Of a stretch of DNA of 64,000 bases, positions 1 to 64,000 are shown piece after piece. Source of the DNA: an uncultured bacterium (GTDB lineage: Bacteria; Patescibacteriota; Minisyncoccia; Phycocordibacterales; UBA6065); the NCBI GenBank assembly GCA_963841935.1, contig CAWJEP010000001.1, positions 10,487 through 74,486 on the forward strand. The letters are read 5' to 3'. The notes below the pieces were generated by a model. The model searched no databases. It was not told the origin of the DNA and saw only the letters and a program-made list of their open reading frames with translations. The translations under genes were made by a program, and so were the position numbers. Each line of letters begins with the position of its first letter. The first letter of the stretch is position 1.

Positions 1-607
1 CGTGAGTGATGAGAATAATCGTCCTTCCCTCTTCCAAATTGAGCTTCTGCAAAATGGACATCACATTTCTGCCGGATTTGCTGTCGAGATTTCCAGTCGG
101 TTCGTCGGCAAAAATAATTTCCGGGTCGGTAACTAGGGCGCGTGCGATGGCCGCGCGCTGTTTCTCACCGCCAGAAAGTTCGGAGGGCTGATGTTCCATT
201 CTATTTCCCAAACCGACCGACTCGACGGCCTTTTTCGCCCTTTCATTCCATTCTCTTTCGGGGATTTTCGAATACATGAGAGGCAGTTTTACGTTTTCGA
301 GAACGGTCGTGCGCGGCAAAAGATTGAAGGCCTGAAAAACGAAACCGACCTCGCGGTTGCGAAGTCCGGCTATCTCGTCGCCGGAATACGCCGAGGTATC
401 TTTGCCGTTGAAATGATAAGTGCCGCTTGTCGCCGTGTCCAAAAGTCCGAGTAAATGCAAAAGCGTGGACTTGCCGGAGCCGGACGGACCCATAATCGCC
501 AAAAATTCTCCTTTTCTTACGTTAAAACTCACGCCGTCAAGAGCCACGGTCGGTTCTTCGCCGTCGAAATAAGATTTCTTAAGGTCTTTTACTTCGATAA
601 TGTTCAT
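1..607 (-). CDS. ABC transporter ATP-binding protein (MacB/LolD/FtsE-like); 3' end cut by window edge
   Basis: Minus-strand translation from the ATG at 605-607 reads [50 protein letters not shown]...[15 protein letters not shown], showing a Walker A motif and the ABC signature. The start overlaps the adaptor gene stop by 4 nt. The listed plus-strand ORFs at 6-454 are antisense to this gene. Confidence 0.85.
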
Positions 608-2061
608 TGACCCTGTACGTACGTCACGACTTTGTCGCCCGCTTTGAGACTGGAGAGCACGGCTATCGTGCCGTCGGAACCTTTTAGACCGACAGTGACG
701 GGTACCGTCGTGTAAGTTTTGCCGTCTTTGTTTACCAACCTCACCGTCATCGAGCCGTCATTATCAATAATCGCGCGATAAGGAATAGCGACAACATTGT
801 TTTCTTCGTGAGTAAGAATTTCGAGATTCGCCGTCATGCCGGAGCGGATACGCGAGTCGTTTTGCAAAAACATCAAAGTAACTTTGTACGTGGGCACGCC
901 TTCGATTACGGTTTCAGCCGGGTCTATTGCCGTGACTTTTTCTTCAAAATCTATGTCGGAACCGTAGGCGTCCAATGTCGATGAAGCCATATCGCCAACG
1001 GAAATTTTCGCTATGTCGGCTTCGGCTACGTAAGCTTCGACCTTGAACTGCCCGTTGCTTTCCACGGCAAAACCTGAATCTCCGGCGGCCATAAACTCAC
1101 CGACATTTGGGTCGGCTTTGGTCACGATACCGTCAATCGGAGAAATAATAGTGTCTTCGTTTAGCGCGGCTTTTGCCGCGTCCACTCTGGCCATTTGCGC
1201 GGCGATGGCGTCGGAAGAATTGCCGGCGAGCGAGAGAGCGCTTTGGGCGGCGGTCATGGAATCAATCGCGCCGTTTAAGGTGGAGAGTCCCGTGTTCATG
1301 GCGGCGACGTCGGAAGTAATGGCGGCTTGCGGCAATCCGGAATTACTCTGATTGAGTTCGTTTATTATAAACGACAAGTCATTCATAAATTGTTTTATCG
1401 TGGAAAGATATTTTCCGGAATCGGACGCGAGCGTTGAAGCTTGGTTTGGAGTGGAAGTCGAAAGTTCGTTCGACCAAGCGGAGAGAGCCGTGGAAACGGA
1501 TAAGCGCTCGAAATTAATGGCGTTGGCGGTATCCGTAGTGTCGGTGCGAACGTTTATCGTTGGGTTTGGACTTTGAGGATTGTTAAAAAAATAATCCGTG
1601 TAATTTACGAGGGCACTTTGGGCTTTGGCGAAAGCGTCGTGAGCCGCGTTGATTGCGTTCGTGTTCGCGTTTGAAAGAGAGGTGGCCGCGGAAGAAACAG
1701 AGGGCTCGTCCAAAGACGCGGGTGACGGAGTCATGTCGGCGAGTGTCGCTTCCGCGCTTTCGAGGTTGGCCTCATCGCTCGCGCTATCAAGAGAAACTAT
1801 CGGGTCGCCGGCATTGACCATTTGTCCCACGGAAACGTATATACGCGAGATTACGCCGGACTTCTCGAAAGCCAAGTCCGCGCTGCTTAACGGAGACACC
1901 GTGCCCGTGACGCTTACCGTTTCAATGACGTTGCCCACGGAAGCGGTGGCTGATTGAAAAGTCGCCGCGCCGCCGCGGCTTGTCATAATCAGAATGACGA
2001 CGATGATTACCAAGACGACGATAGCGGAAATAACGTATTTTTTACCTAAATATTTTTTCAT
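604..2061 (-). CDS. efflux periplasmic adaptor / membrane fusion protein (HlyD/MacA-like) with a long coiled-coil
   Basis: The 485-aa product has an N-terminal TM anchor and a long Ala/Ser/Thr-rich helical hairpin region. Its C-terminal beta-barrel region (IISPIDGIVT...VGDMASS...VTAIDP) is HlyD-like. It is translationally coupled to the ABC ATPase. Confidence 0.65.
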   Translation of the reverse strand: MKKYLGKKYVISAIVVLVIIVVILIMTSRGGAATFQSATASVGNVIETVSVTGTVSPLSSADLAFEKSGVISRIYVSVGQMVNAGDPIVSLDSASDEANLESAEATLADMTPSPASLDEPSVSSAATSLSNANTNAINAAHDAFAKAQSALVNYTDYFFNNPQSPNPTINVRTDTTDTANAINFERLSVSTALSAWSNELSTSTPNQASTLASDSGKYLSTIKQFMNDLSFIINELNQSNSGLPQAAITSDVAAMNTGLSTLNGAIDSMTAAQSALSLAGNSSDAIAAQMARVDAAKAALNEDTIISPIDGIVTKADPNVGEFMAAGDSGFAVESNGQFKVEAYVAEADIAKISVGDMASSTLDAYGSDIDFEEKVTAIDPAETVIEGVPTYKVTLMFLQNDSRIRSGMTANLEILTHEENNVVAIPYRAIIDNDGSMTVRLVNKDGKTYTTVPVTVGLKGSDGTIAVLSSLKAGDKVVTYVQGQ

Positions 2062-2083
2062 GGTTTTGTTAATTCGATTATAA

Positions 2084-2130
2084 CAAAAACCGGGGCTTTT
2101 CGGAAATTTCCGAAAAGCCCCGGTTTTTTA
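2084..2130. terminator. bidirectional rho-independent terminator
   Basis: A 14-bp perfect stem (ccggggcttttcgg / ccgaaaagccccgg) has an aaattt loop and is flanked by an A-run and a T-run. On the minus strand it ends the rplB-containing operon. Confidence 0.7.
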
Positions 2131-2132
2131 AT

Positions 2133-2984
2133 TTATTCCGTTTTCTTTCTCTTGCCGACTTGTCTGCGCGAAACGATGAAAACATTCGAGTATTTTTTCG
2201 GCGTACGGGTTTTCTGCCCCTTACCCGACGGCTTGCCCCACATGGTTTTCAAACGGCGAAGTCCTCTGCCCTGTCGCCCTTCGCCTCCGCCGTAAGGATG
2301 GTCAACGGGGTTCATTGCCGAACCGCGAACGGTCGGACGGATGCCGAGCCAGCGAGAGCGTCCCGCTTTGCCGGAGGATACGAGCCAGTGCTCGTCGTTT
2401 GAAACTTGTCCGACCATTGCGAAAGATTCGTCGTTTATTTTTCTGACTTCGGTCGAAGGCATCTTGACTTGGGTGTAACCTTGGTCGTTGCCGATGACTT
2501 GGGCGAAAATGCCGGCGGCGCGAGCGATTTTGGCGCCGCCGTGCGGATGGATTTCAATATTGTAGACGAAAGTGCCGACGGGAATTTTCTTCAATGGTAG
2601 TGCGTTGCCCGGCGCGACGAGAACGTCCGGTCCGGCAATTATAGTCGCGCCAACCTTAACATCTTTAGGAAGAAGAACGTATCGGCGCTCGCCGTCACGG
2701 TAGGCGGCAAGACCGATAAATCCGGAGCGGCTAGGGTCGTATTCAACGGATTTAATCGTCGCCGGAATGCCGACTTTGTCGAACGAGAAAGAAACATCGC
2801 GAAGAAGGCGCTTGTGACCGCTGCCTTTGTGGCGCACGGTGATGCGGCCTTGGTTGTTTCGTCCGACATCGCGTTTAATGCCTTTAGTCAGAGATTTTTC
2901 CGGATTCTGGGTAGTCAAAAACTTTCGAAACTCGATCGTCTGCATCTCTCGTCTGCCGTTTGAACGTGGGTTGTAGGATTTCAT
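2133..2984 (-). CDS. rplB: 50S ribosomal protein L2
   Basis: The 283-aa product has the conserved L2 core (...VEYDPNRSA.IAL...GHKRLLR...HPHGGGEGR...). Confidence 0.95.
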   Translation of the reverse strand: MKSYNPRSNGRREMQTIEFRKFLTTQNPEKSLTKGIKRDVGRNNQGRITVRHKGSGHKRLLRDVSFSFDKVGIPATIKSVEYDPSRSGFIGLAAYRDGERRYVLLPKDVKVGATIIAGPDVLVAPGNALPLKKIPVGTFVYNIEIHPHGGAKIARAAGIFAQVIGNDQGYTQVKMPSTEVRKINDESFAMVGQVSNDEHWLVSSGKAGRSRWLGIRPTVRGSAMNPVDHPYGGGEGRQGRGLRRLKTMWGKPSGKGQKTRTPKKYSNVFIVSRRQVGKRKKTE

Positions 2985-2988
2985 ATGT

Positions 2989-3396
2989 TTAAATAAATTC
3001 TATGGTGTCGCCTTTCTTGAGATAGACGTAAGCTTTCTTGCCGCTCGAAGTCTTTCCGATGATTCCGCGAAGATTTCTTTTCTTCGAGCGAATTGTCGTG
3101 ACCGAAACGCGAACCGGAACGACTTTGTAAAGCGCTTCTACCGCCTCGGCAATCTGTTTTGAACCGGCGCCTTTCACGACTTCGAAAGTATAAACTCCCG
3201 ACTGGGACAAAGTTCCGCTTTTTTCCGTGATGTGCGGACGGACAATTACCGCCGCGGCGACTGTGGAAATATTTTTTGGTGCCGAAACCGCCGGCTTGCC
3301 CGCCGTAGCCTTGGCGGAGGCGGGCGACTTTACTTTCGCTTTCTTTTCCACCTTCTCAACCTTATTTTCCGTCTTCTTTTTTCCAAATAGAGCCAT
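2989..3396 (-). CDS. rplW: 50S ribosomal protein L23 with a Lys/Ala-rich N-terminal extension
   Basis: The C-terminal 95 aa match the L23 fold (IRPHITEKS...FEV...A.K.QI..AVE.LY.V.V..V.T). About 40 aa of KKAKVKSPASAK low-complexity sequence precede it. Confidence 0.85.
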   Translation of the reverse strand: MALFGKKKTENKVEKVEKKAKVKSPASAKATAGKPAVSAPKNISTVAAAVIVRPHITEKSGTLSQSGVYTFEVVKGAGSKQIAEAVEALYKVVPVRVSVTTIRSKKRNLRGIIGKTSSGKKAYVYLKKGDTIEFI

Positions 3397-3400
3397 AATA

Positions 3401-4060
3401 TTATTTTTTATTGGAGAAAACTTGGAGCGACGACTCCGGATTTTCGAAAATGACGAAAGTCGAATTGAGAATGTCCAGGGGATTTATATTTCTCGCTTCT
3501 TCGACTTTGACGCTTCCGATGTTTCTGAAGCTTTTTTCGGCCGTTACACTTTTTGATGAAAGGGCGATGACACCGGCGTTTACTTTTTTCTTTGAAAGTC
3601 TCTCGAAGCCTTTGATTTTCGAAAGCGATACGAGAGCGGATTTCGCCTCGGCCGTTTTCGGAGCGGCGAATTTGAAAGAATCGACGAAAAGGACTTCCCC
3701 GTCTTTCCATTTTCGCGAGAGCAAAGTGAAAAGAGCTTTGGTTTTCATTTTCTTGTTCACTTTGCGCTCGTAGTTCTTGTCTTTGCGAGGACCATGGGTC
3801 ACGCCACCACCGACCCACAAAGGCGAACGAGTAGAGCCGTGTCTCGCGCGGCCGGTGCCTTTCTGTCGCCACGGCTTTTTGCCGCCGCCGCGCACTTCGC
3901 CGCGAGTTTTGGCGTGAGCTATCGGTCGGCGAGCGGTCGATTGCATGGAAGTCACGACCTGATGCACGAGGTCGGCGTTCCAAGGCAGACCGAAAATGCT
4001 TTCGGAAAGTTTTATCTTTCCCGATTCCTTACCTTTTATGTTGTAAATAGTTGCTTCCAT
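3401..4060 (-). CDS. rplD: 50S ribosomal protein L4
   Basis: The 219-aa product has the L4/L1e family motifs KTRGEVRGGGKKPWRQKGTGRAR...PLW.GGG..HGP. Confidence 0.9.
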   Translation of the reverse strand: MEATIYNIKGKESGKIKLSESIFGLPWNADLVHQVVTSMQSTARRPIAHAKTRGEVRGGGKKPWRQKGTGRARHGSTRSPLWVGGGVTHGPRKDKNYERKVNKKMKTKALFTLLSRKWKDGEVLFVDSFKFAAPKTAEAKSALVSLSKIKGFERLSKKKVNAGVIALSSKSVTAEKSFRNIGSVKVEEARNINPLDILNSTFVIFENPESSLQVFSNKK

Positions 4061-4069
4061 ATATTTAAA

Positions 4070-4687
4070 TTATTTCGCGATGATTCGCACCAATGTACCT
4101 CGCTTACCGGCGACCGAACCTTTGACCACAAGGGTGTTCGTCGCTTGATCGACCTGAAGAATCGAAAGATTTCTCACCGTGACTTGGTCAGAGCCCATTC
4201 TTCCCGGCATTCTTTTGCCTTTCGCCACTTTGCCTCCGCCGCCGCGACCGCCACCGGCGATGGTGCCCACTTCGCGCTCGGAATGTTTCTGTCCGTGAGT
4301 TCGGCTACCGCCTTTGAAGTGATAACGTTTGACCGCGCCGGCAAATCCTTTGCCTTTTGATTCACTTCGCACCGAAATCATATCTCCGGCTTTGAAATTT
4401 GAAAGGTCAATCTTGTCTCCGACTTTCATGGCTTTCGAGTCTACGCGAAACTCTTCCATCGCGCGGAAGTTGCCGAGATCTTTTGTGTGACCTTTCACCG
4501 CTTTCGAAAGACGAGATTCTTTCTGAACGCCAAATCCGACCTGCACGGCTTCGTAGCCGTCGCTTTCTTTCGATTTGACCTGCGTCACGACAAGCGGTCC
4601 GGCGGAAATCACGGTCGCGGGAAAGGCGCGACCTTCATCGTCGAAAACTTGAGTCATATATTCTTTTGTTCCAAGAATGAATTTCAT
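4070..4687 (-). CDS. rplC: 50S ribosomal protein L3
   Basis: The 205-aa product has GFGVQKE...FKGGSRTHGQ...GRMG and LVVKGSVAGKRGTLV. Confidence 0.95.
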   Translation of the reverse strand: MKFILGTKEYMTQVFDDEGRAFPATVISAGPLVVTQVKSKESDGYEAVQVGFGVQKESRLSKAVKGHTKDLGNFRAMEEFRVDSKAMKVGDKIDLSNFKAGDMISVRSESKGKGFAGAVKRYHFKGGSRTHGQKHSEREVGTIAGGGRGGGGKVAKGKRMPGRMGSDQVTVRNLSILQVDQATNTLVVKGSVAGKRGTLVRIIAK

Positions 4688-4835
4688 GTTCGTAATAGCG
4701 CGAGCGCGGGATTTGAGTCCTGTAGGCTCTCTATTCGCCTCTACGGCGAACCCGCCGATGAGGCGGGAAAAAGCAGTTCCCTGCTTAGTGAGAACATACT
4801 ACACAGAACATGAAAATAATGCAAGAAAAACAAAA

Positions 4836-4869
4836 AGGCGCGGTCGTTTTCACGACCGCGCCGGAAGAG
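4836..4869 (-). terminator. rho-independent terminator (minus-strand orientation)
   Basis: A 10-bp perfect stem (ggcgcggtcg / cgaccgcgcc) is followed on the minus strand by TTTTTGTTTTTCTT. Confidence 0.55.
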
Positions 4870-4876
4870 AGTTAGT

Positions 4877-5068
4877 TCAACCAAGTTTTGCCCACGCTCT
4901 CATCCTGAGGGCTTTGAGTGAGGTCCTACCCAACTCGGTGTCTTCAGAAGGAACAAACGACGGCTTCTGTGCCGGTAGCCCCATGTCAACTCGAAGGATA
5001 TAAATATCAGCTTCGGTCAGATTTTTCCCCTGGATTTTCTCAGCGAACCGTTCTTCTGTTATAGGCAT
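4877..5068 (-). CDS. hypothetical small protein (63 aa) or non-coding transcript within an orphan transcription unit
   Basis: The ORF reads MPITEERFAEKIQGKNLTEADIYILRVDMGLPAQ... with an AGGTGA 13 nt upstream. It lies between a predicted promoter and a terminator in the rpsJ-rplC gap. No recognisable family. Confidence 0.25.
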   Translation of the reverse strand: MPITEERFAEKIQGKNLTEADIYILRVDMGLPAQKPSFVPSEDTELGRTSLKALRMRAWAKLG

Positions 5069-5145
5069 AAATTAAACCCTGTTCACCTGGAAAGCGTAAT
5101 TGCCGTCCATGTAACAGGATTCAATTTTTAAAAGAGCTATCTTGG

Positions 5146-5173
5146 ATATTACAAATATATTGATAAATGTCAA
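5146..5173 (-). promoter_or_regulatory. candidate sigma70-like promoter (TTGACA-16-TAATAT) reading on the minus strand
   Basis: The reverse complement of 5146-5173 is TTGACATTTATCAATATATTTGTAATAT. It sits immediately downstream of the rpsJ terminator. Confidence 0.35.
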
Positions 5174-5180
5174 TAGCACA

Positions 5181-5212
5181 AAAAACCGCCCTTGCGGGCG
5201 GTTTTTTGTTTA
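5181..5212. terminator. rho-independent terminator after rpsJ
   Basis: aaaaaaccgccc ttgc gggcggtttttt is a perfect hairpin with A/T runs on both sides. The rpsJ stop codon (5210-5212) abuts it. Confidence 0.65.
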
Positions 5213-5606
5213 CGCCATCTTTACATCTATATTGACGCCGGACGGAAGAGAAAGGTTCGTCAGATGCTTCGATGATTTTCGGGTTCGGGTTGAGGATGTC
5301 GATAAGGCGCTTGTGAACGCGCATTTCGAATTGTTCGCGGGCGTTTTTGTAGACGAAAGAAGCGCGATTGACCGTGTATTTTTTGATTTCGGTCGGAAGC
5401 GGAATGGGTCCCAAGACTTCGACATCATATCGGAGCGCCGTGTCGATGATTTGCTTGACCGAGGTGTCGAGGATTTTCGATTCGTAAGCGCGGACCCTGA
5501 TACGAAGTCGCGGCACGACTTCCGCCTTGGCGACTTTGGCCACAGCTTTTACAGCCGGCTTTTTCGACACCGTCTTTTTCTTTATTTCTTTCGGTTCGGT
5601 TGCCAC
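5210..5606 (-). CDS. rpsJ: 30S ribosomal protein S10 with a Lys/Ala-rich N-terminal extension; apparent +1 frameshift near 5262-5266
   Basis: Frame A gives ...RLRIRVRAYESKILD...FEMRVHKRLIDILNPNPKIIEA and then runs on through the terminator hairpin. Frame B gives the canonical S10 C-terminus LTNLSLPSGVNIDVKMA* ending exactly at the terminator. Deleting one T from gcaTctgacg restores the normal protein. Confidence 0.85.
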
Positions 5607-5610
5607 AGAT

Positions 5611-6801
5611 TTATTTTACGACTTTCGTTACGACTCCGGCGCCGACAGTCTTGCCTCCTTCGCGGATAGCAAAGCGCTGTTTGTCCTCGAGAGCGATCGG
5701 AGCGACGAGTTTTACTTTGAAAGTTATGGTGTCTCCCGGCATAACCATTTCAACTTTTTCCGGAAGAGTCACTTCGCCGGTGACATCGGTCGTGCGGAAA
5801 TAGAATTGCGGTTTGTAACCGTTGAAGAACGGCGTATGTCGTCCGCCTTCCTCTTTCTTCAAAATGTAGACTTCCGATTCGAATTCGGTGTGAGGAGTAG
5901 TCGTGCCCGGCTTGGCGAGAACTTGTCCGCGATGGACGGCGTCCTTGGCGGTGCCACGAAGAAGTACCCCGGCATTGTCTCCGGCCATACCGCTCTGAAG
6001 CTGTTTGTTGAACATTTCTATACCGGTGATGGTCGTTTTGGTCGTCGGGTGAAGACCGATGATTTCGACTTCGTCTCCGATTTTTACCTGGCCGCGTTCG
6101 ATGCGTCCGGTGACGACGGTGCCGCGTCCTTCAATGGAGAAAATGTCTTCAATCGGCATGAGGAAAGGCTTGTCGGTGTCTCGAACCGGAAGCGGAATGT
6201 AGGTGTCGAGAGCGTTCATAAGATCTTTGATTTTCTTTGCCCATTCGTCGTTGTTGTCTTTCGATTCGAGAGCTTTGAGAGCCGAGCCGCGGATGACCGG
6301 AGAATCGGTGTAGCCCTGCTTGGCGAGAAGGCCTTTGACTTCCTCTTCGACGAGGTCGATGAGTTCTTTGTCTTCAACGGCGTCGCATTTGTTGAGGAAA
6401 GCGATGACTTTCGGCACGCCGACTTGGCGGGCGAGCAAAATGTGTTCGCGAGTCTGTGGCATCGGACCGTCGATTGCGGAGACAACGAGAATAGCGGCAT
6501 CCATTTGGGCGGCGCCGGTAATCATATTCTTTATATAGTCCGCGTGTCCCGGAGCGTCGATATGAGCGTAGTGACGGGTCGGCGTCTCGTACTCGACGTG
6601 AGCGAGCGAGATGGTGACGACTTTCGTGGCGTCGCGGACAGTACCGCCTTTGGCGATATCTCCGTAAGCTTTGACTGTGGCGAGTCCGTCGCGAGCCTGA
6701 ACCGCGAGTATCGCGGTCGTGAGCGTGGTCTTGCCGTGGTCAACGTGACCGATGGTTCCAACGTTTACGTGCGGCTTTGTTCTTTTGAATTCTCCTGCCA
6801 T
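5611..6801 (-). CDS. tuf: elongation factor Tu
   Basis: The 396-aa product has [18 protein letters not shown] and NKCD motifs. Confidence 0.97.
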
Positions 6802-6904
6802 ATTATTTTTAATTAATGCTTTTAAATTTATAATCGAAACGACGAAAAAAAGCGCATAGAATGCGTAGCGAAAAGTATATGCGAAAGGCCCAGCGAAGTC
6901 AAAC

Positions 6905-6940
6905 GAAAGCCCCGCGGCACTTCGTGCCGCGGGGCTTTCA
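6905..6940. terminator. GC-rich hairpin (possible terminator for the small minus-strand ORF)
   Basis: A 12-bp perfect stem (gccccgcggcac / gtgccgcggggc) has a ttcg loop. It lies upstream of tuf and downstream of ORF 6956-7207 on the minus strand. Confidence 0.35.
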
Positions 6941-6955
6941 TAAAAATTTCGGAAA

Positions 6956-7207
6956 TTACGGAGTCGTGGTCGTCGAGACGGTCGTCGGAGCTGTCATAGT
7001 GCTCGAGCTCGATGAGCTTGAGTACCACCAGATGCCGAGCAAGACAACTACGATGACAATAATCCACACAACCACGCTCGTCGTTGAACCTTTGTTTACT
7101 GACATTGAATACTTTAAATTATTTTCTAATAAACGGACTTGCTCCCCATTGTATAACATTCGAACAAAAAAGATACCGCTTGCATCATCTCCAAACTTAT
7201 TTGACAT
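6956..7207 (-). CDS. small single-TM protein with a Ser/Thr-rich tail (hypothetical)
   Basis: The 83-aa product has the TM helix [18 protein letters not shown] followed by an [21 protein letters not shown] tail. No SD. It resembles the other small TM ORFs in the window. Confidence 0.3.
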
Positions 7208-7274
7208 AATATTTTATTTATGTTAGTAAAGAAATAGTCCAGTAAAACCAACAACGGCTAAAGAGAATTCCCTT

Positions 7275-8222
7275 ATGAACAAAAGCTCATTGTCAGTCCT
7301 GAAGGCGCTTTACGCCTTCGCCTTCGCGGGTCTTATCCCCGCTTTCACATCAGTCGTAAACGGTCAGACGGCCTCGATACAAGTGTCTCCCAATTCGCCT
7401 CCCGATGGAGCGTTCCAGCAAGATACGGGAGGCAACGTGGCTCTCGTTTTCGACGTTTTGAATCCGACCGGCGCCGACTTAACAATCGGTTTCGGTCTGA
7501 CGGCTTCCGGTCCCGTAACGGATCTTGTCGTAAAAGACTCCGGCGGAACGGTGCGCCACGCGGATTCCGTAAACTCCACAGGTTCTGCAATGCAGTTTGA
7601 TTTCTACTCACTCATCGTGCCGGCAAATTCCAATCAAGAATATTCCGTCGTGGTGCGGATAGGAAATTTATCGGCCGGACAGCAGGTATTGGTAGGCATG
7701 GGCTTTTTCAGCTCAAACGCCACAATCAATATAACCACTTGGCCGCTGGGAAATATTCAAACCATTGTCACCAAACTCGCGCAGAAAAATTCATTCCTGA
7801 ATCTATCCGCGCGGGCCACAGTTACGACTTCGTCGCCGCTCATAGGCGGATTCGTCATATCGAACGACGAAAGCTCGAAGACAAAGGTTTTGATCAGAGC
7901 GGTGGGTCCGACATTGTCAGTGTTTGGTGTGACCAATCCTCTGAAAAATTCATACCTCACCGTCTACGATTCCCGTGGTCTTATCGTTGCTCAAAATAAC
8001 GGCTGGTCCGGGAACGCTGATGTGACAACGGTAGTCAACACGGAAGCGGCAGTCGGAACATTCGGTTTTAACCCCGGAAGTCTCGACTCGGCGCTTGTTT
8101 TGTCGCTTTCGCCAGGAACATACACCGCGGAAGTTACGAGTGGCGACGGCACGTCGGGAACGGCACTCGTCGAGGTGTACAAGGTATCGGACGGACCGCT
8201 ACCAGTGCCGGAGAAAGGATAG
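7275..8222 (+). CDS. secreted hypothetical protein (signal peptide, beta-rich)
   Basis: The 315-aa product has the signal peptide MNKSSLSVLKALYAFAFAGLIPAFTSVVNG and is followed by a clean terminator. It is inserted between fusA and tuf. Confidence 0.6.
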   Translation: MNKSSLSVLKALYAFAFAGLIPAFTSVVNGQTASIQVSPNSPPDGAFQQDTGGNVALVFDVLNPTGADLTIGFGLTASGPVTDLVVKDSGGTVRHADSVNSTGSAMQFDFYSLIVPANSNQEYSVVVRIGNLSAGQQVLVGMGFFSSNATINITTWPLGNIQTIVTKLAQKNSFLNLSARATVTTSSPLIGGFVISNDESSKTKVLIRAVGPTLSVFGVTNPLKNSYLTVYDSRGLIVAQNNGWSGNADVTTVVNTEAAVGTFGFNPGSLDSALVLSLSPGTYTAEVTSGDGTSGTALVEVYKVSDGPLPVPEKG

Positions 8223-8244
8223 TTTCAAGACAGGTAAAAATTCA

Positions 8245-8282
8245 AACGGCGGTTCACATATAATGCGAACCGCCGTTTTTTC
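8245..8282. terminator. bidirectional rho-independent terminator (ends 7275-8222 and fusA)
   Basis: The hairpin cggcggttc ... gaaccgccg is followed by tttttt, and the reverse orientation is also followed by a T-rich run. Confidence 0.6.
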
Positions 8283-8301
8283 TTTGCGAAAATTTCCTGG
8301 A

Positions 8302-10446
8302 TTATTTCCTCGCCTCCACAATCTCTTTTTCCACGTTCGGCGGCACGACCTCGTAATGGTCGAATTCCATTTGGGCGCTTCCCTGTCCGGAAGTCATGGA
8401 GCGCAGCTGGGTGGTGTAGCCGAACATTTCGGCGAGAGGCACTTTGGCGAGAATCGAAAGTACCGGACCTTTCGGCTGTGTGCCTTCTATCATTCCTCGT
8501 TTTGAAGCAATCGAGCCGGTGATGTCGCCCATATATTTTTCCGGCGCCACGACCTCTAGCTTCATTATCGGTTCTAGAATGACGGCTTTGGCGCGTTTCG
8601 ATGCGTCTTGGAAAGCTTGCGAGGCGGCGATTTTGTAGGCGATTTCCGAAGAGTCGACGTCGTGATAAGAACCGAATGTAAGTTCGCAGGAAACGTTGAC
8701 CATTTTGAAACCGGCGACGACGCCGCGATCCATGGCTTCGCGCACGCCTTTTTCGACAGCCGGAATAAATTCGTTCGGAATAACGCCTCCTTTAATCGAG
8801 TTGATGAATTCGAAATCGTCGTAGCGGGAGACATTCTTAGGAATTTTTTCTCCTTCGACAAGCGGCGGCAAAGGTTTAAGAATAATTTTCACATGGCCGT
8901 ATTGACCCTTACCTCCGGATTGTTTGATGTATTTGTGTTCGGCCTCCGCGGTTCCGAGAATTGTTTCGCGATAAGCCACTTGCGGTTTGCCGACCGTGGT
9001 GTTCACGCCAAACTCTCTTTTCATTCGGTCAACCATAATTTCGAGATGGAGTTCTCCCATACCGGAGATAATAGTCTCGCCGGTTTCCGAGTTGGCGCTG
9101 ATTTTAAATGTCGGATCTTCGTTCGCCAATTTGCGCAAGGCCATTCCCATTTTTTCTTGGTCGGCTTTGGTTTTCGGTTCGACGCGAAGAGAGACGACCG
9201 GCTCGATAAACTTGATGACTTCGAGAAGAATCGGTTTGTTTTCGTCGCAAAGGGTGTTTGATGTCAACGCGTCTTTGAGACCGACGGCGGCGGCGATTTC
9301 ACCGGCGAAAACTTTTTTCACTTCTTCGCGTTTGTCGGCTTGGAGCCGGACGATGCGCGAAAGTCTTTCTTTCTTGCCCGTCGATGAGTTGTAAATATAA
9401 GAGCCGGCTTCCAAGGTTCCCGAATAAACACGGAAGAATGTGAGAGCTCCGACGAACGGGTCGTTTTGAAGTTTGAAAGCCAGGGCGGAGAATGGTTCCG
9501 AGTCGTCGGCATGGCGGAAAATCTCTTCGCCGGTATTCGGGTCGGTGCCTTTGACCGCCGGAATGTCTAGAGGCGACGGAAGATAGTCGACGACGGCGTC
9601 GAGAATGAGCTGGACGCCTTTGTTTTTGAGCGCCGAGCCGGTCATGACGGGGAAAATATGATTTCCGAGAACGGCTTTGCGCAAACCTTTCTTTATCGTT
9701 TCCAAATCGAAAACTTTTCCTTCAAGATACGCCGTCATCAGAGAATCATCGGTCTCGGCGATTCTTTCGATCATTTGAGCGCGCCATTTTTCGGCATCCG
9801 CTTTTAGTTTCTCCGGAATTTCAATCTCTTTGACATCCATTCCCATTTCGCCTTCGAAGTGATAGGCCTTCATACGAATAAGGTCGATGACGCCTTCGAA
9901 ATTTTCTTCGGAACCTATCGGAAGTTGAATCGGCACGGCGTATTTGCTCAATCGTTCGAGGATTGATTTGTATGATTTTTCGAAAGACGCGCCCATTCTG
10001 TCCATTTTGTTTATGAAACAGATGCGAGGCACTTTGCTCTCATCGGCGTAGCGCCAGTTGGTTTCGGATTGTGGCTCAACTCCGGCGACGCCGTCGAAAA
10101 CGACGACCGCGCCGTCGAGCACGCGAAGCGAGCGTTTGACTTCGACGGTGAAATCAATATGTCCGGGTGTGTCGATGACATTGAAACGGCATTTTTTGGA
10201 GGTGTCGGTCTTCGGCATGTATGAAGGATTCCAAAAACAAGTGATGGCGGCGGCCGTGATGGTGATGCCGCGCTCGCGCTCCTGTTCCATCCAGTCGGTA
10301 ACCGTGTCGCCTTCGTGGACTTCGCCGATTTTATGCGTCATTCCGGTGTAGAAAAGAATGCGTTCTGACGTCGTTGTCTTGCCGGCGTCGATATGGGCGA
10401 TGACGCCGAAATTTCTGACTTTATCTAGAGGATAATCTCTGTTCAT
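8302..10446 (-). CDS. fusA: elongation factor G
   Basis: The 714-aa product has [23 protein letters not shown] and NKMDR motifs. Confidence 0.97.
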
Positions 10447-10483
10447 TTTTATTTTTTATAATTTTTATAGAAGAAAAAATATT

Positions 10484-10954
10484 TTACCACGCGAAGTGAG
10501 CAAACGCCTTGTTCGATTCCGCCATTTTGTGGACATTTTCGCGTTTCTTGACTGCTTCACCTTCGTTTTTGCTTGCGGCGATGATTTCGTCGGCAAGTTT
10601 CTTGTGCATTTCAGTGCCTTTCTTTGAGCGAGCGGCATCAATAATCCATTTCATAGACAAAGCTTGGCGGCGTTCGGGTCGGACTTCGACAGGAACCTGA
10701 TAGTTGGCGCCACCAACACGGCGTGAGCGGACTTCGACGTTTGGCGCGGTGTTTTTCAAAGCGTTTTCGAAAACTTCAACCGGATTTTCGACTTTAGCTT
10801 TTTCTTTTATGGTATCAAAACAGCGATAGACAACGGCTCGGGCCGTTTCTTTCTTGCCGGACTCCATCACATAGTTGATGAGCTTGGAAACTTTTTCAGA
10901 TTCGTATACGCGGTCGGGGAAAAGGTCTCTTTTTGTGTTTATTTTTCGTCTCAT
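10484..10954 (-). CDS. rpsG: 30S ribosomal protein S7
   Basis: The 156-aa product has ...[25 protein letters not shown].... Confidence 0.95.
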
Positions 10955-10960
10955 GGTATT

Positions 10961-11380
10961 TTATTTAGCTTCTTTCTTAGGTTTCTTCGTGCCGTATTGA
11001 CTGCGACCTTTTCCACGCTTCTCCACTCCCGCCGCGTCGAGCTTGCCGCGCACCACTTGATAGCGAAGACCGACATCCTTGACGCGACCGCCGCGAAGAA
11101 GAACCACTGCGTGTTCCTGCAAATTGTGTCCCATTCCCGGAATATATGCCGTGACTTCCATTCCATTTGAAAGGCGCACGCGAGCGATTTTGCGGATAGC
11201 CGAGTTCGGTTTCTTCGGAGTTTTCGTGGTCACCTTTATGCAGACGCCGCGCTTGAAAGGCGAATCAAAATATTTCGGGCGGTTTTCGATGGTGTTGAAT
11301 GAGCGCGTCAAAGCGACCGACTTTGATTTGCGCTTGAGCGAAACTCTCTTTCTCTTTACGAGCTGATTGATCGTGGGCAT
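10961..11380 (-). CDS. rpsL: 30S ribosomal protein S12
   Basis: The 139-aa product has [43 protein letters not shown]. Confidence 0.95.
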
Positions 11381-11540
11381 TGATAAAACAAATTAAATAA
11401 TAAGGACTTGGAACAGCGTGATTTATTCACCGACCCCCGCGAGATTTGGTGCGGAGAGCGATTACTCACCTGTTCCCTTAAATAACAAGCGTCGATGACG
11501 CAGAGATGAGACTACTATATGTATGAAAAAAAGCAAATTA

Positions 11541-11961
11541 CCAAGGTTCTCTTTTGCCTTTGAACCAAAATCCACCTGTTTGAGGTCTTGAGACCGCCAA
11601 TTTGAAAATATCATCCGCCGCTTCCTCTGGAATCATCGGCGCTTCGTCGCCGCCCATATTCGTCCTCACCCATCCGGGATGAACAGCAGAAACTATGAGA
11701 CCTTCTTTCATCGTTCTGTCCGCCAAAGTCGCCATATACATATTGAGAGCGGCTTTGGAAATCTTATACGCCGGATAATATCCCGGTTCGTGACTGATTC
11801 CTTCTTCGGTCAGCGTTATCGAACCGGCTTCGGATGAGACAAAGACAATGTGAGCGTCTTTCGAAAGGTTCGGCAACATTTTTTCCGTGAAATCCGCCGT
11901 GCCGACGAGATTGACCTCGAGTGTCTGCCGAAGTTTGTCCGGCAAAAGAATTGTTTCTCCG
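11541..11961. repeat. direct repeat copy A (about 421 bp, about 90% identical to 12996-13417)
   Basis: Nucleotide alignment of ccaaggttctcttttgcctttgaaccaaaatcc...ttgtttctccg against copy B. Confidence 0.8.
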
Positions 11962-12047
11962 ACACACCGGCCGGCGCGGATACTGGATTCGGTCGCGGAT
12001 ATCCGTGAATATTCGCTGATTAACCTACTACCGCTAGGTATTATACA

Positions 12048-12078
12048 AAAGAAAACAGCATCGATCGAGATGCTGTTT
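12048..12078 (-). terminator. hairpin plus T-run terminator for gene 12170-12715
   Basis: The hairpin cagcatc gatcga gatgctg is preceded on plus by gaaaa, which is a T-run in minus orientation. Confidence 0.45.
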
Positions 12079-12169
12079 GAGGATTTTAATAAAAGTTCCA
12101 CAACTTATTTTTTGAAAGAGCCAAGGTCAGAGATTCTAGAGCCAGTGCCCAAGTTTCAAAGAACCTAGA

Positions 12170-12715
12170 TCAACTTGCGGGAACGAGAGCCGGGCCGTCG
12201 CCGTCCCAGTCGCCGTCGAGCCAGATGAAGCTCCAGCGCCACCTGCCGCTGCCCCAGTCGAGGTAACGCACACAGAGGTCGCCGCCCGAGCCGCGGTATA
12301 TCGTGCCCCAGAAGAACACTGCCTTGCCTTTCCACTCTTCGGGGATGAGGTGCTGATTTCCATTTTTGAGGAGGAAGTCCAGCAGATTGGCGTTGTAGGG
12401 GTTCTTCTTCGATATGAGTTTGCGAAGTTTGTGGCCCTCGACATACCGACGGTCCGTCTGACCTTCATCGAGATGAAGCCGGACTTTCGTCGGGTCCCAG
12501 ACGAACTGGCCGCCCTTTTGGTGTTCCTCGACGGACCAGCCGTCGGGAATGAAGGGAGTGGCGGAGAGGTCGACGGTCTGGCTCAAAAACGGATCTTCGC
12601 CGCGGAGAATTTTCTTCAGAGCATCGAAGACCTGATCTCCGTTTTGCCCAGCAAGTTTGGTCTGAAGATCGTTCAGAACAGGAACCACTTCCACTAACAT
12701 GAGGTTGTTGCTCAT
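12170..12715 (-). CDS. hypothetical protein (181 aa), GC-rich and compositionally foreign
   Basis: Clean ORF (MSNNLMLVEVVPVLNDLQTKL...WGTIYRGSGGDLCVRYLDWGSGRWRW...DGDWDGDGPALVPAS). Its GC is visibly above its neighbours (roughly 55-60%). No family recognised. Confidence 0.5.
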   Translation of the reverse strand: MSNNLMLVEVVPVLNDLQTKLAGQNGDQVFDALKKILRGEDPFLSQTVDLSATPFIPDGWSVEEHQKGGQFVWDPTKVRLHLDEGQTDRRYVEGHKLRKLISKKNPYNANLLDFLLKNGNQHLIPEEWKGKAVFFWGTIYRGSGGDLCVRYLDWGSGRWRWSFIWLDGDWDGDGPALVPAS

Positions 12716-12799
12716 ATTTCCTTTTCTCTGTCATTTGCATGTCAAGGTCTGCCTATTGGCAGATTGTCCCGAGATGCGCGCCGATATGTTGATGTTACG

Positions 12800-12842
12800 G
12801 CGTTTTTCGGAAGCTCGCGCGAAGCACCCGAAAAACGCCGTA
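12800..12842. other. long hairpin upstream of gene 12170-12715
   Basis: ggcgtttttcgg ... ccgaaaaacgcc is a 12-bp perfect stem with a 17-nt loop. Confidence 0.4.
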
Positions 12843-12992
12843 CTCTTTCAAATTTCAATGTTCTATTTGCTGTCTATTATACACCAAACATATCTATATT
12901 GTCAATAGCAATGAAATATCATCTTTTTCAGAAATCCAAGAAATACCTAAATAGAGCCATTATACGAAATAGAGCTAAAAATGAGTCACTGG

Positions 12993-13664
12993 CTACCAAG
13001 GCTCGCGTTTGCCTTTGAACCAGAAACCGCCGGTAGCAGGTTTTGAAATCGCCAATTTGAAAATATCTGCCGCCGCTTCCTCTGGAATCATCGGCGCTTC
13101 GTCGCCGCCCATATTCGTCCTCACCCATCCGGGATGGACGGCGGAAACTATGAGACCTTCTTTCATCGTCCTGTCCGCCAAAGTCGCCATATACATATTG
13201 AGCGCGGCTTTTGAAATTTTATACGCCGGATAATATCCCGGCTCGTGACTGATTCCCTCTTCGGTAAACGTTATCGAGCCGGCTTCGGATGAAACGAACA
13301 CAATGTGCGCGCTTTTTGAAAGGTTTGGTAACATTTTTTCCGTGAAATCCGCCGTGCCGACGAGATTGACCTCGAGTGTCTGCCGAAGTTTGTCCGGCAA
13401 AAGAATTGTTTCTCCGTCATCAAGCATCACGCCGGCGTTATTTAAGAGGATATCTATTTTCTTTCCCATTTTCGAGATTTCTTTGACGCAATTCGCCACG
13501 CTTTCCTTTTTTGAAAGGTCCAAAGCGACGGAAACAAAGTTTTTTTGCTCGTCCGGCTCTTCCGAATTGAAAGTTCCGACGACAAAATATCCTTCGGAGA
13601 GAAATTTCTCTTTGAGTGCCTTGCCGATGCCTTTGCTTACGCCCGTGATGAGAACTGTTTTCAT
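12993..13664 (-). CDS. short-chain dehydrogenase/reductase (SDR) family oxidoreductase
   Basis: The 223-aa product has VLITGVSKGIGKAL (TGxxxGxG), NNAG, a catalytic YxxxK (YKISKAAL) and a PG motif. Confidence 0.85.
   Translation of the reverse strand: MKTVLITGVSKGIGKALKEKFLSEGYFVVGTFNSEEPDEQKNFVSVALDLSKKESVANCVKEISKMGKKIDILLNNAGVMLDDGETILLPDKLRQTLEVNLVGTADFTEKMLPNLSKSAHIVFVSSEAGSITFTEEGISHEPGYYPAYKISKAALNMYMATLADRTMKEGLIVSAVHPGWVRTNMGGDEAPMIPEEAAADIFKLAISKPATGGFWFKGKREPW
12996..13417. repeat. direct repeat copy B (3' end of the intact SDR gene)
   Basis: See copy A. Confidence 0.8.
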
Positions 13665-13668
13665 ATTT

Positions 13669-14289
13669 TTAAAAAGGTATGCCTGTAATTAAAGTAAAAA
13701 GCCAAGACACGACGACTGACGCTATCGGCGCGAGGATAAAAATCAGAAGAATCACTATGACAAGACCCCATTTGTCCAAGATTCGCCGAACATCTTGAAA
13801 ACGCGCGGGCAAAAGCGCACCGAAAATTCTCGAACCGTCGAGTGGCGGAATGGGAATGAGATTGAAAGTGCCGAGCATCAGATTGACAATGACAATGGTC
13901 GCGACGAGCCCCGCCGCCGCGGACGCCGCTATCGCCGGGGAAAATCGCAGGATGAGTCCGAAAACTATGGCGAGCAAAAAGTTGGAAGCCGGACCCGCGG
14001 CGGCGACGATGGCTTCGCCCCATTTCTTGTTTCGCAAATTATAAGGATTGAAGGGCACCGGTTTCGCCCAGCCAAAAATAAACCCGCCGAGAAGTAGCGA
14101 CAGGGCGGGGAAAATTATCGAGCCGATTGGGTCTATGTGCGGTAAGGGATTGAGTGTAAGTCTCCCACTGTCTTGCGCCGTCCTGTCGCCAAGAAAAAGC
14201 GCGGCGTAGCCGTGAGATACTTCGTGAATAATCACGGAGAAAATCAGGATGATGAGCGAGAACACGAATGTTAGAACTGAATTGTCCAT
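13669..14289 (-). CDS. site-2 protease family (M50) zinc metalloprotease, small membrane-embedded form
   Basis: HEVSHG (HExxH) sits in TM1. There is an NLIPIPPLDG motif and multiple TM helices. Confidence 0.8.
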   Translation of the reverse strand: MDNSVLTFVFSLIILIFSVIIHEVSHGYAALFLGDRTAQDSGRLTLNPLPHIDPIGSIIFPALSLLLGGFIFGWAKPVPFNPYNLRNKKWGEAIVAAAGPASNFLLAIVFGLILRFSPAIAASAAAGLVATIVIVNLMLGTFNLIPIPPLDGSRIFGALLPARFQDVRRILDKWGLVIVILLIFILAPIASVVVSWLFTLITGIPF

Positions 14290-14329
14290 CGTTGATTCAT
14301 TTTAACATATGTGTTAGCCTCTTAAATCT

Positions 14330-14572
14330 ATGGCAAGAACATGCCCAGTATCAAAAAGAACCTCTCTCGTAGGCGGAAAATTTTCCAACCGCACCCGCGC
14401 GACCCAATTCAATCCGACGGGAAAAGTCCGGAAGCAGCTCAACATGCAAAAAAAGAAAATTTACATTCCCGAACTGAAAAAATCCATCACCATAAACATT
14501 TCCACTCGCGCTATCAAGACCATAAACAAAAACGGCGCTTACGCCACTCTCAAAAAAGCCGGCATCATCTAG
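14330..14572 (+). CDS. rpmB: 50S ribosomal protein L28
   Basis: The 80-aa product reads MARTCPVSKRTSLVGGKFSNRTRATQFNPTGKVRKQ.... Confidence 0.85.
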   Translation: MARTCPVSKRTSLVGGKFSNRTRATQFNPTGKVRKQLNMQKKKIYIPELKKSITINISTRAIKTINKNGAYATLKKAGII

Positions 14573-15182
14573 TAATATTTTCTCCGTCGGATTTTAAAAT
14601 TATATCGCCGGTGGAAGACGCGAGATTCGGAATGTCAGCGGGAATCGAGATTGAAGTTTGTCCGTAAATTATTTTCCCCGTAATTTCCGCGCCGGAAGAA
14701 AAAATAACAAAACTCGCGCCGTCTCCGAGATTTATGGAGTCGCCGATCTGCGCCGTTATGTGCGGAATATATTTTTGAGAAACTTCAGCCAAAAGATTTC
14801 GGTACGTCGTCGTTTTTGAAAAAAGTCCGGAATCAATGAAAGCTCCGAGGTCAAATCTATCTAGAACGAACGGTAAACCACCGACATCCGAATTTTTCTG
14901 CGAAGTTGCAAGAACAATGTCTAACGAATGGACATAAAAAGGCAGAGTCCTTCCCAAAGCCTGGAGAACACTCTGGTCCGGACCGCCGTCTATAAGCATC
15001 CTGTTTCCGGAAGGTGATGTGATTAAAATCGCGTCGCCCTGCCCGACATTAAGAAAAGCTACTTGTAATAAGGGTGTTTTCAGGACGGAGTAAGCTCCGA
15101 AAGCGCAAACGCAGGTCAAAATTATTAAAATAGACAAAGCTAGCCGCCGCATAGTGATGATTTTAGCACGGCTATGGTACAA
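14565..15182 (-). CDS. ComEC-type metallo-beta-lactamase-fold protein with degenerate metal-binding motif (membrane anchored)
   Basis: VAFLNVGQGDAILI...IDGGPD matches the ComEC C-terminal MBL domain. The HxHxDH position reads TSQKNSDVGG, so all His/Asp ligands are lost. N-terminal TM segment. Confidence 0.55.
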   Translation of the reverse strand: MYHSRAKIITMRRLALSILIILTCVCAFGAYSVLKTPLLQVAFLNVGQGDAILITSPSGNRMLIDGGPDQSVLQALGRTLPFYVHSLDIVLATSQKNSDVGGLPFVLDRFDLGAFIDSGLFSKTTTYRNLLAEVSQKYIPHITAQIGDSINLGDGASFVIFSSGAEITGKIIYGQTSISIPADIPNLASSTGDIILKSDGENITR

Positions 15183-15189
15183 TTTTTAT

Positions 15190-15780
15190 ATGCAAAAATT
15201 CGAAGAAAAAAAATTCAATATTCCGGCTTTAAAAGGTATTTCGGCGAAAACAATCGAGGAACATTTGAAGCTTTATAGTGGTTATGTAGCGAACGCCAAT
15301 CTCGTTATGGAAAAAATCGCGACACTCGGCGCAGATCCGGCGAATGCGTACGCCGTGAGCGAAATCCGCAGACGTTTCAGTTTTGAATTCAACGGTATGC
15401 GCAATCATGAAGTTTATTTTTCTTCTTTCGAGGGCGGAGCAAAACCTTTACCTGCCAATTCCCTTCTTAAACAAACGGTTGAAGCTGGGGGAGGAACACT
15501 TGAAGCTGGTATCGCTTATTTCAAATCACTAGCCCTCACTCGCGGTATCGGCTGGGCAATGCTTTGGTATGACCGCAAAGACAAAATGATACTTGCGTCA
15601 TGGGTCGACGAACAGCACCTCGGACAACTCCAAGATTGCACACCCATTCTCGCTCTCGACATGTGGGAACATTCGTTCGTCGCGGACTACCAACCCTCGG
15701 GAAAGAAAAGTTACGTTGAAGATTTTTTCGCCAATCTCAATTGGGAAGTGATCGAGAAGAATTTCCTAAACGCGCGATAA
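15190..15780 (+). CDS. Fe/Mn-family superoxide dismutase-like protein
   Basis: The C-terminal DMWEHSFV motif matches DxWEHAYY. NHEVYF matches NHxxFW. The EEH position corresponds to the N-terminal His ligand. Start chosen at MQKFEE. Confidence 0.6.
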   Translation: MQKFEEKKFNIPALKGISAKTIEEHLKLYSGYVANANLVMEKIATLGADPANAYAVSEIRRRFSFEFNGMRNHEVYFSSFEGGAKPLPANSLLKQTVEAGGGTLEAGIAYFKSLALTRGIGWAMLWYDRKDKMILASWVDEQHLGQLQDCTPILALDMWEHSFVADYQPSGKKSYVEDFFANLNWEVIEKNFLNAR

Positions 15781-17290
15781 AAAATATCATCGCGGCGTAG
15801 ACAATCACAACCGCCGAAAAAGGAAAAGGGATCGCGACTGACGAAAAAGGAATCGCCGAAAATATTTTGGCGACAAATAGCTCGTATGAAGTGAAAAAAT
15901 AAGCAACGACGGCGAACGGAAAGGAGAGAATCGGCGAAATTAGACCGATCACACCTGACAGAAGTCCGAAAAGCATGGTCATGGGCAGTACCGGCAAAAT
16001 TAAAATATTGGCCGGCACGGAAAAAAACGACAGCGAGCCGGTAATATACAAAATATAAGGCAAAACGGCGACTTGCGCCGACAAAGTCGATATAAAAATT
16101 TCCCTAAAACCGAATCTCTCGGGAATTTTCACTAACTTTTTTTCGAAAATGGGCGAAATAAATATAAGGCCGAGAACGGCGAGAATGGAAGCCTGAAAAG
16201 ACGAGTCGAAAATCAAAATCATTGGGTTCCAAAAGACCATCAGGAAAATCGTCAGTGCCAAAGCGCGCACGGCGTCGTGTTTTCTCGCCAAAGCTTTGGA
16301 TAAAAAAGCGAAAAGCGCCATGATGGAGGCGCGAACGACCATGGCCGACGCTCCGGTCATCAAAACAAAAAGAATAATTGAAACCGAAGCGAGAACAAGC
16401 GACGTCCGAAATCCAAATCTCGCAAAAAACCTTCTGACGGACTCGGCAACGATTGCGATGGCGTAGCCGGAGAGGATAACGATGTGAATCGTGCCAACTT
16501 TTCGAAGCATGTCTAGAATATCCTGCGGTACGGAATGTCTTTCTCCCAAAAGAATGGCGTTGACCAAAGATGCGTTCGGCTCATTTATCACGCGGTCAAC
16601 GCTATCGGCGAACGCGTGTTTTATCGAAAGAAGAAAGGATATCGCGGGATTGCCTTTGTTTGACGCGACCAAACTAATAACCGGTTGGTACATTACGGAG
16701 TAGATTCTGTCTTTTTGAAGATATGAAACATAATCGAAAACCTCACCTGTCGCGTCATCAGAAAAATTCCTCGGCGAAACCAATGGGCCGAGAACGGCGA
16801 GCTCGTCGCCGTAATTTCTTTTCGGAAAAAGTCCGGCTTCAATGAGAATATTATTTTCTCCGGAAAGTTTTTTGCCGTTTACCGACTCCACGCGAAAAGT
16901 AATAAGCTGTTTGTCTTGCCTGACATCCGGGTCTTGCGAAATGTAACCGGTGATTTCTATTTTGCCTCTCGCGCCGGAAAGAATCGGGTCCGGAGTTTTT
17001 GAATATGTCTCGTATCGCAAAGCGCCGAGAAAGAAAAATATCAATGAAAGAGAAACGAGCGCGGGAAGTGCGGCAGTTTTTCGCTTGTGCGCTTCGCTCC
17101 GACTTACGCGCTCAAAACTGCCGCACTTCCCGCGCTCTAAATTCGGTCTTCGTTCGAAAATACATACCGCCGCGATTGCCGAAGCTATTAATAATACAAA
17201 AACTAGCAGAAAAATATCGGCGTTCGTGAAAGTTTGAAACGCGATTCCCGCCGCGAAACCTATAACCGCTATATAAATGGCCGCCGCCAT
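15737..17290 (-). CDS. comEC: competence protein ComEC/Rec2 (DUF4131 plus competence domain, polytopic membrane)
   Basis: The 517-aa product has many TM helices with ComEC-core-like segments (...LSGYAIAIVAESVRRFFARFGF...). It carries an in-frame 81-bp palindromic element insertion in the TM2-TM3 loop. Confidence 0.8.
   Translation of the reverse strand: MAAAIYIAVIGFAAGIAFQTFTNADIFLLVFVLLIASAIAAVCIFERRPNLERGKCGSFERVSRSEAHKRKTAALPALVSLSLIFFFLGALRYETYSKTPDPILSGARGKIEITGYISQDPDVRQDKQLITFRVESVNGKKLSGENNILIEAGLFPKRNYGDELAVLGPLVSPRNFSDDATGEVFDYVSYLQKDRIYSVMYQPVISLVASNKGNPAISFLLSIKHAFADSVDRVINEPNASLVNAILLGERHSVPQDILDMLRKVGTIHIVILSGYAIAIVAESVRRFFARFGFRTSLVLASVSIILFVLMTGASAMVVRASIMALFAFLSKALARKHDAVRALALTIFLMVFWNPMILIFDSSFQASILAVLGLIFISPIFEKKLVKIPERFGFREIFISTLSAQVAVLPYILYITGSLSFFSVPANILILPVLPMTMLFGLLSGVIGLISPILSFPFAVVAYFFTSYELFVAKIFSAIPFSSVAIPFPFSAVVIVYAAMIFFIARLGNSSRSLPN
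17057..17137. repeat. RPE/MITE-like palindromic element, copy 1 (24-bp arms plus conserved 33-bp core), in frame inside comEC
   Basis: gagcgcgggaagtgcggcagtttt | TCGCTTGTGCGCTTCGCTCCGACTTACGCGCTC | aaaactgccgcacttcccgcgctc. It totals 81 bp, which is 27 codons. Confidence 0.8.
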
Positions 17291-17302
17291 ATTATTTTTA
17301 TT

Positions 17303-17794
17303 TTATATTCTTATCGAATATTTTTTTACGTCTCCGGAAAAGAGCGGAACGGGCATATTGTCGGCAAAAGACGTGGCTATGACATCGCAGCGTTCGTTTG
17401 CTCCATGACCGCTGTGACCCAAAACCGTTTTCCATTCGATTTTTAAACCTTCGGACAGCGTCGAAAGTGCTTGCCAATATTCTTGATTCAGGACCGGCTT
17501 TCGCCCGGCCGTTCTCCAATTATTTCTTTTCCAATTGGAGAGCCACTGCGTCATTCCTTTTACGACGTATTCAGAATCCGAACAAACAACGATTGACGAA
17601 GGATTTTTAATTTCTTTTTTTACGAATTCAAGCGCGGAAATCGCGGCTGAAAGTTCCATTTGATTGTTCGTTGTGTGCTCGCTAGCTCCGCCAATTTCTC
17701 TGACTTTGCCTTCATAAACGACAATCGCTCCCCAGCCGCCCGGACCGGGATTTCCTCTCGCGCTTCCGTCGGTAAAAATCAAAATTTCTTTCAT
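17303..17794 (-). CDS. rnhA: ribonuclease HI
   Basis: The motifs are TDGSARGNPGPGGWG, ELSAAISALE and HSGHGANERCD. Confidence 0.9.
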   Translation of the reverse strand: MKEILIFTDGSARGNPGPGGWGAIVVYEGKVREIGGASEHTTNNQMELSAAISALEFVKKEIKNPSSIVVCSDSEYVVKGMTQWLSNWKRNNWRTAGRKPVLNQEYWQALSTLSEGLKIEWKTVLGHSGHGANERCDVIATSFADNMPVPLFSGDVKKYSIRI

Positions 17795-19470
17795 ACAAGT
17801 TTCAAAATTCTAACACGGAGTTCCGTCCTGTTTCCAAATGTCGATTTTTCCAAATTGCCGACGAAAGTTATCTTGTCGCCCTCTTTTATTTTTCGGATTT
17901 CCTCGTCGGCGAAAAATTGTATGGCTTTTACCGTGCCGTTTCCCGCCTCTCCGGCAGTAGGGCCCTTTTTGAAAAGAACCTCAAAATGATTTTTTTCTTT
18001 GCCGAAAGTTTTCGCCGAAGAAATTGAGACCCCACGGAAAAGAAACGCCGGCTTTGGATTGCCCATACCGTACGGTGAGAGTTTTGAAAGCGCGGCATAT
18101 AAAGAAACCGAAACATCGTCGGCGGAAAGTTCCGCGTCGTATATATCCGCCGGAGAGGTTTTTTCGACCGGCGGCAAATTGCCGAGAGCGACTTCCAATT
18201 CTTTTTCCAAATTGAAAACGGCTTCATTTGAAATGCTGAATCCGCCGGAAAACGCGTGGCCGCCGAATTCCATAAACACTCCCGGGCGCGCGGCGCGCAT
18301 AAGTTCGATGAGATTTACTCCGCCACCCGAACGAGCGGAACCTTTTATCACATTGTCCCCGTCCCTGCCCCAAAGAAAAACCGGGCAGGAAAATTCTCCG
18401 GCGAAAGTGTTCGCGGCAAGCCCCAAAAGCGACGGTCGCCAATTTGGATTGCCTAAAACGATGATTCTTCTCGAGGTCGCGTCCCTTTCGCCTACGATTT
18501 TTTTGATTTCTTTGACTAGAGCGGCAACGGTACCTTTGCGTTCATTGTTCACGTGTTCAAGTCGCGCGGCGAGTTTTTCAATCTCATCGCCCTCCTTCGC
18601 GGATAACAGATTGAAGGCGTCGAGAGGCGTGCCCATACGCGAGGCGGCGTTGATTCTCGGGGTAATGGAAAATCCTATGTCGTCTTCGCTTAAATTTTTC
18701 TTTTCCAAGCGCAAAACATTTATCAAGGCACCGAGTCCCGGTCTCTGGGTTTTTCTCATAACCACAAGCCCGTAGTGGGCGAAAACCCTGTTCTCGCCGA
18801 CAAGGGGCACCATATCGGAAAGAGTGGCTATGCCGACCATGTCGAGGAGCCATTTTTCCCAGCCGACGGGAACATTGAATTCCTCGCCGTGTTTTTTTAT
18901 AAACGCTTGCACAACTTTGAAAAAAATCGCCGAGCCGCATAGATTTTTTTCCGGATACGCGCACCCATCCTGTTTGGTATCGATGACGGCAAAAGCTCCG
19001 CTCAATTTTCCGTGAGTTTCGTGGTGGTCGGTAATAATGACGTCAATATTTTTGGACTTGGCGTAGGAAATTTCTTTGGCATCGGCAATGCCGCAGTCAA
19101 TGGTGAGCAAAACTTTCGCTCCGCGCTCGGCTATTTCGTCTATGGCGCCCTCATTTAGGCCGAAACCTTCATCGTGGCGATGCGGAATGTATATTTCAAA
19201 ATTTTTATGGCCGACTTTTTCCAAAAAATCCTTTGCTATGACCGCGCCTGGAATGCCGTCGGCGTCGTAATCGGAAAAAATCGCGATTCGCTCGCCTCCT
19301 TTCACCGCGCGATACAACCTCTCTATTGTTTTTTCCATCCCTTTCAAAAGAAAAGGGTCGTGGGTGTGAAGTTCGTAATCCGGATTTAAGAATTTTTCCC
19401 TTTCTTCGCGCGTTTTTATTCCTCTTTTTTCGAGAAGTAAATCAACGAGACCCTGCACGTCAGTTGCCAT
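17791..19470 (-). CDS. recJ: single-stranded-DNA-specific exonuclease RecJ
   Basis: The 559-aa product has DHH motifs (DYDADGI, ITDHH) plus DHHA1. Confidence 0.9.
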   Translation of the reverse strand: MATDVQGLVDLLLEKRGIKTREEREKFLNPDYELHTHDPFLLKGMEKTIERLYRAVKGGERIAIFSDYDADGIPGAVIAKDFLEKVGHKNFEIYIPHRHDEGFGLNEGAIDEIAERGAKVLLTIDCGIADAKEISYAKSKNIDVIITDHHETHGKLSGAFAVIDTKQDGCAYPEKNLCGSAIFFKVVQAFIKKHGEEFNVPVGWEKWLLDMVGIATLSDMVPLVGENRVFAHYGLVVMRKTQRPGLGALINVLRLEKKNLSEDDIGFSITPRINAASRMGTPLDAFNLLSAKEGDEIEKLAARLEHVNNERKGTVAALVKEIKKIVGERDATSRRIIVLGNPNWRPSLLGLAANTFAGEFSCPVFLWGRDGDNVIKGSARSGGGVNLIELMRAARPGVFMEFGGHAFSGGFSISNEAVFNLEKELEVALGNLPPVEKTSPADIYDAELSADDVSVSLYAALSKLSPYGMGNPKPAFLFRGVSISSAKTFGKEKNHFEVLFKKGPTAGEAGNGTVKAIQFFADEEIRKIKEGDKITFVGNLEKSTFGNRTELRVRILKLV

Positions 19471-19477
19471 ACATATT

Positions 19478-20194
19478 CTACGAGCCCAGCGCTGTTTTTA
19501 TCGCCGTTTCAATGTTCGTGGTCGGTTCGGCGCCTACCAAAAGCTGTTTACCTATAATCATGGCTGGTGTGCCGTTGACGCCAAAAGAAGCGCCTTCGGT
19601 TTTATCGGCCACGATTTCATTTTCATATGCCGTTGCCTGCGAAGTCATGAGAGATGACACCTGCGTCGCGTCAGAGGCGCCGAGGACTTGCGTGGTGATG
19701 GACATGATTTTTGCCTGTGTCGCCCAGCCGGAATTTTCTTCTCCTTGATTGTCGAAAATCGCTTTGTGCCAAGCGTAGAATTGGCTTGGCGCGACCGCCC
19801 AGACCGCGCGGGCGGCGATGGAAAGAGTTTCGGAATCATTACCAAGGAACGGAAAATCCTTGAAAACTATTTTTACTTTTCCCGTGTCGACGTAATCCTT
19901 GATAATTTGTGGCAAAGCTGTCTCTTCGTCCTGCTTGCAGAAAGGACATTGATAATCAAACCAATAAGCGATAGTTACCGGCGCGCTGGCGTCTCCGATG
20001 AACGGTTCGCCGCCGGTTTTCACGTTGCTTATGTCGACGGCTTGAGCGGACGGGTTGGCTATGTTTTGCGCTGGCGCGGTCGGCGAACCGGACGACCCGG
20101 GATGAAGAGCCCAGACGATGGCTAAGGCAATGATAATGGCGCCGAGAAGAATAGCCGCGGGAACGGTGAAAGCGTTTTTTTGTTCTGTATTCAT
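19478..20194 (-). CDS. DsbA-family thiol:disulfide oxidoreductase, membrane anchored
   Basis: The product has an N-terminal TM helix, a CPFC active site and a thioredoxin fold. Confidence 0.8.
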   Translation of the reverse strand: MNTEQKNAFTVPAAILLGAIIIALAIVWALHPGSSGSPTAPAQNIANPSAQAVDISNVKTGGEPFIGDASAPVTIAYWFDYQCPFCKQDEETALPQIIKDYVDTGKVKIVFKDFPFLGNDSETLSIAARAVWAVAPSQFYAWHKAIFDNQGEENSGWATQAKIMSITTQVLGASDATQVSSLMTSQATAYENEIVADKTEGASFGVNGTPAMIIGKQLLVGAEPTTNIETAIKTALGS

Positions 20195-20223
20195 GCTTAC
20201 ATTCTATTTGTTATAATCAGCCG

Positions 20224-20586
20224 ATGCAAGATTGCGTTTTCTGCAAAATCGTAGCGGGAAAAATACCTTCGGAAAAAATTTACGAGGACAAAGATTTCCT
20301 GGCGTTTATAGATGTGAACCCTCTTTCTCCCGGCCACGCCCTGGTCATTCCGAAAAAACATTATGCGTGGGTCTGGGACGTGCCGAACGCCGGCGATTTT
20401 TTTGAAGTCGCCAAAAAAATCGCCTTGGCGCAGAAAAAAGCTTTTGAAACGGATTTTGTTCTATCGAAAATCGTCGGCGAAGATGTGCCTCACGCCCACA
20501 TTTGGGTTTATCCGGATAAAAACGTTAAAGGCGACAAAAAAGATTTCTCTGGTAACGCAGAAAAGATAAGAAAGTTTTTGAAATAA
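20224..20586 (+). CDS. HIT-family (histidine triad) nucleotide hydrolase
   Basis: CVFCKI...PGHALVIPKKH...HAHIWVYP, carrying the HxHxHxx motif. Confidence 0.85.
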   Translation: MQDCVFCKIVAGKIPSEKIYEDKDFLAFIDVNPLSPGHALVIPKKHYAWVWDVPNAGDFFEVAKKIALAQKKAFETDFVLSKIVGEDVPHAHIWVYPDKNVKGDKKDFSGNAEKIRKFLK

Positions 20587-20620
20587 AAAAGCGGCGCGGG
20601 TTTGGATAACCCGCGCCGCT
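20585..20620. terminator. GC hairpin terminator (strongest for minus-strand gene 20629-21009)
   Basis: The hairpin gcggcgcgggtt tgga taacccgcgccgc is preceded by aaaaaa. Confidence 0.5.
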
Positions 20621-20628
20621 GAGTACTG

Positions 20629-21009
20629 CTATTTGCCGCTGCCGGCAAGAACCACGCGCGTATCGAGGTCGAACGTGCCGTCCTTCGCGATATACGCTCT
20701 GGGCTGAAGCTTCTCGAGTCCTTGAGGAAGCTCCACGAATCTGACATTGTCGGTATTAACCTCGCGAATGACGGCGTATGTTCCCGCCGTCCCTTCGTTT
20801 GTGACGTACCCGACTGTATAAACGTGGCCGTCGGAGATCTGGTCTCGCAGTGAGCTACTCGTCCCGCTACCGCCAATCGTTCCCGAGAAAAGCAGGAATG
20901 TGCCCCCAAAGAAGAGGGCTAGTGGCGATAGAAAAGGCCGTCTCTCTGAGCAAACTCGAGACAAAACAAGGAGTAACACGCCGCAAACAAACAAAGAAGA
21001 CATAAACAT
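20629..21009 (-). CDS. hypothetical small secreted/membrane protein
   Basis: The 126-aa product has a hydrophobic N-terminus. No family assignment. Confidence 0.4.
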   Translation of the reverse strand: MFMSSLFVCGVLLLVLSRVCSERRPFLSPLALFFGGTFLLFSGTIGGSGTSSSLRDQISDGHVYTVGYVTNEGTAGTYAVIREVNTDNVRFVELPQGLEKLQPRAYIAKDGTFDLDTRVVLAGSGK

Positions 21010-21116
21010 TTTTTCCTTTCTCCGCGCGAATGAAGCTTTTGCTTCGGTTTAGGTCCGCACGGTGACCTCCTTTCAAAAAACTACTGATTAGGACTCTACA
21101 CAAATATAGAAACTTG

Positions 21117-22247
21117 TCAAGACTTCAACGCGTCGATCCCCGGCAAGGTGCCGTTCGCCAAAAATTCAATCATCGCGCCGCCGCCGGTCGAAGTAAAAGT
21201 AAATTTGTCGAGCATTCCGGCTTTTGAAACGACGGCGACCGTGTCTCCACCGCCGACGATGGAGCGCGCGCCAGAATCAATGACAGCTTGTCCGAAATCG
21301 ACCGTGCTTTGAGAGAAACCTTTTTCGTAATCGCCGAAAGGTCCGTTCCAAAGAACGAATTTCATTTCTTGGAGAAGGTCAGCAAGCTCGGCGGAGGTTC
21401 TCGGACCGGCGTCGACGATAACATCGGCCGGAGCCACATCTTTTGCCATGCGATCGCCAGAGTCATAAGCGTTTTGAACGATGACATCGGAGGGTATGAT
21501 GAGTTTCGGACTATTGGCAACGCGACGGAGGTTCACATAAACTTTGGAAATTTTCGAGCGACCGACTTCATAGCCTTTTTCTTTAAAAATGTCGTTCGCA
21601 AGCGCTCCGCCGACGAAAATATAGTCGGCGATGTCCAAGAATTTCTCGATGAGAGGAAGTTTTGTCTCGAATTTCGCTCCGGCAAGCGCCAAAAGAAACG
21701 GTCGCGAGGGATTGAAAGCTTCGGAAAGAGCCGCGACTTCTTTTTGGAGCAAAAGTCCGGCGTAGCAAGGTATAAGGCGCGGCACGCCAACGATGGAGGC
21801 GTGGGAGCGATGAGAAACAGAGAAAGCATCGTTGACATAAATGTCGGCCAAAGCCGCCAGAGATTTGGAAAAGTCGAGATTGTTTTCCTCTTCGCCCTTA
21901 TTTCTCCTAACATTTTCGAGCATTATGACATCTCCGGCTTTCATCGCGGCGACGGCTTTCGGCGCCGACAAAATATCAGGAACGAAAGCGGAAATAGTGT
22001 AAAAACTGTTCAAATATTTGGACACGGGGAGAAGCGTGGCGTCGGCGCTATCGTCAATGTGGCTTATGATAATCGTTTTGGCTTTTTTTTCTTTGAGATA
22101 CGCGATCGTCGGCAGAATTCTTTTGATGCGAAAGTCGTCGCGCACGCCGCCGGCGACTATCGGTACATTTAAATCCAGGCGCAGAAGGACTTTTTTGCCT
22201 TCGAGGTCTTTTATATCCTGCAGTTTTTTAAACGAAACGTCAGGCAT
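21117..22247 (-). CDS. pgk: phosphoglycerate kinase
   Basis: The 376-aa product has LLRLDLNVP, ISHIDD and GGGAMIEFL. Confidence 0.95.
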   Translation of the reverse strand: MPDVSFKKLQDIKDLEGKKVLLRLDLNVPIVAGGVRDDFRIKRILPTIAYLKEKKAKTIIISHIDDSADATLLPVSKYLNSFYTISAFVPDILSAPKAVAAMKAGDVIMLENVRRNKGEEENNLDFSKSLAALADIYVNDAFSVSHRSHASIVGVPRLIPCYAGLLLQKEVAALSEAFNPSRPFLLALAGAKFETKLPLIEKFLDIADYIFVGGALANDIFKEKGYEVGRSKISKVYVNLRRVANSPKLIIPSDVIVQNAYDSGDRMAKDVAPADVIVDAGPRTSAELADLLQEMKFVLWNGPFGDYEKGFSQSTVDFGQAVIDSGARSIVGGGDTVAVVSKAGMLDKFTFTSTGGGAMIEFLANGTLPGIDALKS

Positions 22248-22986
22248 TTGCCAGTTTGATTATCTCGGCGAAACGCTTGGGGTCGAGAGATTGGCGACCG
22301 ACCAAAAGTCCGTTTATGCCGCCCTTCAAAAGCATTTCTTTGGCATTTGCGGCGTCGACCGAGCCTCCGTAAAGCACCGGAATTCTCATTGCTTTTTCCT
22401 TCGGCAAAAATTGCGCGCAGGTTTTCTTTATGAAAATCGCCATGGCCCGCATCTCCTCCGGAGACAAAGCCTTGTCATAACTGCCCCCGACGGCCCAGAC
22501 TGGCTCATAAGCTACGATGAATTTTGGAATTTTATTTTTCGCCACAGCTTTCATGACCACGGAAAGTTCTCTGGCTATATCGGAAAAATAATCTCCATCT
22601 TGATCGCGTTTTTTTTCGCCGACGCAGAGGATAGGCACGAGTTTGGCTTCAAGGGCGCGGACGAATTTCTCGGCGACAACCTCGTCCGTGTCGCCCGCGG
22701 CTCTTCGCTCGCTGTGACCGACGATGGCGAAATCCGCGCCCGCGGATTTCGCCATTTTCGCGCTCACTTCTCCAGTGTGCGCGCCGGAAAGATGGACGGA
22801 GACGTCTTGGGCCGCGAAAAAAAGCGAACTTTTTTTCGCGGCCAGTATTGGCAAGAAAACTGCGGGCGGAGCAATGATGACTTTTGCGCCGCGCGCGCGG
22901 GCTACCGCGCGCGCGGCGCCCGTCGCTATCTCTTTCGCCTCTGAAAGCGTCATCGGATTCATTTTCCAATTACCAATGATAAACAT
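22240..22986 (-). CDS. tpiA: triosephosphate isomerase
   Basis: The motifs are GNWKMN, IVGHSERR and YEPVWAVG. Confidence 0.95.
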   Translation of the reverse strand: MFIIGNWKMNPMTLSEAKEIATGAARAVARARGAKVIIAPPAVFLPILAAKKSSLFFAAQDVSVHLSGAHTGEVSAKMAKSAGADFAIVGHSERRAAGDTDEVVAEKFVRALEAKLVPILCVGEKKRDQDGDYFSDIARELSVVMKAVAKNKIPKFIVAYEPVWAVGGSYDKALSPEEMRAMAIFIKKTCAQFLPKEKAMRIPVLYGGSVDAANAKEMLLKGGINGLLVGRQSLDPKRFAEIIKLANA

Positions 22987-23061
22987 GGACTTTTATTATA
23001 TCCTTATCCACATCAACTTGCATCGGGAGGGAGCTTTTTTGCTATACTTGAGCCAAAGATT

Positions 23062-23979
23062 ATGTCTAGCCACAAGAATACAAAAATAATATCCTGTCTT
23101 TTGACCGCGGCCGCCGTGTTTATGTTTGCCGGAGCGGCAAATGTTTTCGCTCAGACCGCTCTGCCTTCCGGCGCGGCGCCGGCGGCCAATCCGACCCTGT
23201 CATCTAGCCCGACAGTATCGACCGGGCCGACGGTAAGCCCGACTCCCTCGAGCGTAGCGCAATTGTCCAATTCTTCTTTGTCGAGCGGCGTGACGACGGC
23301 CCAAGGATCCAAGCCGACGGGAAACGTTAGCACGGGCGTTACCAACTCCGGCGTGACGGCGCCGAGCGGTAATTCAAACGTGACGACGAACCTCAACCCA
23401 CCCACGATAATCACGTCGTCCGGCAACACGGTAATAAACCCAACAACCGGCAAAGTCCAAAACGCCGCGCCGTCGGCAACGACAAACGGAAACGTGCTTT
23501 CCTCGCTTTCAGCCGGCGGAAGCGCCGTGACAAACACCGCGGGAAGCGTCACGAACGCGACTGGAGCCATCATCAATCCCATAACACCCCCGCAAAATCA
23601 GACTGTCTCGCAAGCGGCGACGCAACTCGGAAACAACGTCTTGCTTCTAGAAGAAAAATTGAACGGTGCCATATTCAAACTTGACGGCGCGCAAGCTAAA
23701 ATCATAGCCCGCGCGAACGCTCTCAGTTCCACGTCGTCAATTTCCGCGAAACTTTCCTCGGCGGACCAAGCGCTGACGATAGCGGCGCAAAAAGTTTCGG
23801 CCATACAGCAGATTTCCATACCGGCGACAAATCCCTTGTCCTCTTTGACGGCCCTTGAAGCGGCGGACACGGCGGCACGAGCGGCGATCGAGAACGCGGA
23901 GCAAGCTCTCGATAATGTCCTCATTTTGGTCGAAAAAGCCGAAGGTAGCCAGCTCATGAGTACGACGACCTTGCAGTAA
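23062..23979 (+). CDS. secreted Ser/Thr/Asn-rich low-complexity protein (hypothetical)
   Basis: It has a signal peptide, a long ST-rich region and a C-terminal Ala-rich helical segment. Confidence 0.5.
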   Translation: MSSHKNTKIISCLLTAAAVFMFAGAANVFAQTALPSGAAPAANPTLSSSPTVSTGPTVSPTPSSVAQLSNSSLSSGVTTAQGSKPTGNVSTGVTNSGVTAPSGNSNVTTNLNPPTIITSSGNTVINPTTGKVQNAAPSATTNGNVLSSLSAGGSAVTNTAGSVTNATGAIINPITPPQNQTVSQAATQLGNNVLLLEEKLNGAIFKLDGAQAKIIARANALSSTSSISAKLSSADQALTIAAQKVSAIQQISIPATNPLSSLTALEAADTAARAAIENAEQALDNVLILVEKAEGSQLMSTTTLQ

Positions 23980-23991
23980 TTTTTAAAACTT

Positions 23992-24258
23992 ATGGACCCA
24001 ATGAACATAATGCCGCAAAAAAAATCCCACGCCGAACTCATAACAATAATCGTTGTCGTTGTGATTATCGCGAGTGTCGGATTTTATTTCTGGGAAACAC
24101 TTCCGCGCCAATCTTCCGCGATTCCGCCCGCGAACACCGTGGTTCCGTTACCTCAAGTACAAGCGCTTCTAAATGGAACAACCACCGCGGAACAAGACCT
24201 GTCCACGGACGTCTTGAACGGCACGAACGTCGACCTGACTTCCGGAATCAGCCAGTAA
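23992..24258 (+). CDS. small single-TM protein with a G-x-YFW motif (hypothetical)
   Basis: The TM helix is ITIIVVVVIIASVGFYFWETLP. Confidence 0.4.
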   Translation: MDPMNIMPQKKSHAELITIIVVVVIIASVGFYFWETLPRQSSAIPPANTVVPLPQVQALLNGTTTAEQDLSTDVLNGTNVDLTSGISQ

Positions 24259-24259
24259 A

Positions 24260-26320
24260 TTATTTATTCTCCAAAGCTTGAACCTCGGCTTTTAGCGAGT
24301 CTATTTCCGTTTGCTGTTCCTTTACCGCTTCTATTAGAGGCGCGACGAGATTTTGATATTCCACGGATTCAAGTCCGGTTTTGGGGTCTGTCTCCACCAA
24401 GTCCGGGAAAACTTTCTGCACGTTTTGAGCGATTAGACCTACCGACGGCTCGCCGTTGGCTATCCAATTGAACGTCACGCCGTTTAATTGTTCGATTTTT
24501 GAAATGGCGTCCGTAATCGGCTCTATGTTTTCCTTCAACCTTTCGTCCGAACCTTGAGACCATGTGCCCCAATACGTACCGTTGCCATAGAGACGGAATA
24601 TTCCCCCGCCGTTCGCTCCCGTATGCGCGCCGATGTCTACTTCGTTGTCTACTTGAAGAAGTCCGGAACAATTGCCGCAACCGCTCGTCGAGCCTTGAAT
24701 CCAAGTATATCCGTCAAGATACGTGGTAACGCCCGGCGTTACCAAAAACTGCAAGCTCGTAACGGCGAACTCTCCATCCGATTCCCCGCCGCCGCGTAGC
24801 CACGTGTAACCGGGCAAGTATAGCGAAGTCGAATTGTTCGGAGAATAAATAGTCCAGTTGCCTTGATTATTCAAAAGTCCGAACTCGCTCCCGTCCGCGT
24901 ATATGTAACCGCCACTTCCTCCGCCGTAAAGAACGTGAATGTTTCCGTTGACGGATAGAGATTGGTCCGGAGAAGCCGTGCCTATGCCGACAAAGCCGGG
25001 AAAATAAGTGTAGCCGCTCGTGCCGCCGTCGATTTCCAAATAACCGGCGGCGTCGCTATGAATACCGCCACGGGCTTGGAGTTGCGACTGAAAATATACC
25101 GTCCCACTATTGAAATACGCGCCACCGGGAACTATTATGTAGGACGAGGCCGAGATGTATGGGTTAGACGGATAGAAAGACATGTTGCCGTAAAACTCCG
25201 TCCCCGTTTGGTTGGCCGAAACATTGAGAGCCCAATTACCCTGATTGTTTAGAAGTCCGAAATTGCTTCCGTCGCTGTAAATATATCCCAAAACGCCGGA
25301 ATTATTGACCAAATCGATATTGCCGGCGACGGAAAGTTTTTGACCTGGACTCGCCGTGCCGATGCCTACGTTGTTGTAGACTTCCAATTCGAGAGGATAC
25401 GAGGTTATGCCTGTTTTGACTGCCTCGATGTGTCCGACGGAGCCGTCAAAAGATACTCCGACTCCCCCGGAAGTGCCGTCCCCGGGGTCGTAGGAGCCGC
25501 CGGCAAAAAGTCCCCTACCGGCCACGTCGAGTTGTGTGGAACTGCCCGGCACCACGTCCACGCCAACGCTGCCTCCGCTGTAATATATATTCGAACCGGA
25601 AGTCGTCCACTGACTACTCACGACGGAAGGCCAAGAGCTTATACAATTTCCCGCGAGACAAATCTCCGAACTCGCCCATAAATTTGCCAAGGCAAGTCCT
25701 TGTCCGCCGTAGACACTGCCGTTCGCGTCGCTTTCATAAAGCCATCCGTTAGAATAAAAATTGAGACATTGTGTGCCGCTCCCGCCGCAAATAACGCCAA
25801 GATTACCGTATCCGCCGGCGGTGGAATGAATAGCGTAATTTGAACTAAGGGCGCCAACGGTAACGGAGTTCGGCATTGACACGTTGTCCGTGCCATAAGG
25901 CACTTCCACCGCCCAGTTCGTGTTGCTACCAAGCAGTCCGAAACCGCCGGTGTCGCCGTACAAGACGCCCGAGCGCGTGGAACTATTAACAAAAGCATCT
26001 ATTCCGACACTTCCGCTGGAAGAATTTATTCTCTCAACATTGTTCCAATACGAACCCGTGACATCAAGCTTGTAAGACGGACTCGTGTTGCCTATACCAA
26101 CGTTTCCGTATTGGACGATGAGACCGTCTGCCGCGTTACCCGTGTTTAAAAGAAGACCTCCAGTCTTTGCTTGAGCCGTGCCGGAAATATTGAGAGGTGT
26201 GGAAGCGTTATTGCTCGGCGGAGTACCGGTCGGCCCAACCCATTGAGCGGATGCTATGACTGGAAATAAAAGAAAGAGGGAGATGCTAGCGAGGAGTATG
26301 AAGCGCTTTTGTGTGTTCAT
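24260..26320 (-). CDS. secreted tail-fibre-like repeat protein with C-terminal intramolecular-chaperone/autoprotease (peptidase S74-like) domain
   Basis: It has a signal peptide and repeated NVGIGT(A/S)SP..L.V.GNI motifs. The C-terminus reads SDERLKENIEPITDAISKIEQLNGVTFNW...GLIAQNVQKVFPDLV...LIEAVKEQQTEIDSLKAEVQALENK, typical of self-cleaving endosialidase/tail-spike chaperone domains. Confidence 0.7.
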   Translation of the reverse strand: MNTQKRFILLASISLFLLFPVIASAQWVGPTGTPPSNNASTPLNISGTAQAKTGGLLLNTGNAADGLIVQYGNVGIGNTSPSYKLDVTGSYWNNVERINSSSGSVGIDAFVNSSTRSGVLYGDTGGFGLLGSNTNWAVEVPYGTDNVSMPNSVTVGALSSNYAIHSTAGGYGNLGVICGGSGTQCLNFYSNGWLYESDANGSVYGGQGLALANLWASSEICLAGNCISSWPSVVSSQWTTSGSNIYYSGGSVGVDVVPGSSTQLDVAGRGLFAGGSYDPGDGTSGGVGVSFDGSVGHIEAVKTGITSYPLELEVYNNVGIGTASPGQKLSVAGNIDLVNNSGVLGYIYSDGSNFGLLNNQGNWALNVSANQTGTEFYGNMSFYPSNPYISASSYIIVPGGAYFNSGTVYFQSQLQARGGIHSDAAGYLEIDGGTSGYTYFPGFVGIGTASPDQSLSVNGNIHVLYGGGSGGYIYADGSEFGLLNNQGNWTIYSPNNSTSLYLPGYTWLRGGGESDGEFAVTSLQFLVTPGVTTYLDGYTWIQGSTSGCGNCSGLLQVDNEVDIGAHTGANGGGIFRLYGNGTYWGTWSQGSDERLKENIEPITDAISKIEQLNGVTFNWIANGEPSVGLIAQNVQKVFPDLVETDPKTGLESVEYQNLVAPLIEAVKEQQTEIDSLKAEVQALENK

Positions 26321-26341
26321 ATTGGTATCATAATAATACTA

Positions 26342-26602
26342 CTATTTCGCCTGAAGTGAGTCGAGAATGTTCTGTTCGCTTGAACTTGAGGTCGTCTTTT
26401 GCGGCGCAGACGTGGCGTTCAGACTGTAGAGAGCGCGTTTCTGCGCCGGCGTAACTCCCTTGAAAAAATTCGGTTGCGCCGACAGATTCTCTAGGGTTGT
26501 CTTTGTGATTTGCGATTGGTTTGAAATAAGAAAGTAGCTGACAACAAAATAAATGATACCGGCAAGAGCGAGAACAATGATTGCTACAAGTATTTTTTTC
26601 AT
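26342..26602 (-). CDS. small single-TM protein (hypothetical)
   Basis: MKKILVAIIVLALAGIIYFVVSYF is the TM helix, followed by an ST-rich tail. Confidence 0.4.
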   Translation of the reverse strand: MKKILVAIIVLALAGIIYFVVSYFLISNQSQITKTTLENLSAQPNFFKGVTPAQKRALYSLNATSAPQKTTSSSSEQNILDSLQAK

Positions 26603-27801
26603 TATATTTCTTGAAATTGTGGATTAAACGTCGTTGGCGTGATGATTAGATTTTTTACCGAAGAACTGACGCCCGATGACGTGCCTTGGAGAGTGATGTT
26701 GCAGGGATTCGGACTCCCGGAGCAATATGAAGCGGTCAATGGTTCATTGATTTCCAATTGGAAAGTGAAGCTGCCGTTTGGACCGATGATTACCGGGCTT
26801 GGGTTCGCGGTGTAAGCGCCGCCGTTTACCGAGTAGAGCGCCGTGGTCGAAGCATTGGGCATCGTCGGATAACCGGAAATGGAAACCGTGACGTTGCCGC
26901 TAAATCCGCCGACGGGATTTACCGTTATGGTTTTTGTCTGCGACTGTGACCAGCCGGCGGGCAAGAAGCTTATTTTTATCGTGTCGTCTGGACCAAGAGA
27001 GAAACCCGGCGGCTGCGAGCCGACGGCGAACGAGACGTTTGACGATGCCACGGTGTTGCCGCCGGACGTGCAGGTTATATTGAAAGCGTAAGAACCGGTG
27101 GTAAGTCCTTGGGTTGCCGTCGAGCCGGACGAAGTGATGCCCGTCACGGTGGTAAACTGCGTGGCGCCCGAAGAAGTTTTCGAAAGCGTGCACGTGGCTC
27201 CGGAAAGATTTACCAGAGTGTAGACAAGATTCACGACCGTACCGTAAGGCACATTATTGTTGTTGGCGACCGATGTCCCGAGTGGAGATTGGGCGTCGAG
27301 GCCGACGCTCGAAGAAAGTTGCACGCCGTTCGTCCCGGCCGCGTTGAAACTTACCCAGCCGAGAAGGCCGCTGTCCCAAGCGTAGCCGTCGAAAAAAGAA
27401 CCCGAAAGCGTGACGCCGTAATTCGTGCCGGAAAGAGAAATCCAGCCGTCCCAACCGTTTCCGTCGGCGGAAACGGCCTTCGCCCAGCCGATGAGATTTG
27501 TGCCGCTCATCTGGGCGTTCTCCGCCGACGTTCCCGAGCCGCTGGGGAATCCGGAGAGACCGCCAAATTGTATCCAGCCCACGGAATCGGACCACGCGTA
27601 GCCCGTGAGTGTGCCGTCGTTGTTGTCCGTCACACCATAGTCCACGGCGCCGCAGGTGCTCGTGTTCGTGCAATTGAAACTAATCCACCCGGCATCATCG
27701 GACCACGCCCAACCAGCCATATTGTTTTCCGTTCCTGCGTGGGCAAACGCCGGTAGGATAAAAATAGAAACCGAAATTAAAAATAGTGCGAACCTCTTCA
27801 T
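26602..27801 (-). CDS. secreted protein with G(W/Y)AWSD..GWISF repeats and a C-terminal domain shared with the TSP1 protein
   Basis: It has a signal peptide and four or more GWAWSDDAGWISF-like repeats. The last 130 aa or so align with the C-terminus of 29728-31532 and end ...TPTTFNPQFQEI*. Confidence 0.6.
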   Translation of the reverse strand: MKRFALFLISVSIFILPAFAHAGTENNMAGWAWSDDAGWISFNCTNTSTCGAVDYGVTDNNDGTLTGYAWSDSVGWIQFGGLSGFPSGSGTSAENAQMSGTNLIGWAKAVSADGNGWDGWISLSGTNYGVTLSGSFFDGYAWDSGLLGWVSFNAAGTNGVQLSSSVGLDAQSPLGTSVANNNNVPYGTVVNLVYTLVNLSGATCTLSKTSSGATQFTTVTGITSSGSTATQGLTTGSYAFNITCTSGGNTVASSNVSFAVGSQPPGFSLGPDDTIKISFLPAGWSQSQTKTITVNPVGGFSGNVTVSISGYPTMPNASTTALYSVNGGAYTANPSPVIIGPNGSFTFQLEINEPLTASYCSGSPNPCNITLQGTSSGVSSSVKNLIITPTTFNPQFQEI

Positions 27802-27822
27802 CCTTCTAATAATATCATTATT

Positions 27823-28323
27823 TCAAAGTTTCCTGTCTCGAATGCCTAGTTTGTATCCGACAAAGCAAAAAATGGGGTGAATGGCGAGTATCAAAAGGAC
27901 GCTCAATAAATAAGCGGAAAGCGTTATGTATCCCATGAAAAAAACTATGGCGCCGGTAAAAATTATGTAATTACCGTGGTCTACTACCGGCACATAACCG
28001 CCGTCGGGAACATGAAATCTTCTTTTTATGAAACTGCCGAGAATGTGGCCGAAAAAACAGCCGAAACCTATTATGATACCGACCGGGGAATAAAAAATCT
28101 GAATTAAAATTCCGACAAGAAGAGAAACTACCAGCCCCCACCATGTGGCGGATTTTCCGATAAGTCTCTCGCCCCAAAGACGGAGCCCTCCGTCGAACGG
28201 CGGATCAAAATTTTCCAAATGATAAAGTTTTTTGAAGGCTCCGAGAAAATTGTGGGACATATTCACCAGTCCGCAGAGAATGGCGAACCGTAAAGCTTCC
28301 ATGAATATAAAATAATTCATCAT
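27823..28323 (-). CDS. CTP-transferase-1 superfamily membrane protein, closest to CDP-archaeol synthase (CarS/DUF46) or short CdsA/dolichol-kinase-like enzymes
   Basis: The 166-aa product has GKSATWWG (compare G.GKTWEG/WRG), GHILGSFIKRR (compare GDL.ESFLKRR) and VVDHGNYIIFTG (compare LLDQLDFVIGA of CarS). About five TM helices. Confidence 0.5.
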   Translation of the reverse strand: MMNYFIFMEALRFAILCGLVNMSHNFLGAFKKLYHLENFDPPFDGGLRLWGERLIGKSATWWGLVVSLLVGILIQIFYSPVGIIIGFGCFFGHILGSFIKRRFHVPDGGYVPVVDHGNYIIFTGAIVFFMGYITLSAYLLSVLLILAIHPIFCFVGYKLGIRDRKL

Positions 28324-29721
28324 TTAATATGTGACCACGAAATTATTCACCGGAAAGGCTTCCACGGTATGAATTCCTCCGGCCAAAATCAGGAGTTCGC
28401 TCTCGACATCGACGATTCTCGGTATGCATATAAAATAATCAAAGGTCACGGCGTAATAATTCCATCCGTTTTTCTGTCCGAATAAATGGATGTCGGAAAT
28501 GTTCGCGAGACTGTGTGTCGCGGCCGGCTTCACGAGTGGCTCCTTGGAAACGACAAAAAGAGTGCTCGTGGCATTCACGCGCCAATTGTCACACACAACA
28601 TTGTCAAAAGATATCGGGAAACGATTTGTCGGGTCGCCGGTTTCTTTCGCTATATTTCCTATGGTCACGGGACTTGTCGTGGCGATGTCATAGAAATACA
28701 AATCCCCGATTTTTTCCAAAAATCTCCCCGGCGCGGACGCGTCATAAGTTCCAAGATAAACATTTTGATAAGCTATGGACGTCGTGTCGTAAGAAATGTC
28801 TCCTTCCGTTGAAACAAATACCGGGACTAAAAAACAAATACCCAAAAGCAAAACGGCGGTGGCGCCGAAGACGCGAAAGCGCGAGGCGCCTCTTTCCGCG
28901 AGAAAAAACCATCCGAAATACACGAGTTCCATGCCAAAAACATGTTCAAGATACACCGATACTTGAGTGTGACTTATGGCGCCGAAGGGATAGGCGATAA
29001 TAACGGCGATGGGCGTGACTAGAGAAAGAGCAACGGGGAAAATCCAGCCGCGGAAACTTTTAGGTGCGTAGCCGTAGCACATAACGAGCAGGATGAGAAA
29101 AGCCGGAATAGCTTCGGAGTTCAAAAGTCCTCCGTCGAAAATATTTTTCAAAAAAGAAAGCAGAGCGATGGCGAAAAGTATCTGGAGGCCGAATCTTTTT
29201 TTATTTTTCCCGACAAAATCGAACAGGAGCCATATTCCAAGGATAGACACGGTAAGACATCCGGCAAGTCCGACCCAGCCGACCCATGTCGGCAAAATAT
29301 TGAGGTACGCGAAACCAAAATCGGCTTTTGTCTCGAGCGCGAGCCGAAGCTGGGTCGGAAAAAAAGATGAAACCAGACCGAAAGGAAATTTCAAAACATG
29401 AGTGTGAAAGAAATGCGTCGTAGAAATATCCCTTTCCCCTATCGCTGACAGAACATAGTTCGCCGGAACGGCGAGCATTTTATAAAAGTAGAAAGTTACG
29501 CCAAGACCGAGAAGGAAAATCGCCGTCGAAACGATGAAAAATATATTTTTCAGGGGAAATTTCCGCGCGACAGGCGTTTCGACGGCGATTTTTTTTCGCC
29601 ACGCGATGATATTTACGACAGCCAAAAGCAGAATGGCGAAAAGAAAGAGAAAAACTTTCACGTCACTGCGACCCGCGGCGAAAAGGTCGGTAATAATGTG
29701 CAGAAAGAAGAAATAATTCAT
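28324..29721 (-). CDS. large polytopic membrane protein with a C-terminal extracytoplasmic domain (hypothetical; GT-C glycosyltransferase-like or sorting-enzyme-like)
   Basis: The 465-aa product has 10 or more TM helices followed by a soluble tail of about 150 aa. It is tightly coupled to the flanking genes. Confidence 0.55.
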   Translation of the reverse strand: MNYFFFLHIITDLFAAGRSDVKVFLFLFAILLLAVVNIIAWRKKIAVETPVARKFPLKNIFFIVSTAIFLLGLGVTFYFYKMLAVPANYVLSAIGERDISTTHFFHTHVLKFPFGLVSSFFPTQLRLALETKADFGFAYLNILPTWVGWVGLAGCLTVSILGIWLLFDFVGKNKKRFGLQILFAIALLSFLKNIFDGGLLNSEAIPAFLILLVMCYGYAPKSFRGWIFPVALSLVTPIAVIIAYPFGAISHTQVSVYLEHVFGMELVYFGWFFLAERGASRFRVFGATAVLLLGICFLVPVFVSTEGDISYDTTSIAYQNVYLGTYDASAPGRFLEKIGDLYFYDIATTSPVTIGNIAKETGDPTNRFPISFDNVVCDNWRVNATSTLFVVSKEPLVKPAATHSLANISDIHLFGQKNGWNYYAVTFDYFICIPRIVDVESELLILAGGIHTVEAFPVNNFVVTY

Positions 29722-29727
29722 CGAAAC

Positions 29728-31532
29728 TTATATCTCCTTAAAATTCGGATTGAAACTGTTTGGACTTACGGTGAGGTTAAATGTCGTGGATGTGTCGCCG
29801 CCGGAAGCGTCAAACGTCACATAGCAGGAATTGGTAAAGCCCGAAGGGAATTGTATTTGGATATTGAGACCGACATTTCCGGACGGCGCTCGATAATTAC
29901 CGGAACCGTCGTCGCTCATTACCGTGGAAGGACTTTGAGTGAATGCTCCGCCGTCAAAAGAGTAGCCGGAGGGATTCGGCTGGCAGGTGGTTGATTGAAC
30001 GGTCACAGTTACGGGAGAACTGAATCCTCCCGTAGGATTGACTTCCAGCGTGCTTACGTTCGTCGTGCCGCCTTCGTTGGCTACGAACTGTATGCTTGCC
30101 GAAGACGGGCCGGAAAGAGTAAAACCCGACGTGGGATTGTTGCCGTTACTACCGCCATTGTTACCGCCGTTGGTACCGCCGTTGGTACCGCCGTTGGTAC
30201 CCGTTCCAGTCTGACCCGATGGATAAGTGCACGGAGCGGTTCCCTCATAGTTGGTTGCGTTTGGATCTGTGCAAAGCTCCGAATATGTGCACGGTAGAGC
30301 GCCTCCGTAATTATTTGCGTTCGGGTCGACGCAAAGTTGCGCCGACGGATATGTGCACGGCGCGTAGCCGTCATAATTCGACGCGCTCGGGTCCGTGCAT
30401 TCCGCCGGACAAGAAGCCGTCGTGGAAATAACCGACCCGTCCCAACACGTCTGGGTTGTGGGATTTGTCGTGCACGACTGAGTGTTGCAATCCTGACTTT
30501 CCGAACTGCTTCCGGAACAAGTCGCGCCGCCGTTTGCCGGAGTGGGATTCGTGCAAGTTCTGGTCTGTGTTTGATTTCCGCCGCCACAAGTAGCAGAACA
30601 AGTTCCCCATCCAGACCAAGCCGACCAGCCACCGTTTACGGGACATACTTGGGTGTTGCAAGTTTGAGAACTGCTTCCGGAACAAGTCGCGCCGCCGTTT
30701 GCCGGAGTGGGATTCGTGCAAGTTCTGGTCTCCGTACCACCGCCGCAAGTTTCTGAACACGTTCCCCAACTTGACCAGCCGCCGTCGACTTTCGTGGGCG
30801 GAGTAACGCACGCTGGTTCAGTACATGTTTGAGTTTGCGTGCCTGTGCCGCTAGTATCTCCGGAGCAATCAGCACCGCCGTTTGCCGGAGCGGGATTCGT
30901 ACACGTTTTGGTCTGTGTACCGGTACCGCAAGTTACACTGCACGTTCCCCAAGCCGACCATTCGCCATTTACAGGACACGCTTGGGTATTGCAAATTTGA
31001 GATTCGGAACTGTCTCCGGAACAATCGGCTCCGCCGTTTGCCGGAGCAGGATTCGTGCAAGTTCGCGTCGCGGTTTGCGTGCCGCCACCGCAAGTGGCTG
31101 AACATGTTCCCCAACTTGACCAGTCGGACCAGCCGCCGTCCACCTTTTGTGGTGTCGGATTTGTTGAGGGACAATCGCTAAGAGCGCTTTGAGAGAACTC
31201 ATTCGTCACGCCGTCGGGACACGTCCAGTAACAAGGTTCTGTTCCGCGGTAGTTTGTTGCGGTGTGATCTAAACACGCGTTACCGCAAAATAGTCCGCAC
31301 TCGCCATTTGGATACGATGTTGTGGGGTCATTGGGACAAGTGCAGTCCGGGAGACTTCCGCCGCCTCCATAACCGCCACCGCCAAAAGGACCGCAGTTAA
31401 TGGCTGAGTTACTGCATGCGCCGCCATAATACCGCCAGATTCGCTCCCCACTTGGGCAAAAGCTAAATGAGAAGATAAAGAAAAAATCAGAGAGAAAATA
31501 AATATTCTTGATAAATATAATCTGGTATTCAT
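29728..31532 (-). CDS. secreted Cys-rich protein with four thrombospondin type-1 repeats; signal peptide in a different frame (frameshift near 31441-31457)
   Basis: There are four copies of W(S/T)[18 protein letters not shown]..RTCTNP.PANGGA.CSG....Q.CNTQ.CP (WSxW and CSVTCG motifs). Three C(T/V)DP.A.NY....PCTY repeats follow. Then comes a TNGG linker and a C-terminal domain ending [10 protein letters not shown]. The signal peptide [26 protein letters not shown] starts at ATG 31532-31530 in another frame, and the main frame is open upstream to about 31520. Confidence 0.7.
30370..31160. repeat. intragenic tandem repeats of about 165 bp (TSP1 modules)
   Basis: Two copies are near-identical: aactgcttccggaacaagtcgcgccgccgtttgccggagtgggattcgtgcaagttctggtct at 30504-30565 and again at 30669-30731. 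Two more diverged copies lie upstream. Confidence 0.7.
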
Positions 31533-31542
31533 ATTTTTATTT

Positions 31543-32949
31543 TTATATGTTTCCACTCATGGTCGGTGGTTGAGGCAAGGGCTTTTTCTTTTTTAACACA
31601 ACCACAATAGCCAAAATAACAAGAACGCCTGCGATTGCATAATATATGTACATCGTGGTGTTGGATGTCCATTGAGTCTTCGGTGACGGACACCTGTTCG
31701 CGTCACATATGTACAGAACGGATGAGGACGCGAGGATTGTCCCGTACTGGTCGGTAGTCTTTATGCTGAGAGTTAATGGTTCAAAAATATTTGTCGTGGG
31801 AGAAAAATGAATCTGGAAAGGATAGGATGAGGCGTTTCTTTCGGAGAAACCTCCGGACCAGACGCTCTTGCCAAGAGAATCAACAAGAGAAAGGTCAACC
31901 GTCGTCGTGGCCGCGGTGTTGGAGTAATTTTGGGTGAGGCATCCTGCCACGCTGTTTGAAACTCCAGCGGAAATTGGAAAATTGGAGAGGTAAAGCGAGC
32001 GGGCGCCCGGCTCCACGATGTCACTTCGACCTATGCGAAGAGAGAACATTGATTCTTTGTCGCCATCCTTTAGTTCTCCGACCAAAAGATATTTTGCGTG
32101 GACAAAATTGTTGTACGTGAAAGAAACGACACTATTTTTGTTCGGCGAAAGTTGAACGGAATCGGTTTCCGTGGCAACAAGCGCTGTGGGATTTATAAAA
32201 TTGCCGCTATATAGATACCAACCGACCGTGACATTATGAGAAGCGGTGTATGTATTCTCTACGCCAACTGAAGTAACCGCCGTCGGCACGGTAATTGTCG
32301 AAAGCATCTGCGTCATCGGCACAACGCCGTTCACTTTCATCGTCGGCAAATCAAAAAATGATGTTTGTTCTTCCGTTCCGGTAACGGCCAACGGATATGT
32401 GGCTAGCGGAATATTGAGATATTCGTTTCCTCCAATGGCAAATTGGTCGGAACCATTTAAAAACAAGTCAACTTGATATGGTCCGGTAACTAAATCTCGT
32501 GGCACGGGGTAATTGAAAGAAAATGACGCTGTTGCTTTGGGGTTTAGGTATATTCCCGTCAAAGGAATAATCCGGTCCACCGTGTCTGTCGCCATATCAT
32601 AGGAAGAACCGGATTTTTTTTGAAGTTTTACTACGCGAGCGACAAGAGTTAAGTCGGAAACCGGATAACTGTTGAGATTATCGATAGTGCCGGCAATAAT
32701 CACATTGCTACCGGCAGAGACTTTGGTATTACCCACAAGAAAACTCGCTCTAACGAGAGAGTTAGCCAAAAGACATGTCGAAGGGAAAATCAGTTGCGTC
32801 GGCGTGGTGGACGAAAACGAAATACCGGCTCCCAACTGAGAAACGTCGGCCGCCGAGACAAATTGAAAAGAAAGGAACGGTAGGAGAAAAAAAACAAAAG
32901 AAAATATAAGACGCCTAGAACTCATGCCGAAAAGTATACCAACTGACAT
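31543..32949 (-). CDS. type-I membrane surface protein (signal peptide, beta-rich ectodomain, C-terminal TM anchor plus KKKK stop-transfer)
   Basis: The 468-aa product ends with ...YYAIAGVLVILAIVVVLKKKKPLPQPP. It overlaps the downstream gene by 14 nt. Confidence 0.55.
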   Translation of the reverse strand: MSVGILFGMSSRRLIFSFVFFLLPFLSFQFVSAADVSQLGAGISFSSTTPTQLIFPSTCLLANSLVRASFLVGNTKVSAGSNVIIAGTIDNLNSYPVSDLTLVARVVKLQKKSGSSYDMATDTVDRIIPLTGIYLNPKATASFSFNYPVPRDLVTGPYQVDLFLNGSDQFAIGGNEYLNIPLATYPLAVTGTEEQTSFFDLPTMKVNGVVPMTQMLSTITVPTAVTSVGVENTYTASHNVTVGWYLYSGNFINPTALVATETDSVQLSPNKNSVVSFTYNNFVHAKYLLVGELKDGDKESMFSLRIGRSDIVEPGARSLYLSNFPISAGVSNSVAGCLTQNYSNTAATTTVDLSLVDSLGKSVWSGGFSERNASSYPFQIHFSPTTNIFEPLTLSIKTTDQYGTILASSSVLYICDANRCPSPKTQWTSNTTMYIYYAIAGVLVILAIVVVLKKKKPLPQPPTMSGNI

Positions 32950-33009
32950 GGAAATAAAAAGGGCTTCTCTTCGGTATTACTACCTTGGAGAAGCCCTTGA
33001 GAACTAATA

Positions 33010-34482
33010 CTACTCGTCATTGGAAGTCAGTCCTTTACTTGTCGATTGCCCTAGCACCTTCTTACGAATGCGTGCCAGTTCTGCGTAGACGATTGGTCTT
33101 AGAACATGAGCGCTCGCCGCTTCCTGAAGAAACAAACGAGCCGTTTCGTCCTTGCCAGCTTCCACATAGTAAAGACCAATAACGGACATGAGCGCCGGAT
33201 CGCGAGAACCGTCACTGTACGGCTTGAGCAGAATTGCCTCTGCTCGAGCGCCGTATAGCGGAATGTATGGCGACAACACCGAACTCTTGGCCATATATCC
33301 CATCTCCTTAACGATGAAGTTGCCCTGAATCCGAGCGCGAGTGACCGGGTCGGCATCCGATAGATGCAGTTCCGGAATCACGACCGAATCAACCTTCAAG
33401 AGGTTGAGTGGATTCTCCATCGCCTGCGGCAAATAGTCCGAAAGCTCTTTGGTCACATCGGCGAAACCCATGCCGAAACACTGCCTAAACAGTGCCTCGG
33501 TAGCAGGCTCGCGCGATGACTTGTCGACGAAATCCCACAGTGCCTTGCGGCGCGCGTGAGTCTCGTCTACAAATACCCAATACAAGAAAAGAGAGCCTTC
33601 GTAATGCCACAAGTCCAGCTGGTACTGCGACCCTTGCTGCGCCTCGCCGAACGGTCCGGTAAGGAAGCTTCCCATAGGTATGAGTGACGCCGGTTCGACT
33701 CTGTAGAGCTTGCCGTCGTCATCCTTGAATACCTTATAGCCTTGTGGATTTGGGGTTCCAGCGGTTACCGGAACATTAATCCTCGGCCAATACACCGATG
33801 GAATCGTCAGTGCCTCCTCGTCAGACCAGCGGATTTGCTGATAGAGAGAAAACACCGTCGACTGGAACCAGTAAGGAAGCGTAGGGATCCGACGCTCAAG
33901 CATGTTGAGCACATAGCCGATGGTTAGGCTGATGCCCCTGCGATCGCCATCATTTAGCTCGACCATCATCGTGGTGGATTCGGAATCCGTGAGACTGACT
34001 TGGGGAACCATGCCATAAAGCGATGATACCCTGCCGTTGGAGGTTACTCTCGAGGATCTTTCCGAAGACTCGGAATCTCCAACGGCTTTCACGATTTCCT
34101 TGCCCATCTTGTCTCCCATTTCTGGGGGGATGAGGATGAGTGTTATTGGCGCGGTGCGCTCGAACTGTAAACGCGACGGCAGAATCTCTTCCAACTCCGC
34201 TAGTCGTTGCGTAAACTGTCCGACAAACCACAGGGTCGTACTGTCGCTACACTTGGAGATGACTTCGAGGCCCGGAACAGATAAGTATGTCCAAGGCTTC
34301 GTCCCCTTCTGCGGATTTTCCTCCGTAACCATAAATGGCGGGAGATCTACCCTCTTACCTTCGCGAAACGCCTTGAGCTCTTGGTCGCTCCTGGCATCCG
34401 CGTTGATGTTCCTGACAAAGAGTCCGAGTGCGACGAATGCCGCAACAAGAACTCGAATCACTAACTTGTTGTTGAGATGCAT
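33010..34482 (-). CDS. secreted hypothetical protein (490 aa)
   Basis: It has a signal peptide and no recognisable family. It is the first gene of the minus-strand surface operon. Confidence 0.5.
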   Translation of the reverse strand: MHLNNKLVIRVLVAAFVALGLFVRNINADARSDQELKAFREGKRVDLPPFMVTEENPQKGTKPWTYLSVPGLEVISKCSDSTTLWFVGQFTQRLAELEEILPSRLQFERTAPITLILIPPEMGDKMGKEIVKAVGDSESSERSSRVTSNGRVSSLYGMVPQVSLTDSESTTMMVELNDGDRRGISLTIGYVLNMLERRIPTLPYWFQSTVFSLYQQIRWSDEEALTIPSVYWPRINVPVTAGTPNPQGYKVFKDDDGKLYRVEPASLIPMGSFLTGPFGEAQQGSQYQLDLWHYEGSLFLYWVFVDETHARRKALWDFVDKSSREPATEALFRQCFGMGFADVTKELSDYLPQAMENPLNLLKVDSVVIPELHLSDADPVTRARIQGNFIVKEMGYMAKSSVLSPYIPLYGARAEAILLKPYSDGSRDPALMSVIGLYYVEAGKDETARLFLQEAASAHVLRPIVYAELARIRKKVLGQSTSKGLTSNDE

Positions 34483-34698
34483 TTTTGTGCACTCCTTTCT
34501 GTTTTGATTGTTACTTTGTGTGTGAAACTGACAAAAATGTCAATGTACTATCACCTACATTATACTACAATGACTAGGCACTTGTCAACTACCCTAAAAA
34601 GTGTTCTGCTCATTGACTCCCCATTAGCCCCGTGGTAGGCTTATTTCGTTACAAGTTCGCCTCGCGGCGGACTTCTTTTATTAATAGACCACATATAT

Positions 34699-35847
34699 AT
34701 GTTATTCGACCTTAAAACAATCCATTCCGTCTTGGGACAACTCGAGGAGGAGCGTGGCATACCGAAAGAGAAAATCATCGAGGCAATCGAGGCGGCTCTC
34801 GCGACCGCGTACAAAAAAGAATACGGCAAGCGAGGCCAAATAGTGCGCGCCAAGTTTGATCTCACCACGGGTGCCACGGAATTTTATCAGGTGAAAGAAG
34901 TTGTCGACGATTCCAAGGTCGTGGTCATCGGCGAGGAAGAAGAAATGCCGGAACTCGCGGAAGGCGACGAACGCGAACGCTACAATCCGGAGAAACATAT
35001 TCTCATCGAAGACGCGCGCATGATGAAAAAAGGCGCGGGACTCGGCGAGGAAATAATCTTCCCGCTCGAAATGAAAGCTGATTTCGGCCGCATCGCCGCT
35101 CAAACGGCGAAACAAGTCATCATTCAGAAAATCCGCGAGGCCGAGCGCACTTCCGTCATCGGAGAATTCGGCAAACGAGAGGGCGACATTGTCACAGGCT
35201 CGGTAGAAAGAGTCGAGCGCGGCACGATATTCGTAAATATGGGCCGCGCCGTCGGTATTCTTCCTTTTGAAGAACAGATTCGCGGAGAACATTTCCGCCA
35301 AGGAGAAAGACTTCGCGCCTATCTTTATCGCGTGGAAGAAAATCCTCGCGGCGTCTTTCTCCGTCTCTCGCGTTCGCACCCGAAATTCTTGGAAAAACTT
35401 TTCGAAATGGAATCGCCGGAAGTGGCCAACGGCACGGTCGTAGTCAAAGCCGTCGCTCGCGAAGCCGGAAGTCGTTCAAAAATCGCCGCGGTCTCGACCG
35501 ACGAACACGTGGACCCCGTCGGCTCACTCGTCGGGGGCCGTGGCGTTCGAGTCTCGACCGTCATGAGCGAACTTCACGGAGAAAAAATAGATATTATCGA
35601 ATGGAGCGCCGACCCGAAAAAATTTATCGAGGACGCTTTGTCCCCGGCGAAAGTTCTAAAAGTCACGACCGACGAAGCCAGCAAAACCGCAATCGTCGAA
35701 GTCTCCGACGACGAGCAGTCGCTCGCCATTGGCCGTGGCGGACAAAATGTCCGCCTCGCCGCCAAGCTTACCGGCTGGAAAATAGATATTCGCGGTCAAG
35801 GAGGCAAACAGCTCGTTGGAGCGGAGGAAGTTGCGAAAGAAAATTAA
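34699..35847 (+). CDS. nusA: transcription termination/antitermination factor NusA
   Basis: The N-terminal domain is followed by S1 and two KH domains (...GKRGQIVRAKFD...GRAVGILPFEEQ...GGRGVRVSTVMSELHGEKIDII...IGRGGQNVRLAAKLTGWKIDI). Confidence 0.95.
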   Translation: MLFDLKTIHSVLGQLEEERGIPKEKIIEAIEAALATAYKKEYGKRGQIVRAKFDLTTGATEFYQVKEVVDDSKVVVIGEEEEMPELAEGDERERYNPEKHILIEDARMMKKGAGLGEEIIFPLEMKADFGRIAAQTAKQVIIQKIREAERTSVIGEFGKREGDIVTGSVERVERGTIFVNMGRAVGILPFEEQIRGEHFRQGERLRAYLYRVEENPRGVFLRLSRSHPKFLEKLFEMESPEVANGTVVVKAVAREAGSRSKIAAVSTDEHVDPVGSLVGGRGVRVSTVMSELHGEKIDIIEWSADPKKFIEDALSPAKVLKVTTDEASKTAIVEVSDDEQSLAIGRGGQNVRLAAKLTGWKIDIRGQGGKQLVGAEEVAKEN

Positions 35848-35865
35848 TCGAATAATATTTAGCGT

Positions 35866-37850
35866 ATGAATTCATACATTATTTTCGCCCTCGGAAGCGC
35901 GGTGCTCGCGATTGTTTACGGACTCGTATTGATAAAAAATATTTTGGCGAAGCCCGCTGGCAACGACAAGATGAAAGAAATCGCCCTCGCCATTCAGCAA
36001 GGCGCCAAAGCGTATCTCGCGAGGCAATACAAAACTATCGCTGGAATCGCCGTCGTTCTCTTTATCGTTTTGTGGCTCGCGCTCGGACTTACGCTCGCTT
36101 TAGGATTCCTTACCGGCGCGATACTTTCCGCTCTTGCCGGATTTATCGGTATGAATGTTTCCGTTCGCGCCAATTCTCGAACGGCTGAAGCCGCGAGAGG
36201 CGGTATTGACGCCGCGCTCAAACTGGCTTTTAACGGCGGCGCGGTCACGGGACTTCTCGTCGTCGGTCTCGCCCTTCTCGGCGTCACTTCTTTCTACGCG
36301 ATTACCGGCGGCGTTGATTCGCTCATCGGGCTCGCCTTCGGAGCGTCGCTTATTTCCGTTTTCGCCCGCCTTGGCGGAGGTATTTTTACAAAAGCAGCCG
36401 ACGTTGGCACCGACCTCGTCGGTAAAGTCGAAGCTGGAATCCCCGAGGATGACCCGAGAAACCCCGGAGTCATCGCCGACAACGTCGGAGACAACGTCGG
36501 AGACTGCGCCGGCATGGCCGCCGACCTTTTTGAAACTTACGCCGTCACGACTATCGCCTCGATGATGCTCGCGTCAGTGATATTTCCGGGAAATCAAAAC
36601 GCCGTCATATATCCTCTCGTCCTCGGCGGTGTGGCGATAATCGCTTCCATCATCGGCACTTGGTTCGTACATATGGGCAAATCAAAAAATATTATGGGTG
36701 CGATGTACAAAGGCCTCGCCGTTGCCGGAGTTCTCGCCGGAATCGCTTTCTACTTCGTGACGAAAGTTTTGATGGCGGCAAACGGACAATTTTCCACTGG
36801 CAATCTTTTTGGTTGCGCCGTCATCGGACTTCTCGTTACCGCGGCACTTGTCGTCATCACCGAATATTACACTTCAACCAAATACGCTCCGGTTAAATCC
36901 ATCGCCAAAGCGTCGGTCTCCGGTCACGGCACGAATATTATTCAAGGTTTGGCCATGTCGATGAAATCAACCGCTTGGCCGCTCATTAGCATCGTCGTCG
37001 GAATTCTCTTCGCTTATCACTTCGGAGGCCTTTACGGCATCGCTATCGCCGCGATGAGTATGCTTTCGATGGCCGGAATCATTATCGCCATTGACGCTTA
37101 CGACCCATCACCGACAACGCCGGTGGCATCGCAGAAATGGCCGACCTTCCGCAAGAAGTCCGCGATGTTACCGACCCGCTTGACGCCGTCGGCAACACGA
37201 CCAAAGCCGTTACCAAAGGTTATGCCATCGGCTCCGCCGGACTCGCGGCTCTCGTTCTCTTCGCTTCTTACACTCAAGCTACTCACGGACTTCATTTCGA
37301 GCTCGGTGACCCGCGTGTCATCGTTGGACTCTTTCTCGGAGGACTTCTTCCTTATTACTTCGCGGCGCTTTCGATGGAAGCCGTCGGCAAAGCAGCGGGA
37401 CAAGTCGTCGAAGAAGTGCGAAGGCAATTCCGTGAAATCAAAGGCATTATGCAAGGCACGGCCAAGCCAGATTACGCTCGTTGCGTCGACATCGTGACTT
37501 CGGCGGCAATCAAAGAAATGATTCTGCCGGCACTCATTCCTGTTCTCGCTCCGATTGTCGTCGGTTTCGTCCTCGGACCGGTTGCTCTCGGCGGACTTCT
37601 CGTCGGCTCGATTGTCACCGGACTTTTCGTTGCCATCTCGATGACTTCCGGCGGCGGCGCTTGGGACAACGCGAAAAAACTTATTGAACAAGGCGAGCAC
37701 GGCGGTAAAGGCAGCGACGCTCACAAAGCGGCAGTCACCGGCGACACCGTCGGCGATCCTTACAAAGACACCGCCGGTCCCGCCATCAATCCGATGATTA
37801 AAATCCTGAACATTGTGGCGCTTCTTATCGTCAGCTTCTTAATCAAATAG
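35866..37850 (+). CDS. hppA: membrane-bound proton-translocating pyrophosphatase (H+-PPase); apparent -1 frameshift near 37101-37104
   Basis: The motifs are [38 protein letters not shown] and then [21 protein letters not shown] in the downstream frame. Frame 1 reads ...[12 protein letters not shown], whereas the expected [22 protein letters not shown] is restored by inserting one G at tacg|accc. Confidence 0.9.
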
Positions 37851-37925
37851 CAAGTCTCGACAAAGTTACTCGGATTTCCTACACTACAAAGTAGTGTTCG
37901 AAATTATTAATAACCAAACAAAAGT

Positions 37926-38132
37926 ATGAATCCTGAACAGCAGAATCAGCCGAAAGAAAAATCTTTTGGCGCGACCATAGGCATCATAGTCATCGTCATC
38001 GTTCTCGTGCTCGGAGCGCTATATTTCTGGGGCGGCCAGTCCGGCAGCCAGACTTCCGCGCCGATGCAGACTACGACCACCACGACAGCAACAACGACGG
38101 CTTCCACGACTACGGCCACGGTTGGACAATAG
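37926..38132 (+). CDS. small single-TM protein with a G-x-YFW motif and Thr-rich tail (hypothetical)
   Basis: IGIIVIVIVLVLGALYFWGGQ is followed by a TTTTTTATTTASTTTAT tail. Confidence 0.4.
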   Translation: MNPEQQNQPKEKSFGATIGIIVIVIVLVLGALYFWGGQSGSQTSAPMQTTTTTTATTTASTTTATVGQ

Positions 38133-38141
38133 GACAAAAAA

Positions 38142-38214
38142 GCCGCTAGTAAGATATTTTTTCGCTTGTGCGCTTCGCTCCGACTTACGCGCTCAAAAAT
38201 ATCTTACTAGCGGC
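38142..38214. repeat. RPE/MITE-like palindromic element, copy 2 (intergenic, doubles as a terminator)
   Basis: gccgctagtaagatatttt | ttcgcttgtgcgcttcgctccgacttacgcgctc | aaaatatcttactagcggc is followed by tttttg. It is flanked by A5 and T5 runs. Confidence 0.8.
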
Positions 38215-38258
38215 TTTTTGTTTGCCTAAACGGAAATCCTAAGATAAAGTGTTTTTCT

Positions 38259-39284
38259 ATGTCACACAATCATTCATACAAAGTCTCGGTAAAAAAGCTT
38301 CCAAAAAGCCAGCTCGAAATCGAGTCTGAAATTCCCGCGGACGAGTTTTCAGCCCATATCAAAGACGCCGTTGACGAAGCGGTGCGCGAAGCGGAAATAA
38401 AAGGCTTTCGCAAAGGCGCCGCGCCGGAGAAACTCGTCCGCGAGAAAATCGGCGATGACGCGCTTCTTCACGAAGCCGCGAGTGCCGCCATCTCTCACGC
38501 CTACGGCCACATCGTCGAAGCGGAAAAAATAGACGCCATCGGCAGACCGCAAGTGACCATCACGAAAATCGCCGAAGGCAATCCTTTGGGATTTAAATTC
38601 GTCACCGCCGTGGTGCCGGAAATAAAAGATTTCGATTACAAAGAAATCGCCAAAAAAGAAAATAAAAAAGAAAAATCCAAATCGGAAGTTACCGAAAAAG
38701 AATTTGCCGAGACACTTGAAAATGTTTTGAAAAATTATCAGCCGAAGCGACAAAATTGGAAAAAGCTCCGGAACTTTCGGACGAGCTCGTGAAAAAATTC
38801 GGCGAATTTTCTTCGGCCGACGATTTCAAAAAGAAACTTCGCGAACAAATGCTTGCGGAAAAAGAACAAAAGGAAGTGGAGAAAAAACGCGTAGCTCTTA
38901 TAGATGCTTTGGTCTCCGGAGTCTCCATAGAAATTCCGGAAATACTTGGTGCAAAGCGAGCTTGACAGGATGCTTTCGGAAATGAAAAACGACGTTTCAC
39001 GGATGGGACTTTCGTGGACTGACTATCTGAAACACTTGAAGAAAACCGAGGATGATATGAAAAAAGATTGGAACGAAGCCGCGAAAAAGAGAGTGATGCT
39101 CGAACTCATCACCGAACACATAGCCAAGACGGAAAAAATTTCCGCCGACGAGAAAAAAGTTTCGGAGGAAGTAAAACACATTCAAGAACACCACAAAGAC
39201 ATAGACGCCGCGCGCGCCCGTTCGTATTTTGAACACATTTTCCAAAACCAAGCGGTCTTCGAATTTCTAGAGGGACAAAAGTAA
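38259..39284 (+). CDS. tig: trigger factor (short form without a PPIase domain); two apparent frameshifts (about 38740-38756 and about 38948)
   Basis: The N-terminal ribosome-binding domain has GFRKGAAPEKLVREKIG. The middle segment ...KAPELSDELVKKFGEF... and the C-terminal ...VQSELDRMLSEMK... lie in three different frames. The joins sit at an A-run and a GG-run. Confidence 0.75.
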
Positions 39285-40052
39285 AGCTGCTGCCGCAACC
39301 GACGCCGTTTCGGCGCGCAGAGTTTGCTCGCCGAGCGACACAGACGGAATTCTGCGCGCCGAAAAATATTCTTTTTCTTCTTTGCTCCATCCGCCTTCGG
39401 GGCCGATGAAAATAGAAATGGCGCGCAAAACATTTTGCGCCGAGGGAACTTCCGCGCGAGAGTTTTTCTCGCTTGTGCGCTTCGCTCCGACTACGCGCTC
39501 CAAAAACTCTCGCGCGGAAGTTCCCGAGTGGCCTCCAGAAAAATGTTTTGCGCTTCCTTCTAGAACCACAGGATTTTCTGCCTGCTCTAGCGCTAGTTCC
39601 AATTTTTCTGGCTCAAAAATTTCCGGCACTCTTCCCCACCCCGATTGCTCCGCGGCTTCTTTTACTATTTTTTCCTCGCGTTTCAAATCAAAACCGAGTT
39701 TCTCACTTCGCTCCGCGACGATTGGATGAAAACTTGCCGCGCCGAGCTCGGTGGCTTTTTGCAAAACCCATTCAAGTTTGTCTTTTTTTATAAGCGCCGG
39801 ATAGATGTGCAAAGCGACGCTCGGCGCGGCGATCGACGGCGAGCTTTCTTCCACGTGAAAGACGGCGCCGTCCTTCCTAAGAGACGCGAGTGTGGAAACA
39901 TATTCAAATCCGTCCCCGTCGAAAAGTATCACCCGCTCCCCCGCTCCCATCCTGAAAACTTTTCCGAGCTGGTGCGACAGGGCCGGATCGGCGACGACGA
40001 GGTCGGCGCCGACTTTGGCTTTGTTTCTGACGAAAAATCTTTGCAGTTTCAT
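39267..40052 (-). CDS. rsmE: 16S rRNA (uracil1498-N3)-methyltransferase RsmE
   Basis: The N-terminal PUA-like domain plus a SPOUT domain with IGPEGGWS. An in-frame palindromic element lies just upstream of the GPEGG motif. Confidence 0.75.
39444..39525. repeat. RPE/MITE-like palindromic element, copy 3 (24-bp perfect arms), in frame inside rsmE
   Basis: gggaacttccgcgcgagagttttt | ctcgcttgtgcgcttcgctccgac-tacgcgctcc | aaaaactctcgcgcggaagttccc. It encodes ...[32 protein letters not shown]..., lengthening the loop before IGPEGG by about 25 aa. Confidence 0.8.
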
Positions 40053-40075
40053 ATGGAGTATTATATAGTCTTTTT

Positions 40076-40660
40076 ATGTCAATCTTAATTCCCACGGTTA
40101 TAGAGAAAACAAATATGGGCGAACGCGCCTACGATATTTACTCGCGCCTCCTCAAGGACAACATTATTTTCTTGGGCGGCCCTATCGACGACAATACGGC
40201 GAACATCGTCATCGCCCAGCTTCTTTTCCTCCAATCGGAAAATCCGAAAAAAGATATTTCTCTTTATGTAAACTCCCCCGGCGGCTCCGTCACCTCGACT
40301 TTGGCCATCATCGACACGATGAATCACATAGGAAACGATGTTTCGACCGTCTGCGTCGGCATTGCCGCTTCTGGCGCCGCGATGATTTTATCCGCCGGCA
40401 AAAAAGGCAAACGTTACGCACTCCCCAACGCCGAAGTCATGATCCACCAGCCGCTCGGCGGCGTCGAAGGCCAAGCCACCGACATCGCCATCACCGCCAA
40501 ACATATTTTGAAAACAAAGGACCGCTTGAACAAGATGCTCGCCGAAAATTGCGGCAAACCTCTAGCCGAAATCGAGCGCGACGTGGAAAGAGACTTCTTT
40601 ATGTCTTCCGACGAGGCCAAAAAATACGGCATCATTGACAAAATCCTTGGACAGAAATAG
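40076..40660 (+). CDS. clpP: ATP-dependent Clp protease proteolytic subunit
   Basis: The motifs are [21 protein letters not shown] and MIHQPLGG, giving a Ser-His-Asp triad. Confidence 0.95.
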
Positions 40661-40797
40661 AATACGGCTGTTACTCAATTTAATTTTTCGATTTCACTTT
40701 TACTTTATAGCTTTCAAATTCAATGAGCGTATAAATTCCAAAATTCTGTTCGTATACTGAAGCAAAAAGCACGGTAGGGGCGAAATCGCCTTAACAA

Positions 40798-42327
40798 ATG
40801 TCATTAAAAGAAGTCAGTTTGATTGCGAGCGCCGCGGGCGTCCTCGGCATCGCGATTGGTTATTACTTGCGCTTCATTATCGCCCTTGGAAAGAAGCGCT
40901 CCATAGAGCTTGAACTAAAAGAAGCCAAAATCACCGCCGAAGGCGCGGCTAAAAAGATTATTCTCGAGGCCGAACATAAAGCGGCGGATATGATTTCGGA
41001 GTCCCGCCGCGAAACCAAAGAAAAAGAAGAGAAAATTCAGGCGACCGAAGAGCGCCTCATCAAGCGCGAGGACGGTTTGGACAAACGCCAGACGGACATC
41101 GATGCCGAGGCTGAGAATCTGAAGACCAAAGCGGTGAAACTCACCGAAATGGAAGAGAAAACGGCGATTCTTCTGACAGAACGCGCCGCCGCTTTGGAAA
41201 AAACAGCGCGGATGAGCGAAAGTGAAGCAAAAGAAGAATTAGTCAAAGCCACCGAGCGCAAATACGAGGAGGATTTGGCGGTCAGGTTCGCCAAACTCGA
41301 ACAGGGCGGCAAAGAAAAATTCGAAAATCGGGCCAAAGACATCTTGGCGACGGCCATTCAACGCCTCGCATCTTCCGTTGCCTCCGATATTTTTTCTAGT
41401 GCCGTCTCCATTCCGTCCGACGAAGTAAAAGGCAAGATTATCGGCAAAGAAGGCCGAAATATCAAGGCTTTTGAGCGCATGACCGGCGTCGAAGTCATCG
41501 TCGACGACACACCTGGCGCTATCACCATCTCCTCTTTCGATCCTATCCGCCGCGCCGTTGCCAAAGTGGCGCTTGAGAAACTCATTGTCGACGGCAGAAT
41601 TCAGCCGGCGAAAATAGAAAAACTCGTCGAAGAATCAAAAGAAGAAATAAATAAAATCATCAAAGAAAAAGGCGAGCAAGCGACATTTGAAACAGGTGTC
41701 CTCAATCTCGACCCGCGCGTCATTTCTATTCTCGGCCGTCTTTATTTCCGCACGAGCTACGGTCAAAATGTTCTCCAGCACTCGATTGAGATGACTCACA
41801 TCGCCGGAATGATTGCCGAGGAGCTCGGAGCCAATGTTTCCATCGCCAAAGCCGGCGCCCTGGTCCACGACATCGGAAAAGCTCTCGACCACGAAGTTCA
41901 AGGCACGCACGTCGAGATCGGCCGCCGAATTTTGCAAAAATTCGGCACAGATGAGGCTGTTATAAAGGCAATGCAATCCCATCACGAGGAATATCCTTTC
42001 GAAACGCCGGAATCTATTATCGTTCAGGTGGCAGACATCATATCCGGCAGCCGCCCCGGCGCTCGCCGCGACTCGGTCGAGAACTACATCAAGCGTCTAA
42101 GCGACCTCGAGGCCATCGCCACCGGATTTAAGGGTGTCGAGAAGGCTTACGCCCTCCAAGCCGGCCGTGAAATCCGCATATTCGTGAAGCCGGACGAGAT
42201 TACCGACATCGAAGCCAAAGATATGGCTAGAAATATCGCCCTCAAAATAGAACAAGACCTGAAATATCCGGGAGAAATCAAAGTTCACATCATCAGAGAG
42301 TCGAGAATTGTCGAGTTTGCGCGATAA
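40798..42327 (+). CDS. rny: ribonuclease Y
   Basis: An N-terminal TM helix and coiled-coil, then a KH domain (GKIIGKEGRNIKAFE) and an HD domain (HSIEMTHIAG...HDIGKA). Confidence 0.9.
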   Translation: MSLKEVSLIASAAGVLGIAIGYYLRFIIALGKKRSIELELKEAKITAEGAAKKIILEAEHKAADMISESRRETKEKEEKIQATEERLIKREDGLDKRQTDIDAEAENLKTKAVKLTEMEEKTAILLTERAAALEKTARMSESEAKEELVKATERKYEEDLAVRFAKLEQGGKEKFENRAKDILATAIQRLASSVASDIFSSAVSIPSDEVKGKIIGKEGRNIKAFERMTGVEVIVDDTPGAITISSFDPIRRAVAKVALEKLIVDGRIQPAKIEKLVEESKEEINKIIKEKGEQATFETGVLNLDPRVISILGRLYFRTSYGQNVLQHSIEMTHIAGMIAEELGANVSIAKAGALVHDIGKALDHEVQGTHVEIGRRILQKFGTDEAVIKAMQSHHEEYPFETPESIIVQVADIISGSRPGARRDSVENYIKRLSDLEAIATGFKGVEKAYALQAGREIRIFVKPDEITDIEAKDMARNIALKIEQDLKYPGEIKVHIIRESRIVEFAR

Positions 42328-42392
42328 AATGGCTAGGTATATACTTATCCGCAGTCACTGGTTATTAGTTATTAGTTAATTTTCAATTATTT

Positions 42393-42665
42393 ATGAACAA
42401 AGCAGCTATCGTTGATGCCGTTCACGGCGTCCTCAATACGACCAAAGTTCAGGCGGAGCAGGTCGTAGACAAGGTTTTCGATTCAATCGTCGCCGAGCTC
42501 AAGAAAGGTGGCGAAGTATCGGTTGCCGGCCTCGGTATTTTCTCTGTTAAGACCCGCAAGGCCAGAATGGCACGCAATCCCCGCACGGGAGAAGCCATTT
42601 CCGTTCCGGCTATGAAAGTTCCGAAGTTCCGCGCCGCAAAGGCCCTCAAAGACGCGGTTAAATAG
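42393..42665 (+). CDS. hup: DNA-binding protein HU
   Basis: The 90-aa product reads ...GLGIFSVKTRKARMARNPRTGEAISVPAMKVPKFRAAKALKDAV. Confidence 0.9.
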   Translation: MNKAAIVDAVHGVLNTTKVQAEQVVDKVFDSIVAELKKGGEVSVAGLGIFSVKTRKARMARNPRTGEAISVPAMKVPKFRAAKALKDAVK

Positions 42666-42674
42666 AACAAATAA

Positions 42675-42747
42675 GCCGCAGATAAGGTATTTTCGAGAGC
42701 GTAAGTCGGAGCGAAGCGCACAAACGAGAAAATATCTTATCTGCGGC
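42675..42747. repeat. RPE/MITE-like palindromic element, copy 4 (reverse orientation; terminator for hup)
   Basis: gccgcagataaggtatttt | cgagagcgtaagtcggagcgaagcgcacaaacgag | aaaatatcttatctgcggc is followed by ttttt. The core is the reverse complement of TTGTGCGCTTCGCTCCGACTTACGC. Confidence 0.8.
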
Positions 42748-42768
42748 TTTTTGTTACAATAATTGCCT

Positions 42769-43443
42769 ATGACCGACTGCCACACATTGGTAATGAGCGA
42801 TCTGCATCTCGGCTCGCGCGTCTGCCGCAGAGACAAAATCCTCGGCGTTCTAAAAAATAGCCGCCTCCACACCCTCGTTATAAACGGCGACCTCTTCGAC
42901 AGCAACGACATAGAGAAATTGACCGACAAAGACTGGGAAATCCTCGAAACCCTGCGCAAAATAGCTCAAAAAAACACCGTCCTCCTCGTTGGCGGCAATC
43001 ACGGCAGAAAGCTCGACTTATTCGCGGAGGATTTCGGCGTGAAAATAGTGGATGAATACGCTTTCACGCTCGGCAAAAACAGATTTCTCTGTCTTCACGG
43101 CGACGAATTCGACCTTTTCGTCAAACACTTCCCTATGACTAGCAATATGTTCGGCAAATTATATTATTTGATACAAAAATTGAGCCGGAAAAAGCAAAAA
43201 GGTCCCGTGATGGTGAAAATGATTATGAAGAAAGTCTTGCGCGTGCCGCGCAGACAGGAGCGCCTGGCGCTCAAGCGAGGAGCAAGCGACGGCGCGGATG
43301 TTGTCATCTGCTCGCATACGCATATTCCTCATATGGAAACCAAAAACGGCATTCTCTTCATCAACTCCGGCTCTTTCTGCGACAATCCGAGCAACTATGT
43401 GGCAATTAGTCCGACTGGTGAGACGGAACTTGTGGGGGTTTAA
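42769..43443 (+). CDS. calcineurin-like metallophosphoesterase (LpxH/YfcE-like)
   Basis: The motifs are SDLHLG, NGDLFD, GGNHG, LHGDE and SHTHIPH. Confidence 0.8.
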   Translation: MTDCHTLVMSDLHLGSRVCRRDKILGVLKNSRLHTLVINGDLFDSNDIEKLTDKDWEILETLRKIAQKNTVLLVGGNHGRKLDLFAEDFGVKIVDEYAFTLGKNRFLCLHGDEFDLFVKHFPMTSNMFGKLYYLIQKLSRKKQKGPVMVKMIMKKVLRVPRRQERLALKRGASDGADVVICSHTHIPHMETKNGILFINSGSFCDNPSNYVAISPTGETELVGV

Positions 43444-43446
43444 AAT

Positions 43447-43815
43447 CTACTTAATTTTCTTCTTTTGTGCGCTTGGTATGTGTTTATCAAGTGGCTCGTG
43501 AATTTCACGCACTATCTCGCTGGTATTATTATCTTTCACAACCTCATCGTATCGGTTGTTTTCTTTATCTATAACACGATCTACCGTTACTCCATCCGGG
43601 TGTTTAATTAAATCCCCACTAATTTTCCAACCTGTATAAACTCTTTTCAAAAAATCTTTAATGCCAGGACGTTTATGCGTCATACTAATTGAATGTAACC
43701 TAGTCTTATAGACTCCTACTGAAACATTCATTACAAAACGATTACCCGTGTCTTTTTTACAAGATTCACAGTATGAGTTTTCTTTTTCTTTGTTACACAC
43801 AGAACAATATCTCAT
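43447..43815 (-). CDS. hypothetical protein with N-terminal zinc-ribbon (AT-rich island)
   Basis: CSVCNKEKENSYCESC. It is markedly AT-rich relative to its flanks. Confidence 0.4.
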   Translation of the reverse strand: MRYCSVCNKEKENSYCESCKKDTGNRFVMNVSVGVYKTRLHSISMTHKRPGIKDFLKRVYTGWKISGDLIKHPDGVTVDRVIDKENNRYDEVVKDNNTSEIVREIHEPLDKHIPSAQKKKIK

Positions 43816-43827
43816 AATATCTTGCTG

Positions 43828-44295
43828 TTATTCTAGACCTGTCTGATTACAAATTTCTTTCTTTAATTTATAAACTGTCTCTAGCATCAAATCTGTATCG
43901 AACCGATCCATTTGTACAGCAGTCTCACCAAAACGAGTATCAAGAGTGTTTTCATACTCCCTGATAAGCTCAAACAGTCTTTTATTCTGTGCTATTTCGG
44001 CAAATACCGAAATCTTGTTTTCATAGAATGAAATTATCTTAGTGACACTATGACCTAATCCTTCTTTTTTTGCGTCAAATTTTAAATTTTTATGTGCAGC
44101 AAGAGATTTTGTAAAAAGTTCCATGGAAAAATACAAGGCGTGTGGATAGACCCAAAAAGAAATAAGTCTCGACCCTTTCTTTTCTCTTTCATCTTTCAAA
44201 ATTAAAAAAGTTTGAAGCCATTCTGTACCGACATGAAAAAACATCGACCACTTTGGTGGAAAAGTATCGTTAAATTTCGGAAATTTTGTTGGCAT
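43828..44295 (-). CDS. hypothetical protein (AT-rich island)
   Basis: The 155-aa product has no family. Confidence 0.4.
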   Translation of the reverse strand: MPTKFPKFNDTFPPKWSMFFHVGTEWLQTFLILKDEREKKGSRLISFWVYPHALYFSMELFTKSLAAHKNLKFDAKKEGLGHSVTKIISFYENKISVFAEIAQNKRLFELIREYENTLDTRFGETAVQMDRFDTDLMLETVYKLKKEICNQTGLE

Positions 44296-44298
44296 ATC

Positions 44299-44631
44299 TT
44301 ATGATAAAACCAAAACTACTATTAGTCCGAAAATAAAAACTCCGATGGCTGTCCATATTCCCCAGTACAAGGCTATAAGACTGAGTATGATAACGATTAC
44401 CCATTTACCTATTTTCAAGAAACTTCTCTTCTTATATTCTGTAACTAATTTTTTTATATTTTGTTCCGCTTCTCGTTCAATTTTATCCGTAACTTCAATC
44501 TGATTTTTTACGTAATCTTCAGTCTCACCTTCGCGACCCTGTTTCTTCAACATCTCAACTGTCCCTTTCATTAGATTATAACCAGCACGCGCCATATCAT
44601 TTTTATAATTGCGTTCAGGTATATTATTCAT
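44299..44631 (-). CDS. hypothetical membrane protein (AT-rich island)
   Basis: A charged N-terminal half and two C-terminal TM helices. Confidence 0.4.
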   Translation of the reverse strand: MNNIPERNYKNDMARAGYNLMKGTVEMLKKQGREGETEDYVKNQIEVTDKIEREAEQNIKKLVTEYKKRSFLKIGKWVIVIILSLIALYWGIWTAIGVFIFGLIVVLVLS

Positions 44632-44654
44632 AATTTCTATTATTGAACTAAAAC

Positions 44655-45230
44655 CTATTTCTTCCCATGCTCAAACAAATCCCCTGGTTGCCATGGAGTG
44701 CCGCACGCGGGGAGAAGCCAATAATCGACGCCGAGGTAGCCAGCGACGCGCCAGGCGAGGATGAGACCGATAGCCAGAGTGAAAAGTATCGGATTGACGC
44801 TTACCGTACCGGCGAGGAGATAGTTGAGATTCATAAAGAGTCCGAAGAATGCCGCGATGCCGGTAAAAGCGCCGATGATGAGAGCGATGCCGACGAGGAG
44901 TTCGCCGTAGGAGACGACGTACGACCAGACGACCGGATGCGTCAGTATTGTTGATTTGAGAAAAAGTGCATACCAACTCTGTACGTCGGGATGATCCCCT
45001 GCCGCTTTGCCGAGTGCACCGTTTACAAATCCCGTGAGCGCCGTGCCTGCCGCACTTCCCGTCCACGCGACGCTTGTGACTTTTTCCCACGCCGCAGTCA
45101 CCCACTGATAGCCGACATAGAGCCTGACGACAAGCCAGAACCAAGAAAGTTTCGTGTTCGCAAAAAGTGCCATTACCGCCGGAGCTTCATTATATGTTCT
45201 GTGTTTCATATCGAAATTATACACCTGCAT
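44655..45230 (-). CDS. DoxX-like integral membrane protein (tentative)
   Basis: Four TM helices; WFWLVVRLYVGYQW resembles the DoxX N-terminal helix. Confidence 0.35.
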   Translation of the reverse strand: MQVYNFDMKHRTYNEAPAVMALFANTKLSWFWLVVRLYVGYQWVTAAWEKVTSVAWTGSAAGTALTGFVNGALGKAAGDHPDVQSWYALFLKSTILTHPVVWSYVVSYGELLVGIALIIGAFTGIAAFFGLFMNLNYLLAGTVSVNPILFTLAIGLILAWRVAGYLGVDYWLLPACGTPWQPGDLFEHGKK

Positions 45231-45442
45231 ATCTTTCGAGCGAATAATTTATAAAGGAGTACACTTACCATATGATAAAAGGAAATTTCATCGGCGCGGC
45301 AATCGTCGCGATAATTTATACGGTCTATATTTTGTGGAATCCCCTTCCGTCAAAATCGCAAATGGTAATAACTTTGGTGGTTCTCAACGCCCTGACCATC
45401 GTCCTGATGGCTTTCGCTTTCAGACCGTAACCTATCAAAATG

Positions 45443-45460
45443 ATGCGGGATGGGAGAATC
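45443..45460. repeat. 18-bp direct repeat of the tRNA-Gly(TCC) 3' end (att-like scar)
   Basis: tgcgggatgggagaatcg is identical to 45600-45617. Confidence 0.6.
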
Positions 45461-45599
45461 GGTCGTTACACGACCAGTATCCCAATTGGATTTTTTATTC
45501 GTGAACATTCTAAAAAATCTCAATCGGGCTTCGATATCTCCCACGGAAGCATAATATGCTTCCTATCCTCGCAAAATATATTCGCTGCGCTCGTTATTT

Positions 45600-45670
45600 T
45601 GCGGGATGGGAGAATCGAACTCCCGACCACAGTTTGGAAAACTGTTGTTATACCATTTAACTAATCCCGC
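45600..45670 (-). tRNA. tRNA-Gly (anticodon UCC)
   Basis: The minus-strand sequence is GCGGGATTAGTTAAATGGTATAACAACAGTTTTCCAAACTGTGGTCGGGAGTTCGATTCTCCCATCCCGCA. It has a 7-bp acceptor stem, a GGGAG/CTCCC T-stem and a TTCGATT T-loop. No encoded CCA. Confidence 0.85.
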
Positions 45671-45737
45671 CTACGCTATCGCTTCGGCGGGCAGGCCCGC
45701 TTGAGCAAAAACACTTTACCACAAGACATCAAAAATC

Positions 45738-46054
45738 TCACTCGCTCTCCCCTTTTGAGAGCCGCACGACTTCGTCGAAATCGTCTTCGGCGGATAATTT
45801 ATTTTTTTTCTCGAATCCGCATTTCACGCACTGCTGAATTATGGAAAAATCCCCTTTCGTTTTGATTACCGAGATCGGTTTCATCATTCCTCCGCACTTT
45901 TCCGCCCGATCACCAGGATTTTTGTCGACATGTTTCGACCAGAGGCAATGCGGACAATGATTTGTGTAACCATTACCGACGACTTCCCTTCCGCAATTCT
46001 CGCAGACGAAATTTTCGACCGTTTTTTGGAATTTTTTCGTGTCCTTTAGCATTT
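45738..46054 (-). CDS. RNHCP-domain zinc-ribbon protein
   Basis: CENCGREVVGNGYTNHCPHC...CVKCG. The start is trimmed to MLKDT because the longer ORF overlaps tRNA-Pro. Confidence 0.55.
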
Positions 46055-46055
46055 T

Positions 46056-46126
46056 TCGGGGCGCCGGGAATCGAACCCGGGCCGCATGATCCCAAATCAT
46101 GAATACTACCTCTATACTACGCCCCG
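46056..46126 (-). tRNA. tRNA-Pro (anticodon UGG)
   Basis: The minus-strand sequence is CGGGGCGTAGTATAGAGGTAGTATTCATGATTTGGGATCATGCGGCCCGGGTTCGATTCCCGGCGCCCCGA. The anticodon stem is CATGA/TCATG and the loop is TTTGGGA. Confidence 0.85.
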
Positions 46127-46177
46127 TGAAACATCATACTAGCACACTCGCCCCGCCGAAGCTTCCGCGGCGGCGGG

Positions 46178-46585
46178 CTACTCGGTAATATTTACTTTTT
46201 CTATCATTCTTACTCGGGCTTTTCTCGTATTTTGGTCTAGTTCAATGGCCAAAATGTTCCAAAAGAAATCCATATCCCGAAAATCAGGCCTTTGGGCGAA
46301 ATATATTTGCGTTACGCGCGAAAGCTTTTTCATTTTGGAGTAAGTCATATTTTCCTCCGGTCTAAAGGTTTCATGTGAAACCTGAATATCCGTTGTTTCA
46401 CGTGAAACACTTTTTACCTCAAAAAAGTGAATTTCATTGCCTTTTCTGGCGACAATATCGATTTCTCCGGCTTTTCTAGTGAAATTCCTTTCGATTACCG
46501 TGAAACCCTTATTTATCAAGTATTTACAGGCAATTTCCTCGCCGATTTCACCTATTTTCTGTGTTTCAGAGGTAAATACTTTCAT
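46178..46585 (-). CDS. YraN/UPF0102 family endonuclease
   Basis: IGEIGEEIACKYL..KGF.VIERNF..K.GEIDIVA.....HFFEVK. The start is at MKVF. The upstream TTG-initiated extension overlaps the palindrome cluster. Confidence 0.65.
   Translation of the reverse strand: MKVFTSETQKIGEIGEEIACKYLINKGFTVIERNFTRKAGEIDIVARKGNEIHFFEVKSVSRETTDIQVSHETFRPEENMTYSKMKKLSRVTQIYFAQRPDFRDMDFFWNILAIELDQNTRKARVRMIEKVNITE
46367..46411. promoter_or_regulatory. pair of GTTTCA-N2-TGAAAC palindromes inside yraN
   Basis: GGTTTCATGTGAAACC (46367-46382) and TGTTTCACGTGAAACA (46395-46410). Confidence 0.4.
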
Positions 46586-46591
46586 TTTGTA

Positions 46592-46622
46592 TGTTTCACG
46601 TGAAAAGTGTTTCAATTGAAAC
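46592..46622. promoter_or_regulatory. pair of GTTTCA-N2-TGAAAC palindromes immediately upstream of the yraN start
   Basis: TGTTTCACGTGAAAAG followed by the perfect GTTTCAATTGAAAC. Confidence 0.4.
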
Positions 46623-46756
46623 TATTTCTCTATATTTCTCCGTAATTATAGGACAAATGTCCTTGATAATGTGATGTCTTTTACACCTAATCCACAATGT
46701 TATCCACAGAAATATAAACAGACGGTGATTCGGAAAATCCGCCGATTTTCAGAGGG

Positions 46757-46827
46757 TGCGGGTAGGGAGAATCGAACTCCCACCTCATCCTTGGCAAGGA
46801 CGTGTCCTACCACTAAACGATACCCGC
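46757..46827 (-). tRNA. tRNA-Gly (anticodon GCC)
   Basis: The minus-strand sequence is GCGGGTATCGTTTAGTGGTAGGACACGTCCTTGCCAAGGATGAGGTGGGAGTTCGATTCTCCCTACCCGCA. Confidence 0.85.
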
Positions 46828-46875
46828 GTGAAAGCAATTCTAAACGAAATAACCAAAAACTCCAAATCCTATTTG

Positions 46876-46947
46876 TGCGCCCGGAGGGACTTGAACCCCC
46901 AATATCGGTTCCGAAGACCGGTGTGATATCCATTTCACTACGGGCGC
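46876..46947 (-). tRNA. tRNA-Arg (anticodon UCG as read; one C-A mismatch in the anticodon stem)
   Basis: The minus-strand sequence is GCGCCCGTAGTGAAATGGATATCACACCGGTCTTCGGAACCGATATTGGGGGTTCAAGTCCCTCCGGGCGCA. Confidence 0.75.
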
Positions 46948-47003
46948 GCAAGCTCATCATAATCCAAGCAAGCCGTTTCTCCAATGTTTCGCAGTGTCGA
47001 TAA

Positions 47004-48512
47004 ATGAATTATGATAAGCCAATGAGACTTTTTTTTCCGATACCGGACGAAGTGGCAAAGGCGACCAAACGATTGAAAGACGCCGGTTTTGAAGCATACC
47101 TCGTCGGCGGCTGCGTGCGCGACTTGTTTCTCGGACGAAAGCCGGCGGATTGGGACATCACGACCAACGCCACGCCGGAAGAAATAATGTCCTGTTTTCA
47201 AAATACTTTTTACACGAACGATTTCGGCACGGTCGGCGTCGTGTCCGAGACGGACGACGAATCTCTAAAGGTCATTCAAATTACTCCTTATAGGACGGAA
47301 AGCAGATACAGCGACAACCGCCGACCGGACAGCGTAAAGTGGAGCAAAAAATTGGACGATGATTTGGCGCGCAGAGATTTTACGGTCAATGCTTTGGCGC
47401 TTTCGCTTGTGGAAGAAAAAGGCAATGAGTGGGCGACGGAGATAGTGGACCTTTTCGGCGGACTGAAAGATTTGAAACAAGGGATTATCAGGGCGGTGGG
47501 GAATCCGGACGAAAGATTTTCCGAAGATGCTTTGCGAATACTTCGCGCCGTGCGTCTCTCGGCGGAACTTGAGTTCTCGATTGAAAACGAGACTTTTATG
47601 GCTCTGTATAAGCACAGAAATCTGCTCAAAAATATTTCCGCCGAGCGCGTGCGCGACGAATTCGTAAAAATAATTATGTCTCCGCATCCTTTGCCGGCTT
47701 TTGAAACGCTAAAAGTCAGCGGTATTTTGGAAATTATTTTGCCGGAACTACTCGAAGGCGCAGGAATGGAGCAAAATGCCGCCCACAGCTTTGATGTTTT
47801 CGAACATATCATGCGCACGCTCGAACATGCGGCAAAGAAAAACTTTTCTCTCGAAATACGACTCGCAGCGCTTTTCCACGACATAGGAAAACCGCGCACG
47901 AGACGTTGGGGAGAGAAGACGAAGCAGTGGACTTTTTACGGACACGATGTGGTCGGTGCGAGAATGACTAAAGTGATAATGGAAAGAATGAAATTCCCAA
48001 CGAAAATGGTGGATACCGTGACGAAACTTGTCCGCTGGCATATGTTTTTCTCCGACACGGAGGAAATCACGCTCTCAGCGGTGCGCAGAATGGTGGCAAA
48101 TGTCGGCAAAGAGCACATCTGGGAACTTATGGATGTCCGCATCGCCGACAGGATAGGTACGGGCAGGCCGAAAGAAAGCCCTTATCGTTTGCGCAAGTAC
48201 CGTTCGATGATTGACGAAGCGATGAGAGACCCGATTTCGGTATCAATGCTCAAAATAGATGGAAAGAAAATCATGGAAGTGGGGAAGATAACGCCTGGAC
48301 CGTCGATTGGATTCGTTCTGGCGGCGCTTTTGGAGGAAGTGCTAGACGACCCGAAGAAAAACACGGCGGAATATCTCGAAAAAAGAGCCGTGAAACTTTT
48401 GGAACTGCCGGAAATGGAATTGAAGAAATTGGGAATGATAGCCAAAGAGAAAAAAGAAAACATCGAGGAAGTGGAGATCGCGAAAATAAGAGGCAAGCAC
48501 GGGGTGAAATAG
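47004..48512 (+). CDS. cca: CCA-adding tRNA nucleotidyltransferase with C-terminal HD domain
   Basis: The product has the Pol-beta NTase head (YLVGGCVRDLFLGRKPADWDITT) and an HD motif (LFHDIGKP). This fits the tRNAs lacking encoded CCA. Confidence 0.9.
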   Translation: MNYDKPMRLFFPIPDEVAKATKRLKDAGFEAYLVGGCVRDLFLGRKPADWDITTNATPEEIMSCFQNTFYTNDFGTVGVVSETDDESLKVIQITPYRTESRYSDNRRPDSVKWSKKLDDDLARRDFTVNALALSLVEEKGNEWATEIVDLFGGLKDLKQGIIRAVGNPDERFSEDALRILRAVRLSAELEFSIENETFMALYKHRNLLKNISAERVRDEFVKIIMSPHPLPAFETLKVSGILEIILPELLEGAGMEQNAAHSFDVFEHIMRTLEHAAKKNFSLEIRLAALFHDIGKPRTRRWGEKTKQWTFYGHDVVGARMTKVIMERMKFPTKMVDTVTKLVRWHMFFSDTEEITLSAVRRMVANVGKEHIWELMDVRIADRIGTGRPKESPYRLRKYRSMIDEAMRDPISVSMLKIDGKKIMEVGKITPGPSIGFVLAALLEEVLDDPKKNTAEYLEKRAVKLLELPEMELKKLGMIAKEKKENIEEVEIAKIRGKHGVK

Positions 48513-48521
48513 GGAATTAGA

Positions 48522-48556
48522 AAACCGCTCAGCGGTTCGCGAGCGGTTTCTTCGTG
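48522..48556 (+). terminator. hairpin terminator after cca
   Basis: aaaccgctc agcggttcgc gagcggttt is followed by cttcgtg. Confidence 0.45.
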
Positions 48557-48804
48557 AGAAAACCCAGAGTGAGGCCGCGCCAAGCCTCCGAAGAGGTGGC
48601 CGCGATAAAAAAATTATGTGCCGCTTTGCAAGAGGCCGACTTGGCCTCTCTTCGAGGTTTTTCACGGTAAAAATGGGAGCTGAAACGAACAAATCGTGCC
48701 CTTGATTTCTAGAGGAAATCAATAAGACACCCGATAGAATCCTATGTCCTTTATAATCATTTGTAAAGGACATAATGTGGATAACCTGTTAAATGCTTGT
48801 AAAA

Positions 48805-49605
48805 TCAGGATATTTGGAGAAAAATAGGACAGTGGTCGGAACCGAAAACTCCGTCTAAAATCTTGGCGGATTTCACTTTCGAAACTAAATCGGAAGAAAC
48901 GAAAAAATAATCTATGCGCCAGCCGACATTTCTTTCGCGCGCGAAAGTTTTCATATCCCAGTACGTGTAAGCTTCTTTTTTATTCGGATTGAGTTGCCGA
49001 AATATGTCAACATAGCCTTTGGCGATAACTTTATCTATCCACGCGCGTTCGATGGGAAGAAATCCGGTGTTCTCTGCATTTTCTTTCGGCCGAGCCAGGT
49101 CGATCTCGGTGTGCGCGGTGTTTACATCTCCGCAAAAAATAATTCCATAGCCTTTTTTGCGAAGTTTTTCTATGTATTTCAAAAATTGATCGTAATATTC
49201 TAATTTGTATTTCAACCTGTCCGGTCCACCGCCTCCATTTGGAAAGTATGTGTTTATAAAAGCCAGTTTTTTGCCTGCCTCGCCGGCAGGCAGGCCTTTT
49301 TCTTCAAAAAGAAGGGTGATCTGTCTGCCTTCTTGGTCTAGTTTATGAACTCCAAAGCCGTATTCAACCTTCACCGGCTCTTTCTTGGTCCAAATGGCCA
49401 CACCACTGTAGCCTTTGCGCAGTTTCGAGTGGTCAAAATACGAAAAATATCCCGGCGGCCTTAAAACATTCTCTGGAAGCTGGTCGGGATGAGCTTTTGT
49501 CTCTTGGACGCAAAAAATATCGGCATTTTCCGATACAAGCCAGTCAAAACCGCCTTTGGTGATATTGGCTCTCAAGCCGTTGACGTTCCAAGAGATTATT
49601 TTCAC
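48805..49605 (-). CDS. xth: exodeoxyribonuclease III (AP endonuclease)
   Basis: The motifs are MKIISWNVNGLRA, CVQETK and SDHCPI. Confidence 0.9.
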   Translation of the reverse strand: MKIISWNVNGLRANITKGGFDWLVSENADIFCVQETKAHPDQLPENVLRPPGYFSYFDHSKLRKGYSGVAIWTKKEPVKVEYGFGVHKLDQEGRQITLLFEEKGLPAGEAGKKLAFINTYFPNGGGGPDRLKYKLEYYDQFLKYIEKLRKKGYGIIFCGDVNTAHTEIDLARPKENAENTGFLPIERAWIDKVIAKGYVDIFRQLNPNKKEAYTYWDMKTFARERNVGWRIDYFFVSSDLVSKVKSAKILDGVFGSDHCPIFLQIS

Positions 49606-49982
49606 GGATATATTGTAGCCCGCCTCGCGTCGACGAGCGAGTGCGAGTCGAGGCGGGCAAATGGAAACGCCCGCAACCGTATGCGGGACGTTTACAGGCG
49701 ATGAGTTCGAAAAGAAAGAAAATCCCCCTCACGAAGCATTATGAGCCGCGCGCGTATCTTGCCTATGGAAATATCGCAGTGGGCGGTTGCCTCGCCGGTC
49801 AGGCGATACTCTATCGGATGCCTACGCGTCACGTCGCATCCCCATTTGCGATACCGGTTCTCAATGTTAGAAAAGGATTCTTCCGTATTCGTGCCCTCGC
49901 TTATACGAGTAGTCATTTTTTAGGTTCTCCTTCCGAAACCCATACTACGCTGGCTCGTGGGGGAGTCAAGCCGAGACGGGTT

Positions 49983-50903
49983 TTATGATTTTTTGTTGTG
50001 AAATTTTTTGTGGACGTCGCGCAGATGTTTGTCGGTGACATGGGTATAAATCTGCGTCGTCGTAATGCTCGAATGGCCAAGGAGGGTCTGGACGCTTCTA
50101 ATATCGGCGCCGTTACTGAGCAAATCCGTGGCGAAAGAATGGCGGATAACATGGGGCGTGACTTTTTTGGAAACGATACCGGCTTTGGTCGCGTAATATT
50201 TCACGATGCGCTCGACACTGCGACGGGAAAGAGGCATCGATTCGCCTTTGAATTTTTTCTCCGTCGCGATTTTCACGAACAAAGCGTCATCGACATCGTC
50301 TCGTTTCGCCAAATAAGCTTTAACGGCCTTTTTCGCGTCGTCGGAAAGGAAGACCACGCGGACTTTTTCACCCTTTCCTCTAATAGAAAACTCGTCTCGG
50401 GTAAAATCGATGTCTCTGGTGAGGGAACAGAGCTCGGCAACGCGCAGTCCGGTGGAAAAAAATAGCTCGAGGATGGCTTTGTCGCGGAGAGACTTCATAT
50501 CGGAGCCGTTCGGAGCGTCGAGAAGCCGACGAAGCTCTTCTGACGTGATGAAATCGATCTGCCTGTCGGAAACTTTAGCAAGCTCAATGCGGTCGGAAGG
50601 AAGGGAGGTGATGTTTTGTCTGGCCAAATATTTCAGAAACGAGCGCAGGGCTATCAAATAATAATTTTGGGTTTTCTTTTTGAGTGTCTCGCCGGTGGCT
50701 CGCAGGTTGCCGGCTTTCTGACGGTTGAGAAAGAGGCGAAAATCACGGACGGCCTCATCCGTGATTTTCGCCGGATCCTCGCTCTTCAAAAATCCGAAAA
50801 ACCGCGTGAGATATCGGTCGTAATTTTCGATGGTCTTGAGCGACCGACCTTTTTCTATTTCGGTATATTCCAGAAATCGTCTTTTAAGTTCGGATAGTTT
50901 CAT
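49983..50903 (-). CDS. xerC: tyrosine recombinase XerC/XerD-like
   Basis: The C-terminus reads [39 protein letters not shown], giving the R..H..R..Y catalytic tetrad. The start is trimmed to [10 protein letters not shown]. The upstream ORF extension overlaps rpsO and is not credible. Confidence 0.8.
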
Positions 50904-50957
50904 GTCGCACAATATTATATCATACTTGCGTTTTTTAGTTATGTATGCTACGCTCAT

Positions 50958-51230
50958 TTGGCAATGATTTCGAAAACAAAGAAAACCAAGGTCATAAAGG
51001 AAGCCGCTCGCCACACGGGCGATACTGGCTCGCCTGAAGTCCAAATCGCCATTTTGACCCGTAGAATCGAGGAACTTGCCTCGCATTTGAAGGACCATAA
51101 AAAAGACATTCACTCGCGACGCGGACTGCTTTCCATGGTGGCCAACCGCCAGAAACATTTGAAATATTTGGCGAAAAAGTATCCCAAGCATTACAGCGAG
51201 ATAGTGAAGAAACTCGAGCTTAAAAAGTAG
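50958..51230 (+). CDS. rpsO: 30S ribosomal protein S15
   Basis: ...[51 protein letters not shown].... Confidence 0.9.
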
Positions 51231-51308
51231 TTTTGTTTTATACTTTGTCGGTGTCCGTCTTTTGTTCTTTTCGGAATCATTTTTAATAATTTTATTTAGT
51301 TTATTTTT

Positions 51309-51830
51309 ATGTCAGCAATCAAACACTCTTCCCAGCGCGTCGGGATTTTTATCGACGCGCAAAATCTATACCATTCTGCGAAAAATCTATACCACTCGCG
51401 CGTTAATTTCGGCGCGGTAGTCAAAGACGCTCTCGGTGAGCGCTCGCTCATTCGCGCTATCGCTTATGTTATCTCGACGGAATCCGGCGACGAACAGAAT
51501 TTCTTCGAGGCTTTGACCAAAGTCGGCATCGAAACCAAAACCAAAGACCTGCAAATATTTTCCAGCGGTGCCAAAAAGGCCGACTGGGACGTAGGACTCG
51601 CCATGGACGCGGTAAAAATGGCGCCGAAACTAGACGCGGTAATTTTGGTCACGGGCGACGGCGATTTCGTGCCTCTCGTAGAATATTTACAGAACACTCA
51701 CGGTTGCCAAGTGGAAGCCGTAACTTTCGGCAAATCAGGTTCGGCCAAACTCAAAGAAGCCGTGAACGATTTTCTCGACCTCGACGAAAATCCCAGAAAA
51801 TATCTCATATCATCCGGCCGAAGAAAATAA
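51309..51830 (+). CDS. NYN-domain (LabA-like) protein
   Basis: VGIFIDAQNLYHS and AVILVTGDGDFVPLV motifs. It contains a 21-bp tandem duplication (QNLYHSA/KNLYHS). Confidence 0.7.
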   Translation: MSAIKHSSQRVGIFIDAQNLYHSAKNLYHSRVNFGAVVKDALGERSLIRAIAYVISTESGDEQNFFEALTKVGIETKTKDLQIFSSGAKKADWDVGLAMDAVKMAPKLDAVILVTGDGDFVPLVEYLQNTHGCQVEAVTFGKSGSAKLKEAVNDFLDLDENPRKYLISSGRRK

Positions 51831-51871
51831 AATAGTGCAAGCTTTGACCTTTTGGTTTTTCGCCTTACACT

Positions 51872-53026
51872 TTGAATATGGACGAAAACGACAATAACAA
51901 CGAAAACAATACTTCGCAGGAACAATTCACGGCGGCGGAAGCAAATGAAATGATGGCCGAGGGCGTGGAGATTATGGGTCAAGGTGAAACGCCTTCATAT
52001 AGACCAGAACCAATAAAAACTCCCGCGCCCGCGGTCCCGCAGACGCCAGCAACACAACCTGTAATAACACCTGAACCAAAGGTTGTCCCACCGCCAGCGC
52101 CAGAGCCGATAATCACAGAAAATCTCGCTCCGAAGAATTACGCGAGTTTCACGCCGCCGAAAAAGACTGCTCCGGAAACTATGCAAAACGACGTAAGGTC
52201 TATCCGCACCTACAGAAGCGATGCCGAGGAAGCCGTGCAAAAAGGTCACACATCGGTCATTGATATAGCCGTGGCGGAAAACAAAAGAAGGCAGCAAACA
52301 CCTGCGGCTTATGAAAAAAAGAAATCAAAAGCTTTTTTCTTGCCGTCGATAATTCTTATATTAATCGCTCTCGTCGTGGCCGGAGGAACGTACTATTTCT
52401 GGATGGTGGGTTCGCAAACCATTTCCGAGGCCGGACAAAGTGCCACAACCTCGTTTATTCAATCCACGAACACGGAGATTTTTCCCATAGACCCGAAAAA
52501 TCCGATTGTTTCCCTAAACGCGGAAATAAACAACAACAATTCCGTGCCCATAGGTTCCATAATCAACCTCGTACCGACAGGGGCGAACGGCACGGCCATC
52601 GCCACATCGACGGATTTCTTCTCGTCCATAGGCATAACGGTGCCGACACAGATCGCATTGTCGCTTGACGGCACATACATGCTGGGTAGTTCCATTTCCG
52701 TCCCGAACCATCCTTTCATCATCTTGGGCGTGTCTTCTTTTGAGAACGCTTTCGCCGGAATGCTCTCGTGGGAAAAGACTATGCGTCAGGATTTTGGCGG
52801 GTTCATAGAAATCGAACACCAAAGCGAGCCACTCGTGGCGCTTTCGCCGGAAACATTTAGCGACACGACCATAGAAAACCAAGGCATCAGGGAAATTCTT
52901 GATGCTTCGAGTAGTCCTCTGTTGCTTTACGCTTTCGTGGGCACCACAAAACTTGTCATAACCACGGATGAAGCGACCATGGCCATGATAATCACAGACC
53001 TAAATACGACAAACACCACGAGATAA
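51872..53026 (+). CDS. single-TM membrane protein with acidic/Pro-rich N-terminus and a G-x-YYFW motif (hypothetical)
   Basis: ILILIALVVAGGTYYFWMV. Confidence 0.45.
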   Translation: MNMDENDNNNENNTSQEQFTAAEANEMMAEGVEIMGQGETPSYRPEPIKTPAPAVPQTPATQPVITPEPKVVPPPAPEPIITENLAPKNYASFTPPKKTAPETMQNDVRSIRTYRSDAEEAVQKGHTSVIDIAVAENKRRQQTPAAYEKKKSKAFFLPSIILILIALVVAGGTYYFWMVGSQTISEAGQSATTSFIQSTNTEIFPIDPKNPIVSLNAEINNNNSVPIGSIINLVPTGANGTAIATSTDFFSSIGITVPTQIALSLDGTYMLGSSISVPNHPFIILGVSSFENAFAGMLSWEKTMRQDFGGFIEIEHQSEPLVALSPETFSDTTIENQGIREILDASSSPLLLYAFVGTTKLVITTDEATMAMIITDLNTTNTTR

Positions 53027-53040
53027 TATATAATCCTTTC

Positions 53041-53457
53041 ATGCTGAGGAAATTCAAAAACTTATTTTCAAAAAAACAGAAGCGCGAAGACATAAATGTC
53101 GGTCGCTTCAAAAAAATTCTAAAAAAGGAGTTGAGGCGGCTTGAGACGGAACTGAAAACGGTGGGTCACAAAGAAAACGCGGCCGGTGAATGGGAATCCA
53201 GAGCGACCGACGTGGATGTATTGGCGAGTGACGACGCGGACAAGGCCGACAACATAGAAAATTACGAATCAAACGACGCTGTGCTCAAACAACTTCAAAT
53301 CGAGTACAATGAAATTCTTCACGCCCTGGAAAACATAAAAAGGGGAGTTTACGGCATATGCGAAGTTTCCGGCGAGCCGATAGAAGTCGGCCGCCTCGAA
53401 GCCAACCCGGCGGCCCGGACCTGCATAGCCCATAAAAACATGAAAATCCAGCAATAG
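53041..53457 (+). CDS. DksA/TraR-family protein with non-canonical zinc finger
   Basis: The C-terminus reads YGICEVSGEPIEVGRLEANPAARTCIAH, giving CxxS...CxxH instead of C4. Confidence 0.5.
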   Translation: MLRKFKNLFSKKQKREDINVGRFKKILKKELRRLETELKTVGHKENAAGEWESRATDVDVLASDDADKADNIENYESNDAVLKQLQIEYNEILHALENIKRGVYGICEVSGEPIEVGRLEANPAARTCIAHKNMKIQQ

Positions 53458-53497
53458 AGGAAATAGAATTTAGGTTTCGGCGGAAAAATAAATTCAA

Positions 53498-55060
53498 ATG
53501 TCATTTTCAAAAGTTCACAGCGCCCAAAATTTAATCCTTGAACCCCATATCATAGATATCGAGACCGACATTTCGCGCGGTCTTTTTTCTTTTTCCATCG
53601 TCGGTCTAGGCGATAAAGCCGTAGACGAGGCGCGTGACCGAGTGGTGGCGGCGATAAAAAATTCCGGCTTCGCGAGTCCTAAAAGCGACAACCACAAAAT
53701 AGTCGTGTCGCTCGCGCCCGCCGATATGAGAAAAGAGGGCGCGAGCTTTGACGTCGGCGTGGCGCTTGGGTATTTACTTTCGAAAGAACTTATTGACTTT
53801 GACCCAAAAGACAAAATGTTCCTCGGGGAACTCGCTCTCGACGGAAGTATTCGGCCCATCGGCGGAGTCTTGCCGCTGGTCGATTTCGCCAAAAAGAAAG
53901 GTTTCAAGGAAATTTTCGTGCCGATTGAAAATGTCGGCGAAGCGGCAATCGTGCCGAACATAAAAATCTTCGGCGTGAAAAATCTGAGGGAACTTGCCGG
54001 ACATCTGGACTCTAAACTTCGCGAAGAAATCGGCGGTGAGGAAATAAAAACAGCGAAACATATTCCATACGCTCCGGCGCTCGAAGATTTTTCGCCTGAC
54101 TTCGACGACATCGAGGGGCAAACAACGGCAAAAAGGGGATTGGAAATCGCCTGCGCCGGCGGACATCACATTGCCTTTTATGGACCGCCGGGAACAGGAA
54201 AAACGATGCTAGCCAAAGCTTGCGTGTCCGTTTTGCCGGCGCTTTCTTTTGAAGACGCGATAGAAGCAACGTCAATTCACTCGATTGCCGGCACACTCCA
54301 CGGCGATTATTTGTCCGCGCCGCCGTTTCGCGCGCCGCATCACACTTCTTCATACGCGGCACTTGTCGGAGGCGGAGGAAGTATTCCTCATCCGGGAGAA
54401 ATGACTCTGGCTCACAAGGGAGTTTTGTTTCTCGACGAGTTTCCGGAGTTCGACAGACGTGTAGTCGAGTCGCTTCGCGAGCCACTCGAAGAAAAATCTT
54501 TGGCAATTTCAAGGGCCAAAGGTTCGGCGCGTTTTCCGGCGGACTTCACGCTCATCGCGGCAATGAATCCGTGCCCCTGCGGCATGAGAAACGTCAAAGG
54601 CAAGCGTTGTATATGCACCGCGTCTCAACTTTCAAAATACGAAAAGAAATTGTCCGGCCCAATAGTCGACCGAATTGATATGTGGATAGAAGTTTTGCCT
54701 GTCCGACACGAAGGACTTTTGAAAAAACGAATCGGACAATTTGAAACCAAAGCCATGAGAGAAAAAATCGTCCAGGCGAGAAGACAGCAAATGTTTCGTT
54801 TCAAAAATCATCCAAGAAAAATCAGCAAAAATAGCGAAATGAACGCGAGGGATGTCAAAGATGTTTTGGAAAAGGGAAGCGAAGCGGAAAAAGCCTTAAT
54901 CCAATCGGCGCAAGTTCACAATTTTTCGCCGAGAACTTTTCATCGCATTGTAAAACTCGCTCGGACAATAGCAGACTTGGAAGGCAAAGAAAAAATCGCT
55001 CCCGAGCATATCTACGAAGCGATTCAATACCGACCTAAAAACACTTTTTTTACTTCCTAA
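53498..55060 (+). CDS. comM: YifB/ComM family Mg-chelatase-like AAA+ ATPase
   Basis: GPPGTGKTMLAKA; the overall length and motifs match ComM. Confidence 0.9.
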   Translation: MSFSKVHSAQNLILEPHIIDIETDISRGLFSFSIVGLGDKAVDEARDRVVAAIKNSGFASPKSDNHKIVVSLAPADMRKEGASFDVGVALGYLLSKELIDFDPKDKMFLGELALDGSIRPIGGVLPLVDFAKKKGFKEIFVPIENVGEAAIVPNIKIFGVKNLRELAGHLDSKLREEIGGEEIKTAKHIPYAPALEDFSPDFDDIEGQTTAKRGLEIACAGGHHIAFYGPPGTGKTMLAKACVSVLPALSFEDAIEATSIHSIAGTLHGDYLSAPPFRAPHHTSSYAALVGGGGSIPHPGEMTLAHKGVLFLDEFPEFDRRVVESLREPLEEKSLAISRAKGSARFPADFTLIAAMNPCPCGMRNVKGKRCICTASQLSKYEKKLSGPIVDRIDMWIEVLPVRHEGLLKKRIGQFETKAMREKIVQARRQQMFRFKNHPRKISKNSEMNARDVKDVLEKGSEAEKALIQSAQVHNFSPRTFHRIVKLARTIADLEGKEKIAPEHIYEAIQYRPKNTFFTS

Positions 55061-56124
55061 TAACAGCTCGGATATTCTGACAGGAATGGGTTGTGAGCGC
55101 CGCGGACTTCAATGTGGAGATGCGGACCGGTGGCCTCTCCCGTCATTCCGACTAGACCAATTTCCTCGCCTTGCGATACTTCTTCGCCTTGGCTAGCGAG
55201 AACTTTGGTCATGTGGGCATACAGAGTCTGTGTGCCGTTGTCGTGAGAAACGACGACGTAATTTCCATAGCCACCGTTCCAACCGCCGTTGTTTTTCGCC
55301 ACGATGACCTCGCCGGCGGCTACGGCGTATATAGGCGTGCCGCGCGGAGCGGCGATATCGACGGCGTTATATCCGTGAAGACCTTGCGAAAGACATGCTG
55401 TGGCGATTTTTATCGGCATTGAATAATAACTGTCGTAATCGGGACCATTGGTGTTGTGCGCCGGTTCCGGCGGAAGATTGGCATTCGTAATTTTTCCCTG
55501 GCGCAGAATCGTCGGCTCGGTGGAGTTGAGTTCGCCGTTCGGAATGACAATTGTTTCTCCTACGGATATGGTGGAATCCGTGACGCCGTTGAAAGAAGCT
55601 ATGTCTCCGGCGTCGCTACCAAACTTCTTGGCTATATTCTCGACCGTGTCGCCCTTTTTGACCGTGTATTGAACTCCGGTTATCGGTAAGATGACGAGTT
55701 TATCTCCCGGATTTATGGGGCCTGTGATGTCGTTCGCCCAAATGATGGTGTTGACCGAGACGCCGAACATTTTCGCGATTTGGGAAAGGGAGTCGCCCTC
55801 ACGTACGACATAGAGACTAATTGTTGTGGTCTGAACATCTGACTGAATATCCGAGGCTGTGCCCGAGACGCCGCTCGCGGCGACAAGGGCTCCGTCATTC
55901 ACTGCCAACTGGTCTCCGGAAGTCGGGTTTGGGTTGGAGTTTGCGGCTGGTATAGGGAGAGTGCCGGCAGCGGAAGGGTCCGAACCAGAAAGAGATGTGC
56001 CGGCAGCCTCTACGGTATTTCCAAAAATAAATGAAAGAATCCCAGCGTTGGCGACGACTGGGACGGTTAGGGTAGAAAAAAATACAAAACCGGATACGAC
56101 GCCGGCCGACCAAAGCTTTTTCAT
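55057..56124 (-). CDS. LysM-domain M23 family peptidoglycan endopeptidase
   Basis: Two LysM motifs (YVVREGDSLSQIAKMFG, YTVKKGDTVENIAKKFG) and an M23 HxH site (GPHLHIEVR). Confidence 0.85.
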   Translation of the reverse strand: MKKLWSAGVVSGFVFFSTLTVPVVANAGILSFIFGNTVEAAGTSLSGSDPSAAGTLPIPAANSNPNPTSGDQLAVNDGALVAASGVSGTASDIQSDVQTTTISLYVVREGDSLSQIAKMFGVSVNTIIWANDITGPINPGDKLVILPITGVQYTVKKGDTVENIAKKFGSDAGDIASFNGVTDSTISVGETIVIPNGELNSTEPTILRQGKITNANLPPEPAHNTNGPDYDSYYSMPIKIATACLSQGLHGYNAVDIAAPRGTPIYAVAAGEVIVAKNNGGWNGGYGNYVVVSHDNGTQTLYAHMTKVLASQGEEVSQGEEIGLVGMTGEATGPHLHIEVRGAHNPFLSEYPSCY

Positions 56125-56392
56125 CTTTCCCGAACCGTTTTTAGAAGATGCGGGGAAAGAATCACGAGAGAGAATAGATATAAGCCTTATTTTTAGCCAC
56201 TATTGCGGTATTTGCTGTATAACGGCTCCATAGAGCCATTTACTGAATCTCAACCTTTACAGGGTATTAATGAGTATAGTCATATGAGATTTTTAGTCAA
56301 TCAAACTATCCACCTAGTATCCACAAACCGAAAATGTGTCCAAAAAACCTTGGAAATTATGGCTTTTTTGGGTTTTCTGATATATTTAACAG

Positions 56393-58312
56393 GTGGAAAA
56401 CTTAAGCGATAAACAAAAGGAGGCTGTCGAATACACTGAAGGGCCACTTTTGGTCATTGCCGGCGCCGGAGCGGGAAAAACTCGCGTAATTACGGAAAGA
56501 ATCGCTTATCTCATCAAAAAAAAGAATGTCCTACCGGAAAAAATCCTCGCCGTAACGTTCACAAACAAAGCGGCAACGGAAATGCGCGAACGGGTGTTAA
56601 AAATCCTCAAAGAAAAGTCCGGATACTTAAATGCCGCGCCTTTCATCGGAACTTTTCACGGACTTTGCTCTTTTATCTTGCGAAACGACGCCGAAGCCGC
56701 GGGATTGAGGAAAACTTTCGTTATTTTCGACCGAGACGATTCAAAACGGCTCATTCGAGACGCAATGAGAGAAATCGACCCGGACATGCCGAAGCGTCTC
56801 GAGCCCGGAGCGGCACTCGGAATAATTTCCAGGGAAAAAGACACGGGAATGGACGCGAGAACCTTCCTTGAAAGCCGAAAAGACGAGTTTGGGAAAAATA
56901 TCGGCGTCATTTGGGAAAAATACGAAAGAAAACTTCGCGAAGAAAACGCTTTGGACTTCGACGACTTGCTCGTGCGAGCGGTAAAACTTCTAAGGGGCAA
57001 CGAGGTTGTAAGAAAAAAATATCTTTCACGATTCGAATACATAGAAGTCGACGAATACCACGACACCAACGCCATTCAATACGAATTGGTGAAACTTTTG
57101 GCGGGCGAAAAGAAAAACATAATGGTTGTAGGCGACGTAGACCAATCGATTTACAGTTGGAGAGGAGCGGACATAAAGAACTTAATCAATTTCGAGCGCG
57201 ACTTCGCCGGTGCCAAGACAGTGCTCCTCGAAGAAAACTATCGCTCGAGCAAAACCATTCTCGACGCCGCGAACGCCGTCATAGTGAAAAACAAGAACCG
57301 CTTCGACAAAACTTTGTTCACGAAAGCTTCAAGTGGCGAGAAAATTTCCGTCTATGAAGCTTACGACGAAACGGAAGAAGCAAACTTTATTACAGAAAAA
57401 GTCCGTGAGGCGATTTCTTCCGGCGTAAGCTCGGAAGAAATCGCCGTCCTTTATCGCGCCAATTTCCAATCGCGCGCCCTGGAAGAAGCTTTTCTCTCAA
57501 AACAAATCCCGCACATCGTTCTCGGCACCAGATTCTTTGAAAGAAAAGAGGTCAAAGATATTATTTCTTACATCCGCGCGGCGCAAAGTCCCGAGTCGCT
57601 TTCCGACGTAAAACGGGTGATAAACTTGCCGCCGCGCGGCATAGGCAAAGTTTCCATAATGAAAATATTTTCGGAACAGGAAAATCTACTTTCCGGTTCG
57701 CAAAGAGACTCGTGGAATAAATTTAAATCGTCGCTGAAAAACATTGACGAAGAAATAAAAAAATCTCCGCCATCAAAAGTCGTGAGGTTTGTTTTCGAAA
57801 AAAGCGGTATCAAGGAAATGCTGAAAAATCAGGGCGACGAAGGGTTGGAAAGAATGGAAAACATCGAAGAATTGGGGGCTTTCGCCGCGAGATACGACGG
57901 TTTGCCGTGTCCGGAAGGCATAGCGAAACTTTTGGAGGATGCCGCGCTCGCGACTGACCAAGATTCGCTCGATGGAGACCCGAAAGGAGTGAGACTCTCG
58001 ACCGTTCACGCTTCAAAAGGCCTCGAGTTCGACGTTGTTTTCATTACCGGACTCGAACAAGACCTTTTTCCGCACAAGTCCACGGAAGGCAAAAGTAAGG
58101 GTCGGGACGAAGAAGAAGAACGACGGCTTTTTTACGTGGCGATAACGCGCGCCAGAAAAAAAATATATCTTTCACACGCTTCCACCAGAATGGTTTTCGG
58201 TTCGCGACAATGGAACGCGCCGTCGGAATTTCTTTTTGACGTGCCGGAAGATTTGATCGAGCAGGAAGAAAAAGTCGAAGGCGGAGGAAAAGTGATATAT
58301 TTCGACATATGA
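56393..58312 (+). CDS. pcrA: ATP-dependent DNA helicase PcrA/UvrD family
   Basis: GAGAGKTRVITERIAYLI and the other SF1 motifs. Confidence 0.9.
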   Translation: MENLSDKQKEAVEYTEGPLLVIAGAGAGKTRVITERIAYLIKKKNVLPEKILAVTFTNKAATEMRERVLKILKEKSGYLNAAPFIGTFHGLCSFILRNDAEAAGLRKTFVIFDRDDSKRLIRDAMREIDPDMPKRLEPGAALGIISREKDTGMDARTFLESRKDEFGKNIGVIWEKYERKLREENALDFDDLLVRAVKLLRGNEVVRKKYLSRFEYIEVDEYHDTNAIQYELVKLLAGEKKNIMVVGDVDQSIYSWRGADIKNLINFERDFAGAKTVLLEENYRSSKTILDAANAVIVKNKNRFDKTLFTKASSGEKISVYEAYDETEEANFITEKVREAISSGVSSEEIAVLYRANFQSRALEEAFLSKQIPHIVLGTRFFERKEVKDIISYIRAAQSPESLSDVKRVINLPPRGIGKVSIMKIFSEQENLLSGSQRDSWNKFKSSLKNIDEEIKKSPPSKVVRFVFEKSGIKEMLKNQGDEGLERMENIEELGAFAARYDGLPCPEGIAKLLEDAALATDQDSLDGDPKGVRLSTVHASKGLEFDVVFITGLEQDLFPHKSTEGKSKGRDEEEERRLFYVAITRARKKIYLSHASTRMVFGSRQWNAPSEFLFDVPEDLIEQEEKVEGGGKVIYFDI

Positions 58313-59064
58313 GAACCAAAAAATCACTCGGACAAAATTTCTTGATATCGCCTCGGGTGTCGCAAATGATCGCGAACGCCGGTGACATAGAAAAAAATGA
58401 AGTTGTCGTCGAGATAGGTCCCGGCAAAGGCGCCCTGACGAAAGAACTGCTTTCCGCCGGCGCGAAAGTCATTGCTATTGAAAAAGACTTGTCTTTAATT
58501 TCGTTACTCGAAGAAAAATTCACGAAAGAAATTTCAGAAAATAGATTGCAAATAATTTCCGGCGACGCGCTCGACGAAATATCTCTTCCTAAAAAATACA
58601 AACTCATTGCTAACATTCCTTATTACATCACCGGCGCGATTCTGGAGAAATTTTTGGGCGGAGAAAATCCACCGACACTCGCGGTCTTAATGCTTCAAAA
58701 AGAAGCGGCGGAAAGAATAGTCGCGCGAAACAAAAAAGAAAGCATTCTTTCGATTTCGGTGAAAATTTTCGGCAAGCCGTCGATTGTAATGAAGGTCTCG
58801 CGCGGAAATTTCTTTCCGATTCCCAATGTAGATTCCGCCGTCCTGAAAATCTCAAATATAAAAAATCCTTTCGCCTCAAAAACTGAAGAAAAAAAGTTTT
58901 TCGAGCTGGTGAAAAAAGGATTCGCCCACAAAAGGAAAAAACTCACGAGTAATTTGCAATTGTCCGCCGCCCAAATAGAAAAATTGGCTATTCCTGAAAA
59001 TCTTCGCGCCGAGGACGCTTCTCTCGATTTTTGGAAAAACCTCGCGGAGAAATTAAATATTTGA
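58309..59064 (+). CDS. rsmA: 16S rRNA (adenine1518/1519-N6)-dimethyltransferase
   Basis: LGQNFLI and VVEIGPGKGALT motifs. Confidence 0.9.
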   Translation: MRTKKSLGQNFLISPRVSQMIANAGDIEKNEVVVEIGPGKGALTKELLSAGAKVIAIEKDLSLISLLEEKFTKEISENRLQIISGDALDEISLPKKYKLIANIPYYITGAILEKFLGGENPPTLAVLMLQKEAAERIVARNKKESILSISVKIFGKPSIVMKVSRGNFFPIPNVDSAVLKISNIKNPFASKTEEKKFFELVKKGFAHKRKKLTSNLQLSAAQIEKLAIPENLRAEDASLDFWKNLAEKLNI

Positions 59065-59709
59065 ACCTACTATCGGAGTGATCTCGCCCTCGGAACCTAT
59101 GACCGTGCAGCCGTAACCTATGTATTCGTAGCAACCTTGGACACCGGGTTCATCATCACCCAGAAGTTCCGTGGCAAAAGGAATGTTGTAATACTCAAAA
59201 GCCTGCGTTCCTTCTTCATAAGACAAAACTTCGTCGGATGTCGCCGGATTTGATGTCGGGCCAATGTAAATAAGCCACGAGTCACTGCAATCACAATATT
59301 CCGCGCTGTCGAGCGGTCCGCCAAAAGGAAGAGTCGCGACCGTTGCCAAAGCCTGTTTTGGCTCAAATATGGAAGAAAGAAATAACGCGATGCCATCAAA
59401 AAAACCGTTAGAAGCCGTTGTTTTTGTTGGACTTTTTAATTTTGCCTGATTGTCTTTCATAAAAAGCCACACCATATCGGTAGTGGTGGATAAATCCTGA
59501 CGAATTTTGTTTTCTATCGCCGGAAGCTCCGGGTTGTTTTTGTTTTCTTTCGCAACCGCGCCTAGAAACTTGTTTAAGTAAAGCTGGTTTGGAGAATAAT
59601 TCGCGGAAATTCCCGTCGCGTAAGAGGAAAAAGTCGCCTGGTTTGCGAACGCGGCGCAGGGTAACAAGAACAATAACACCGATAAAATAGTGGTGAGTCT
59701 TTTCACAAA
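59053..59709 (-). CDS. secreted hypothetical protein (GTG start; signal peptide VKRLTTILSVLLFLLPCAAFA)
   Basis: The longer ORF extension crosses the divergent gene, so the start is trimmed to the GTG preceded by a TATAAT-like box. Confidence 0.4.
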   Translation of the reverse strand, partial: FVKRLTTILSVLLFLLPCAAFANQATFSSYATGISANYSPNQLYLNKFLGAVAKENKNNPELPAIENKIRQDLSTTTDMVWLFMKDNQAKLKSPTKTTASNGFFDGIALFLSSIFEPKQALATVATLPFGGPLDSAEYCDCSDSWLIYIGPTSNPATSDEVLSYEEGTQAFEYYNIPFATELLGDDEPGVQGCYEYIGYGCTVIGSEGEITPIVGSNI

Positions 59710-59751
59710 AAAATTATAACCCCAAAGCGATATTTTTGATATACTTTCCGT

Positions 59752-60624
59752 ATGCCTCGCATCGTAGCCGCTCTCGCAATCGCCGCCGCTCTCATCATCG
59801 GCGTTTTCATAATAAAAAACAAAACCGCCGCGCCGTCGGCCCCGACGGCGCTCATCGCCGAACAAATCCAAGACGCGAATCAATCTTCGATAGCTGCTTA
59901 TGGCGCCGAGCTAGAATCGGAAGGTGTGGCGACTGACACAAGCATCGTCGTGCCGCCGCCGACGTCCGACGTGCCGGTAGAGCCGCCGAGCTCGGCGCTT
60001 CCGCCGCCGACGGCGACCGACAAACTGGCGCAAAACATTTTGGAAACTTATGTGAACACAAAAGAATCCGGTGTGGATATAAGCAGTGATGTGGCGACAC
60101 AGATAGCCGACAACCTTCTCTCGGAACCATACATGGACTCTTCTTCGGCAAAAACATATTCAGCATCGGACATAAGGACAGAGGATTCATATTCAGCAAG
60201 CGACATTAAAAATTACGGCAACGCCTTCGGTTCCGCGCTTGCAACGCCGCTTCCCGCCGGCGCCGAGGAAGAACTTTCTATATTCTCCGATTTTGCCGCC
60301 ACAAACGACGAGACAATACTCACGAAACTCGACCTAAACATCGCTCGTTATCAAAAAATAATTTCCAAAATGCTGCTTATTCCGGTCCCCCGGGTTTTTG
60401 TTGAAAACGACATCGCTTTCATAAACGCAATATCACAAATCGTGTACGAACTGCAAAAAGCCCGCGACCTGCCATCCGACCCGGTCGGGGGAGCAAATGC
60501 CATGCAGGAATACCAAACGACTTTAAGTTCCATACTGACGATACAAGGCCAAGAAAAAGCCATTTTTACGGCCAATAATATTATATTTTCGCCAACGGAC
60601 GCCGGTTATTCCCTTATGCAGTAG
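59752..60624 (+). CDS. membrane-anchored hypothetical protein
   Basis: An N-terminal TM helix and a Pro-rich linker. Confidence 0.45.
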   Translation: MPRIVAALAIAAALIIGVFIIKNKTAAPSAPTALIAEQIQDANQSSIAAYGAELESEGVATDTSIVVPPPTSDVPVEPPSSALPPPTATDKLAQNILETYVNTKESGVDISSDVATQIADNLLSEPYMDSSSAKTYSASDIRTEDSYSASDIKNYGNAFGSALATPLPAGAEEELSIFSDFAATNDETILTKLDLNIARYQKIISKMLLIPVPRVFVENDIAFINAISQIVYELQKARDLPSDPVGGANAMQEYQTTLSSILTIQGQEKAIFTANNIIFSPTDAGYSLMQ

Positions 60625-60642
60625 TGATGTATAATTAAATCA

Positions 60643-62367
60643 ATGTCTTTGCGCTTAAAAAAATCTCTAGCGTCAATCCTCTTATTCTCAAGCGCACTTC
60701 CCCTCGTCGCCCTGATTTTATACTCTAATCCGATACCAGTAGAGGCACAAACCACCGACTGCGCCGCGGTAATCGGTGGGGTTATAGCTGGTTTCGTCGC
60801 AACTTTTGTCGGAAGCTCGGCGACCGCTGTGCCAAACGAGTCTAAGGGAAGTGATGTTACCGGAGCTAGTACCGCCGGAAGCGCTTATGGGACATTTTTC
60901 GGCGACTGCGTCGTAAAACCGCTCGTTATAGATATGGCGCAGAGGATTCTAGCCAACATCACCAATAGTCTGGTGACGTGGATTCAAAACGGCTTCAACG
61001 GCAATCCGTCGTTCGTCACAAACATAGACGACCTCGTCTCTAATTCTGCTAATCAAGGAATAGGAGAATTTCTAAACAGCACGGCTTTGGGAAAATATCT
61101 CTGCCAACCTTTCGCCACTCAAGTGCGAATCGCTTTAGCCACAAGTTTCAGTCAGCAACAATACGCCGGATGCACGCTCACCCAAATAGACCAAAACATT
61201 CAAAACATCGGCGCTAGTCAGCAAGCATGGCAAAGTTGGATAAATATTTCCACCGTGCCGGCGAACAATCAATACGGAGCTTATGTCCAAGCGAGCGGAA
61301 TACTAAATGATCTGTTGAGCACGCAAATCGCGAATATCAACAACCAAGTAAATCGAAACGGCGGATTTTTGGATTATCAAGTCTGCGATACATATGGCCC
61401 CTCAAATGGCGTAACTCCAACCGCATCAAATCCGTTTGGTATCGATACAAGTATAACCGCGCAACCAGTCACGCAAAACTCTTCAAACCCATTTGCCGTA
61501 AATAGTACCGCCGTAGGTTCTCTGCCAGCAAACACGACCGATTCTTGGGGAGTAAATACTAGCCTCGTGTCATTCCCAAACCAAGGCTCGACGCAAACTT
61601 GCATACACTCTCACACCACTACTCCGGGTCAAACGATTTCAAACGCCCTTGCCGGAAAATATTCTTCGGAATTCAACCAAATTGGCGTAGCCCAAGATAT
61701 CAACCAGATTATGGGCGCTCTGATAAACGAAATGGTGAGCCAAACCTTGACTGGTGCCGGGGGACTTCTCGGTGGAAGCACGCAGACTGTCAACAACACA
61801 CAGAGTCTCTCAGCAACGGTCACGGCTTCAAGTACAAGCGATGCTGACAGCGTCAACACTCTTAATTCAAACATTAACAATGCGTCAAACAACCTGAATA
61901 CCAACATCACTAACGCGTCTCAAACAAACAACAATCCGACCGGCACCGTTTCTTTCGTTGGAACTCTGTCAAACGGCTCACCAATATTGAGCAAGAGCGC
62001 CAATACCACAAACACTTATTCGCTCGTGATTTCCCCGACATCATCAAGCACGGTCATATCGACGCCGGTATCCGCGACAATCACACTGACTTCGGCGACC
62101 GGCGCAACGGCAAATTCGACATTTAGCTCGGCTTCGATTTCCAGAATGGTAAACGGCCAGTCGGTAAGTCTCGAACAAAACGGCTCACTCCTGAACACGG
62201 GCACATTGTCGGTAGACAACCTTCCTGTGCCGGTAGAAATTGACCTGTCGCTAAAGCCGAACACAAGCGCCGTGCTCGGCACAAATTTCAACTTTACCGT
62301 GACACTCACCGACGCGAACGGCGCAACACTCGGCAGCAACACGGAGACATTCACTATCATTCCATAA
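60643..62367 (+). CDS. secreted S/T/N-rich surface protein (hypothetical)
   Basis: It has a signal peptide and a long low-complexity C-terminal half. Confidence 0.5.
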   Translation: MSLRLKKSLASILLFSSALPLVALILYSNPIPVEAQTTDCAAVIGGVIAGFVATFVGSSATAVPNESKGSDVTGASTAGSAYGTFFGDCVVKPLVIDMAQRILANITNSLVTWIQNGFNGNPSFVTNIDDLVSNSANQGIGEFLNSTALGKYLCQPFATQVRIALATSFSQQQYAGCTLTQIDQNIQNIGASQQAWQSWINISTVPANNQYGAYVQASGILNDLLSTQIANINNQVNRNGGFLDYQVCDTYGPSNGVTPTASNPFGIDTSITAQPVTQNSSNPFAVNSTAVGSLPANTTDSWGVNTSLVSFPNQGSTQTCIHSHTTTPGQTISNALAGKYSSEFNQIGVAQDINQIMGALINEMVSQTLTGAGGLLGGSTQTVNNTQSLSATVTASSTSDADSVNTLNSNINNASNNLNTNITNASQTNNNPTGTVSFVGTLSNGSPILSKSANTTNTYSLVISPTSSSTVISTPVSATITLTSATGATANSTFSSASISRMVNGQSVSLEQNGSLLNTGTLSVDNLPVPVEIDLSLKPNTSAVLGTNFNFTVTLTDANGATLGSNTETFTIIP

Positions 62368-62368
62368 A

Positions 62369-64000
62369 ATGAAAAGCTCATCATTAAAAATAATCACCGC
62401 GCTCTTCATCCTGACGGCAGTCATCGCGCCGCTTTCGGCAGCGGCGCAACAACCACCACCTTTCACCAGCCCCACAATTGACGTCGGAGGTACGAGTGCC
62501 GTGGGCGGCACAAATCAAAGCTCGGGTTTAACCGGAAGCAATGCGGGGAGTGGTTTGTCCGCTACGGGAATTCAGACGCCGAATAGTCAGACGGCGCAGA
62601 CAAATCCGCCGGCTTTTACCAGCACGGGCAACGAGTTTAACGTAGGTTCCGGCGGTCCAACCGGAAATACTTCATCCGGGGCGTCAGCCTCTGCGGCTCA
62701 ATCAAATACTGGCACCGGCAGCAGTTTTTCTTGGTCAAACCTCATTGCTGCGATTGACCCGATAACTTGGGTACCAAAAGCTCTGGATGCTCTCATGGAA
62801 CTCGTGGTTCTGCCGGTTGCGGGAGCAGTACTGGCTGTCGCCGGACTTCTTTTTGATAAATCGGTTCTATATTCTCTTGATATTTACAATCTCATAAGTG
62901 GAGCTACCGGAGCAGGTGGCGCTATAGTGCTCGGCTGGACGGTCATCAGAGACATATTCAATATGATGTTTATATTCAGCATTATTTGGATATCAATAGA
63001 GACGATGCTCGACCTCGGTAAGTGGCACGGGAAGCAAGTACTGACAAAAGTAATCATCGCGGCAATTCTCATTAACTTCAGTTTCTTCATAACGGAAGTC
63101 ATCATAGACGCCGGAAATATTTTCGCCACGTGGTTTTACAATGGCATTCAGACTGCGATAAGCACTACGGGCACCACTTCCGTAACCAGCGGCGTGAGTA
63201 GCATCGCCGGCGCGCTTGCCGCGTCACTCGGTCTTTTTGGTATTTACGGCAACGGAGTTAGTGGAGCCGGCGGAGCTAGTGTACTCGGTTCAATCGCGTC
63301 AGGCGGACTCAATGCGTCTGTCAATCAACTTCTTGGTTCATTCATAAGGCTCGGTGTCGTAGCTTTCGCGACTTATATATTTGCCTATGTTGCCGTGCTT
63401 TTCTTTGCCCGAACGATATCTCTGATGTTTTCACTCGTGCTTTCTCCCGTGGGTTTTGCCGGTAGCGTCTTGCCGCAGACACAGGAATATTCGAAAAAGT
63501 GGTGGGATGAACTTCTAAAAGACGTCCTGCTCGCGCCAGTGTTTCTTCTGTTCCTTTACGTCATAATAGATTTCACGACCACGCCTCTTTTTAAAGGACT
63601 CAATTTTTCAACCATCGGCGCTTTTGATGTAACTCCTTATTTCAAATATTTCCTCCTAGCTGGAATGCTTCTCTACGCTCTAAAAATGGCAAAAAAGTTT
63701 AGCGGGTCATTGGGTGAGTCGGTAAGTGGAATAGCGAAACAACTTGGAAACATGGCAGCTGGAGTTGCGGTCGGTACGGCGACGGGTGGTATTGGTCTGG
63801 CTGCCCGGGCAACTATTGGCCGGGCGGGTGCGGCGTTATCTGGAAGTGATCTTGTAAAAAATCTTGAGGGTAACAAGTACAGCGGTTTGGGTGGCGCATT
63901 ATTAAAGAACGTTGGCGCGGGTATTCGTAAAACCGGTGAGTCGGCATCAAAACAGACATTCGATACGAGTGGTATAGCTGAAGGCGCGCTCTCCGGCATA
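62369..64000 (+). CDS. polytopic membrane protein with Gly-rich segments (TrbL/VirB6-like, tentative); runs off the window end
   Basis: The frame is open from ATG 62369 to position 64000. The product has a signal peptide, an ST/G-rich region and then at least five TM helices with Gly-rich loops. It is not in the ORF table because no stop lies in the window. Confidence 0.4.
   Translation, partial: MKSSSLKIITALFILTAVIAPLSAAAQQPPPFTSPTIDVGGTSAVGGTNQSSGLTGSNAGSGLSATGIQTPNSQTAQTNPPAFTSTGNEFNVGSGGPTGNTSSGASASAAQSNTGTGSSFSWSNLIAAIDPITWVPKALDALMELVVLPVAGAVLAVAGLLFDKSVLYSLDIYNLISGATGAGGAIVLGWTVIRDIFNMMFIFSIIWISIETMLDLGKWHGKQVLTKVIIAAILINFSFFITEVIIDAGNIFATWFYNGIQTAISTTGTTSVTSGVSSIAGALAASLGLFGIYGNGVSGAGGASVLGSIASGGLNASVNQLLGSFIRLGVVAFATYIFAYVAVLFFARTISLMFSLVLSPVGFAGSVLPQTQEYSKKWWDELLKDVLLAPVFLLFLYVIIDFTTTPLFKGLNFSTIGAFDVTPYFKYFLLAGMLLYALKMAKKFSGSLGESVSGIAKQLGNMAAGVAVGTATGGIGLAARATIGRAGAALSGSDLVKNLEGNKYSGLGGALLKNVGAGIRKTGESASKQTFDTSGIAEGALSGI

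Follow-up and report, generated by a model that had tools for sequence, protein, structure and literature searches.

Organization of the locus

The window analysed here is a 64-kb stretch of a 226-kb contig, and the features described below between 11381 and 13664 all lie on the reverse strand. An intact SDR gene of 223 aa was present in the list of open reading frames at 12993..13664 and matched Pfam adh_short over residues 2-188 (E 8e-32). The locus was flanked by fusA-rpsG-rpsL on one side and by genes for an M50 peptidase, L28, SOD and ComEC on the other. The ComEC-like gene was located at window positions 15737-17290, 2 kb away, and its orthologues matched the Pfam family Competence; the organism may be naturally competent.

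The 3' end of the SDR gene was found twice, in the same orientation and with a spacing of 1455 bp. The two parts of this direct repeat, 11539-11964 and 12994-13419, aligned over 426 bp without gaps and agreed at 389 of 426 positions (91.3% identity), in good agreement with the about 420 bp and about 90% of the original prediction. The 37 differing sites were spread across the 426 bp. The repeat represented the 3' 141 codons of the SDR gene, once inside the intact gene (copy B, the 3' 426 nt) and once as a fragment (copy A), with a certain SDR origin limited to its last 423 nt and with 11956-11961 forming the junction microhomology described below. Copy A (11538..11961) read in frame through 141 codons to its stop codon, with no indel or earlier stop codon. 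It covered only positions 99-189 of the adh_short profile and lacked the Rossmann/NAD(P)-binding half, which agreed with the earlier description of an intact SDR gene keeping one 3' half and a dead, truncated fragment carrying the other. Copy A is a pseudogene fragment, and the 187-aa ORF (11538-12101) enclosing it is fortuitous. The repeat terminated precisely at the SDR stop codon, and the alignment showed that the downstream flanks of the two copies were unrelated.

As had been noted, no integrase gene was adjacent: neither the ORF list nor Pfam revealed a recombinase of any type within the insert or next to it, and neither an identical att core nor a defined element end was found at the insert boundaries. 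Of the ORFs in the insert, the 181-aa gene alone had homologues elsewhere.

The insert gene and its variable region

The 181-aa gene (12170..12715) was annotated as a DGR variable (target) protein gene on the basis of homologues paired with a template repeat (TR). It had been called an orphan, which proved wrong, as the protein had 516 homologues at E <= 1e-3, mostly in Patescibacteria. The closest homologue was P0004 (85%); identity was 72% to P0002 of locus L087 and 65% to P0005 of locus L088, both of which had a VR/TR pair. Among 85 fetched homologue loci, a TR lay 200-400 bp downstream from the match to the target gene in about 40, in most cases with Avd and RT next; an RT followed as well in 25 of these. 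The TR of the relatives was ~123 nt long, and the mismatches between TR and variable region (VR) within these loci fell at adenines in 18 of 18 cases in L087 and in 8 of 9 in L088. From its sequence relationships, the 181-aa protein can be assigned to the DGR target (variable) protein family, although it gave no match in PHROGs, PADLOC, NCBIfam or Pfam. Its AF2 model had a pLDDT of 89, and the best PDB matches, C-type-lectin-like domains found by Foldseek at weak E values of 0.07-1, tentatively suggest a C-type-lectin fold.

The VR of the target gene (12175..12297) had 69% GC and 11.6% A on the coding strand. It was 76% identical to the template repeat of L088 and 73% identical to that of L087. 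Measured against these relatives' repeats, the cognate TR being missing from the window, the VR mismatched at 18 of 29 TR adenines and 10 of 91 other sites for L088 (P = 1e-7), and at 22 of 33 TR adenines and 12 of 87 other sites for L087 (P = 4e-8). This pattern points to a footprint of adenine-directed mutagenesis in the window VR.

The same region accounted for the base composition of the gene. The GC content of the 181-aa ORF was 57.1%, compared with a window mean of 48.8%, and lay in the top 1.4% of 546-bp windows, so the gene is GC-rich as had been noted. The excess was confined to the last ~125 nt of the ORF (69%), and the remainder was unremarkable at 53.5%. The high GC content is thus due to the adenine depletion of the VR, a by-product of adenine mutagenesis, and the foreign origin that had been read from it was rejected.

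A second copy of the VR, that is, a TR, was not found in the 64-kb window (best off-target blastn hit E 0.098), and tblastn searches of the window with the L088 proteins found nothing better than E 0.14 for RT and E 1.6 for Avd. The L088 Avd itself matched NCBIfam DivGenRetAVD with an E value of 1.6e-13, under the curated cut-off. The insert is a truncated DGR cassette, within 64 kb a remnant rather than a working DGR. The target gene would be frozen for want of RT and TR, a reading that covers 64 kb of the 226-kb contig, elsewhere on which RT and TR are possible.

Regulatory elements and the recombination joint

The target gene retained its regulatory parts. The promoter scan found a sigma-70 promoter, TTGACA-18-TATAAT, with 12 of 12 matches at 12876..12905. 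The hairpin that had been reported upstream of the gene was present in the 5' UTR at 12796..12842, with arms of 20 nt (90% complementary in the inverted-repeat search) instead of a 12-bp stem; the leader comparison showed that L087 retained this hairpin with changes on both arms. The gene also had its own Rho-independent terminator, as had been stated, consisting of a 10-bp stem followed by a T run at 12078-12053 (feature 12053..12078).

Beyond the terminator lay a conserved DGR non-coding element (11962..12052), which contained a -10-like TATAAT at 12040-12045 followed by GGTAGTAGG. It was present in 14 DGR-target loci and was 88% identical to L087 and 80% identical to L088 and L092-94. In L087 and L088 the conserved element ran about 150 nt further, into the TR. 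In the window, the element probably corresponds to the TR-RNA promoter and 5' leader, with the 3' part cut off. An uninterrupted DGR leader would go on as CGGAGATTATGG into the TR.

The alignment with the L087 cassette spanned window positions 12908 to 11956, beginning at the target-gene promoter, and homology to the cassettes of both L087 and L088 ended at the hexamer CGGAGA. This 6-nt microhomology (11956..11961), located by alignment with L087, L088 and copy B, was common to the DGR leader (GTGTGTCGGAGATTATGG in L087; also in L088) and to SDR nt 247-252 (GATGACGGAGAAACAATTC), and the window carried GTGTGTCGGAGAAACAATTC at the joint. When TGNCGGAGA was included, 8 of 9 positions at the joint matched. 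These alignments indicate that the DGR breaks off inside the conserved non-coding element and that the microhomology links it to SDR nt 247.

Two other candidates at this boundary were rejected. L141 did not share the breakpoint, as its homology extended at least 50 nt further, and it represents an independent decay event. The 85 bp before copy A were considered as a second copy of the rpsL upstream region, as in a larger tandem duplication, and scored 12 against 10.5 +/- 1.7 for shuffled sequences.

The SDR-rpsL slot in relatives

SDR orthologues in relatives had 80-87% amino acid identity and the same M50-SDR-rpsL synteny. Close relatives, searched for an SDR locus lacking the insert, had one SDR gene and no 181-aa gene, and two SDR genes, including full-length tandem paralogues, were present in none of the relatives examined. 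The gap between SDR and rpsL was variable: it was empty, held non-coding units, unrelated to one another in L001, L082 and L173, or held a full DGR, which in L088 and L092-94 was ordered as the 181-aa homologue, TR, Avd and RT, then rpsL. In L087 the cassette sat after polA with its own TR and RT.

The flanks of the two SDR copies corresponded to different slot haplotypes. Copy B was followed by a 62-bp segment downstream of the SDR stop codon (12931..12992), delimited by blastn end-points and a three-way alignment. This segment was common to the occupied-slot relatives L001 and L083, the blastn alignment with L001 ending at 12931, and copy B with the 62 bp was colinear with such relatives; L081 and L082 shared the post-SDR segment down to the blastn end-point at 12945. 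The segment was missing after copy A and in L086, which has an empty slot. Copy A was contiguous with the rpsL upstream region (11381..11537), as in L086, and copy A together with the downstream sequence was colinear with L086: window positions 11944-10484 matched 6284-7743 of L086 in one blastn alignment at 85.7% identity.

Further observations showed that strain heterogeneity at the slot is real. L173 and L083 showed no difference over more than 2 kb as far as SDR nt 233, diverged by 17% from there to the stop codon and had different slot contents; this mosaic shows that homologous exchange with a crossover in mid-SDR occurs in the population. The L172 contig broke exactly at the SDR stop codon. 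The non-coding inserts of L001 and L082 contained no remnants of the 181-aa gene, RT or Avd. No tmRNA or other known RNA was detected in the relatives' gap by ARAGORN or by Rfam at gathering scores and E <= 0.5, and on these empty results the gap was rejected as a classical tmRNA-type island target. Exact-sequence look-ups with the window SDR, the 176-aa form of the 181-aa protein and P0004 returned no contig on record, no parental genome of either type proposed below was found, and proteins spanning the locus occurred on one contig only.

Both SDR copies evolved under purifying selection

Between copies A and B, dS was 0.34 and dN/dS was 0.10. With five outgroups, the derived changes were 14 synonymous to 5 non-synonymous in the copy A lineage (P = 3e-6) and 12 to 5 in the copy B lineage (P = 3e-5); neutral expectation is 77% non-synonymous, and both lineages were far under it. 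Both copies were under purifying selection, so the fragment must have spent nearly its entire separate history inside a working gene. The copies were mutually nearest (91%) and almost equally distant from all other compared strains (80-89%). The 87 nt adjoining the joint were identical between A and B, and by permutation a run of this length had P = 1e-4 at that edge and 0.004 anywhere; the tract could equally reflect later gene conversion between the repeats. The dS and dN/dS values, the equal numbers of selected changes and the flanks matching two slot haplotypes argue that the partner sequences came from two diverged genomes, a donor and a recipient.

Discussion

We consider the locus to be the scar of one homologous exchange and one illegitimate joint between two strains of one Patescibacteria lineage, with a probability of about 0.7, the structure being known from a single assembled contig. 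The parental strains would have differed in the occupant of the variable slot between SDR and rpsL. The B-type allele would have contained SDR, the 62 bp, the promoter, the structured leader, the variable-protein gene with its VR, the terminator, the TR-RNA leader, TR, Avd and RT, and the A-type allele would have had an empty slot, with the rpsL upstream region directly after the SDR stop codon. At CGGAGA, the illegitimate joint would have connected the DGR leader with the A-type SDR at its nt 247, giving a product made up of an intact SDR gene, a DGR stump in which a frozen variable-protein gene kept its promoter and terminator and lost TR, Avd and RT, and the dead 3' half of a second SDR allele.

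In the route that we prefer, which is of the Campbell type, a B-type fragment of ~1.46 kb, from SDR nt 247 to the DGR leader, would have closed on itself at CGGAGA, and one crossover inside the 87-nt identical stretch would have inserted the circle into a recipient whose slot was empty. Such integration automatically yields a duplicated homologous gene end, and would explain the one seen here. The sequences themselves show the anatomy, the DGR nature of the insert, the joint, the selection on both SDR copies and the polymorphism of the slot; the circle, the roles of donor and recipient and an entry of the DNA by natural transformation are inferred. The idea of homologous integration carrying a replacement 3' end remains one viable route, and either copy may be the "displaced original" of that idea.

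The same product would arise from homology-facilitated illegitimate recombination (HFIR) of linear DNA in natural transformation, with homology at one end, outside the repeat, and joining at CGGAGA at the other. Either a B-type donor fragment (M50/SDR-5' ... DGR leader) would have replaced the SDR 5' half of an empty-slot recipient, or an A-type fragment (mid-SDR ... rpsL) would have entered a DGR-bearing recipient and deleted TR-Avd-RT. Under HFIR, a single homologous exchange and a single microhomology joint suffice for the structure seen, ComEC is encoded nearby, and the process has been documented in bacteria with natural competence and put forward to explain gene 3'-end displacement in Rhs and T6SS loci (PMC3240628, PMC5361080). 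However, it typically couples insertion with deletion, direct duplication being the hallmark of single-crossover integration (PMC3240628), and the significantly long tract of identity on the side of the repeat nearest the joint is not expected under HFIR unless gene conversion came after. HFIR is nearly as likely a route as the Campbell-type circle, and as an explanation by itself it is possible, if doubtful. A history in two steps within one chromosome would start from an ancestor with SDR_B, a complete DGR, a full-length SDR_A and rpsL; a later deletion mediated by microhomology, reaching from the DGR leader to SDR_A nt 247, would have removed TR, Avd and RT together with the SDR_A 5' half. 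The CGGAGA joint fits a simple intrachromosomal deletion and the purifying selection on both copies fits genes that were complete until recently, but this history is unlikely, as the tandem SDR alleles would have required a further illegitimate event beforehand, and no examined relative had two SDR genes.

The remaining explanations fit less well. In a chimera of reads from two co-occurring strains, made in assembly or amplification, the structure would be restricted to one contig, as observed, and the strain heterogeneity at the slot, for example at the L172 contig break, would supply the partners. A graph assembler, however, needs shared k-mers; because the novel joint shares only 6 nt, reads must already have contained the DGR leader next to mid-SDR, and the 226-kb contig is otherwise syntenic with the relatives, so that a chimera is very unlikely. 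Integrase-mediated genomic islands insert at the 3' ends of tRNA, tmRNA or protein genes, for which they bring a replacement end. Taken strictly, the original prediction of a self-contained mini-island, a small element with a cargo gene integrated site-specifically into the SDR 3' end and supplying the replacement, would follow this pattern, and the locus resembles it in the direct repeat of a gene 3' end bracketing inserted DNA, in the gene staying intact and in the lack of the insert in relatives. Unlike such islands, the locus lacked an att core and encoded no recombinase, integrases included, within the insert or next to it; the repeats were 9% diverged along their length and did not form an identical core with divergent arms; the insert was an incomplete cassette of a family native to Patescibacteria, found in other contexts with TR and RT (after polA in L087); and its inner boundary was an illegitimate joint, a truncation in a conserved DGR element at a 6-nt microhomology. 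Site-specific integration is highly improbable on these grounds. In-situ tandem duplication of the SDR 3' end with neutral decay of the extra copy would account for a same-orientation repeat 1455 bp apart, yet it is scarcely credible: selection on the fragment was as strong as on the intact gene (14 synonymous to 5 non-synonymous), its 141 codons had stayed intact, and the repeat ended at the stop codon between unrelated flanks that matched two slot haplotypes of the relatives. Since both copies were under purifying selection, they are better explained as alleles of two strains that were recently joined.

Precedents exist for the parts of the scar scenario. A cellular DGR clade is restricted to Patescibacteria (Roux et al. 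2021, PMC8144416). As in the DGRs of Patescibacteria/CPR, the relatives of the target family had a C-terminal VR, adenine-specific TR mismatches, Avd and RT, and the window kept the promoter, target gene, VR, terminator and start of the conserved leader; unlike them, the window was without TR, Avd and RT, and its cassette was truncated at a joint with an unrelated gene. In laboratory E. coli, linear DNA that recircularised and integrated by a single crossover duplicated the end of the target gene over 109-950 bp (Amarir-Bouhram et al. 2011, PMC3240628). The locus is similar in the partial 3'-end duplication flanking the insert, in the restored functional gene, in the repeat length of 426 bp, within that range, and in a non-homologous joint at a short microhomology; it differs as a natural footprint in an uncultivated lineage with partners diverged by 9%. 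HFIR, too, has been described in other competent species, and for the window it would be deduced from the footprint. The C-terminal displacement of Rhs/CDI/T6SS genes leaves orphan 3' ends in effector-immunity loci (Jackson et al. 2009, as cited in PMC5361080; Kirchberger et al. 2017, PMC5361080). There, as here, incoming DNA that matches the resident gene in a conserved upstream part supplies a new 3' end along with cargo, the previous 3' end persists further downstream as an orphan fragment, and the proposed mechanism combines homology on one side with illegitimate joining on the other. In contrast to those loci, the gene ends in the window were near-identical alleles of a housekeeping-type SDR and not polymorphic toxin domains, and there was a single displacement, with no array and no apparent selective logic such as immunity retention.

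A more speculative and rather unlikely idea treats the SDR 3' half, together with the SDR-rpsL gap, as a site dedicated to exchange in this lineage; the gene end would serve as a portable homology arm travelling with the slot cargo and a conserved promoter after the SDR stop codon would drive interchangeable cargo (a DGR or three unrelated non-coding transcripts of ~250-480 nt), the window being a trapped intermediate. Were this so, the non-coding cargoes might represent strain-specific RNAs of a new class, and breakpoints in mid-SDR (at nt <=233 in L173/L083 and at nt 247 in the window) might mark a recombination hot spot.

We regard the locus, in a genome of the Patescibacteria, as the recent scar of a known kind of recombination event and not as a new kind of mobile element. 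The analysis corrects two annotations: the "hypothetical" 181-aa gene encodes a DGR variable protein, and the 187-aa "SDR-like protein" is a DGR leader fused to a dead gene fragment. The locus also provides a clean natural case of a disabled DGR whose variable-protein gene would persist as a frozen orphan, and shows how strain-level recombination at a slot between conserved genes reshuffles accessory DNA in the small genomes of Patescibacteria, a group that cannot be studied in culture. Direct sequence evidence of recent DNA exchange between strains of this group comes from the joint, from the signature of selection on the fragment and from the mosaic SDR genes of relatives.

Results

Every gene in the region is encoded on the minus strand. 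Read in that direction, the M50 peptidase (13669-14289) was followed by the intact SDR gene (12993-13664, 223 aa), a 277-bp spacer, the 181-aa ORF (12170-12715), a 208-bp spacer, the SDR fragment (11538-11961), a 157-bp spacer, and finally rpsL-rpsG-fusA. The 3' 426 nt of the SDR gene (copy B, 12994-13419) recurred as a direct repeat at 11539-11964 (copy A), gap-free and with 91.3% identity. The fragment matched only positions 99-189 of the adh_short profile, the C-terminal part, and therefore lacks the dinucleotide-binding half. The repeat stopped exactly at the SDR stop codon, and the 3' flanks of the two copies were unrelated to each other. The duplicated SDR 3' end of the original prediction is real, and its coordinates and description were correct except for the hairpin stem, given as 12 bp while the arms are actually 20 nt (12796-12842), and the word "orphan", as the 181-aa protein had 516 homologues at E <= 1e-3. 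The whole structure is known from one contig. Elsewhere in the window, the lowest-GC stretch (43000-47000, 40-46%) contained all four tRNA genes (Gly-TCC, Pro-TGG, Gly-GCC, and Arg-TCG).

The homologues with a source name all came from Patescibacteria or unclassified bacteria, and no Pfam domain was found among the 516. The homologue of locus L088 (the same locus as L092-94) was 65% identical, and 380 bp downstream its 3' end was repeated over 123 nt. Next came an accessory variability determinant (Avd) gene in the opposite orientation, then a reverse transcriptase (RT), and then rpsL. Of the differences between template repeat (TR) and variable region (VR), 8 of 9 in L088 and all 18 in a second homologue locus, L087, sat at template adenines, the hallmark of a diversity-generating retroelement (DGR). 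Among 85 fetched loci with a homologue, about 40 had a TR past the target gene, and in 25 of these it was followed by an RT. Patescibacteria-restricted DGRs are a recognised clade, and VRs generally lie on C-type-lectin folds (PMC8144416). The AlphaFold model of the 181-aa protein was of high confidence (pLDDT 89), and its best PDB matches were C-type-lectin-like domains, with weak scores.

The VR of the window (12175-12297) was 76% identical to the L088 TR and 73% to the L087 TR, with mismatches at 62-67% of the TR adenines versus 11-14% of the other positions (P about 1e-7). The GC content was 69% in the VR and 53.5% in the remainder of the gene, inside the normal spread of the window. The gene had been taken as GC-rich and foreign; the excess sits in the VR and is explained by adenine-directed mutagenesis. 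The insert qualifies as a member of the DGR target-protein family but not as a working DGR, with no TR, Avd, or RT found within the 64-kb window, and functionally it is a DGR remnant. An RT could be present on the remainder of the contig, outside the window.

The 5' UTR of the gene (12716-12875, minus; L087 560-700) contained two hairpins (12796-12842 and about 12735-12748), both kept in L087 with changes on both arms, and the conserved stretch GTAACATCAACATATCGGCGCGCATCTCGGGA between them; compared in these two sequences, it may be a regulatory leader. Independent decay of a DGR is seen at locus L141 (5965-6800): its homologue keeps the conserved leader element, but a 531-aa gene comes next, and neither a TR nor an Avd or RT gene lies within 6 kb. 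A nearby TR and RT were also missing from about 20 fetched loci, each with 2 kb or more of sequence downstream. Three IMG/VR contigs classed as viral (L089, L090, and L091) encoded homologues with 37-53% identity, and neither a TR nor an RT was detected in the 5 kb past the gene.

Homology to the L087 and L088 DGR cassettes ran from the promoter (12908) through leader, gene, and terminator into a ~90-nt non-coding element (12052-11962), conserved in 14 DGR-target loci (the window, L087 1346-1436, L088 719-798, and 11 further loci). In many Patescibacteria DGRs it lies between target-gene terminator and TR. The element opens with a -10-like TATAAT, then GGTAGTAGG...CCGAATCCAGTATCC, and probably serves as promoter and 5' leader of the TR RNA. 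Just past it, L088 804-902 matched Rfam RT-7 weakly (E 0.08, well under the gathering score). The element goes on ...GTGTGTCGGAGATTATGG... in L087 and L088, with the TR about 150 nt later, and reads ...GTGTGTCGGAGAAACAATTC... in the window, changing over to SDR nt 253 onward; across the corresponding stretch the intact SDR reads GATGACGGAGAAACAATTC. Comparison of the three shows an illegitimate joint at the 6-nt microhomology CGGAGA (11956-11961). An assembly chimera is an unlikely source of the structure, because the new adjacency has only these 6 nt in common, an overlap that a graph assembler could not bridge.

Relatives retrieved by genome scan and exact-protein look-ups (several strains, 78-88% DNA identity) had the common synteny M50-SDR-rpsL-rpsG-fusA, and neither the 181-aa gene nor a second SDR piece was present in any of them. 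They varied in the gap, or slot, from the SDR stop codon to the conserved rpsL upstream sequence. The slot was empty in L086, with which copy A and its 3' flank were colinear (window 11944-10484, 85.7%), and filled with about 250-480 nt of non-coding sequence in L001/L083, L082, and L173. These fillings were mutually unrelated, with a common promoter ahead and a terminator at the end, and the first 62 bp past their SDR stop were shared with the sequence past copy B. By these flank matches, copy B belongs to an occupied and copy A to an empty slot haplotype. In L088, the complete DGR ended at the same right-hand boundary, just ahead of the rpsL upstream sequence, which makes the DGR one natural occupant of the slot.

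The slot units homologous to window 11538-12992 (L083 6673-7098, L082 2923-3465, and L173 2688-3010) have a conserved promoter, TTGACT-17-TACGMT, about 70-115 nt past the SDR stop and a strong closing terminator; no long ORF or Rfam family match was found in the three, and they are putative transcripts. The 939-bp contig L172 ended two bases past the SDR stop codon, as expected if strain heterogeneity of the slot breaks assemblies there; the 3' half of its SDR was closest to copies A and B (87-89% nt), while the 5' half was only 72% identical to the window. Another small presence/absence polymorphism lies nearby: a gene of 105-128 aa, without a recorded Pfam match, that sits between the MBL-fold gene and L28 (L083 4688-5005, L001 4688-5068, L173 703-1020, and L086 4597-4983), missing from the window and L081/L082.

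Copies A and B differed at 37 positions, mostly synonymous (dS 0.34, dN 0.034, dN/dS 0.10). When five related SDR genes served as outgroups to polarise these differences, the derived changes were 14 synonymous and 5 non-synonymous in the fragment lineage (P = 3e-6) and 12 and 5 in the intact lineage (P = 3e-5), against a neutral expectation of 77% non-synonymous changes. No indel or stop codon was found across the 141 codons of the fragment. The fragment thus belonged to a working gene nearly throughout the A/B divergence, and its truncation was recent. In-situ duplication followed by decay is ruled out by this long history. The two copies originated as alleles in separate, diverged strains; a less likely origin is a pair of full-length paralogues, both maintained for a long time. 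The copies were mutually closest (91%) and almost equidistant from all other strains compared (80-89%). The 87 nt adjoining the joint were identical (P = 1e-4 at that edge, 0.004 for any such run), whereas the remainder of the repeat differed at 10.7%.

Discussion

To arise, the structure requires that a DGR-bearing allele and an empty-slot allele underwent one homologous exchange, with a single illegitimate joint in addition, and three routes yield the identical product. In route (a), a ~1.46-kb fragment from SDR nt 247 to the DGR leader would close on itself at CGGAGA, and the circle would enter the SDR gene of an empty-slot recipient by a single crossover, necessarily duplicating the homologous gene end and rebuilding the intact gene. 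Linear DNA that recircularises in E. coli integrates this way, leaving 109-950-bp duplications (PMC3240628). We prefer this recircularisation route for the sole reason that the 87-nt identical tract adjoins the joint. A crossover inside a repeat is expected in its longest identical tract. Linear homology-facilitated illegitimate recombination (b), with the homologous exchange outside the repeat and transfer in either direction (PMC3240628, PMC5361080), and a two-step course (c), in which a tandem of two full SDR genes is trimmed by deletion, give the same product, but both need later gene conversion to explain that tract.

L173 and L083, compared over SDR nt 1-672 and 2 kb upstream, differed at a single base over >2 kb up to SDR nt 233 and were 17% divergent from there to the stop codon, with different slot contents. 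This is a clean mid-SDR homologous-recombination breakpoint, by which mid-SDR exchange is shown independently; the joint of the window, at nt 247, lies within ~15-100 nt of it. The identities of the SDR 5' and 3' halves were also discordant among strains. A ComEC gene lies near the locus, and the DNA entry route is one that we infer. No parental genomes were found.

The mini-island of the original prediction holds as to the replacement 3' end and the recent insert absent from relatives, but the identity of the insert and the mode of integration were wrong. With neither recombinase nor att core and with an incomplete element, the locus does not qualify as a site-specific, integrase-type island. 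C-terminal displacement is known from Rhs, CDI, and T6SS effector loci, in which the old 3' end is moved downstream by an incoming module whose upstream part is conserved (PMC5361080). The overall footprint here works the same way, although what was displaced is the end of an ordinary SDR allele, and once only. The locus is a new instance of known processes, DGR decay together with homologous-plus-illegitimate recombination at a variable slot.

Follow-up and report, generated by a model that had tools for sequence, protein, structure and literature searches.

A family of hairpin repeats with a conserved loop and locus-specific stems, found in frame within genes of a Patescibacteria lineage

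The DNA analysed here (the window, 64,000 nucleotides) carries four hairpins that share one common core, TCGCTTGTGCGCTTCGCTCCGAC(T)TACGCGCTC, on 24-25 bp arms that are different in each copy. They belong to a family of short (64-98 bp) non-coding hairpin repeats, termed element A, from a Patescibacteria lineage that is related to Paceibacteria. Scans of sequence collections recovered about 60 distinct copies in all, from one Patescibacteria MAG and from peat and rhizosphere metagenomes. With some reserve, we favour the view that element A is a selfish hairpin module that behaves like the Rickettsia palindromic elements (RPEs), is maintained in perfect form, at the level of DNA, through templated copying, and is probably read as single-stranded DNA (ssDNA).

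The original prediction had recognized four copies in the window, and each was located where it had been placed. In the lines below, bit scores are those of the covariance model.

17057..17137, core-sense strand plus: copy 1, inside comEC (minus strand); arms 17057-17080 and 17114-17137 (24 nt, 100% complementary), core 17081-17113 as a 33-nt loop; 96 bits
38137..38219, plus strand: copy 2, intergenic, 3′ of a pyrophosphatase gene and a small ORF and 5′ of the trigger-factor gene; arms 38137-38161 and 38195-38219 (25 nt, 100% complementary), core 38162-38194 as a 33-nt loop; 94.7 bits
39444..39525, plus strand: copy 3, with the 32-nt core subtype (GACTACGC), inside rsmE (minus strand); arms 39444-39467 and 39502-39525 (24 nt, 100% complementary), 34-nt loop 39468-39501; 78.8 bits
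42670..42752, core-sense strand minus: copy 4, intergenic, between the stop of the HU gene (42665) and the start of a metallophosphatase gene (42763); arms 42670-42694 and 42728-42752 (25 nt, 92% complementary), 33-nt loop 42695-42727; 86.3 bits

The 25-mer core occurs exactly at 17085-17109 (+), 38166-38190 (+) and 42699-42723 (-), one copy being reverse-complemented as claimed, and no exact match is expected in shuffled sequence (100 shuffles of the window). Copy 3 has a 1-nt deletion in its core and was found with a shorter probe. The arms had been described as perfectly complementary, which holds for copies 1-3 and fails for copy 4, where two of 25 positions are mismatched. These four elements are the longest near-perfect inverted repeats of the window, and they fold with z-scores of -7 to -8.7 relative to shuffles. 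In an unfiltered scan with the covariance model the four copies score 79-96 bits and the next-best site only 21 bits, and the number of copies in the window is therefore exactly four. Searches of the window against Rfam returned only tRNAs above the gathering threshold; the element gives sub-threshold matches to generic hairpin models, also with relaxed E-values. The window also holds many long perfect palindromes, one of them without a spacer. A further hairpin lies at 12796-12842, in a spacer that does not align with its orthologs.

The expectation that a dispersed family would have members elsewhere was borne out by 11 copies in the MAG CAYZCB01 and about 56 more in metagenome contigs, and the module is found at dozens of unrelated loci in several related genomes. 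Long ORFs contain 18 of the 60 copies (30%), one of the 18 being doubtful. The host genes encode ComEC and RsmE in the window and, elsewhere, PolA, TopA, Alr, G6PD (zwf), ParB, an RNB-domain RNase (RNase R-type) and a class I methyltransferase. The parallel with RPEs that had been drawn from a single in-frame copy holds, with in-frame copies in at least nine unrelated housekeeping genes. Genic copies are always in frame and free of stop codons, and they appear to reside in variable loops and linkers; those in PolA, for example, sit in a variable inter-domain linker. Their arms have a GC content of 55%, compared with 34% for intergenic copies. Neither of two rules for length modulo 3, applied to the whole hairpin or to the loop plus one arm, fits all genic copies, with repeat boundaries that are uncertain by 1-2 nt.

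Two other accounts of these insertions were considered and rejected. At least five combinations of frame and orientation are used to read the core, with no single peptide conserved, and the core also lies between genes, which argues against selection on an encoded peptide. An artefact of hairpin adapters or of assembly was likewise discarded, as independent assemblies, from short reads as well as from long reads, have the same elements at orthologous positions that preserve the ORF, and the differences between these elements are compensated.

The site of the comEC copy has the following features.

15737..17290, minus strand: comEC, an ORF with PF13567 and PF03772 domains, 100% identical to P0001; host gene of copy 1
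17138..17155, minus strand: remnant of the 5′ half of a family B element, reading GAACGAAGACCGAATTTA (ERRPNL) in the gene sense, directly upstream of copy 1

As proposed, the copy is 81 nt or 27 codons long and keeps the frame, contributing ComEC residues 52-78; the hydrophobic flanks in the translated sequence fit the predicted position in the loop between TM2 and TM3. The insert is also lineage-specific, as the original prediction required: the close ortholog P0003 has the same palindromic insert, which is lacking from the short loops of P0005, P0009 and P0011. At the orthologous copy (L010, 5168-5248) two changes have occurred in the arms, both of them compensated. In other lineages, this site carries an older element, family B, in both orientations. 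The remnant that adjoins copy 1 is homologous to GAACGAGGACCGAACCC, with which the B core begins in L016, L017 and L074. Given this remnant and the family B elements of other lineages, the comEC site is a hotspot and not the scene of a simple one-off insertion. The family B copies within comEC of L016 and L017 combine a left arm that is the native end of TM2 with a right arm that repeats this sequence in inverted form.

Copy 3, too, lies within a gene and keeps its frame, a point that the original prediction had missed; it provides residues 176-203 of RsmE.

39267..40052, minus strand: rsmE (16S rRNA U1498 methyltransferase), an ORF with PF04452 and PF20260 domains, 100% identical to P0121; host gene of copy 3
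39423..39553, no strand assigned: outer 14-bp inverted repeat, 39423-39436 GCGCAAAACATTTT and 39540-39553 AAAATGTTTTGCGC, which encloses copy 3 and so makes a nested hairpin

The copy 3 segment is absent from the RsmE orthologs P0125, P0128, P0130 and P0132. An AlphaFold2 model of RsmE has pLDDT values below 50 at residues 168-176 and 196-206, in a low-confidence stretch of about 161-210, and values mostly above 80 in the rest of the fold. The span of the outer repeat corresponds to residues 167-210, where orthologs that lack the insert have a much shorter loop. A perfect 14-bp repeat made of synonymous codons in conserved rsmE sequence is found in this genome only. Diverged cores exist in RsmE and PolA orthologs.

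Alignment of the copies reveals a conserved module of about 45 nt, which consists of the asymmetric 32/33-nt core and a short conserved inner stem (ATTTTN / N′AAAAT). The arms of the four copies had been said to end in TTTT or AAAA beside the core, but this does not extend to all of the wider family. Beneath the module is a long outer stem that is locus-specific and almost perfectly Watson-Crick paired. Its arms differ in every copy and are conserved only in the 5-6 bp beside the core. Putative orthologous pairs are about 96% identical in the core, 75% in the arms and 70% in the flanks, the apparent conservation of the core being inflated by the exact 19-mer probe with which copies were collected; the core is invariant at the 14 positions that the probe left unfixed.

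Pairing is maintained in these divergent stems with 25 mismatches in 1298 arm base pairs, and 38 of 59 copies are perfect. Paired cells make up 94.0% of the stem, compared with 56.3% in shuffles and 42-52% when partners are slid, and 326 cells are changed on both sides as opposed to 86 in shuffles; none of 500 shuffles reached the observed value of either measure. The exceptions are distributed unevenly between the strands. G·U cells number 3 on the core-sense strand and 18 on the opposite strand, and the residual mismatches comprise 17 A·C and 2 G·T, so that G·T wobbles are concentrated on one strand as defined by the core. This bias is independent of the direction of neighbouring genes, and could stem from strand-specific mutation instead of selection on a single-stranded hairpin.

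Between the orthologous sites of L002 and L058, L035 and L076, L041 and window copy 2, and L057 and L070, the core is flipped. In L007, L023 and L036, element A is nested in the older family B and a further outer stem is present. At the copy 2 site L082 lacks the core and has instead a long stem whose loop measures 9 nt, and the orthologous HU terminator (the copy 4 site) exists in three states: a plain palindrome (L083), another core (L082) and core A. Plain palindromes at orthologous sites could be remnants of deletion instead of empty targets.

Most copies outside genes are found shortly beyond a stop codon: for 31 of the 43 non-genic copies the distance is within 70 nt, whichever way the copy faces, and 8 of these are between convergent genes; A-tracts or T-tracts flank many copies. 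These positions would suit a hairpin that functions for the host, either as a lineage-specific intrinsic terminator or as an RNA stability or processing signal whose loop is held constant, as a binding site would be, by a host RNA-binding protein, with the in-gene copies as by-products. Copy 2 is terminator-like in look (AAAAAGCCGC...GCGGCTTTTT), and neither there nor at the copy 4 site did a consensus scan predict another canonical terminator. The same scan does not call the element A copies, whose loop of 33 nt would be unusual for an intrinsic terminator, which has a GC-rich stem, a loop of 3-8 nt and a U-tract. Copy 4 and its immediate flanks match L054 with 100% identity in a region that is otherwise 86% identical; with this greater conservation than in the neighbouring genes, a host function such as termination, a recent recombination and selfishness are equally compatible. 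We nevertheless consider a host-functional hairpin unlikely. Copies are placed about evenly with respect to transcription (22 sense and 17 antisense), the G·U bias tracks the core and not the transcribed strand, and the element matches no Rfam family. Furthermore, essential genes harbour 30% of the copies, which face both ways, and in such genes an RNA duplex of 20-25 bp or a terminator would be harmful.

Another possibility is that element A has no dedicated mobility, in which case palindromes would arise freely by template switching during replication, and the core would owe both its spread and its homogenization solely to ectopic gene conversion, or to copy choice from one hairpin to another. 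Template-switch mutagenesis is known to make hairpins de novo (PMC10710096), and like quasipalindrome mutagenesis in general it can create or perfect an inverted repeat in a single event by copying one arm from the other. It would explain the perfect Watson-Crick stems, the compensated differences and the arms copied from host sequence. Consistent with such an origin, arms are inverted copies of native coding sequence, synonymous codons form a palindrome in rsmE, and long perfect palindromes are numerous in the window, even to one that has no spacer. In a published survey, Parcubacteria-type lineages have the highest inverted-repeat densities of any phyla (PMC13155455). Inner arms are also more alike within a genome than between orthologs, as comparison of window copies 2 and 4 with L009 and L005 reveals, and neither target-site duplications nor a transposase (in the window ORFs scanned) was detected. 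Template switching is, however, a mutational process and not an element, and alone it leaves a 33-nt core at dozens of loci unexplained. Gene conversion requires homology, yet the core is present at dozens of loci with unrelated outer arms, and it is identical between genomes whose flanks are only 60-85% identical, which conversion within a genome does not explain. The strand bias tied to the core points moreover to a factor that reads the loop. Spread without dedicated mobility therefore appears to us distinctly improbable.

The original prediction had called the repeats MITE-like, and this designation was not upheld. Like MITEs and terminator-like repeats such as SPRITE, Correia and ERIC (PMC3184786), element A is small, non-autonomous and hairpin-forming. 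SPRITE of Streptococcus pneumoniae resembles a Rho-independent terminator and is biased to the 3′ ends of genes (PMC3184786). The terminal inverted repeats and target-site duplications that define MITEs (PMC3184786) are absent from element A. A classical MITE, whose terminal inverted repeats are acted on in trans by the cut-and-paste transposase of an IS, would be expected to have the small size, inverted-repeat architecture, high copy number and lack of coding capacity seen here. The outer termini are nevertheless different in every copy and only the central 45 nt are conserved, and the distribution of flanking direct repeats matches the shuffled null exactly. A Pfam search of 20 window ORFs, chosen as less obviously housekeeping, identified no transposase, Y1, HUH or RAYT gene and, of possible interest, only a XerC/D-like tyrosine recombinase (integrase) and an ExoIII-type nuclease. 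A viral contig scan and BLAST searches against phages and plasmids gave no match to the element, and we regard the MITE interpretation as very improbable.

It is scarcely credible that the core is a DNA uptake signal enriched by biased uptake and recombination in a lineage that keeps ComEC: an identical short motif does recur across related genomes, in both orientations and in variable protein parts and terminators, but known uptake sequences are much denser than the roughly one copy per 16 kb of the window, such signals arise by point substitution and bring no perfect inverted repeats of 20-25 bp, and the Neisseria uptake motif itself forms the stem of a hairpin whereas the motif of element A is the loop.

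Other systems provide precedents for a hairpin that is read on one strand. REP and REPIN sequences are mobilized by RAYTs, which are IS200/IS605-like Y1 transposases that recognize ssDNA hairpins on one strand and make no target-site duplication, and these repeats sometimes act as terminators. Element A shares the lack of target-site duplications and, as we propose, the single-stranded hairpin on one strand. Its architecture is reversed, because REP and REPIN sequences have a conserved stem (GTAG motif), a variable loop and an extragenic location, whereas 30% of element A copies are in genes; nor is there a RAYT gene among the 20 window ORFs scanned. The origin hairpins of HUH systems (the nonanucleotide loops of geminiviruses and circoviruses, and the origins of rolling-circle plasmids) combine a conserved loop with a variable stem and are read on one strand, and the flip/flop terminal hairpins of parvoviruses carry an asymmetric tip in two inverted orientations. 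Their likeness to element A may indicate how the latter works and does not imply membership, since these hairpins serve as origins or telomeres in autonomous replicons that encode Rep, and element A is a dispersed chromosomal repeat.

The closest resemblance in form and behaviour is to RPEs. These are described as about 105-150 bp long and conserved over their full length, with each family encoding a conserved peptide (Ogata et al., 2000, via PMC10969869 and PMC3184786). Both are short non-coding palindromic repeats with a stable hairpin fold that also occur between genes, and both are found in frame in many unrelated housekeeping genes of a reduced-genome bacterium, where RPEs add a peptide that the fold tolerates, as element A appears to do. 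Element A differs in being 64-98 bp long and conserved only in its central 45 nt or so, with locus-specific stems. It further differs in using both orientations and several frames, in nesting and flipping, and in having a Patescibacterium as host. We found no earlier report of such an element in this bacterial group.

How element A moves we infer from these features. Under the selfish-module reading, a single-stranded DNA hairpin would be the form in which the element is both read and propagated, on the strand whose loop is GAGCGCGTAAGTCGGAGCGAAGCGCACAAGCGA. A loop-recognizing factor would keep the core constant, and the outer stems would be made and kept perfect by intrastrand template switching, that is, fold-back copying of one arm from the other. 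Such switching would also explain the core flips and the growth of palindromes into host sequence. Within genes, selection would retain only those insertions that add a tolerated, mostly hydrophilic, disordered loop, and at gene ends the hairpin probably doubles as a terminator.

A more specific version of this proposal is offered only tentatively, as we think it more doubtful than not. The 33-nt loop may be the site recognized or cleaved by a strand-specific ssDNA enzyme, with the module of about 45 nt either transposing into the tips of DNA hairpins that already exist or triggering fold-back inverted duplication of its target. Both the conserved loop and the strand bias are consistent with a substrate of an ssDNA HUH/Y1 enzyme, as a way of working and not as a sign of membership. 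If true, this would be a mode of bacterial transposition without target-site duplication in which the 'ends' of the element are made from host DNA, and it could help to explain the record palindrome densities reported for Paceibacteria-type genomes.

Descriptions of palindromic selfish DNA within reading frames come mainly from Rickettsia, and a large, active-looking superfamily in free-living or episymbiotic Patescibacteria shows that the phenomenon is not peculiar to that genus. The essential genes that serve as hosts here include those of DNA polymerase I, topoisomerase I, ParB, RsmE and ComEC. With its reversed architecture, element A offers concrete sequence handles on a mechanism that has resisted solution even for RPEs: a loop that is conserved, covarying stems derived from the host, nesting and flipping, and a wobble bias specific to one strand. 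The elements may also supply many of the terminators of CPR genomes. For annotation, they inflate and distort the gene calls of CPR MAGs, in which they appear as false N-terminal extensions and lineage-specific 'inserts'.

The window holds four copies of a hairpin element, family A, in which the core TCGCTTGTGCGCTTCGCTCCGAC(T)TACGCGCTC forms the loop between self-pairing arms:

Copy 1, 17057-17137: in frame in comEC; 81 nt, or 27 codons
Copy 2, 38137-38219: intergenic, with terminator-like A and T tracts
Copy 3, 39444-39525: in frame in rsmE, residues 176-203
Copy 4, 42670-42752: intergenic, with terminator-like A and T tracts

Read directly, the four places and the shared core agree with the original prediction, as do the in-frame position of the comEC copy and the arms, which differ from copy to copy yet pair with each other; the rsmE insertion had been overlooked. 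Perfect arm complementarity, also claimed, holds for three pairs (100%) and fails for copy 4 (92%). The core 25-mer has three exact occurrences in the window, where none is expected by chance, and copy 3 carries a 1-nt deletion in its core. The arm pairs (24-25 nt, loops of 33-34 nt) are the longest near-perfect inverted repeats of the window, and the copies fold with energies 7-8.7 standard deviations beyond those of shuffles. A covariance model made from family copies and scanned over the window without filters scored these sites at 79-96 bits, and the best other site reached 21 bits; the window therefore contains four A copies and no more. Copy 3 is nested in a further 14-bp inverted repeat (39423-39436/39540-39553), copy 1 adjoins a remnant (17138-17155) of the 5′ half of B, an older family with another core, and copy 4 with about 27-30 nt on each side is 100% identical to L054, a locus outside the window, within 1.1 kb of surroundings that are 86% identical.

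The finding is genuine and wider than first seen. An exact 19-mer of the A core was run against one genome per species and then against metagenomes. Further copies, on which the prediction had depended, were found by the first scan: 11 in 10 contigs of one MAG, CAYZCB01 (loci L001-L012), besides two chance matches. The 63 loci that the metagenomes yielded, seven of them chance matches, come from a small number of peat, fen and rhizosphere samples, and the family totals about 60 distinct copies. No match to the core was found among viral contigs, phage records or plasmid records, and no Rfam family matches the element. The core is invariant or nearly so at the 14 positions left free by the probe, and the adjoining 5-6 bp (ATTTT/AAAAT) are conserved; the remaining stem, of 12-33 bp, differs at every locus. 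CAYZCB01 is labelled 'Candidatus Saccharibacteria' by NCBI. Its ComEC, RsmE and PolA are about 78-87% identical to those of the window, whose named homologues are Paceibacteria or other Patescibacteria, and at class level the NCBI label may be incorrect.

Further core families (B, D, E and F) occur on perfect stems, and two other window hairpins have loops of note:

L005, 6692-6774: hairpin with another core (B, D, E or F)
L012, 254-334: likewise
L035, 1399-1475: likewise
L056, 11953-12021: likewise
L065, 4984-5086: likewise
L082, 1203-1275: likewise
Window, 12796-12842: hairpin with a 17-nt loop containing GCGCGAAGC
Window, 29511-29597: hairpin with a 41-nt loop

The centre GTCNGAGCGAAGCG or GCGAAGCG is common to the A core and several other cores, suggesting that these loop modules belong to one superfamily. 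GCGCGAAGC resembles the GCGAAGCG centre of cores A, B and F. The last two hairpins may be small or decayed relatives.

Essential genes tolerate family A in frame, and its copies are also common at gene ends. Long open frames contain 18 of the 60 copies, one of which (L026) is doubtful. Hosts confirmed by Pfam are alanine racemase, topoisomerase I, glucose-6-phosphate dehydrogenase, ParB, an RNB-domain RNase and a class I methyltransferase; DNA polymerase I, ComEC and RsmE are also confirmed. Thirteen genic copies are antisense and five sense, several frames are read and the peptides differ. Arm GC is 0.55 in genes versus 0.34 otherwise, and genic copies more often have the 32-nt core subtype (9/18 versus 3/42 elsewhere). 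In the AlphaFold2 model of the window RsmE (mean pLDDT 82), residues 161-210 have 10-residue means of 70, 49, 65, 48 and 52, falling below 50 at 168-176 and 196-206, against 81-94 in most other blocks; the orthologues P0125, P0128, P0130 and P0132 lack this segment. Among non-genic copies, 31 of 43 are located no more than 70 nt past the stop codon of an ORF that is 80 amino acids or longer, eight of these between convergent genes, and intergenic copies probably terminate transcription.

The RNB-domain RNase gene of L042 carries its A copy near the N-terminus, at the contig edge, and a second, diverged copy encoding GTASLVRSADSAKTTRSSAPA. N-terminal extensions of RsmE in public gene calls (P0126, P0129, P0131) are translated hairpin elements that sit just upstream of the true start (compare L054, 3592-3670), so the annotated extensions are artefacts.

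These copies form a real multi-copy hairpin repeat family in several genomes, with a conserved apical module on covarying, locus-specific stems. Across 59 copies the arms show 25 mismatches in 1298 bp, and 38 are perfect. When 42 copies are aligned without gaps, 94.0% of cells are paired, versus 56.3% in column shuffles and 42-52% with slid partners, and 326 cells are altered on both sides versus 86 in shuffles; none of 500 shuffles reached the observed values. Copy 1 and its orthologue in L010 differ at two arm positions, each compensated. G·U pairs make up only three of the 840 cells on the core-sense strand (the strand carrying the core in its reference orientation) versus 18 on the opposite strand, and the 25 mismatches include 17 A·C and two G·T when read on the core-sense strand. 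Tolerated mismatches are thus G·T wobbles on the strand with the loop GAGCGCGTAAGTCGGAGCGAAGCGCACAAGCGA (p ~0.001 by our own binomial arithmetic). A host terminator or RNA signal would suit the intergenic copies, but the wobble bias tracks the core and not the direction of neighbouring genes, and copies after gene ends are 22 sense and 17 antisense, which argues against selection on host transcripts. The core-linked bias favours either a hairpin folded by a single DNA strand or mutation that acts specifically on it.

Orthologous sites show how the modules change. The comEC insertion had been expected to be specific to its lineage, and a single ComEC loop indeed carries different inserts per lineage: the window and P0003 have core A; P0002, P0004 and P0010 have core B; P0006 and P0007 have B inverted; and P0005, P0009 and P0011 have little or none. 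RsmE and the PolA linker likewise have lineage-dependent inserts, some with diverged A cores, which shows that cores decay. Four pairs of sites, L002/L058, L035/L076, L041/window copy 2 and L057/L070, have the A core flipped against well-conserved flanks. At the HU-gene terminator, L083 has a plain 15-bp palindrome, L082 the same outer stem with a different 27-nt core, and the window this stem with TAAGATATTTTC and core A; at the copy 2 site, L082 lacks a core and has a long stem closed by a 9-nt loop. The inner arms of copies 2 and 4 are more alike than either is to its CAYZCB01 orthologue, and the converse is also true, so that inner stems are characteristic of the genome and outer stems of the site. 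L007 (polA), L023 and L036 have a 22-28 bp outer stem around the B 5′ half, a whole A hairpin and the B 3′ half. Modules may insert at hairpin tips; alternatively, the plain palindromes would be deletion remnants.

Some arms copy host sequence. L016 and L017 carry a B hairpin whose left arm is the native end of ComEC TM2 (AAVCIF), found outside any repeat in ComEC orthologues, and whose right arm is an inverted copy of that sequence. At 39308-39364 in the window rsmE, a perfect 14-bp inverted repeat, TTTCGGCGCGCAGA/TCTGCGCGCCGAAA, encodes the conserved FSARR and LRAET in synonymous codons, and in five orthologues whose peptide is identical or almost so the pairing extends over just 4-7 bp; this suggests a quasipalindrome perfected by template switching.

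The best-supported reading makes A a selfish module that is both propagated and recognised in the form of a single-stranded DNA hairpin, some factor presumably reading its loop. Its outer stem would be created and kept perfect through intrastrand template switching, which would account for the near-exclusive Watson-Crick pairing, the compensated divergence of orthologues, the arms copying host sequence and the absent target-site duplications, and may contribute to core flips and nesting. Template switching alone, with gene conversion, is a rival reading, as is an uptake sequence. The predicted MITE-like character falls, since both defining features are absent: termini are not conserved, and direct repeats beside the hairpins are distributed exactly as under the null, which likewise rules against a classical transposon. 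Pfam scanning of 20 window ORFs gave no transposase; it gave a XerC/D-like recombinase (49983-51191) and an ExoIII-type nuclease. The REP/REPIN pattern does not fit A either.

Hairpins cut by HUH nucleases have a conserved loop on a variable stem and are read on one strand, and flip/flop hairpins exist in two orientations. The A loop on its variable stem recalls the former, and the two orientations of its core the latter, as possible ways of working only. Nearest in behaviour are Rickettsia palindromic elements, and the predicted parallel stands: PMC10969869 and PMC3184786 describe them in frame in many housekeeping genes. Family A differs from them in size and reverses their architecture, its loop being conserved and its stem variable; the likeness is the closest available, one of behaviour, and membership is not claimed. 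Full-text literature searches for such elements, part of them directed at candidate phyla radiation bacteria, found no description of them in that group.

Unusually long perfect palindromes, one with 22-bp arms and zero spacer, lie at gene ends (2085-2128, 6905-6939, 22810-22843, 5178-5209) and could be remnants of the element or empty targets for it. Such palindromes agree with the inverted-repeat density reported for Parcubacteria-type phyla, the highest among phyla in a recent survey of perfect repeats limited to spacers of 0-8 bp (PMC13155455). The recJ coding sequence of two genomes contains an inverted repeat of 16-18 bp whose arms are 66-87 nt apart (window 17903-18021; L016 569-670, where it is perfect). 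The H+-pyrophosphatase gene (35866-37850) is in two overlapping ORFs, 35866-37497 and 37137-37850, and its orthologue in L082 is split at another position; EF-G is in three pieces (L015, 15951-18196) on the same long-read-style contig as L082. These splits reflect either long-read frameshift errors or real pseudogenes. Trigger factor (38259-39284) appears as two ORFs, 38259-38792 and 38946-39284, with a palindrome at the break (38771-38800), and is a single 339-amino-acid gene in L083. Finally, the stretch at about 43400-49600 has low GC (0.44) and includes four tRNA genes (45600-46947) as well as a number of small ORFs with no Pfam match; next to it lies a 402-amino-acid tyrosine recombinase gene (49983-51191) containing an imperfect 49-nt inverted repeat (50701-50806), and this region may be an integrated element.

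Follow-up and report, generated by a model that had tools for sequence, protein, structure and literature searches.

Within the window (the whole 64,000-nt stretch of DNA that was analysed), positions 24260-34482 of the minus strand hold eight closely spaced ORFs, all of them at the coordinates given by an earlier first-pass annotation, which had also described their close packing and a single spacer of about 60 bp. They form a cell-surface protein operon of an ultrasmall bacterium of the Patescibacteria (CPR), built around a two-gene membrane module (g4 and g5):

Promoter-like site, 34559..34588, minus strand: TTGACA-18-TATAAT, sigma-70 type, 12/12 consensus match
g1, 33010-34482, minus strand: 490 aa, N-terminal hydrophobic segment; heads the cluster
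g2, 31543-32949, minus strand: 468 aa, type I membrane protein with signal peptide, C-terminal TM helix and KKKK tail
g3, 29728-31530, minus strand: secreted, modular, adhesin-like protein (ORF as assembled, 29728-31209)
g4, 28324-29721, minus strand: 465 aa, new family, 8 TM helices
g5, 27823-28323, minus strand: 166 aa, divergent CarS-like integral-membrane CTP-transferase
g6, 26602-27801, minus strand: 399 aa, secreted, GW repeats
g7, 26342-26602, minus strand: 86 aa, N-terminal TM helix, Ser/Thr-rich tail
g8, 24260-26320, minus strand: 686 aa, secreted fibre protein

The spacers measure 60 nt (g1-g2), 12 nt (g2-g3), 6 nt (g3-g4), 0-3 nt (g4-g5) and 21 nt (g5-g6 and g7-g8), while g6 and g7 overlap by 1 nt. 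The cluster is preceded by a perfect putative sigma-70 promoter, which lies some 77 nt before g1, in the spacer that separates it from the divergent nusA. The proposed check of synteny found the cluster conserved in related genomes. The eight-gene order is retained in L002/L003, L006 and L010 (g4 identity 78-81%), g4-g8 in L023, and g2-g3-g4 in L024, a locus with a g4 relative that is cut by a contig end. Every relative has nusA divergent from the cluster, and the site between nusA and tpiA-pgk is constant among them. Orthologues of g1 occupy the matching position in L002, L006 and L009, those of g2 occur in relatives including L024, and g7 keeps its position but little of its sequence. HMM and domain searches matched g1 to no known family; g2 has no LPXTG motif, its sole domain signal being a sub-threshold Gram_pos_anchor match (E 0.08). 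The genes around the module are indeed rich in Ser, Thr and Asn, as had been noticed, with an S+T+N fraction of 0.26-0.38 vs 0.10-0.14 in housekeeping genes. The products of g3, g6 and g8 have a signal peptide and neither TM helix, lipobox nor LPXTG anchor.

The modular composition of g3 is as follows:

Signal peptide, from ATG 31530, minus strand
Cys-rich N-terminal module, minus strand
Four TSP1 repeats, 30445-31122, minus strand (TSP_1 match, E 1.9e-35)
Three CxDxxAxNY...C repeats, 30223-30399, minus strand
C-terminal domain, 29731-30135, minus strand, ending FNPNFKEI

The TSP1 repeats claimed by the first-pass annotation were thus recovered. All four are canonical, six-Cys and WxxW-type, as in eukaryotic TSP1 adhesins; however, they form an exchangeable cassette of a bacterial secreted protein, and the orthologues in L006 and L009 carry another central module and no TSP1. 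In this assembly the gene is broken: a 1-nt deletion at about 31425-31449 puts the signal peptide out of frame with the remainder. As hppA and tig in the window are likewise frameshifted, the lesion in the assembled g3 is probably a sequencing or assembly error. The product of g6 combines GW(A/x)W...GW(I/V)xF repeats (27346-27714) with a C-terminal domain (26605-27018) ending FNPQFQEI. The predicted homology of the g3 and g6 C-terminal domains was confirmed (BLASTP E 2e-9; phmmer 5e-14), and in all sequence examined this domain is carried only by genes flanking g4-g5. Its densest invariant stretch is the terminal P..FNP.F.E[IF]. At the extreme C-terminus, FNPxFxE[I/F] is invariant in 9/9 orthologues of the two paralogous families, which are otherwise about 30% identical. 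The tail has neither Ser, Thr or Tyr residues nor an N-glycosylation sequon, which rules it out as a classical glycan acceptor in its own right.

The S74 tail-fibre-like character of g8 was borne out by a Peptidase_S74 match (C-terminal intramolecular chaperone; 24263-24550, E 3.9e-18), with the self-cleavage-type motif SDERLK within 24533-24553 (compare S-D-x-R-x-K of phage tail-fibre/endosialidase chaperones). The protein also resembles many phage tail-fibre PHROGs and PDB 6F45, and g5 gives a weak phrog_32313 match, so one could read the region as a prophage or tail-fibre remnant. We give this reading next to no credence. The g8 matches are confined to the last ~100 aa, that is, to the chaperone domain, and the rest of this chromosomal, signal-peptide-bearing cellular protein is not phage-like, its central part being variable among relatives. 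Moreover, the region contains no further phage gene, its chromosomal position is constant, and g4 was not found in 2.9 million viral contigs.

The product of g4 represents a rare new family without a Pfam match: at 50% identity, 1.84 billion proteins yielded 139 clusters of it, and 185,579 species genomes gave 9 matches in a motif-limited scan. In its AF2 model (pLDDT 93.1, pTM 0.91), eight TM helices are followed by an alpha/beta C-terminal domain predicted to be extracytoplasmic (28327-28779; conserved Cys pair C377 and C432), in keeping with the polytopic protein with an outside tail that had been proposed. Foldseek returned nothing for this fold at E<=0.001 in PDB or BFVD. At about 20% overall identity, the family retains 7 invariant and 7 nearly invariant residues, mostly His, Lys and Asp, which cluster on outward loops. 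The loop between TM2 and TM3 (29290-29472, residues 84-144) contains a beta-hairpin and the invariant H106, H108, K111 and D134, and D196-G-G lies on the following outward loop. Because other loops are K/R-rich (residues 43-56, 171-177, 217-224 and 275-283), the positive-inside rule would put both the Cys-pair domain and the invariant residues on the outer side. The membrane part has no invariant Cys. In L009 an IS element truncates g4, which is therefore dispensable.

The neighbouring g5 had been taken for a CarS-like enzyme, and it does match PF01864 above threshold (E 7e-15) and PDB 5GUF (E 2e-5), the latter aligned across the CTP-transferase core motif GSFxKRR...P..D, which g5 retains. However, it scores far below the NCBIfam CarS equivalog cut-off (65 bits vs 148) and belongs to a CPR subfamily of its own. 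Its scores are 80-190 bits within CPR, with 46-63 for L016/L017, and 41-59 against an archaeal CarS. It further differs from CarS in its bacterial origin and its association with g4 and pilins; archaeal ether-lipid genes were not observed in its vicinity. What CarS enzymes are known for is CDP-lipid synthesis rather than kinase activity; the idea of a kinase activity for g5 comes from dolichol kinase, a member of the wider CdsA/dolichol-kinase CTP-transferase superfamily. The CarS mechanism itself has been described (PMC9385802).

Beyond this clade, a CarS-like gene is found <2 kb from g4 in 12 of the 13 observable loci, in varying orientation, and g4 and g5 run in parallel when ranked by similarity. 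An N_methyl type IV pilin gene adjoins g4 in 11/13 of these loci. Nine loci have the pilin immediately upstream of g4 on the same strand; L012 is arranged pilin-g4-CarS-g4'-pilin, and L013 has pilin and g4 with no CarS-like gene nearby. Pilin adjacency was seen in about a dozen loci, and as the pilins are mutually homologous, these cases are not fully independent. Pilus assembly genes occur in L011 (PilB and PilC, by T2SSE and T2SSF matches, plus a putative PilT-like ORF downstream) and in the archaeal locus L015 (T2SSE and two T2SSF genes 2 kb off). The pilins upstream of g4 have C-terminal extensions with an aromatic final residue in 8/9, several ending S-[F/Y]. The pair is thus conserved across Patescibacteria, almost always directly beside a gene for a secreted or surface protein, which lends strong support to the substrate-plus-modifying-enzyme logic suggested at first. 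The link to type IV pilins goes beyond what was foreseen then.

Several of these loci also have neighbours that point to sugars. In L014 the CarS-like gene overlaps, at its stop, with a GtrA gene; in L016/L018 and in L019, CarS is followed by NTP_transferase genes; and L021 reads GT2 (241 aa), PAP2_C, pilin, g4, CarS, where PAP2 and an adjacent VTT/DedA-like gene are lipid genes. None of the window ORFs scanned was a GtrA, GT2 or NDP-sugar gene. On one hand, such neighbours favour the polytopic glycosyltransferase plus polyprenol-phosphate enzyme of the first-pass annotation; on the other hand, membership of g4 in the GT-C class by HMM or fold did not hold.

We regard g4 and g5 as a previously undescribed pair of membrane proteins, which we infer to be enzymes. 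Tentatively, and with somewhat less than even confidence, we favour a lipid-phosphate-dependent module, probably for glycosylation, that decorates the neighbouring surface protein, was ancestrally linked to pilins and has here been recruited to adhesin-like proteins. In this scenario, g5 would make or recycle an activated or phosphorylated membrane lipid at the cytoplasmic face, either a CDP-lipid or, in a reaction of the dolichol-kinase type, polyprenyl phosphate. The donor, carried on a lipid and most probably a sugar, would arrive at the outer leaflet, where g4 would move the donor group onto the protein encoded beside it. Elsewhere in CPR, and in one archaeon, that target would be the adjacent type IV pilin. 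Its place in this clade would have been taken by g3 (TSP1 cassette) and g6 (GW repeats), both secreted and adhesin-like, and FNPxFxE[I/F]-COOH of their common C-terminal domain may be the recognition element. Against this stand the lack of homology or fold similarity of g4 to any known transferase, the unsuitability of the tail as a classical glycan acceptor, the absence of sugar genes of the above kinds from the window ORFs scanned, the synthase rather than kinase activity of CarS enzymes, the limited independence of the pilin loci, and L013.

Could g4 instead be a new outer-face protease or transpeptidase? It would recognise the g3/g6 C-terminal domain or tail and the pilin extensions, and cleave its targets and/or couple them to a CarS-pathway lipid. 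Secreted proteins with no anchor of their own would thereby be attached, much as archaeosortase ArtA acts with PssA/PssD, or PorU on the T9SS C-terminal domain. The invariant C-terminal motif, the anchorless g3, g6 and g8, the aromatic pilin ends, and conserved Glu, Ser, His and Lys with two Asp-Gly motifs in g4, conceivably a hydrolase site, would fit. In sortase/LPXTG, exosortase/PEP-CTERM, archaeosortase/PGF-CTERM with PssA/PssD and T9SS systems, too, substrate genes flank the processing gene, a C-terminal element is conserved among the substrates, and an enzyme of a lipid pathway takes part. However, g4 matches no sortase, exosortase, archaeosortase or rhombosortase HMM and has no invariant Cys in its membrane part that could be catalytic. 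Its substrates have no TM helix after the motif and do not show the motif-TM-basic tripartite signal that is, to our knowledge, common to all sortase-type systems. The sortase-type identity first suggested was therefore not upheld. A C-terminal lipid anchor on a pilin is also hard to square with pilus assembly, and the GtrA, GT2 and NDP-sugar neighbours indicate sugars; we consider this reading unlikely. A non-enzymatic g4, a membrane platform, chaperone or anchor for filament and fibre assembly with the CarS-like enzyme tuning local lipids, is rather improbable. Its model would be the Pseudomonas accessory proteins TfpY, TfpZ and TfpX, whose genes follow pilA. It would explain why g4 lies strictly beside pilin or surface-protein genes and fits no recognisable catalytic family, and the modelled C-terminal domain could conceivably bind a partner. 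Yet the invariant and near-invariant residues, mostly His, Lys and Asp clustered on outward loops, are what one typically sees where a protein binds a ligand or catalyses a reaction, and a scaffold would give little reason for an obligate CTP-transferase partner.

It is also quite improbable that the pair serves membrane-lipid biosynthesis or salvage, with g5 as CDP-lipid synthase and g4 as head-group or remodelling enzyme, both acting on lipids rather than proteins and only loosely clustered with envelope genes. The CarS family membership of g5 and the lipid genes of L021 agree with this idea, but the rarity and dispensability of g4 are unlike a housekeeping lipid enzyme, its conserved site faces outward, and a co-directional pilin directly adjoins it in 9 loci. 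Very unlikely, finally, is a genuine but highly divergent GT-C glycosyltransferase. The modelled polytopic architecture, with outward loop and extracytoplasmic C-terminal domain, and the Gtr-like gene context speak for it, whereas a GT-C Pfam match was obtained for 0/71 members, Foldseek was empty, and the long outward loop connects TM2 to TM3 rather than following TM1. GT-C family membership is thus already largely refuted.

Two known arrangements come close to the lipid-dependent decoration that we favour. In the Pseudomonas aeruginosa cassettes pilA-tfpO/pilO and pilA-tfpW-tfpX, a polytopic protein encoded directly downstream of the pilin acts on it at the outer face; TfpO, of the Wzy_C/O-antigen-ligase type, modifies the pilin C-terminal serine, and TfpW is a GT-C protein. 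The pilin-adjacent position and the S-[F/Y] ends recall these cassettes, but g4 is neither TfpO-type nor TfpW-type by HMM or fold, the cassettes have no CarS-like partner, and in the window the g4 neighbour is not a pilin. Gtr-type systems such as CsbB/GtcA/YfhO combine a flippase-like GtrA, the GT2 GtrB and a variable polytopic Gtr(type). Several g4/g5 loci likewise have GtrA, a small GT2 and a poorly conserved outward-facing polytopic protein, with an extracytoplasmic polymer or protein as presumed target. They differ in that the CarS-like protein is the constant partner and GtrA and GT2 are occasional, and the phage proteins of BFVD, which presumably include those of the Gtr(type) kind, gave no structural match for g4. 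As for the other genes, g8 as a trimeric self-cleaving fibre, the membrane-anchored g2 and g7, and g1 would form the remainder of the surface structure, for which a role in host or partner attachment is plausible.

Eight consecutive genes on the minus strand, g1 to g8 in transcription order, form the surface-protein cluster, and our ORF listing agrees with the first-pass annotation on their number, order and extent. The cluster and the features beside it are as follows:

24260-34482, minus strand: the surface-protein cluster, g1 to g8
34559-34588, upstream of g1: predicted promoter
27823-28323, minus strand: g5, a 166-aa CarS-like protein
24260-26320, minus strand: g8, a 686-aa fibre protein
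23062-24258, plus strand: two ORFs converging on the end of g8

The g1-g2 spacer measures 60 nt, and all other junctions range from a 1-nt overlap to a gap of 21 nt. The predicted promoter is a perfect consensus match (TTGACA-18-TATAAT) located 77 nt upstream of g1, and no convincing terminator was found in the internal spacers. Both features are consistent with a single operon, although they do not establish one. The two converging plus-strand ORFs, a 305-aa secreted protein, rich in S/T/N and helical at its C-terminus, and an 88-aa TM protein, have no family match, and the genes at this position vary among relatives, with a Cys-rich repeat protein found there in the related locus L002.

The cluster is indeed syntenic in related genomes. 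In relatives whose g4 is 78-81% identical to that of the window, all eight genes are ordered alike (loci L002/L003, L006 and L010), L023 contains g4-g8, and in every case the cluster is divergent from nusA. The truncated contig L024, with another g4 relative, reads g2-like gene, g3-like gene ending in NVFNPNFQEI, and g4. In L009 (10001-12613), g4 is cut off at about residue 330 and followed by an opposite-strand IS transposase (rve), and the locus lacks the downstream half of the cluster.

Three of the encoded proteins belong to known families, much as had been proposed from the sequence alone: g3 has TSP1 repeats, g5 is CarS-like and g8 ends in an S74 domain. No family was found for g1, g2, g4, g6 or g7 in Pfam, NCBIfam or PHROGs, the last of which gave nothing for the cluster proteins beyond g8 and one weak g5 match. 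The secreted neighbours of the membrane proteins are rich in Ser, Thr and Asn, as had been noted (fraction 0.26-0.38, against 0.10-0.14 in pgk, nusA and EF-G).

In g3, Pfam finds four TSP_1 repeats (121 bits, four stretches, E 1.9e-35), and a regular-expression search finds four W..W..C..C...C...C...C..C units, which satisfy the Trp and six-Cys pattern of TSP1. The claim of a TSP1 gene holds for the domain but not for the gene as an intact unit, which is frameshifted in this assembly: its signal peptide (ATG at 31530) is out of frame with the remainder of g3, and comparison with intact orthologues (L002, L006, L009) places a 1-nt deletion at about 31425-31449. The H+-pyrophosphatase gene (hppA, 35866-37850) is also split, by a frameshift at about 37104 where a base is missing in a GG run inside a conserved motif of 11 residues, and in the trigger factor gene (tig, 38259-39284) an internal stretch at about 38780-38960 is out of frame. 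Because essential genes are affected too, we regard these frameshifts as probable assembly or sequencing errors, and not as pseudogenes or recoding; together they suggest homopolymer-type assembly errors across the contig. A programmed frameshift in g3 was rejected for the same reason, as the essential hppA and tig carry the same kind of defect.

The centre of g3 is an exchangeable cassette, made of TSP1 repeats in the window and in L002-L004 and of another module in L006-L009, while its Cys-rich N-terminal part, CxDxxAxNY repeats and C-terminal domain are constant among relatives. The small Cys motif C-x-D-P-x-A-x-N-Y-x4-6-C-x-Y, present in three tandem copies at 30223-30399 between the TSP1 cassette and the C-terminal domain, matches no Pfam family; these repeats also occur in g3 of L006 and L009, and are thus retained without TSP1.

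As had been noticed earlier, the C-terminal domain of g3 is homologous to that of g6, the GW-repeat secreted protein (BLASTP E 2e-9; phmmer 5e-14). In an alignment of nine such domains from g3 and g6 orthologues, invariant positions are densest in the terminal P..FNP.F.E[I/F], and all nine proteins terminate exactly there. This tail contains no Ser, Thr or Tyr, and it is more likely to be a docking element than an acceptor.

At the other end of the cluster, g8 carries a C-terminal Peptidase_S74 chaperone domain (residues 591-642; 65.9 bits, cut-off 22; E 3.9e-18). Its last ~100 residues match many phage tail-fibre PHROGs as well as PDB 6F45, and the rest of the protein has no match. The Ser-Lys dyad motif of the cleavage site is seen as G-S-D-E-R-L-K at residues 590-596, a candidate self-cleavage site. 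Comparison with the L002 and L006 orthologues shows that the centre of g8 is variable or swapped among relatives. The mature N-terminus has a conserved W-x-G-P-T-x-x-P-P-x-N...P-L-N-x-S...Q-x-K-x-G pattern in the window and the same two loci, and g8 has NVGIGTxxP repeats along its length. The fixed chromosomal synteny and the lack of other phage genes exclude a prophage remnant.

We found the 465-aa polytopic membrane protein g4 to be a member of a small and divergent family. A word-indexed homologue search returned only six relatives of g4 (and four of g5), and its profile version was swamped by hydrophobic words. An exhaustive HMM profile search yielded 139 clusters at 50% identity among 1.84 billion proteins; among the matches listed, most are near full length (about 410-530 aa) and about a dozen are shorter fragments. 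In a 71-sequence alignment, with only about 20% identity to the window g4, residues H106, K111, G136, D196, G197, G198 and Y423 are invariant, and G17, H108, D134, F188, P369, C377 and C432 are conserved in more than 90% of members. No Pfam family is consistently found among the 71 members, and g4 itself has no match in Pfam or NCBIfam at E<=0.1.

A first AlphaFold2 model of g4, built from six sequences, was poor (pLDDT 58.6) and was replaced by one built from 71 sequences (pLDDT 93.1, pTM 0.91). The latter predicts eight TM helices, a long TM2-TM3 loop with a beta-hairpin and two short helices, and an alpha/beta C-terminal domain (residues 315-460). Four short loops (43-56, 171-177, 217-224 and 275-283) hold 15 Lys/Arg in total and the remaining short loops hold none, so that by the positive-inside rule the conserved His, Lys and Asp residues and the Cys-pair domain would face outward. 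The only conserved cysteines, C377 and C432, are both placed in this putatively extracytoplasmic C-terminal domain. No solved or viral structural relative of the predicted fold was found, PDB sequence searches with g4, g1 and g6 gave no matches, and a search of viral contigs for g4 relatives gave none. As modelled, g4 is apparently an outward-facing membrane protein of a new family and a new fold.

Its partner g5 scores above the Pfam gathering score for PF01864 (55.9 bits, cut-off 22; E 7e-15) and aligns to the solved Aeropyrum CarS (PDB 5GUF; E 2e-5) over the GSFxKRR...P..D core. Against the NCBIfam CarS equivalog (NF003114), it scores 65.2 bits, far under the cut-off of 148. GSFIKRR and P..D are both present in the core; at the position of the last acidic residue, the window g5 has Asn and several members of other g4-g5 pairs have Asp. 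The CTP-transferase superfamily comprises not only the CDP-lipid synthases CdsA and CarS, but also CTP-dependent polyprenol kinases (dolichol kinase). The CDP-lipid synthase activity of CdsA and CarS is documented (PMC9385802). Among the window ORFs scanned, no ether-lipid genes were found. A weak match of g5 to phrog_32313, a phage family of unknown function (E 1.9e-6), means that CarS-like genes occur in some viruses too.

Outside the clade of the window, about 14 independent loci with g4 homologues were collected by a species-genome scan, a metagenome scan (which yielded only six loci in total) and family-member look-ups. In 12 of the 13 observable loci, g4 has a CarS-like gene no more than 2 kb away, in tandem, divergent or convergent orientation, and the similarity ranking of the g5 proteins parallels that of the g4 proteins. 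A gene with a type IV pilin N-methylation motif adjoins in 11 of the 13, in nine of them directly upstream on the same strand, and the recurrent gene order is pilin, g4, CarS-like. PF07963 is above threshold in L012 (two genes), L013, L014 and L016, and is given by precomputed annotation in L025, L028, L029 and L030. In L012 (1227-5876), pilin, g4 and CarS-like genes are followed on the opposite strand by a second g4 paralogue and a second pilin, one CarS-like gene being common to two converging pilin-g4 pairs. This mirror layout suggests that each g4 is specific for its own pilin.

In L011, the closest outgroup of the window clade, the pair is the first element of a block that also contains PilB- and PilC-type genes (T2SSE and T2SSF matches), with a putative PilT-like ORF between them. 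L015 (DASRUO010000153.1, 1-9890) is an archaeal contig (Nre_N match) on which g4 and a CarS-like gene are separated by 2 kb from genes for a T2SSE ATPase and two T2SSF platform proteins, and the module therefore crosses the boundary between bacteria and archaea. The L015 CarS-like gene has equal bit scores for the type found in CPR (Patescibacteria) and the canonical type. No pilin gene was found in the 64-kb window, and in this clade, therefore, both flanks of the pair are the secreted proteins with the shared C-terminal domain, g3 and g6. Neither glycosylation nor type IV pilus genes were found among the larger window ORFs.

The pilins upstream of g4 form one family, with a G/N/S/aromatic-rich extension past the last conserved strand (Y.IYA..LE). 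This extension has an aromatic end in eight of nine cases and Ser at -2 or -3 in five of nine. These features are absent from pilins downstream of the pair (L016, L017, L028) and from two non-adjacent ones in L018, the exception being one distant pilin in L014 which ends in Tyr. As the pilins are related to one another, this pattern is suggestive only.

Neighbouring genes give some clues to the chemistry. In L014, the CarS-like gene overlaps at its stop with a gene of the GtrA family (37.7 bits, above threshold), and another GtrA is nearby; in L020 a weak GtrA match lies between g4 and CarS. L021 has, on one strand, a VTT/DedA-like gene (weak), a GT2 (241 aa), PAP2_C, a pilin, g4 and a CarS-like gene, and in L016/L018 and L019 nucleotidyl-transferase (NTP_transferase) genes directly follow the CarS-like gene. 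We tentatively infer that the pair serves lipid-donor-dependent decoration of a neighbouring protein, most likely in the form of glycosylation. In this scenario, g5 would supply or activate a lipid carrier, a lipid-linked donor, probably a sugar, would be displayed on the outer leaflet, and g4 would move it onto the neighbouring protein. The proposed mode of action is like that of pilA-tfpO and pilA-tfpW in Pseudomonas and of Gtr-type three-component systems, although g4 lies outside those families. It has no Wzy_C domain match (TfpO/PilO, PglL type) and no WaaL-like fold match. The earlier idea that g4 is itself a GT-C enzyme is not supported, as none of the 71 members matches GT-C families (PMT, STT3, ArnT/PMT_2, GT87, YfhO and others) and the shared GT-C structural core was not found.

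It might also be that the pair belongs to an unknown sorting or lipidation system of ultrasmall symbionts (CPR and some archaea). Here g4 would be a new-fold outer-face enzyme which reads C-terminal tails, FNPxFxE[I/F] in this clade and aromatic-ended extensions on pilins, and joins or decorates them with a CDP-activated-lipid head group, the lipid coming from the bacterial CarS homologue. Such a system, if real, would parallel sortase, archaeosortase or GPI anchoring in function and be homologous to none of them. On one hand, it would explain the strict C-terminal motif, and also how g3 and g6, which are anchorless, are retained on the cell. On the other hand, every testable hallmark of sortase, exosortase and archaeosortase systems is absent, and the resemblance to them proposed in the first-pass annotation fails as family membership. 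No sortase match was found in the cluster, none of the 71 g4 members matches exosortase or archaeosortase families, and no invariant catalytic Cys (with Arg and His) was found in the g4 membrane domain. Moreover, g3 and g6 terminate three residues past FNPxF without a TM helix and thus lack the tripartite substrate signal of motif, TM helix and basic tail, while g2 has a TM helix and a KKKK tail without LPXTG (sub-threshold match, E 0.08). We consider sorting or lipidation unlikely. A non-enzymatic assembly platform is hard to square with the invariant, putatively outward polar residues of g4 and its obligate CTP-transferase partner, and a housekeeping lipid pair is likewise hard to square with the rarity of g4, its predicted outward-facing site, the pilin adjacency and the loss by IS insertion.

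Encoding a modifying enzyme beside its surface-protein substrate is of a known kind; what is new is the g4 family and its constant association with a bacterial CarS offshoot. The window clade has recruited the module away from pilins and to modular adhesin-like proteins with eukaryote-type TSP1 repeats. Full-text searches of the literature gave no account of a CarS-like gene tied to pilins or surface proteins in CPR, and none of TSP1 in Patescibacteria, and a recent paper calls pilin glycosylation in Saccharibacteria unexplored (PMC11623550). CPR bacteria lead a host-attached life and rely on pili and surface adhesins. The pair is conserved and unannotated, joins a confidently predicted fold to a bacterial offshoot of an "archaeal" lipid enzyme, and is genomically tied to pilins or, here, to adhesin-like proteins. 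The locus supplies candidate substrates, catalytic residues and a recognition tail, which makes surface-protein modification in CPR directly testable, and the pair offers an explanation of bacterial CarS homologues other than the lipid divide.

Two further stretches of the window deserve mention. Just past tpiA-pgk (15737-20194) are genes for ComEC (competence channel), RNase H, RecJ and a DsbA-like thioredoxin, and the latter fits the many extracytoplasmic cysteines of g3 (35 Cys). After four tRNA genes (45600-46947) come genes for a CCA-adding enzyme, an Exo_endo_phos nuclease and a tyrosine recombinase (49983-51191); the recombinase could be of Xer type or mark the edge of an integrated element.
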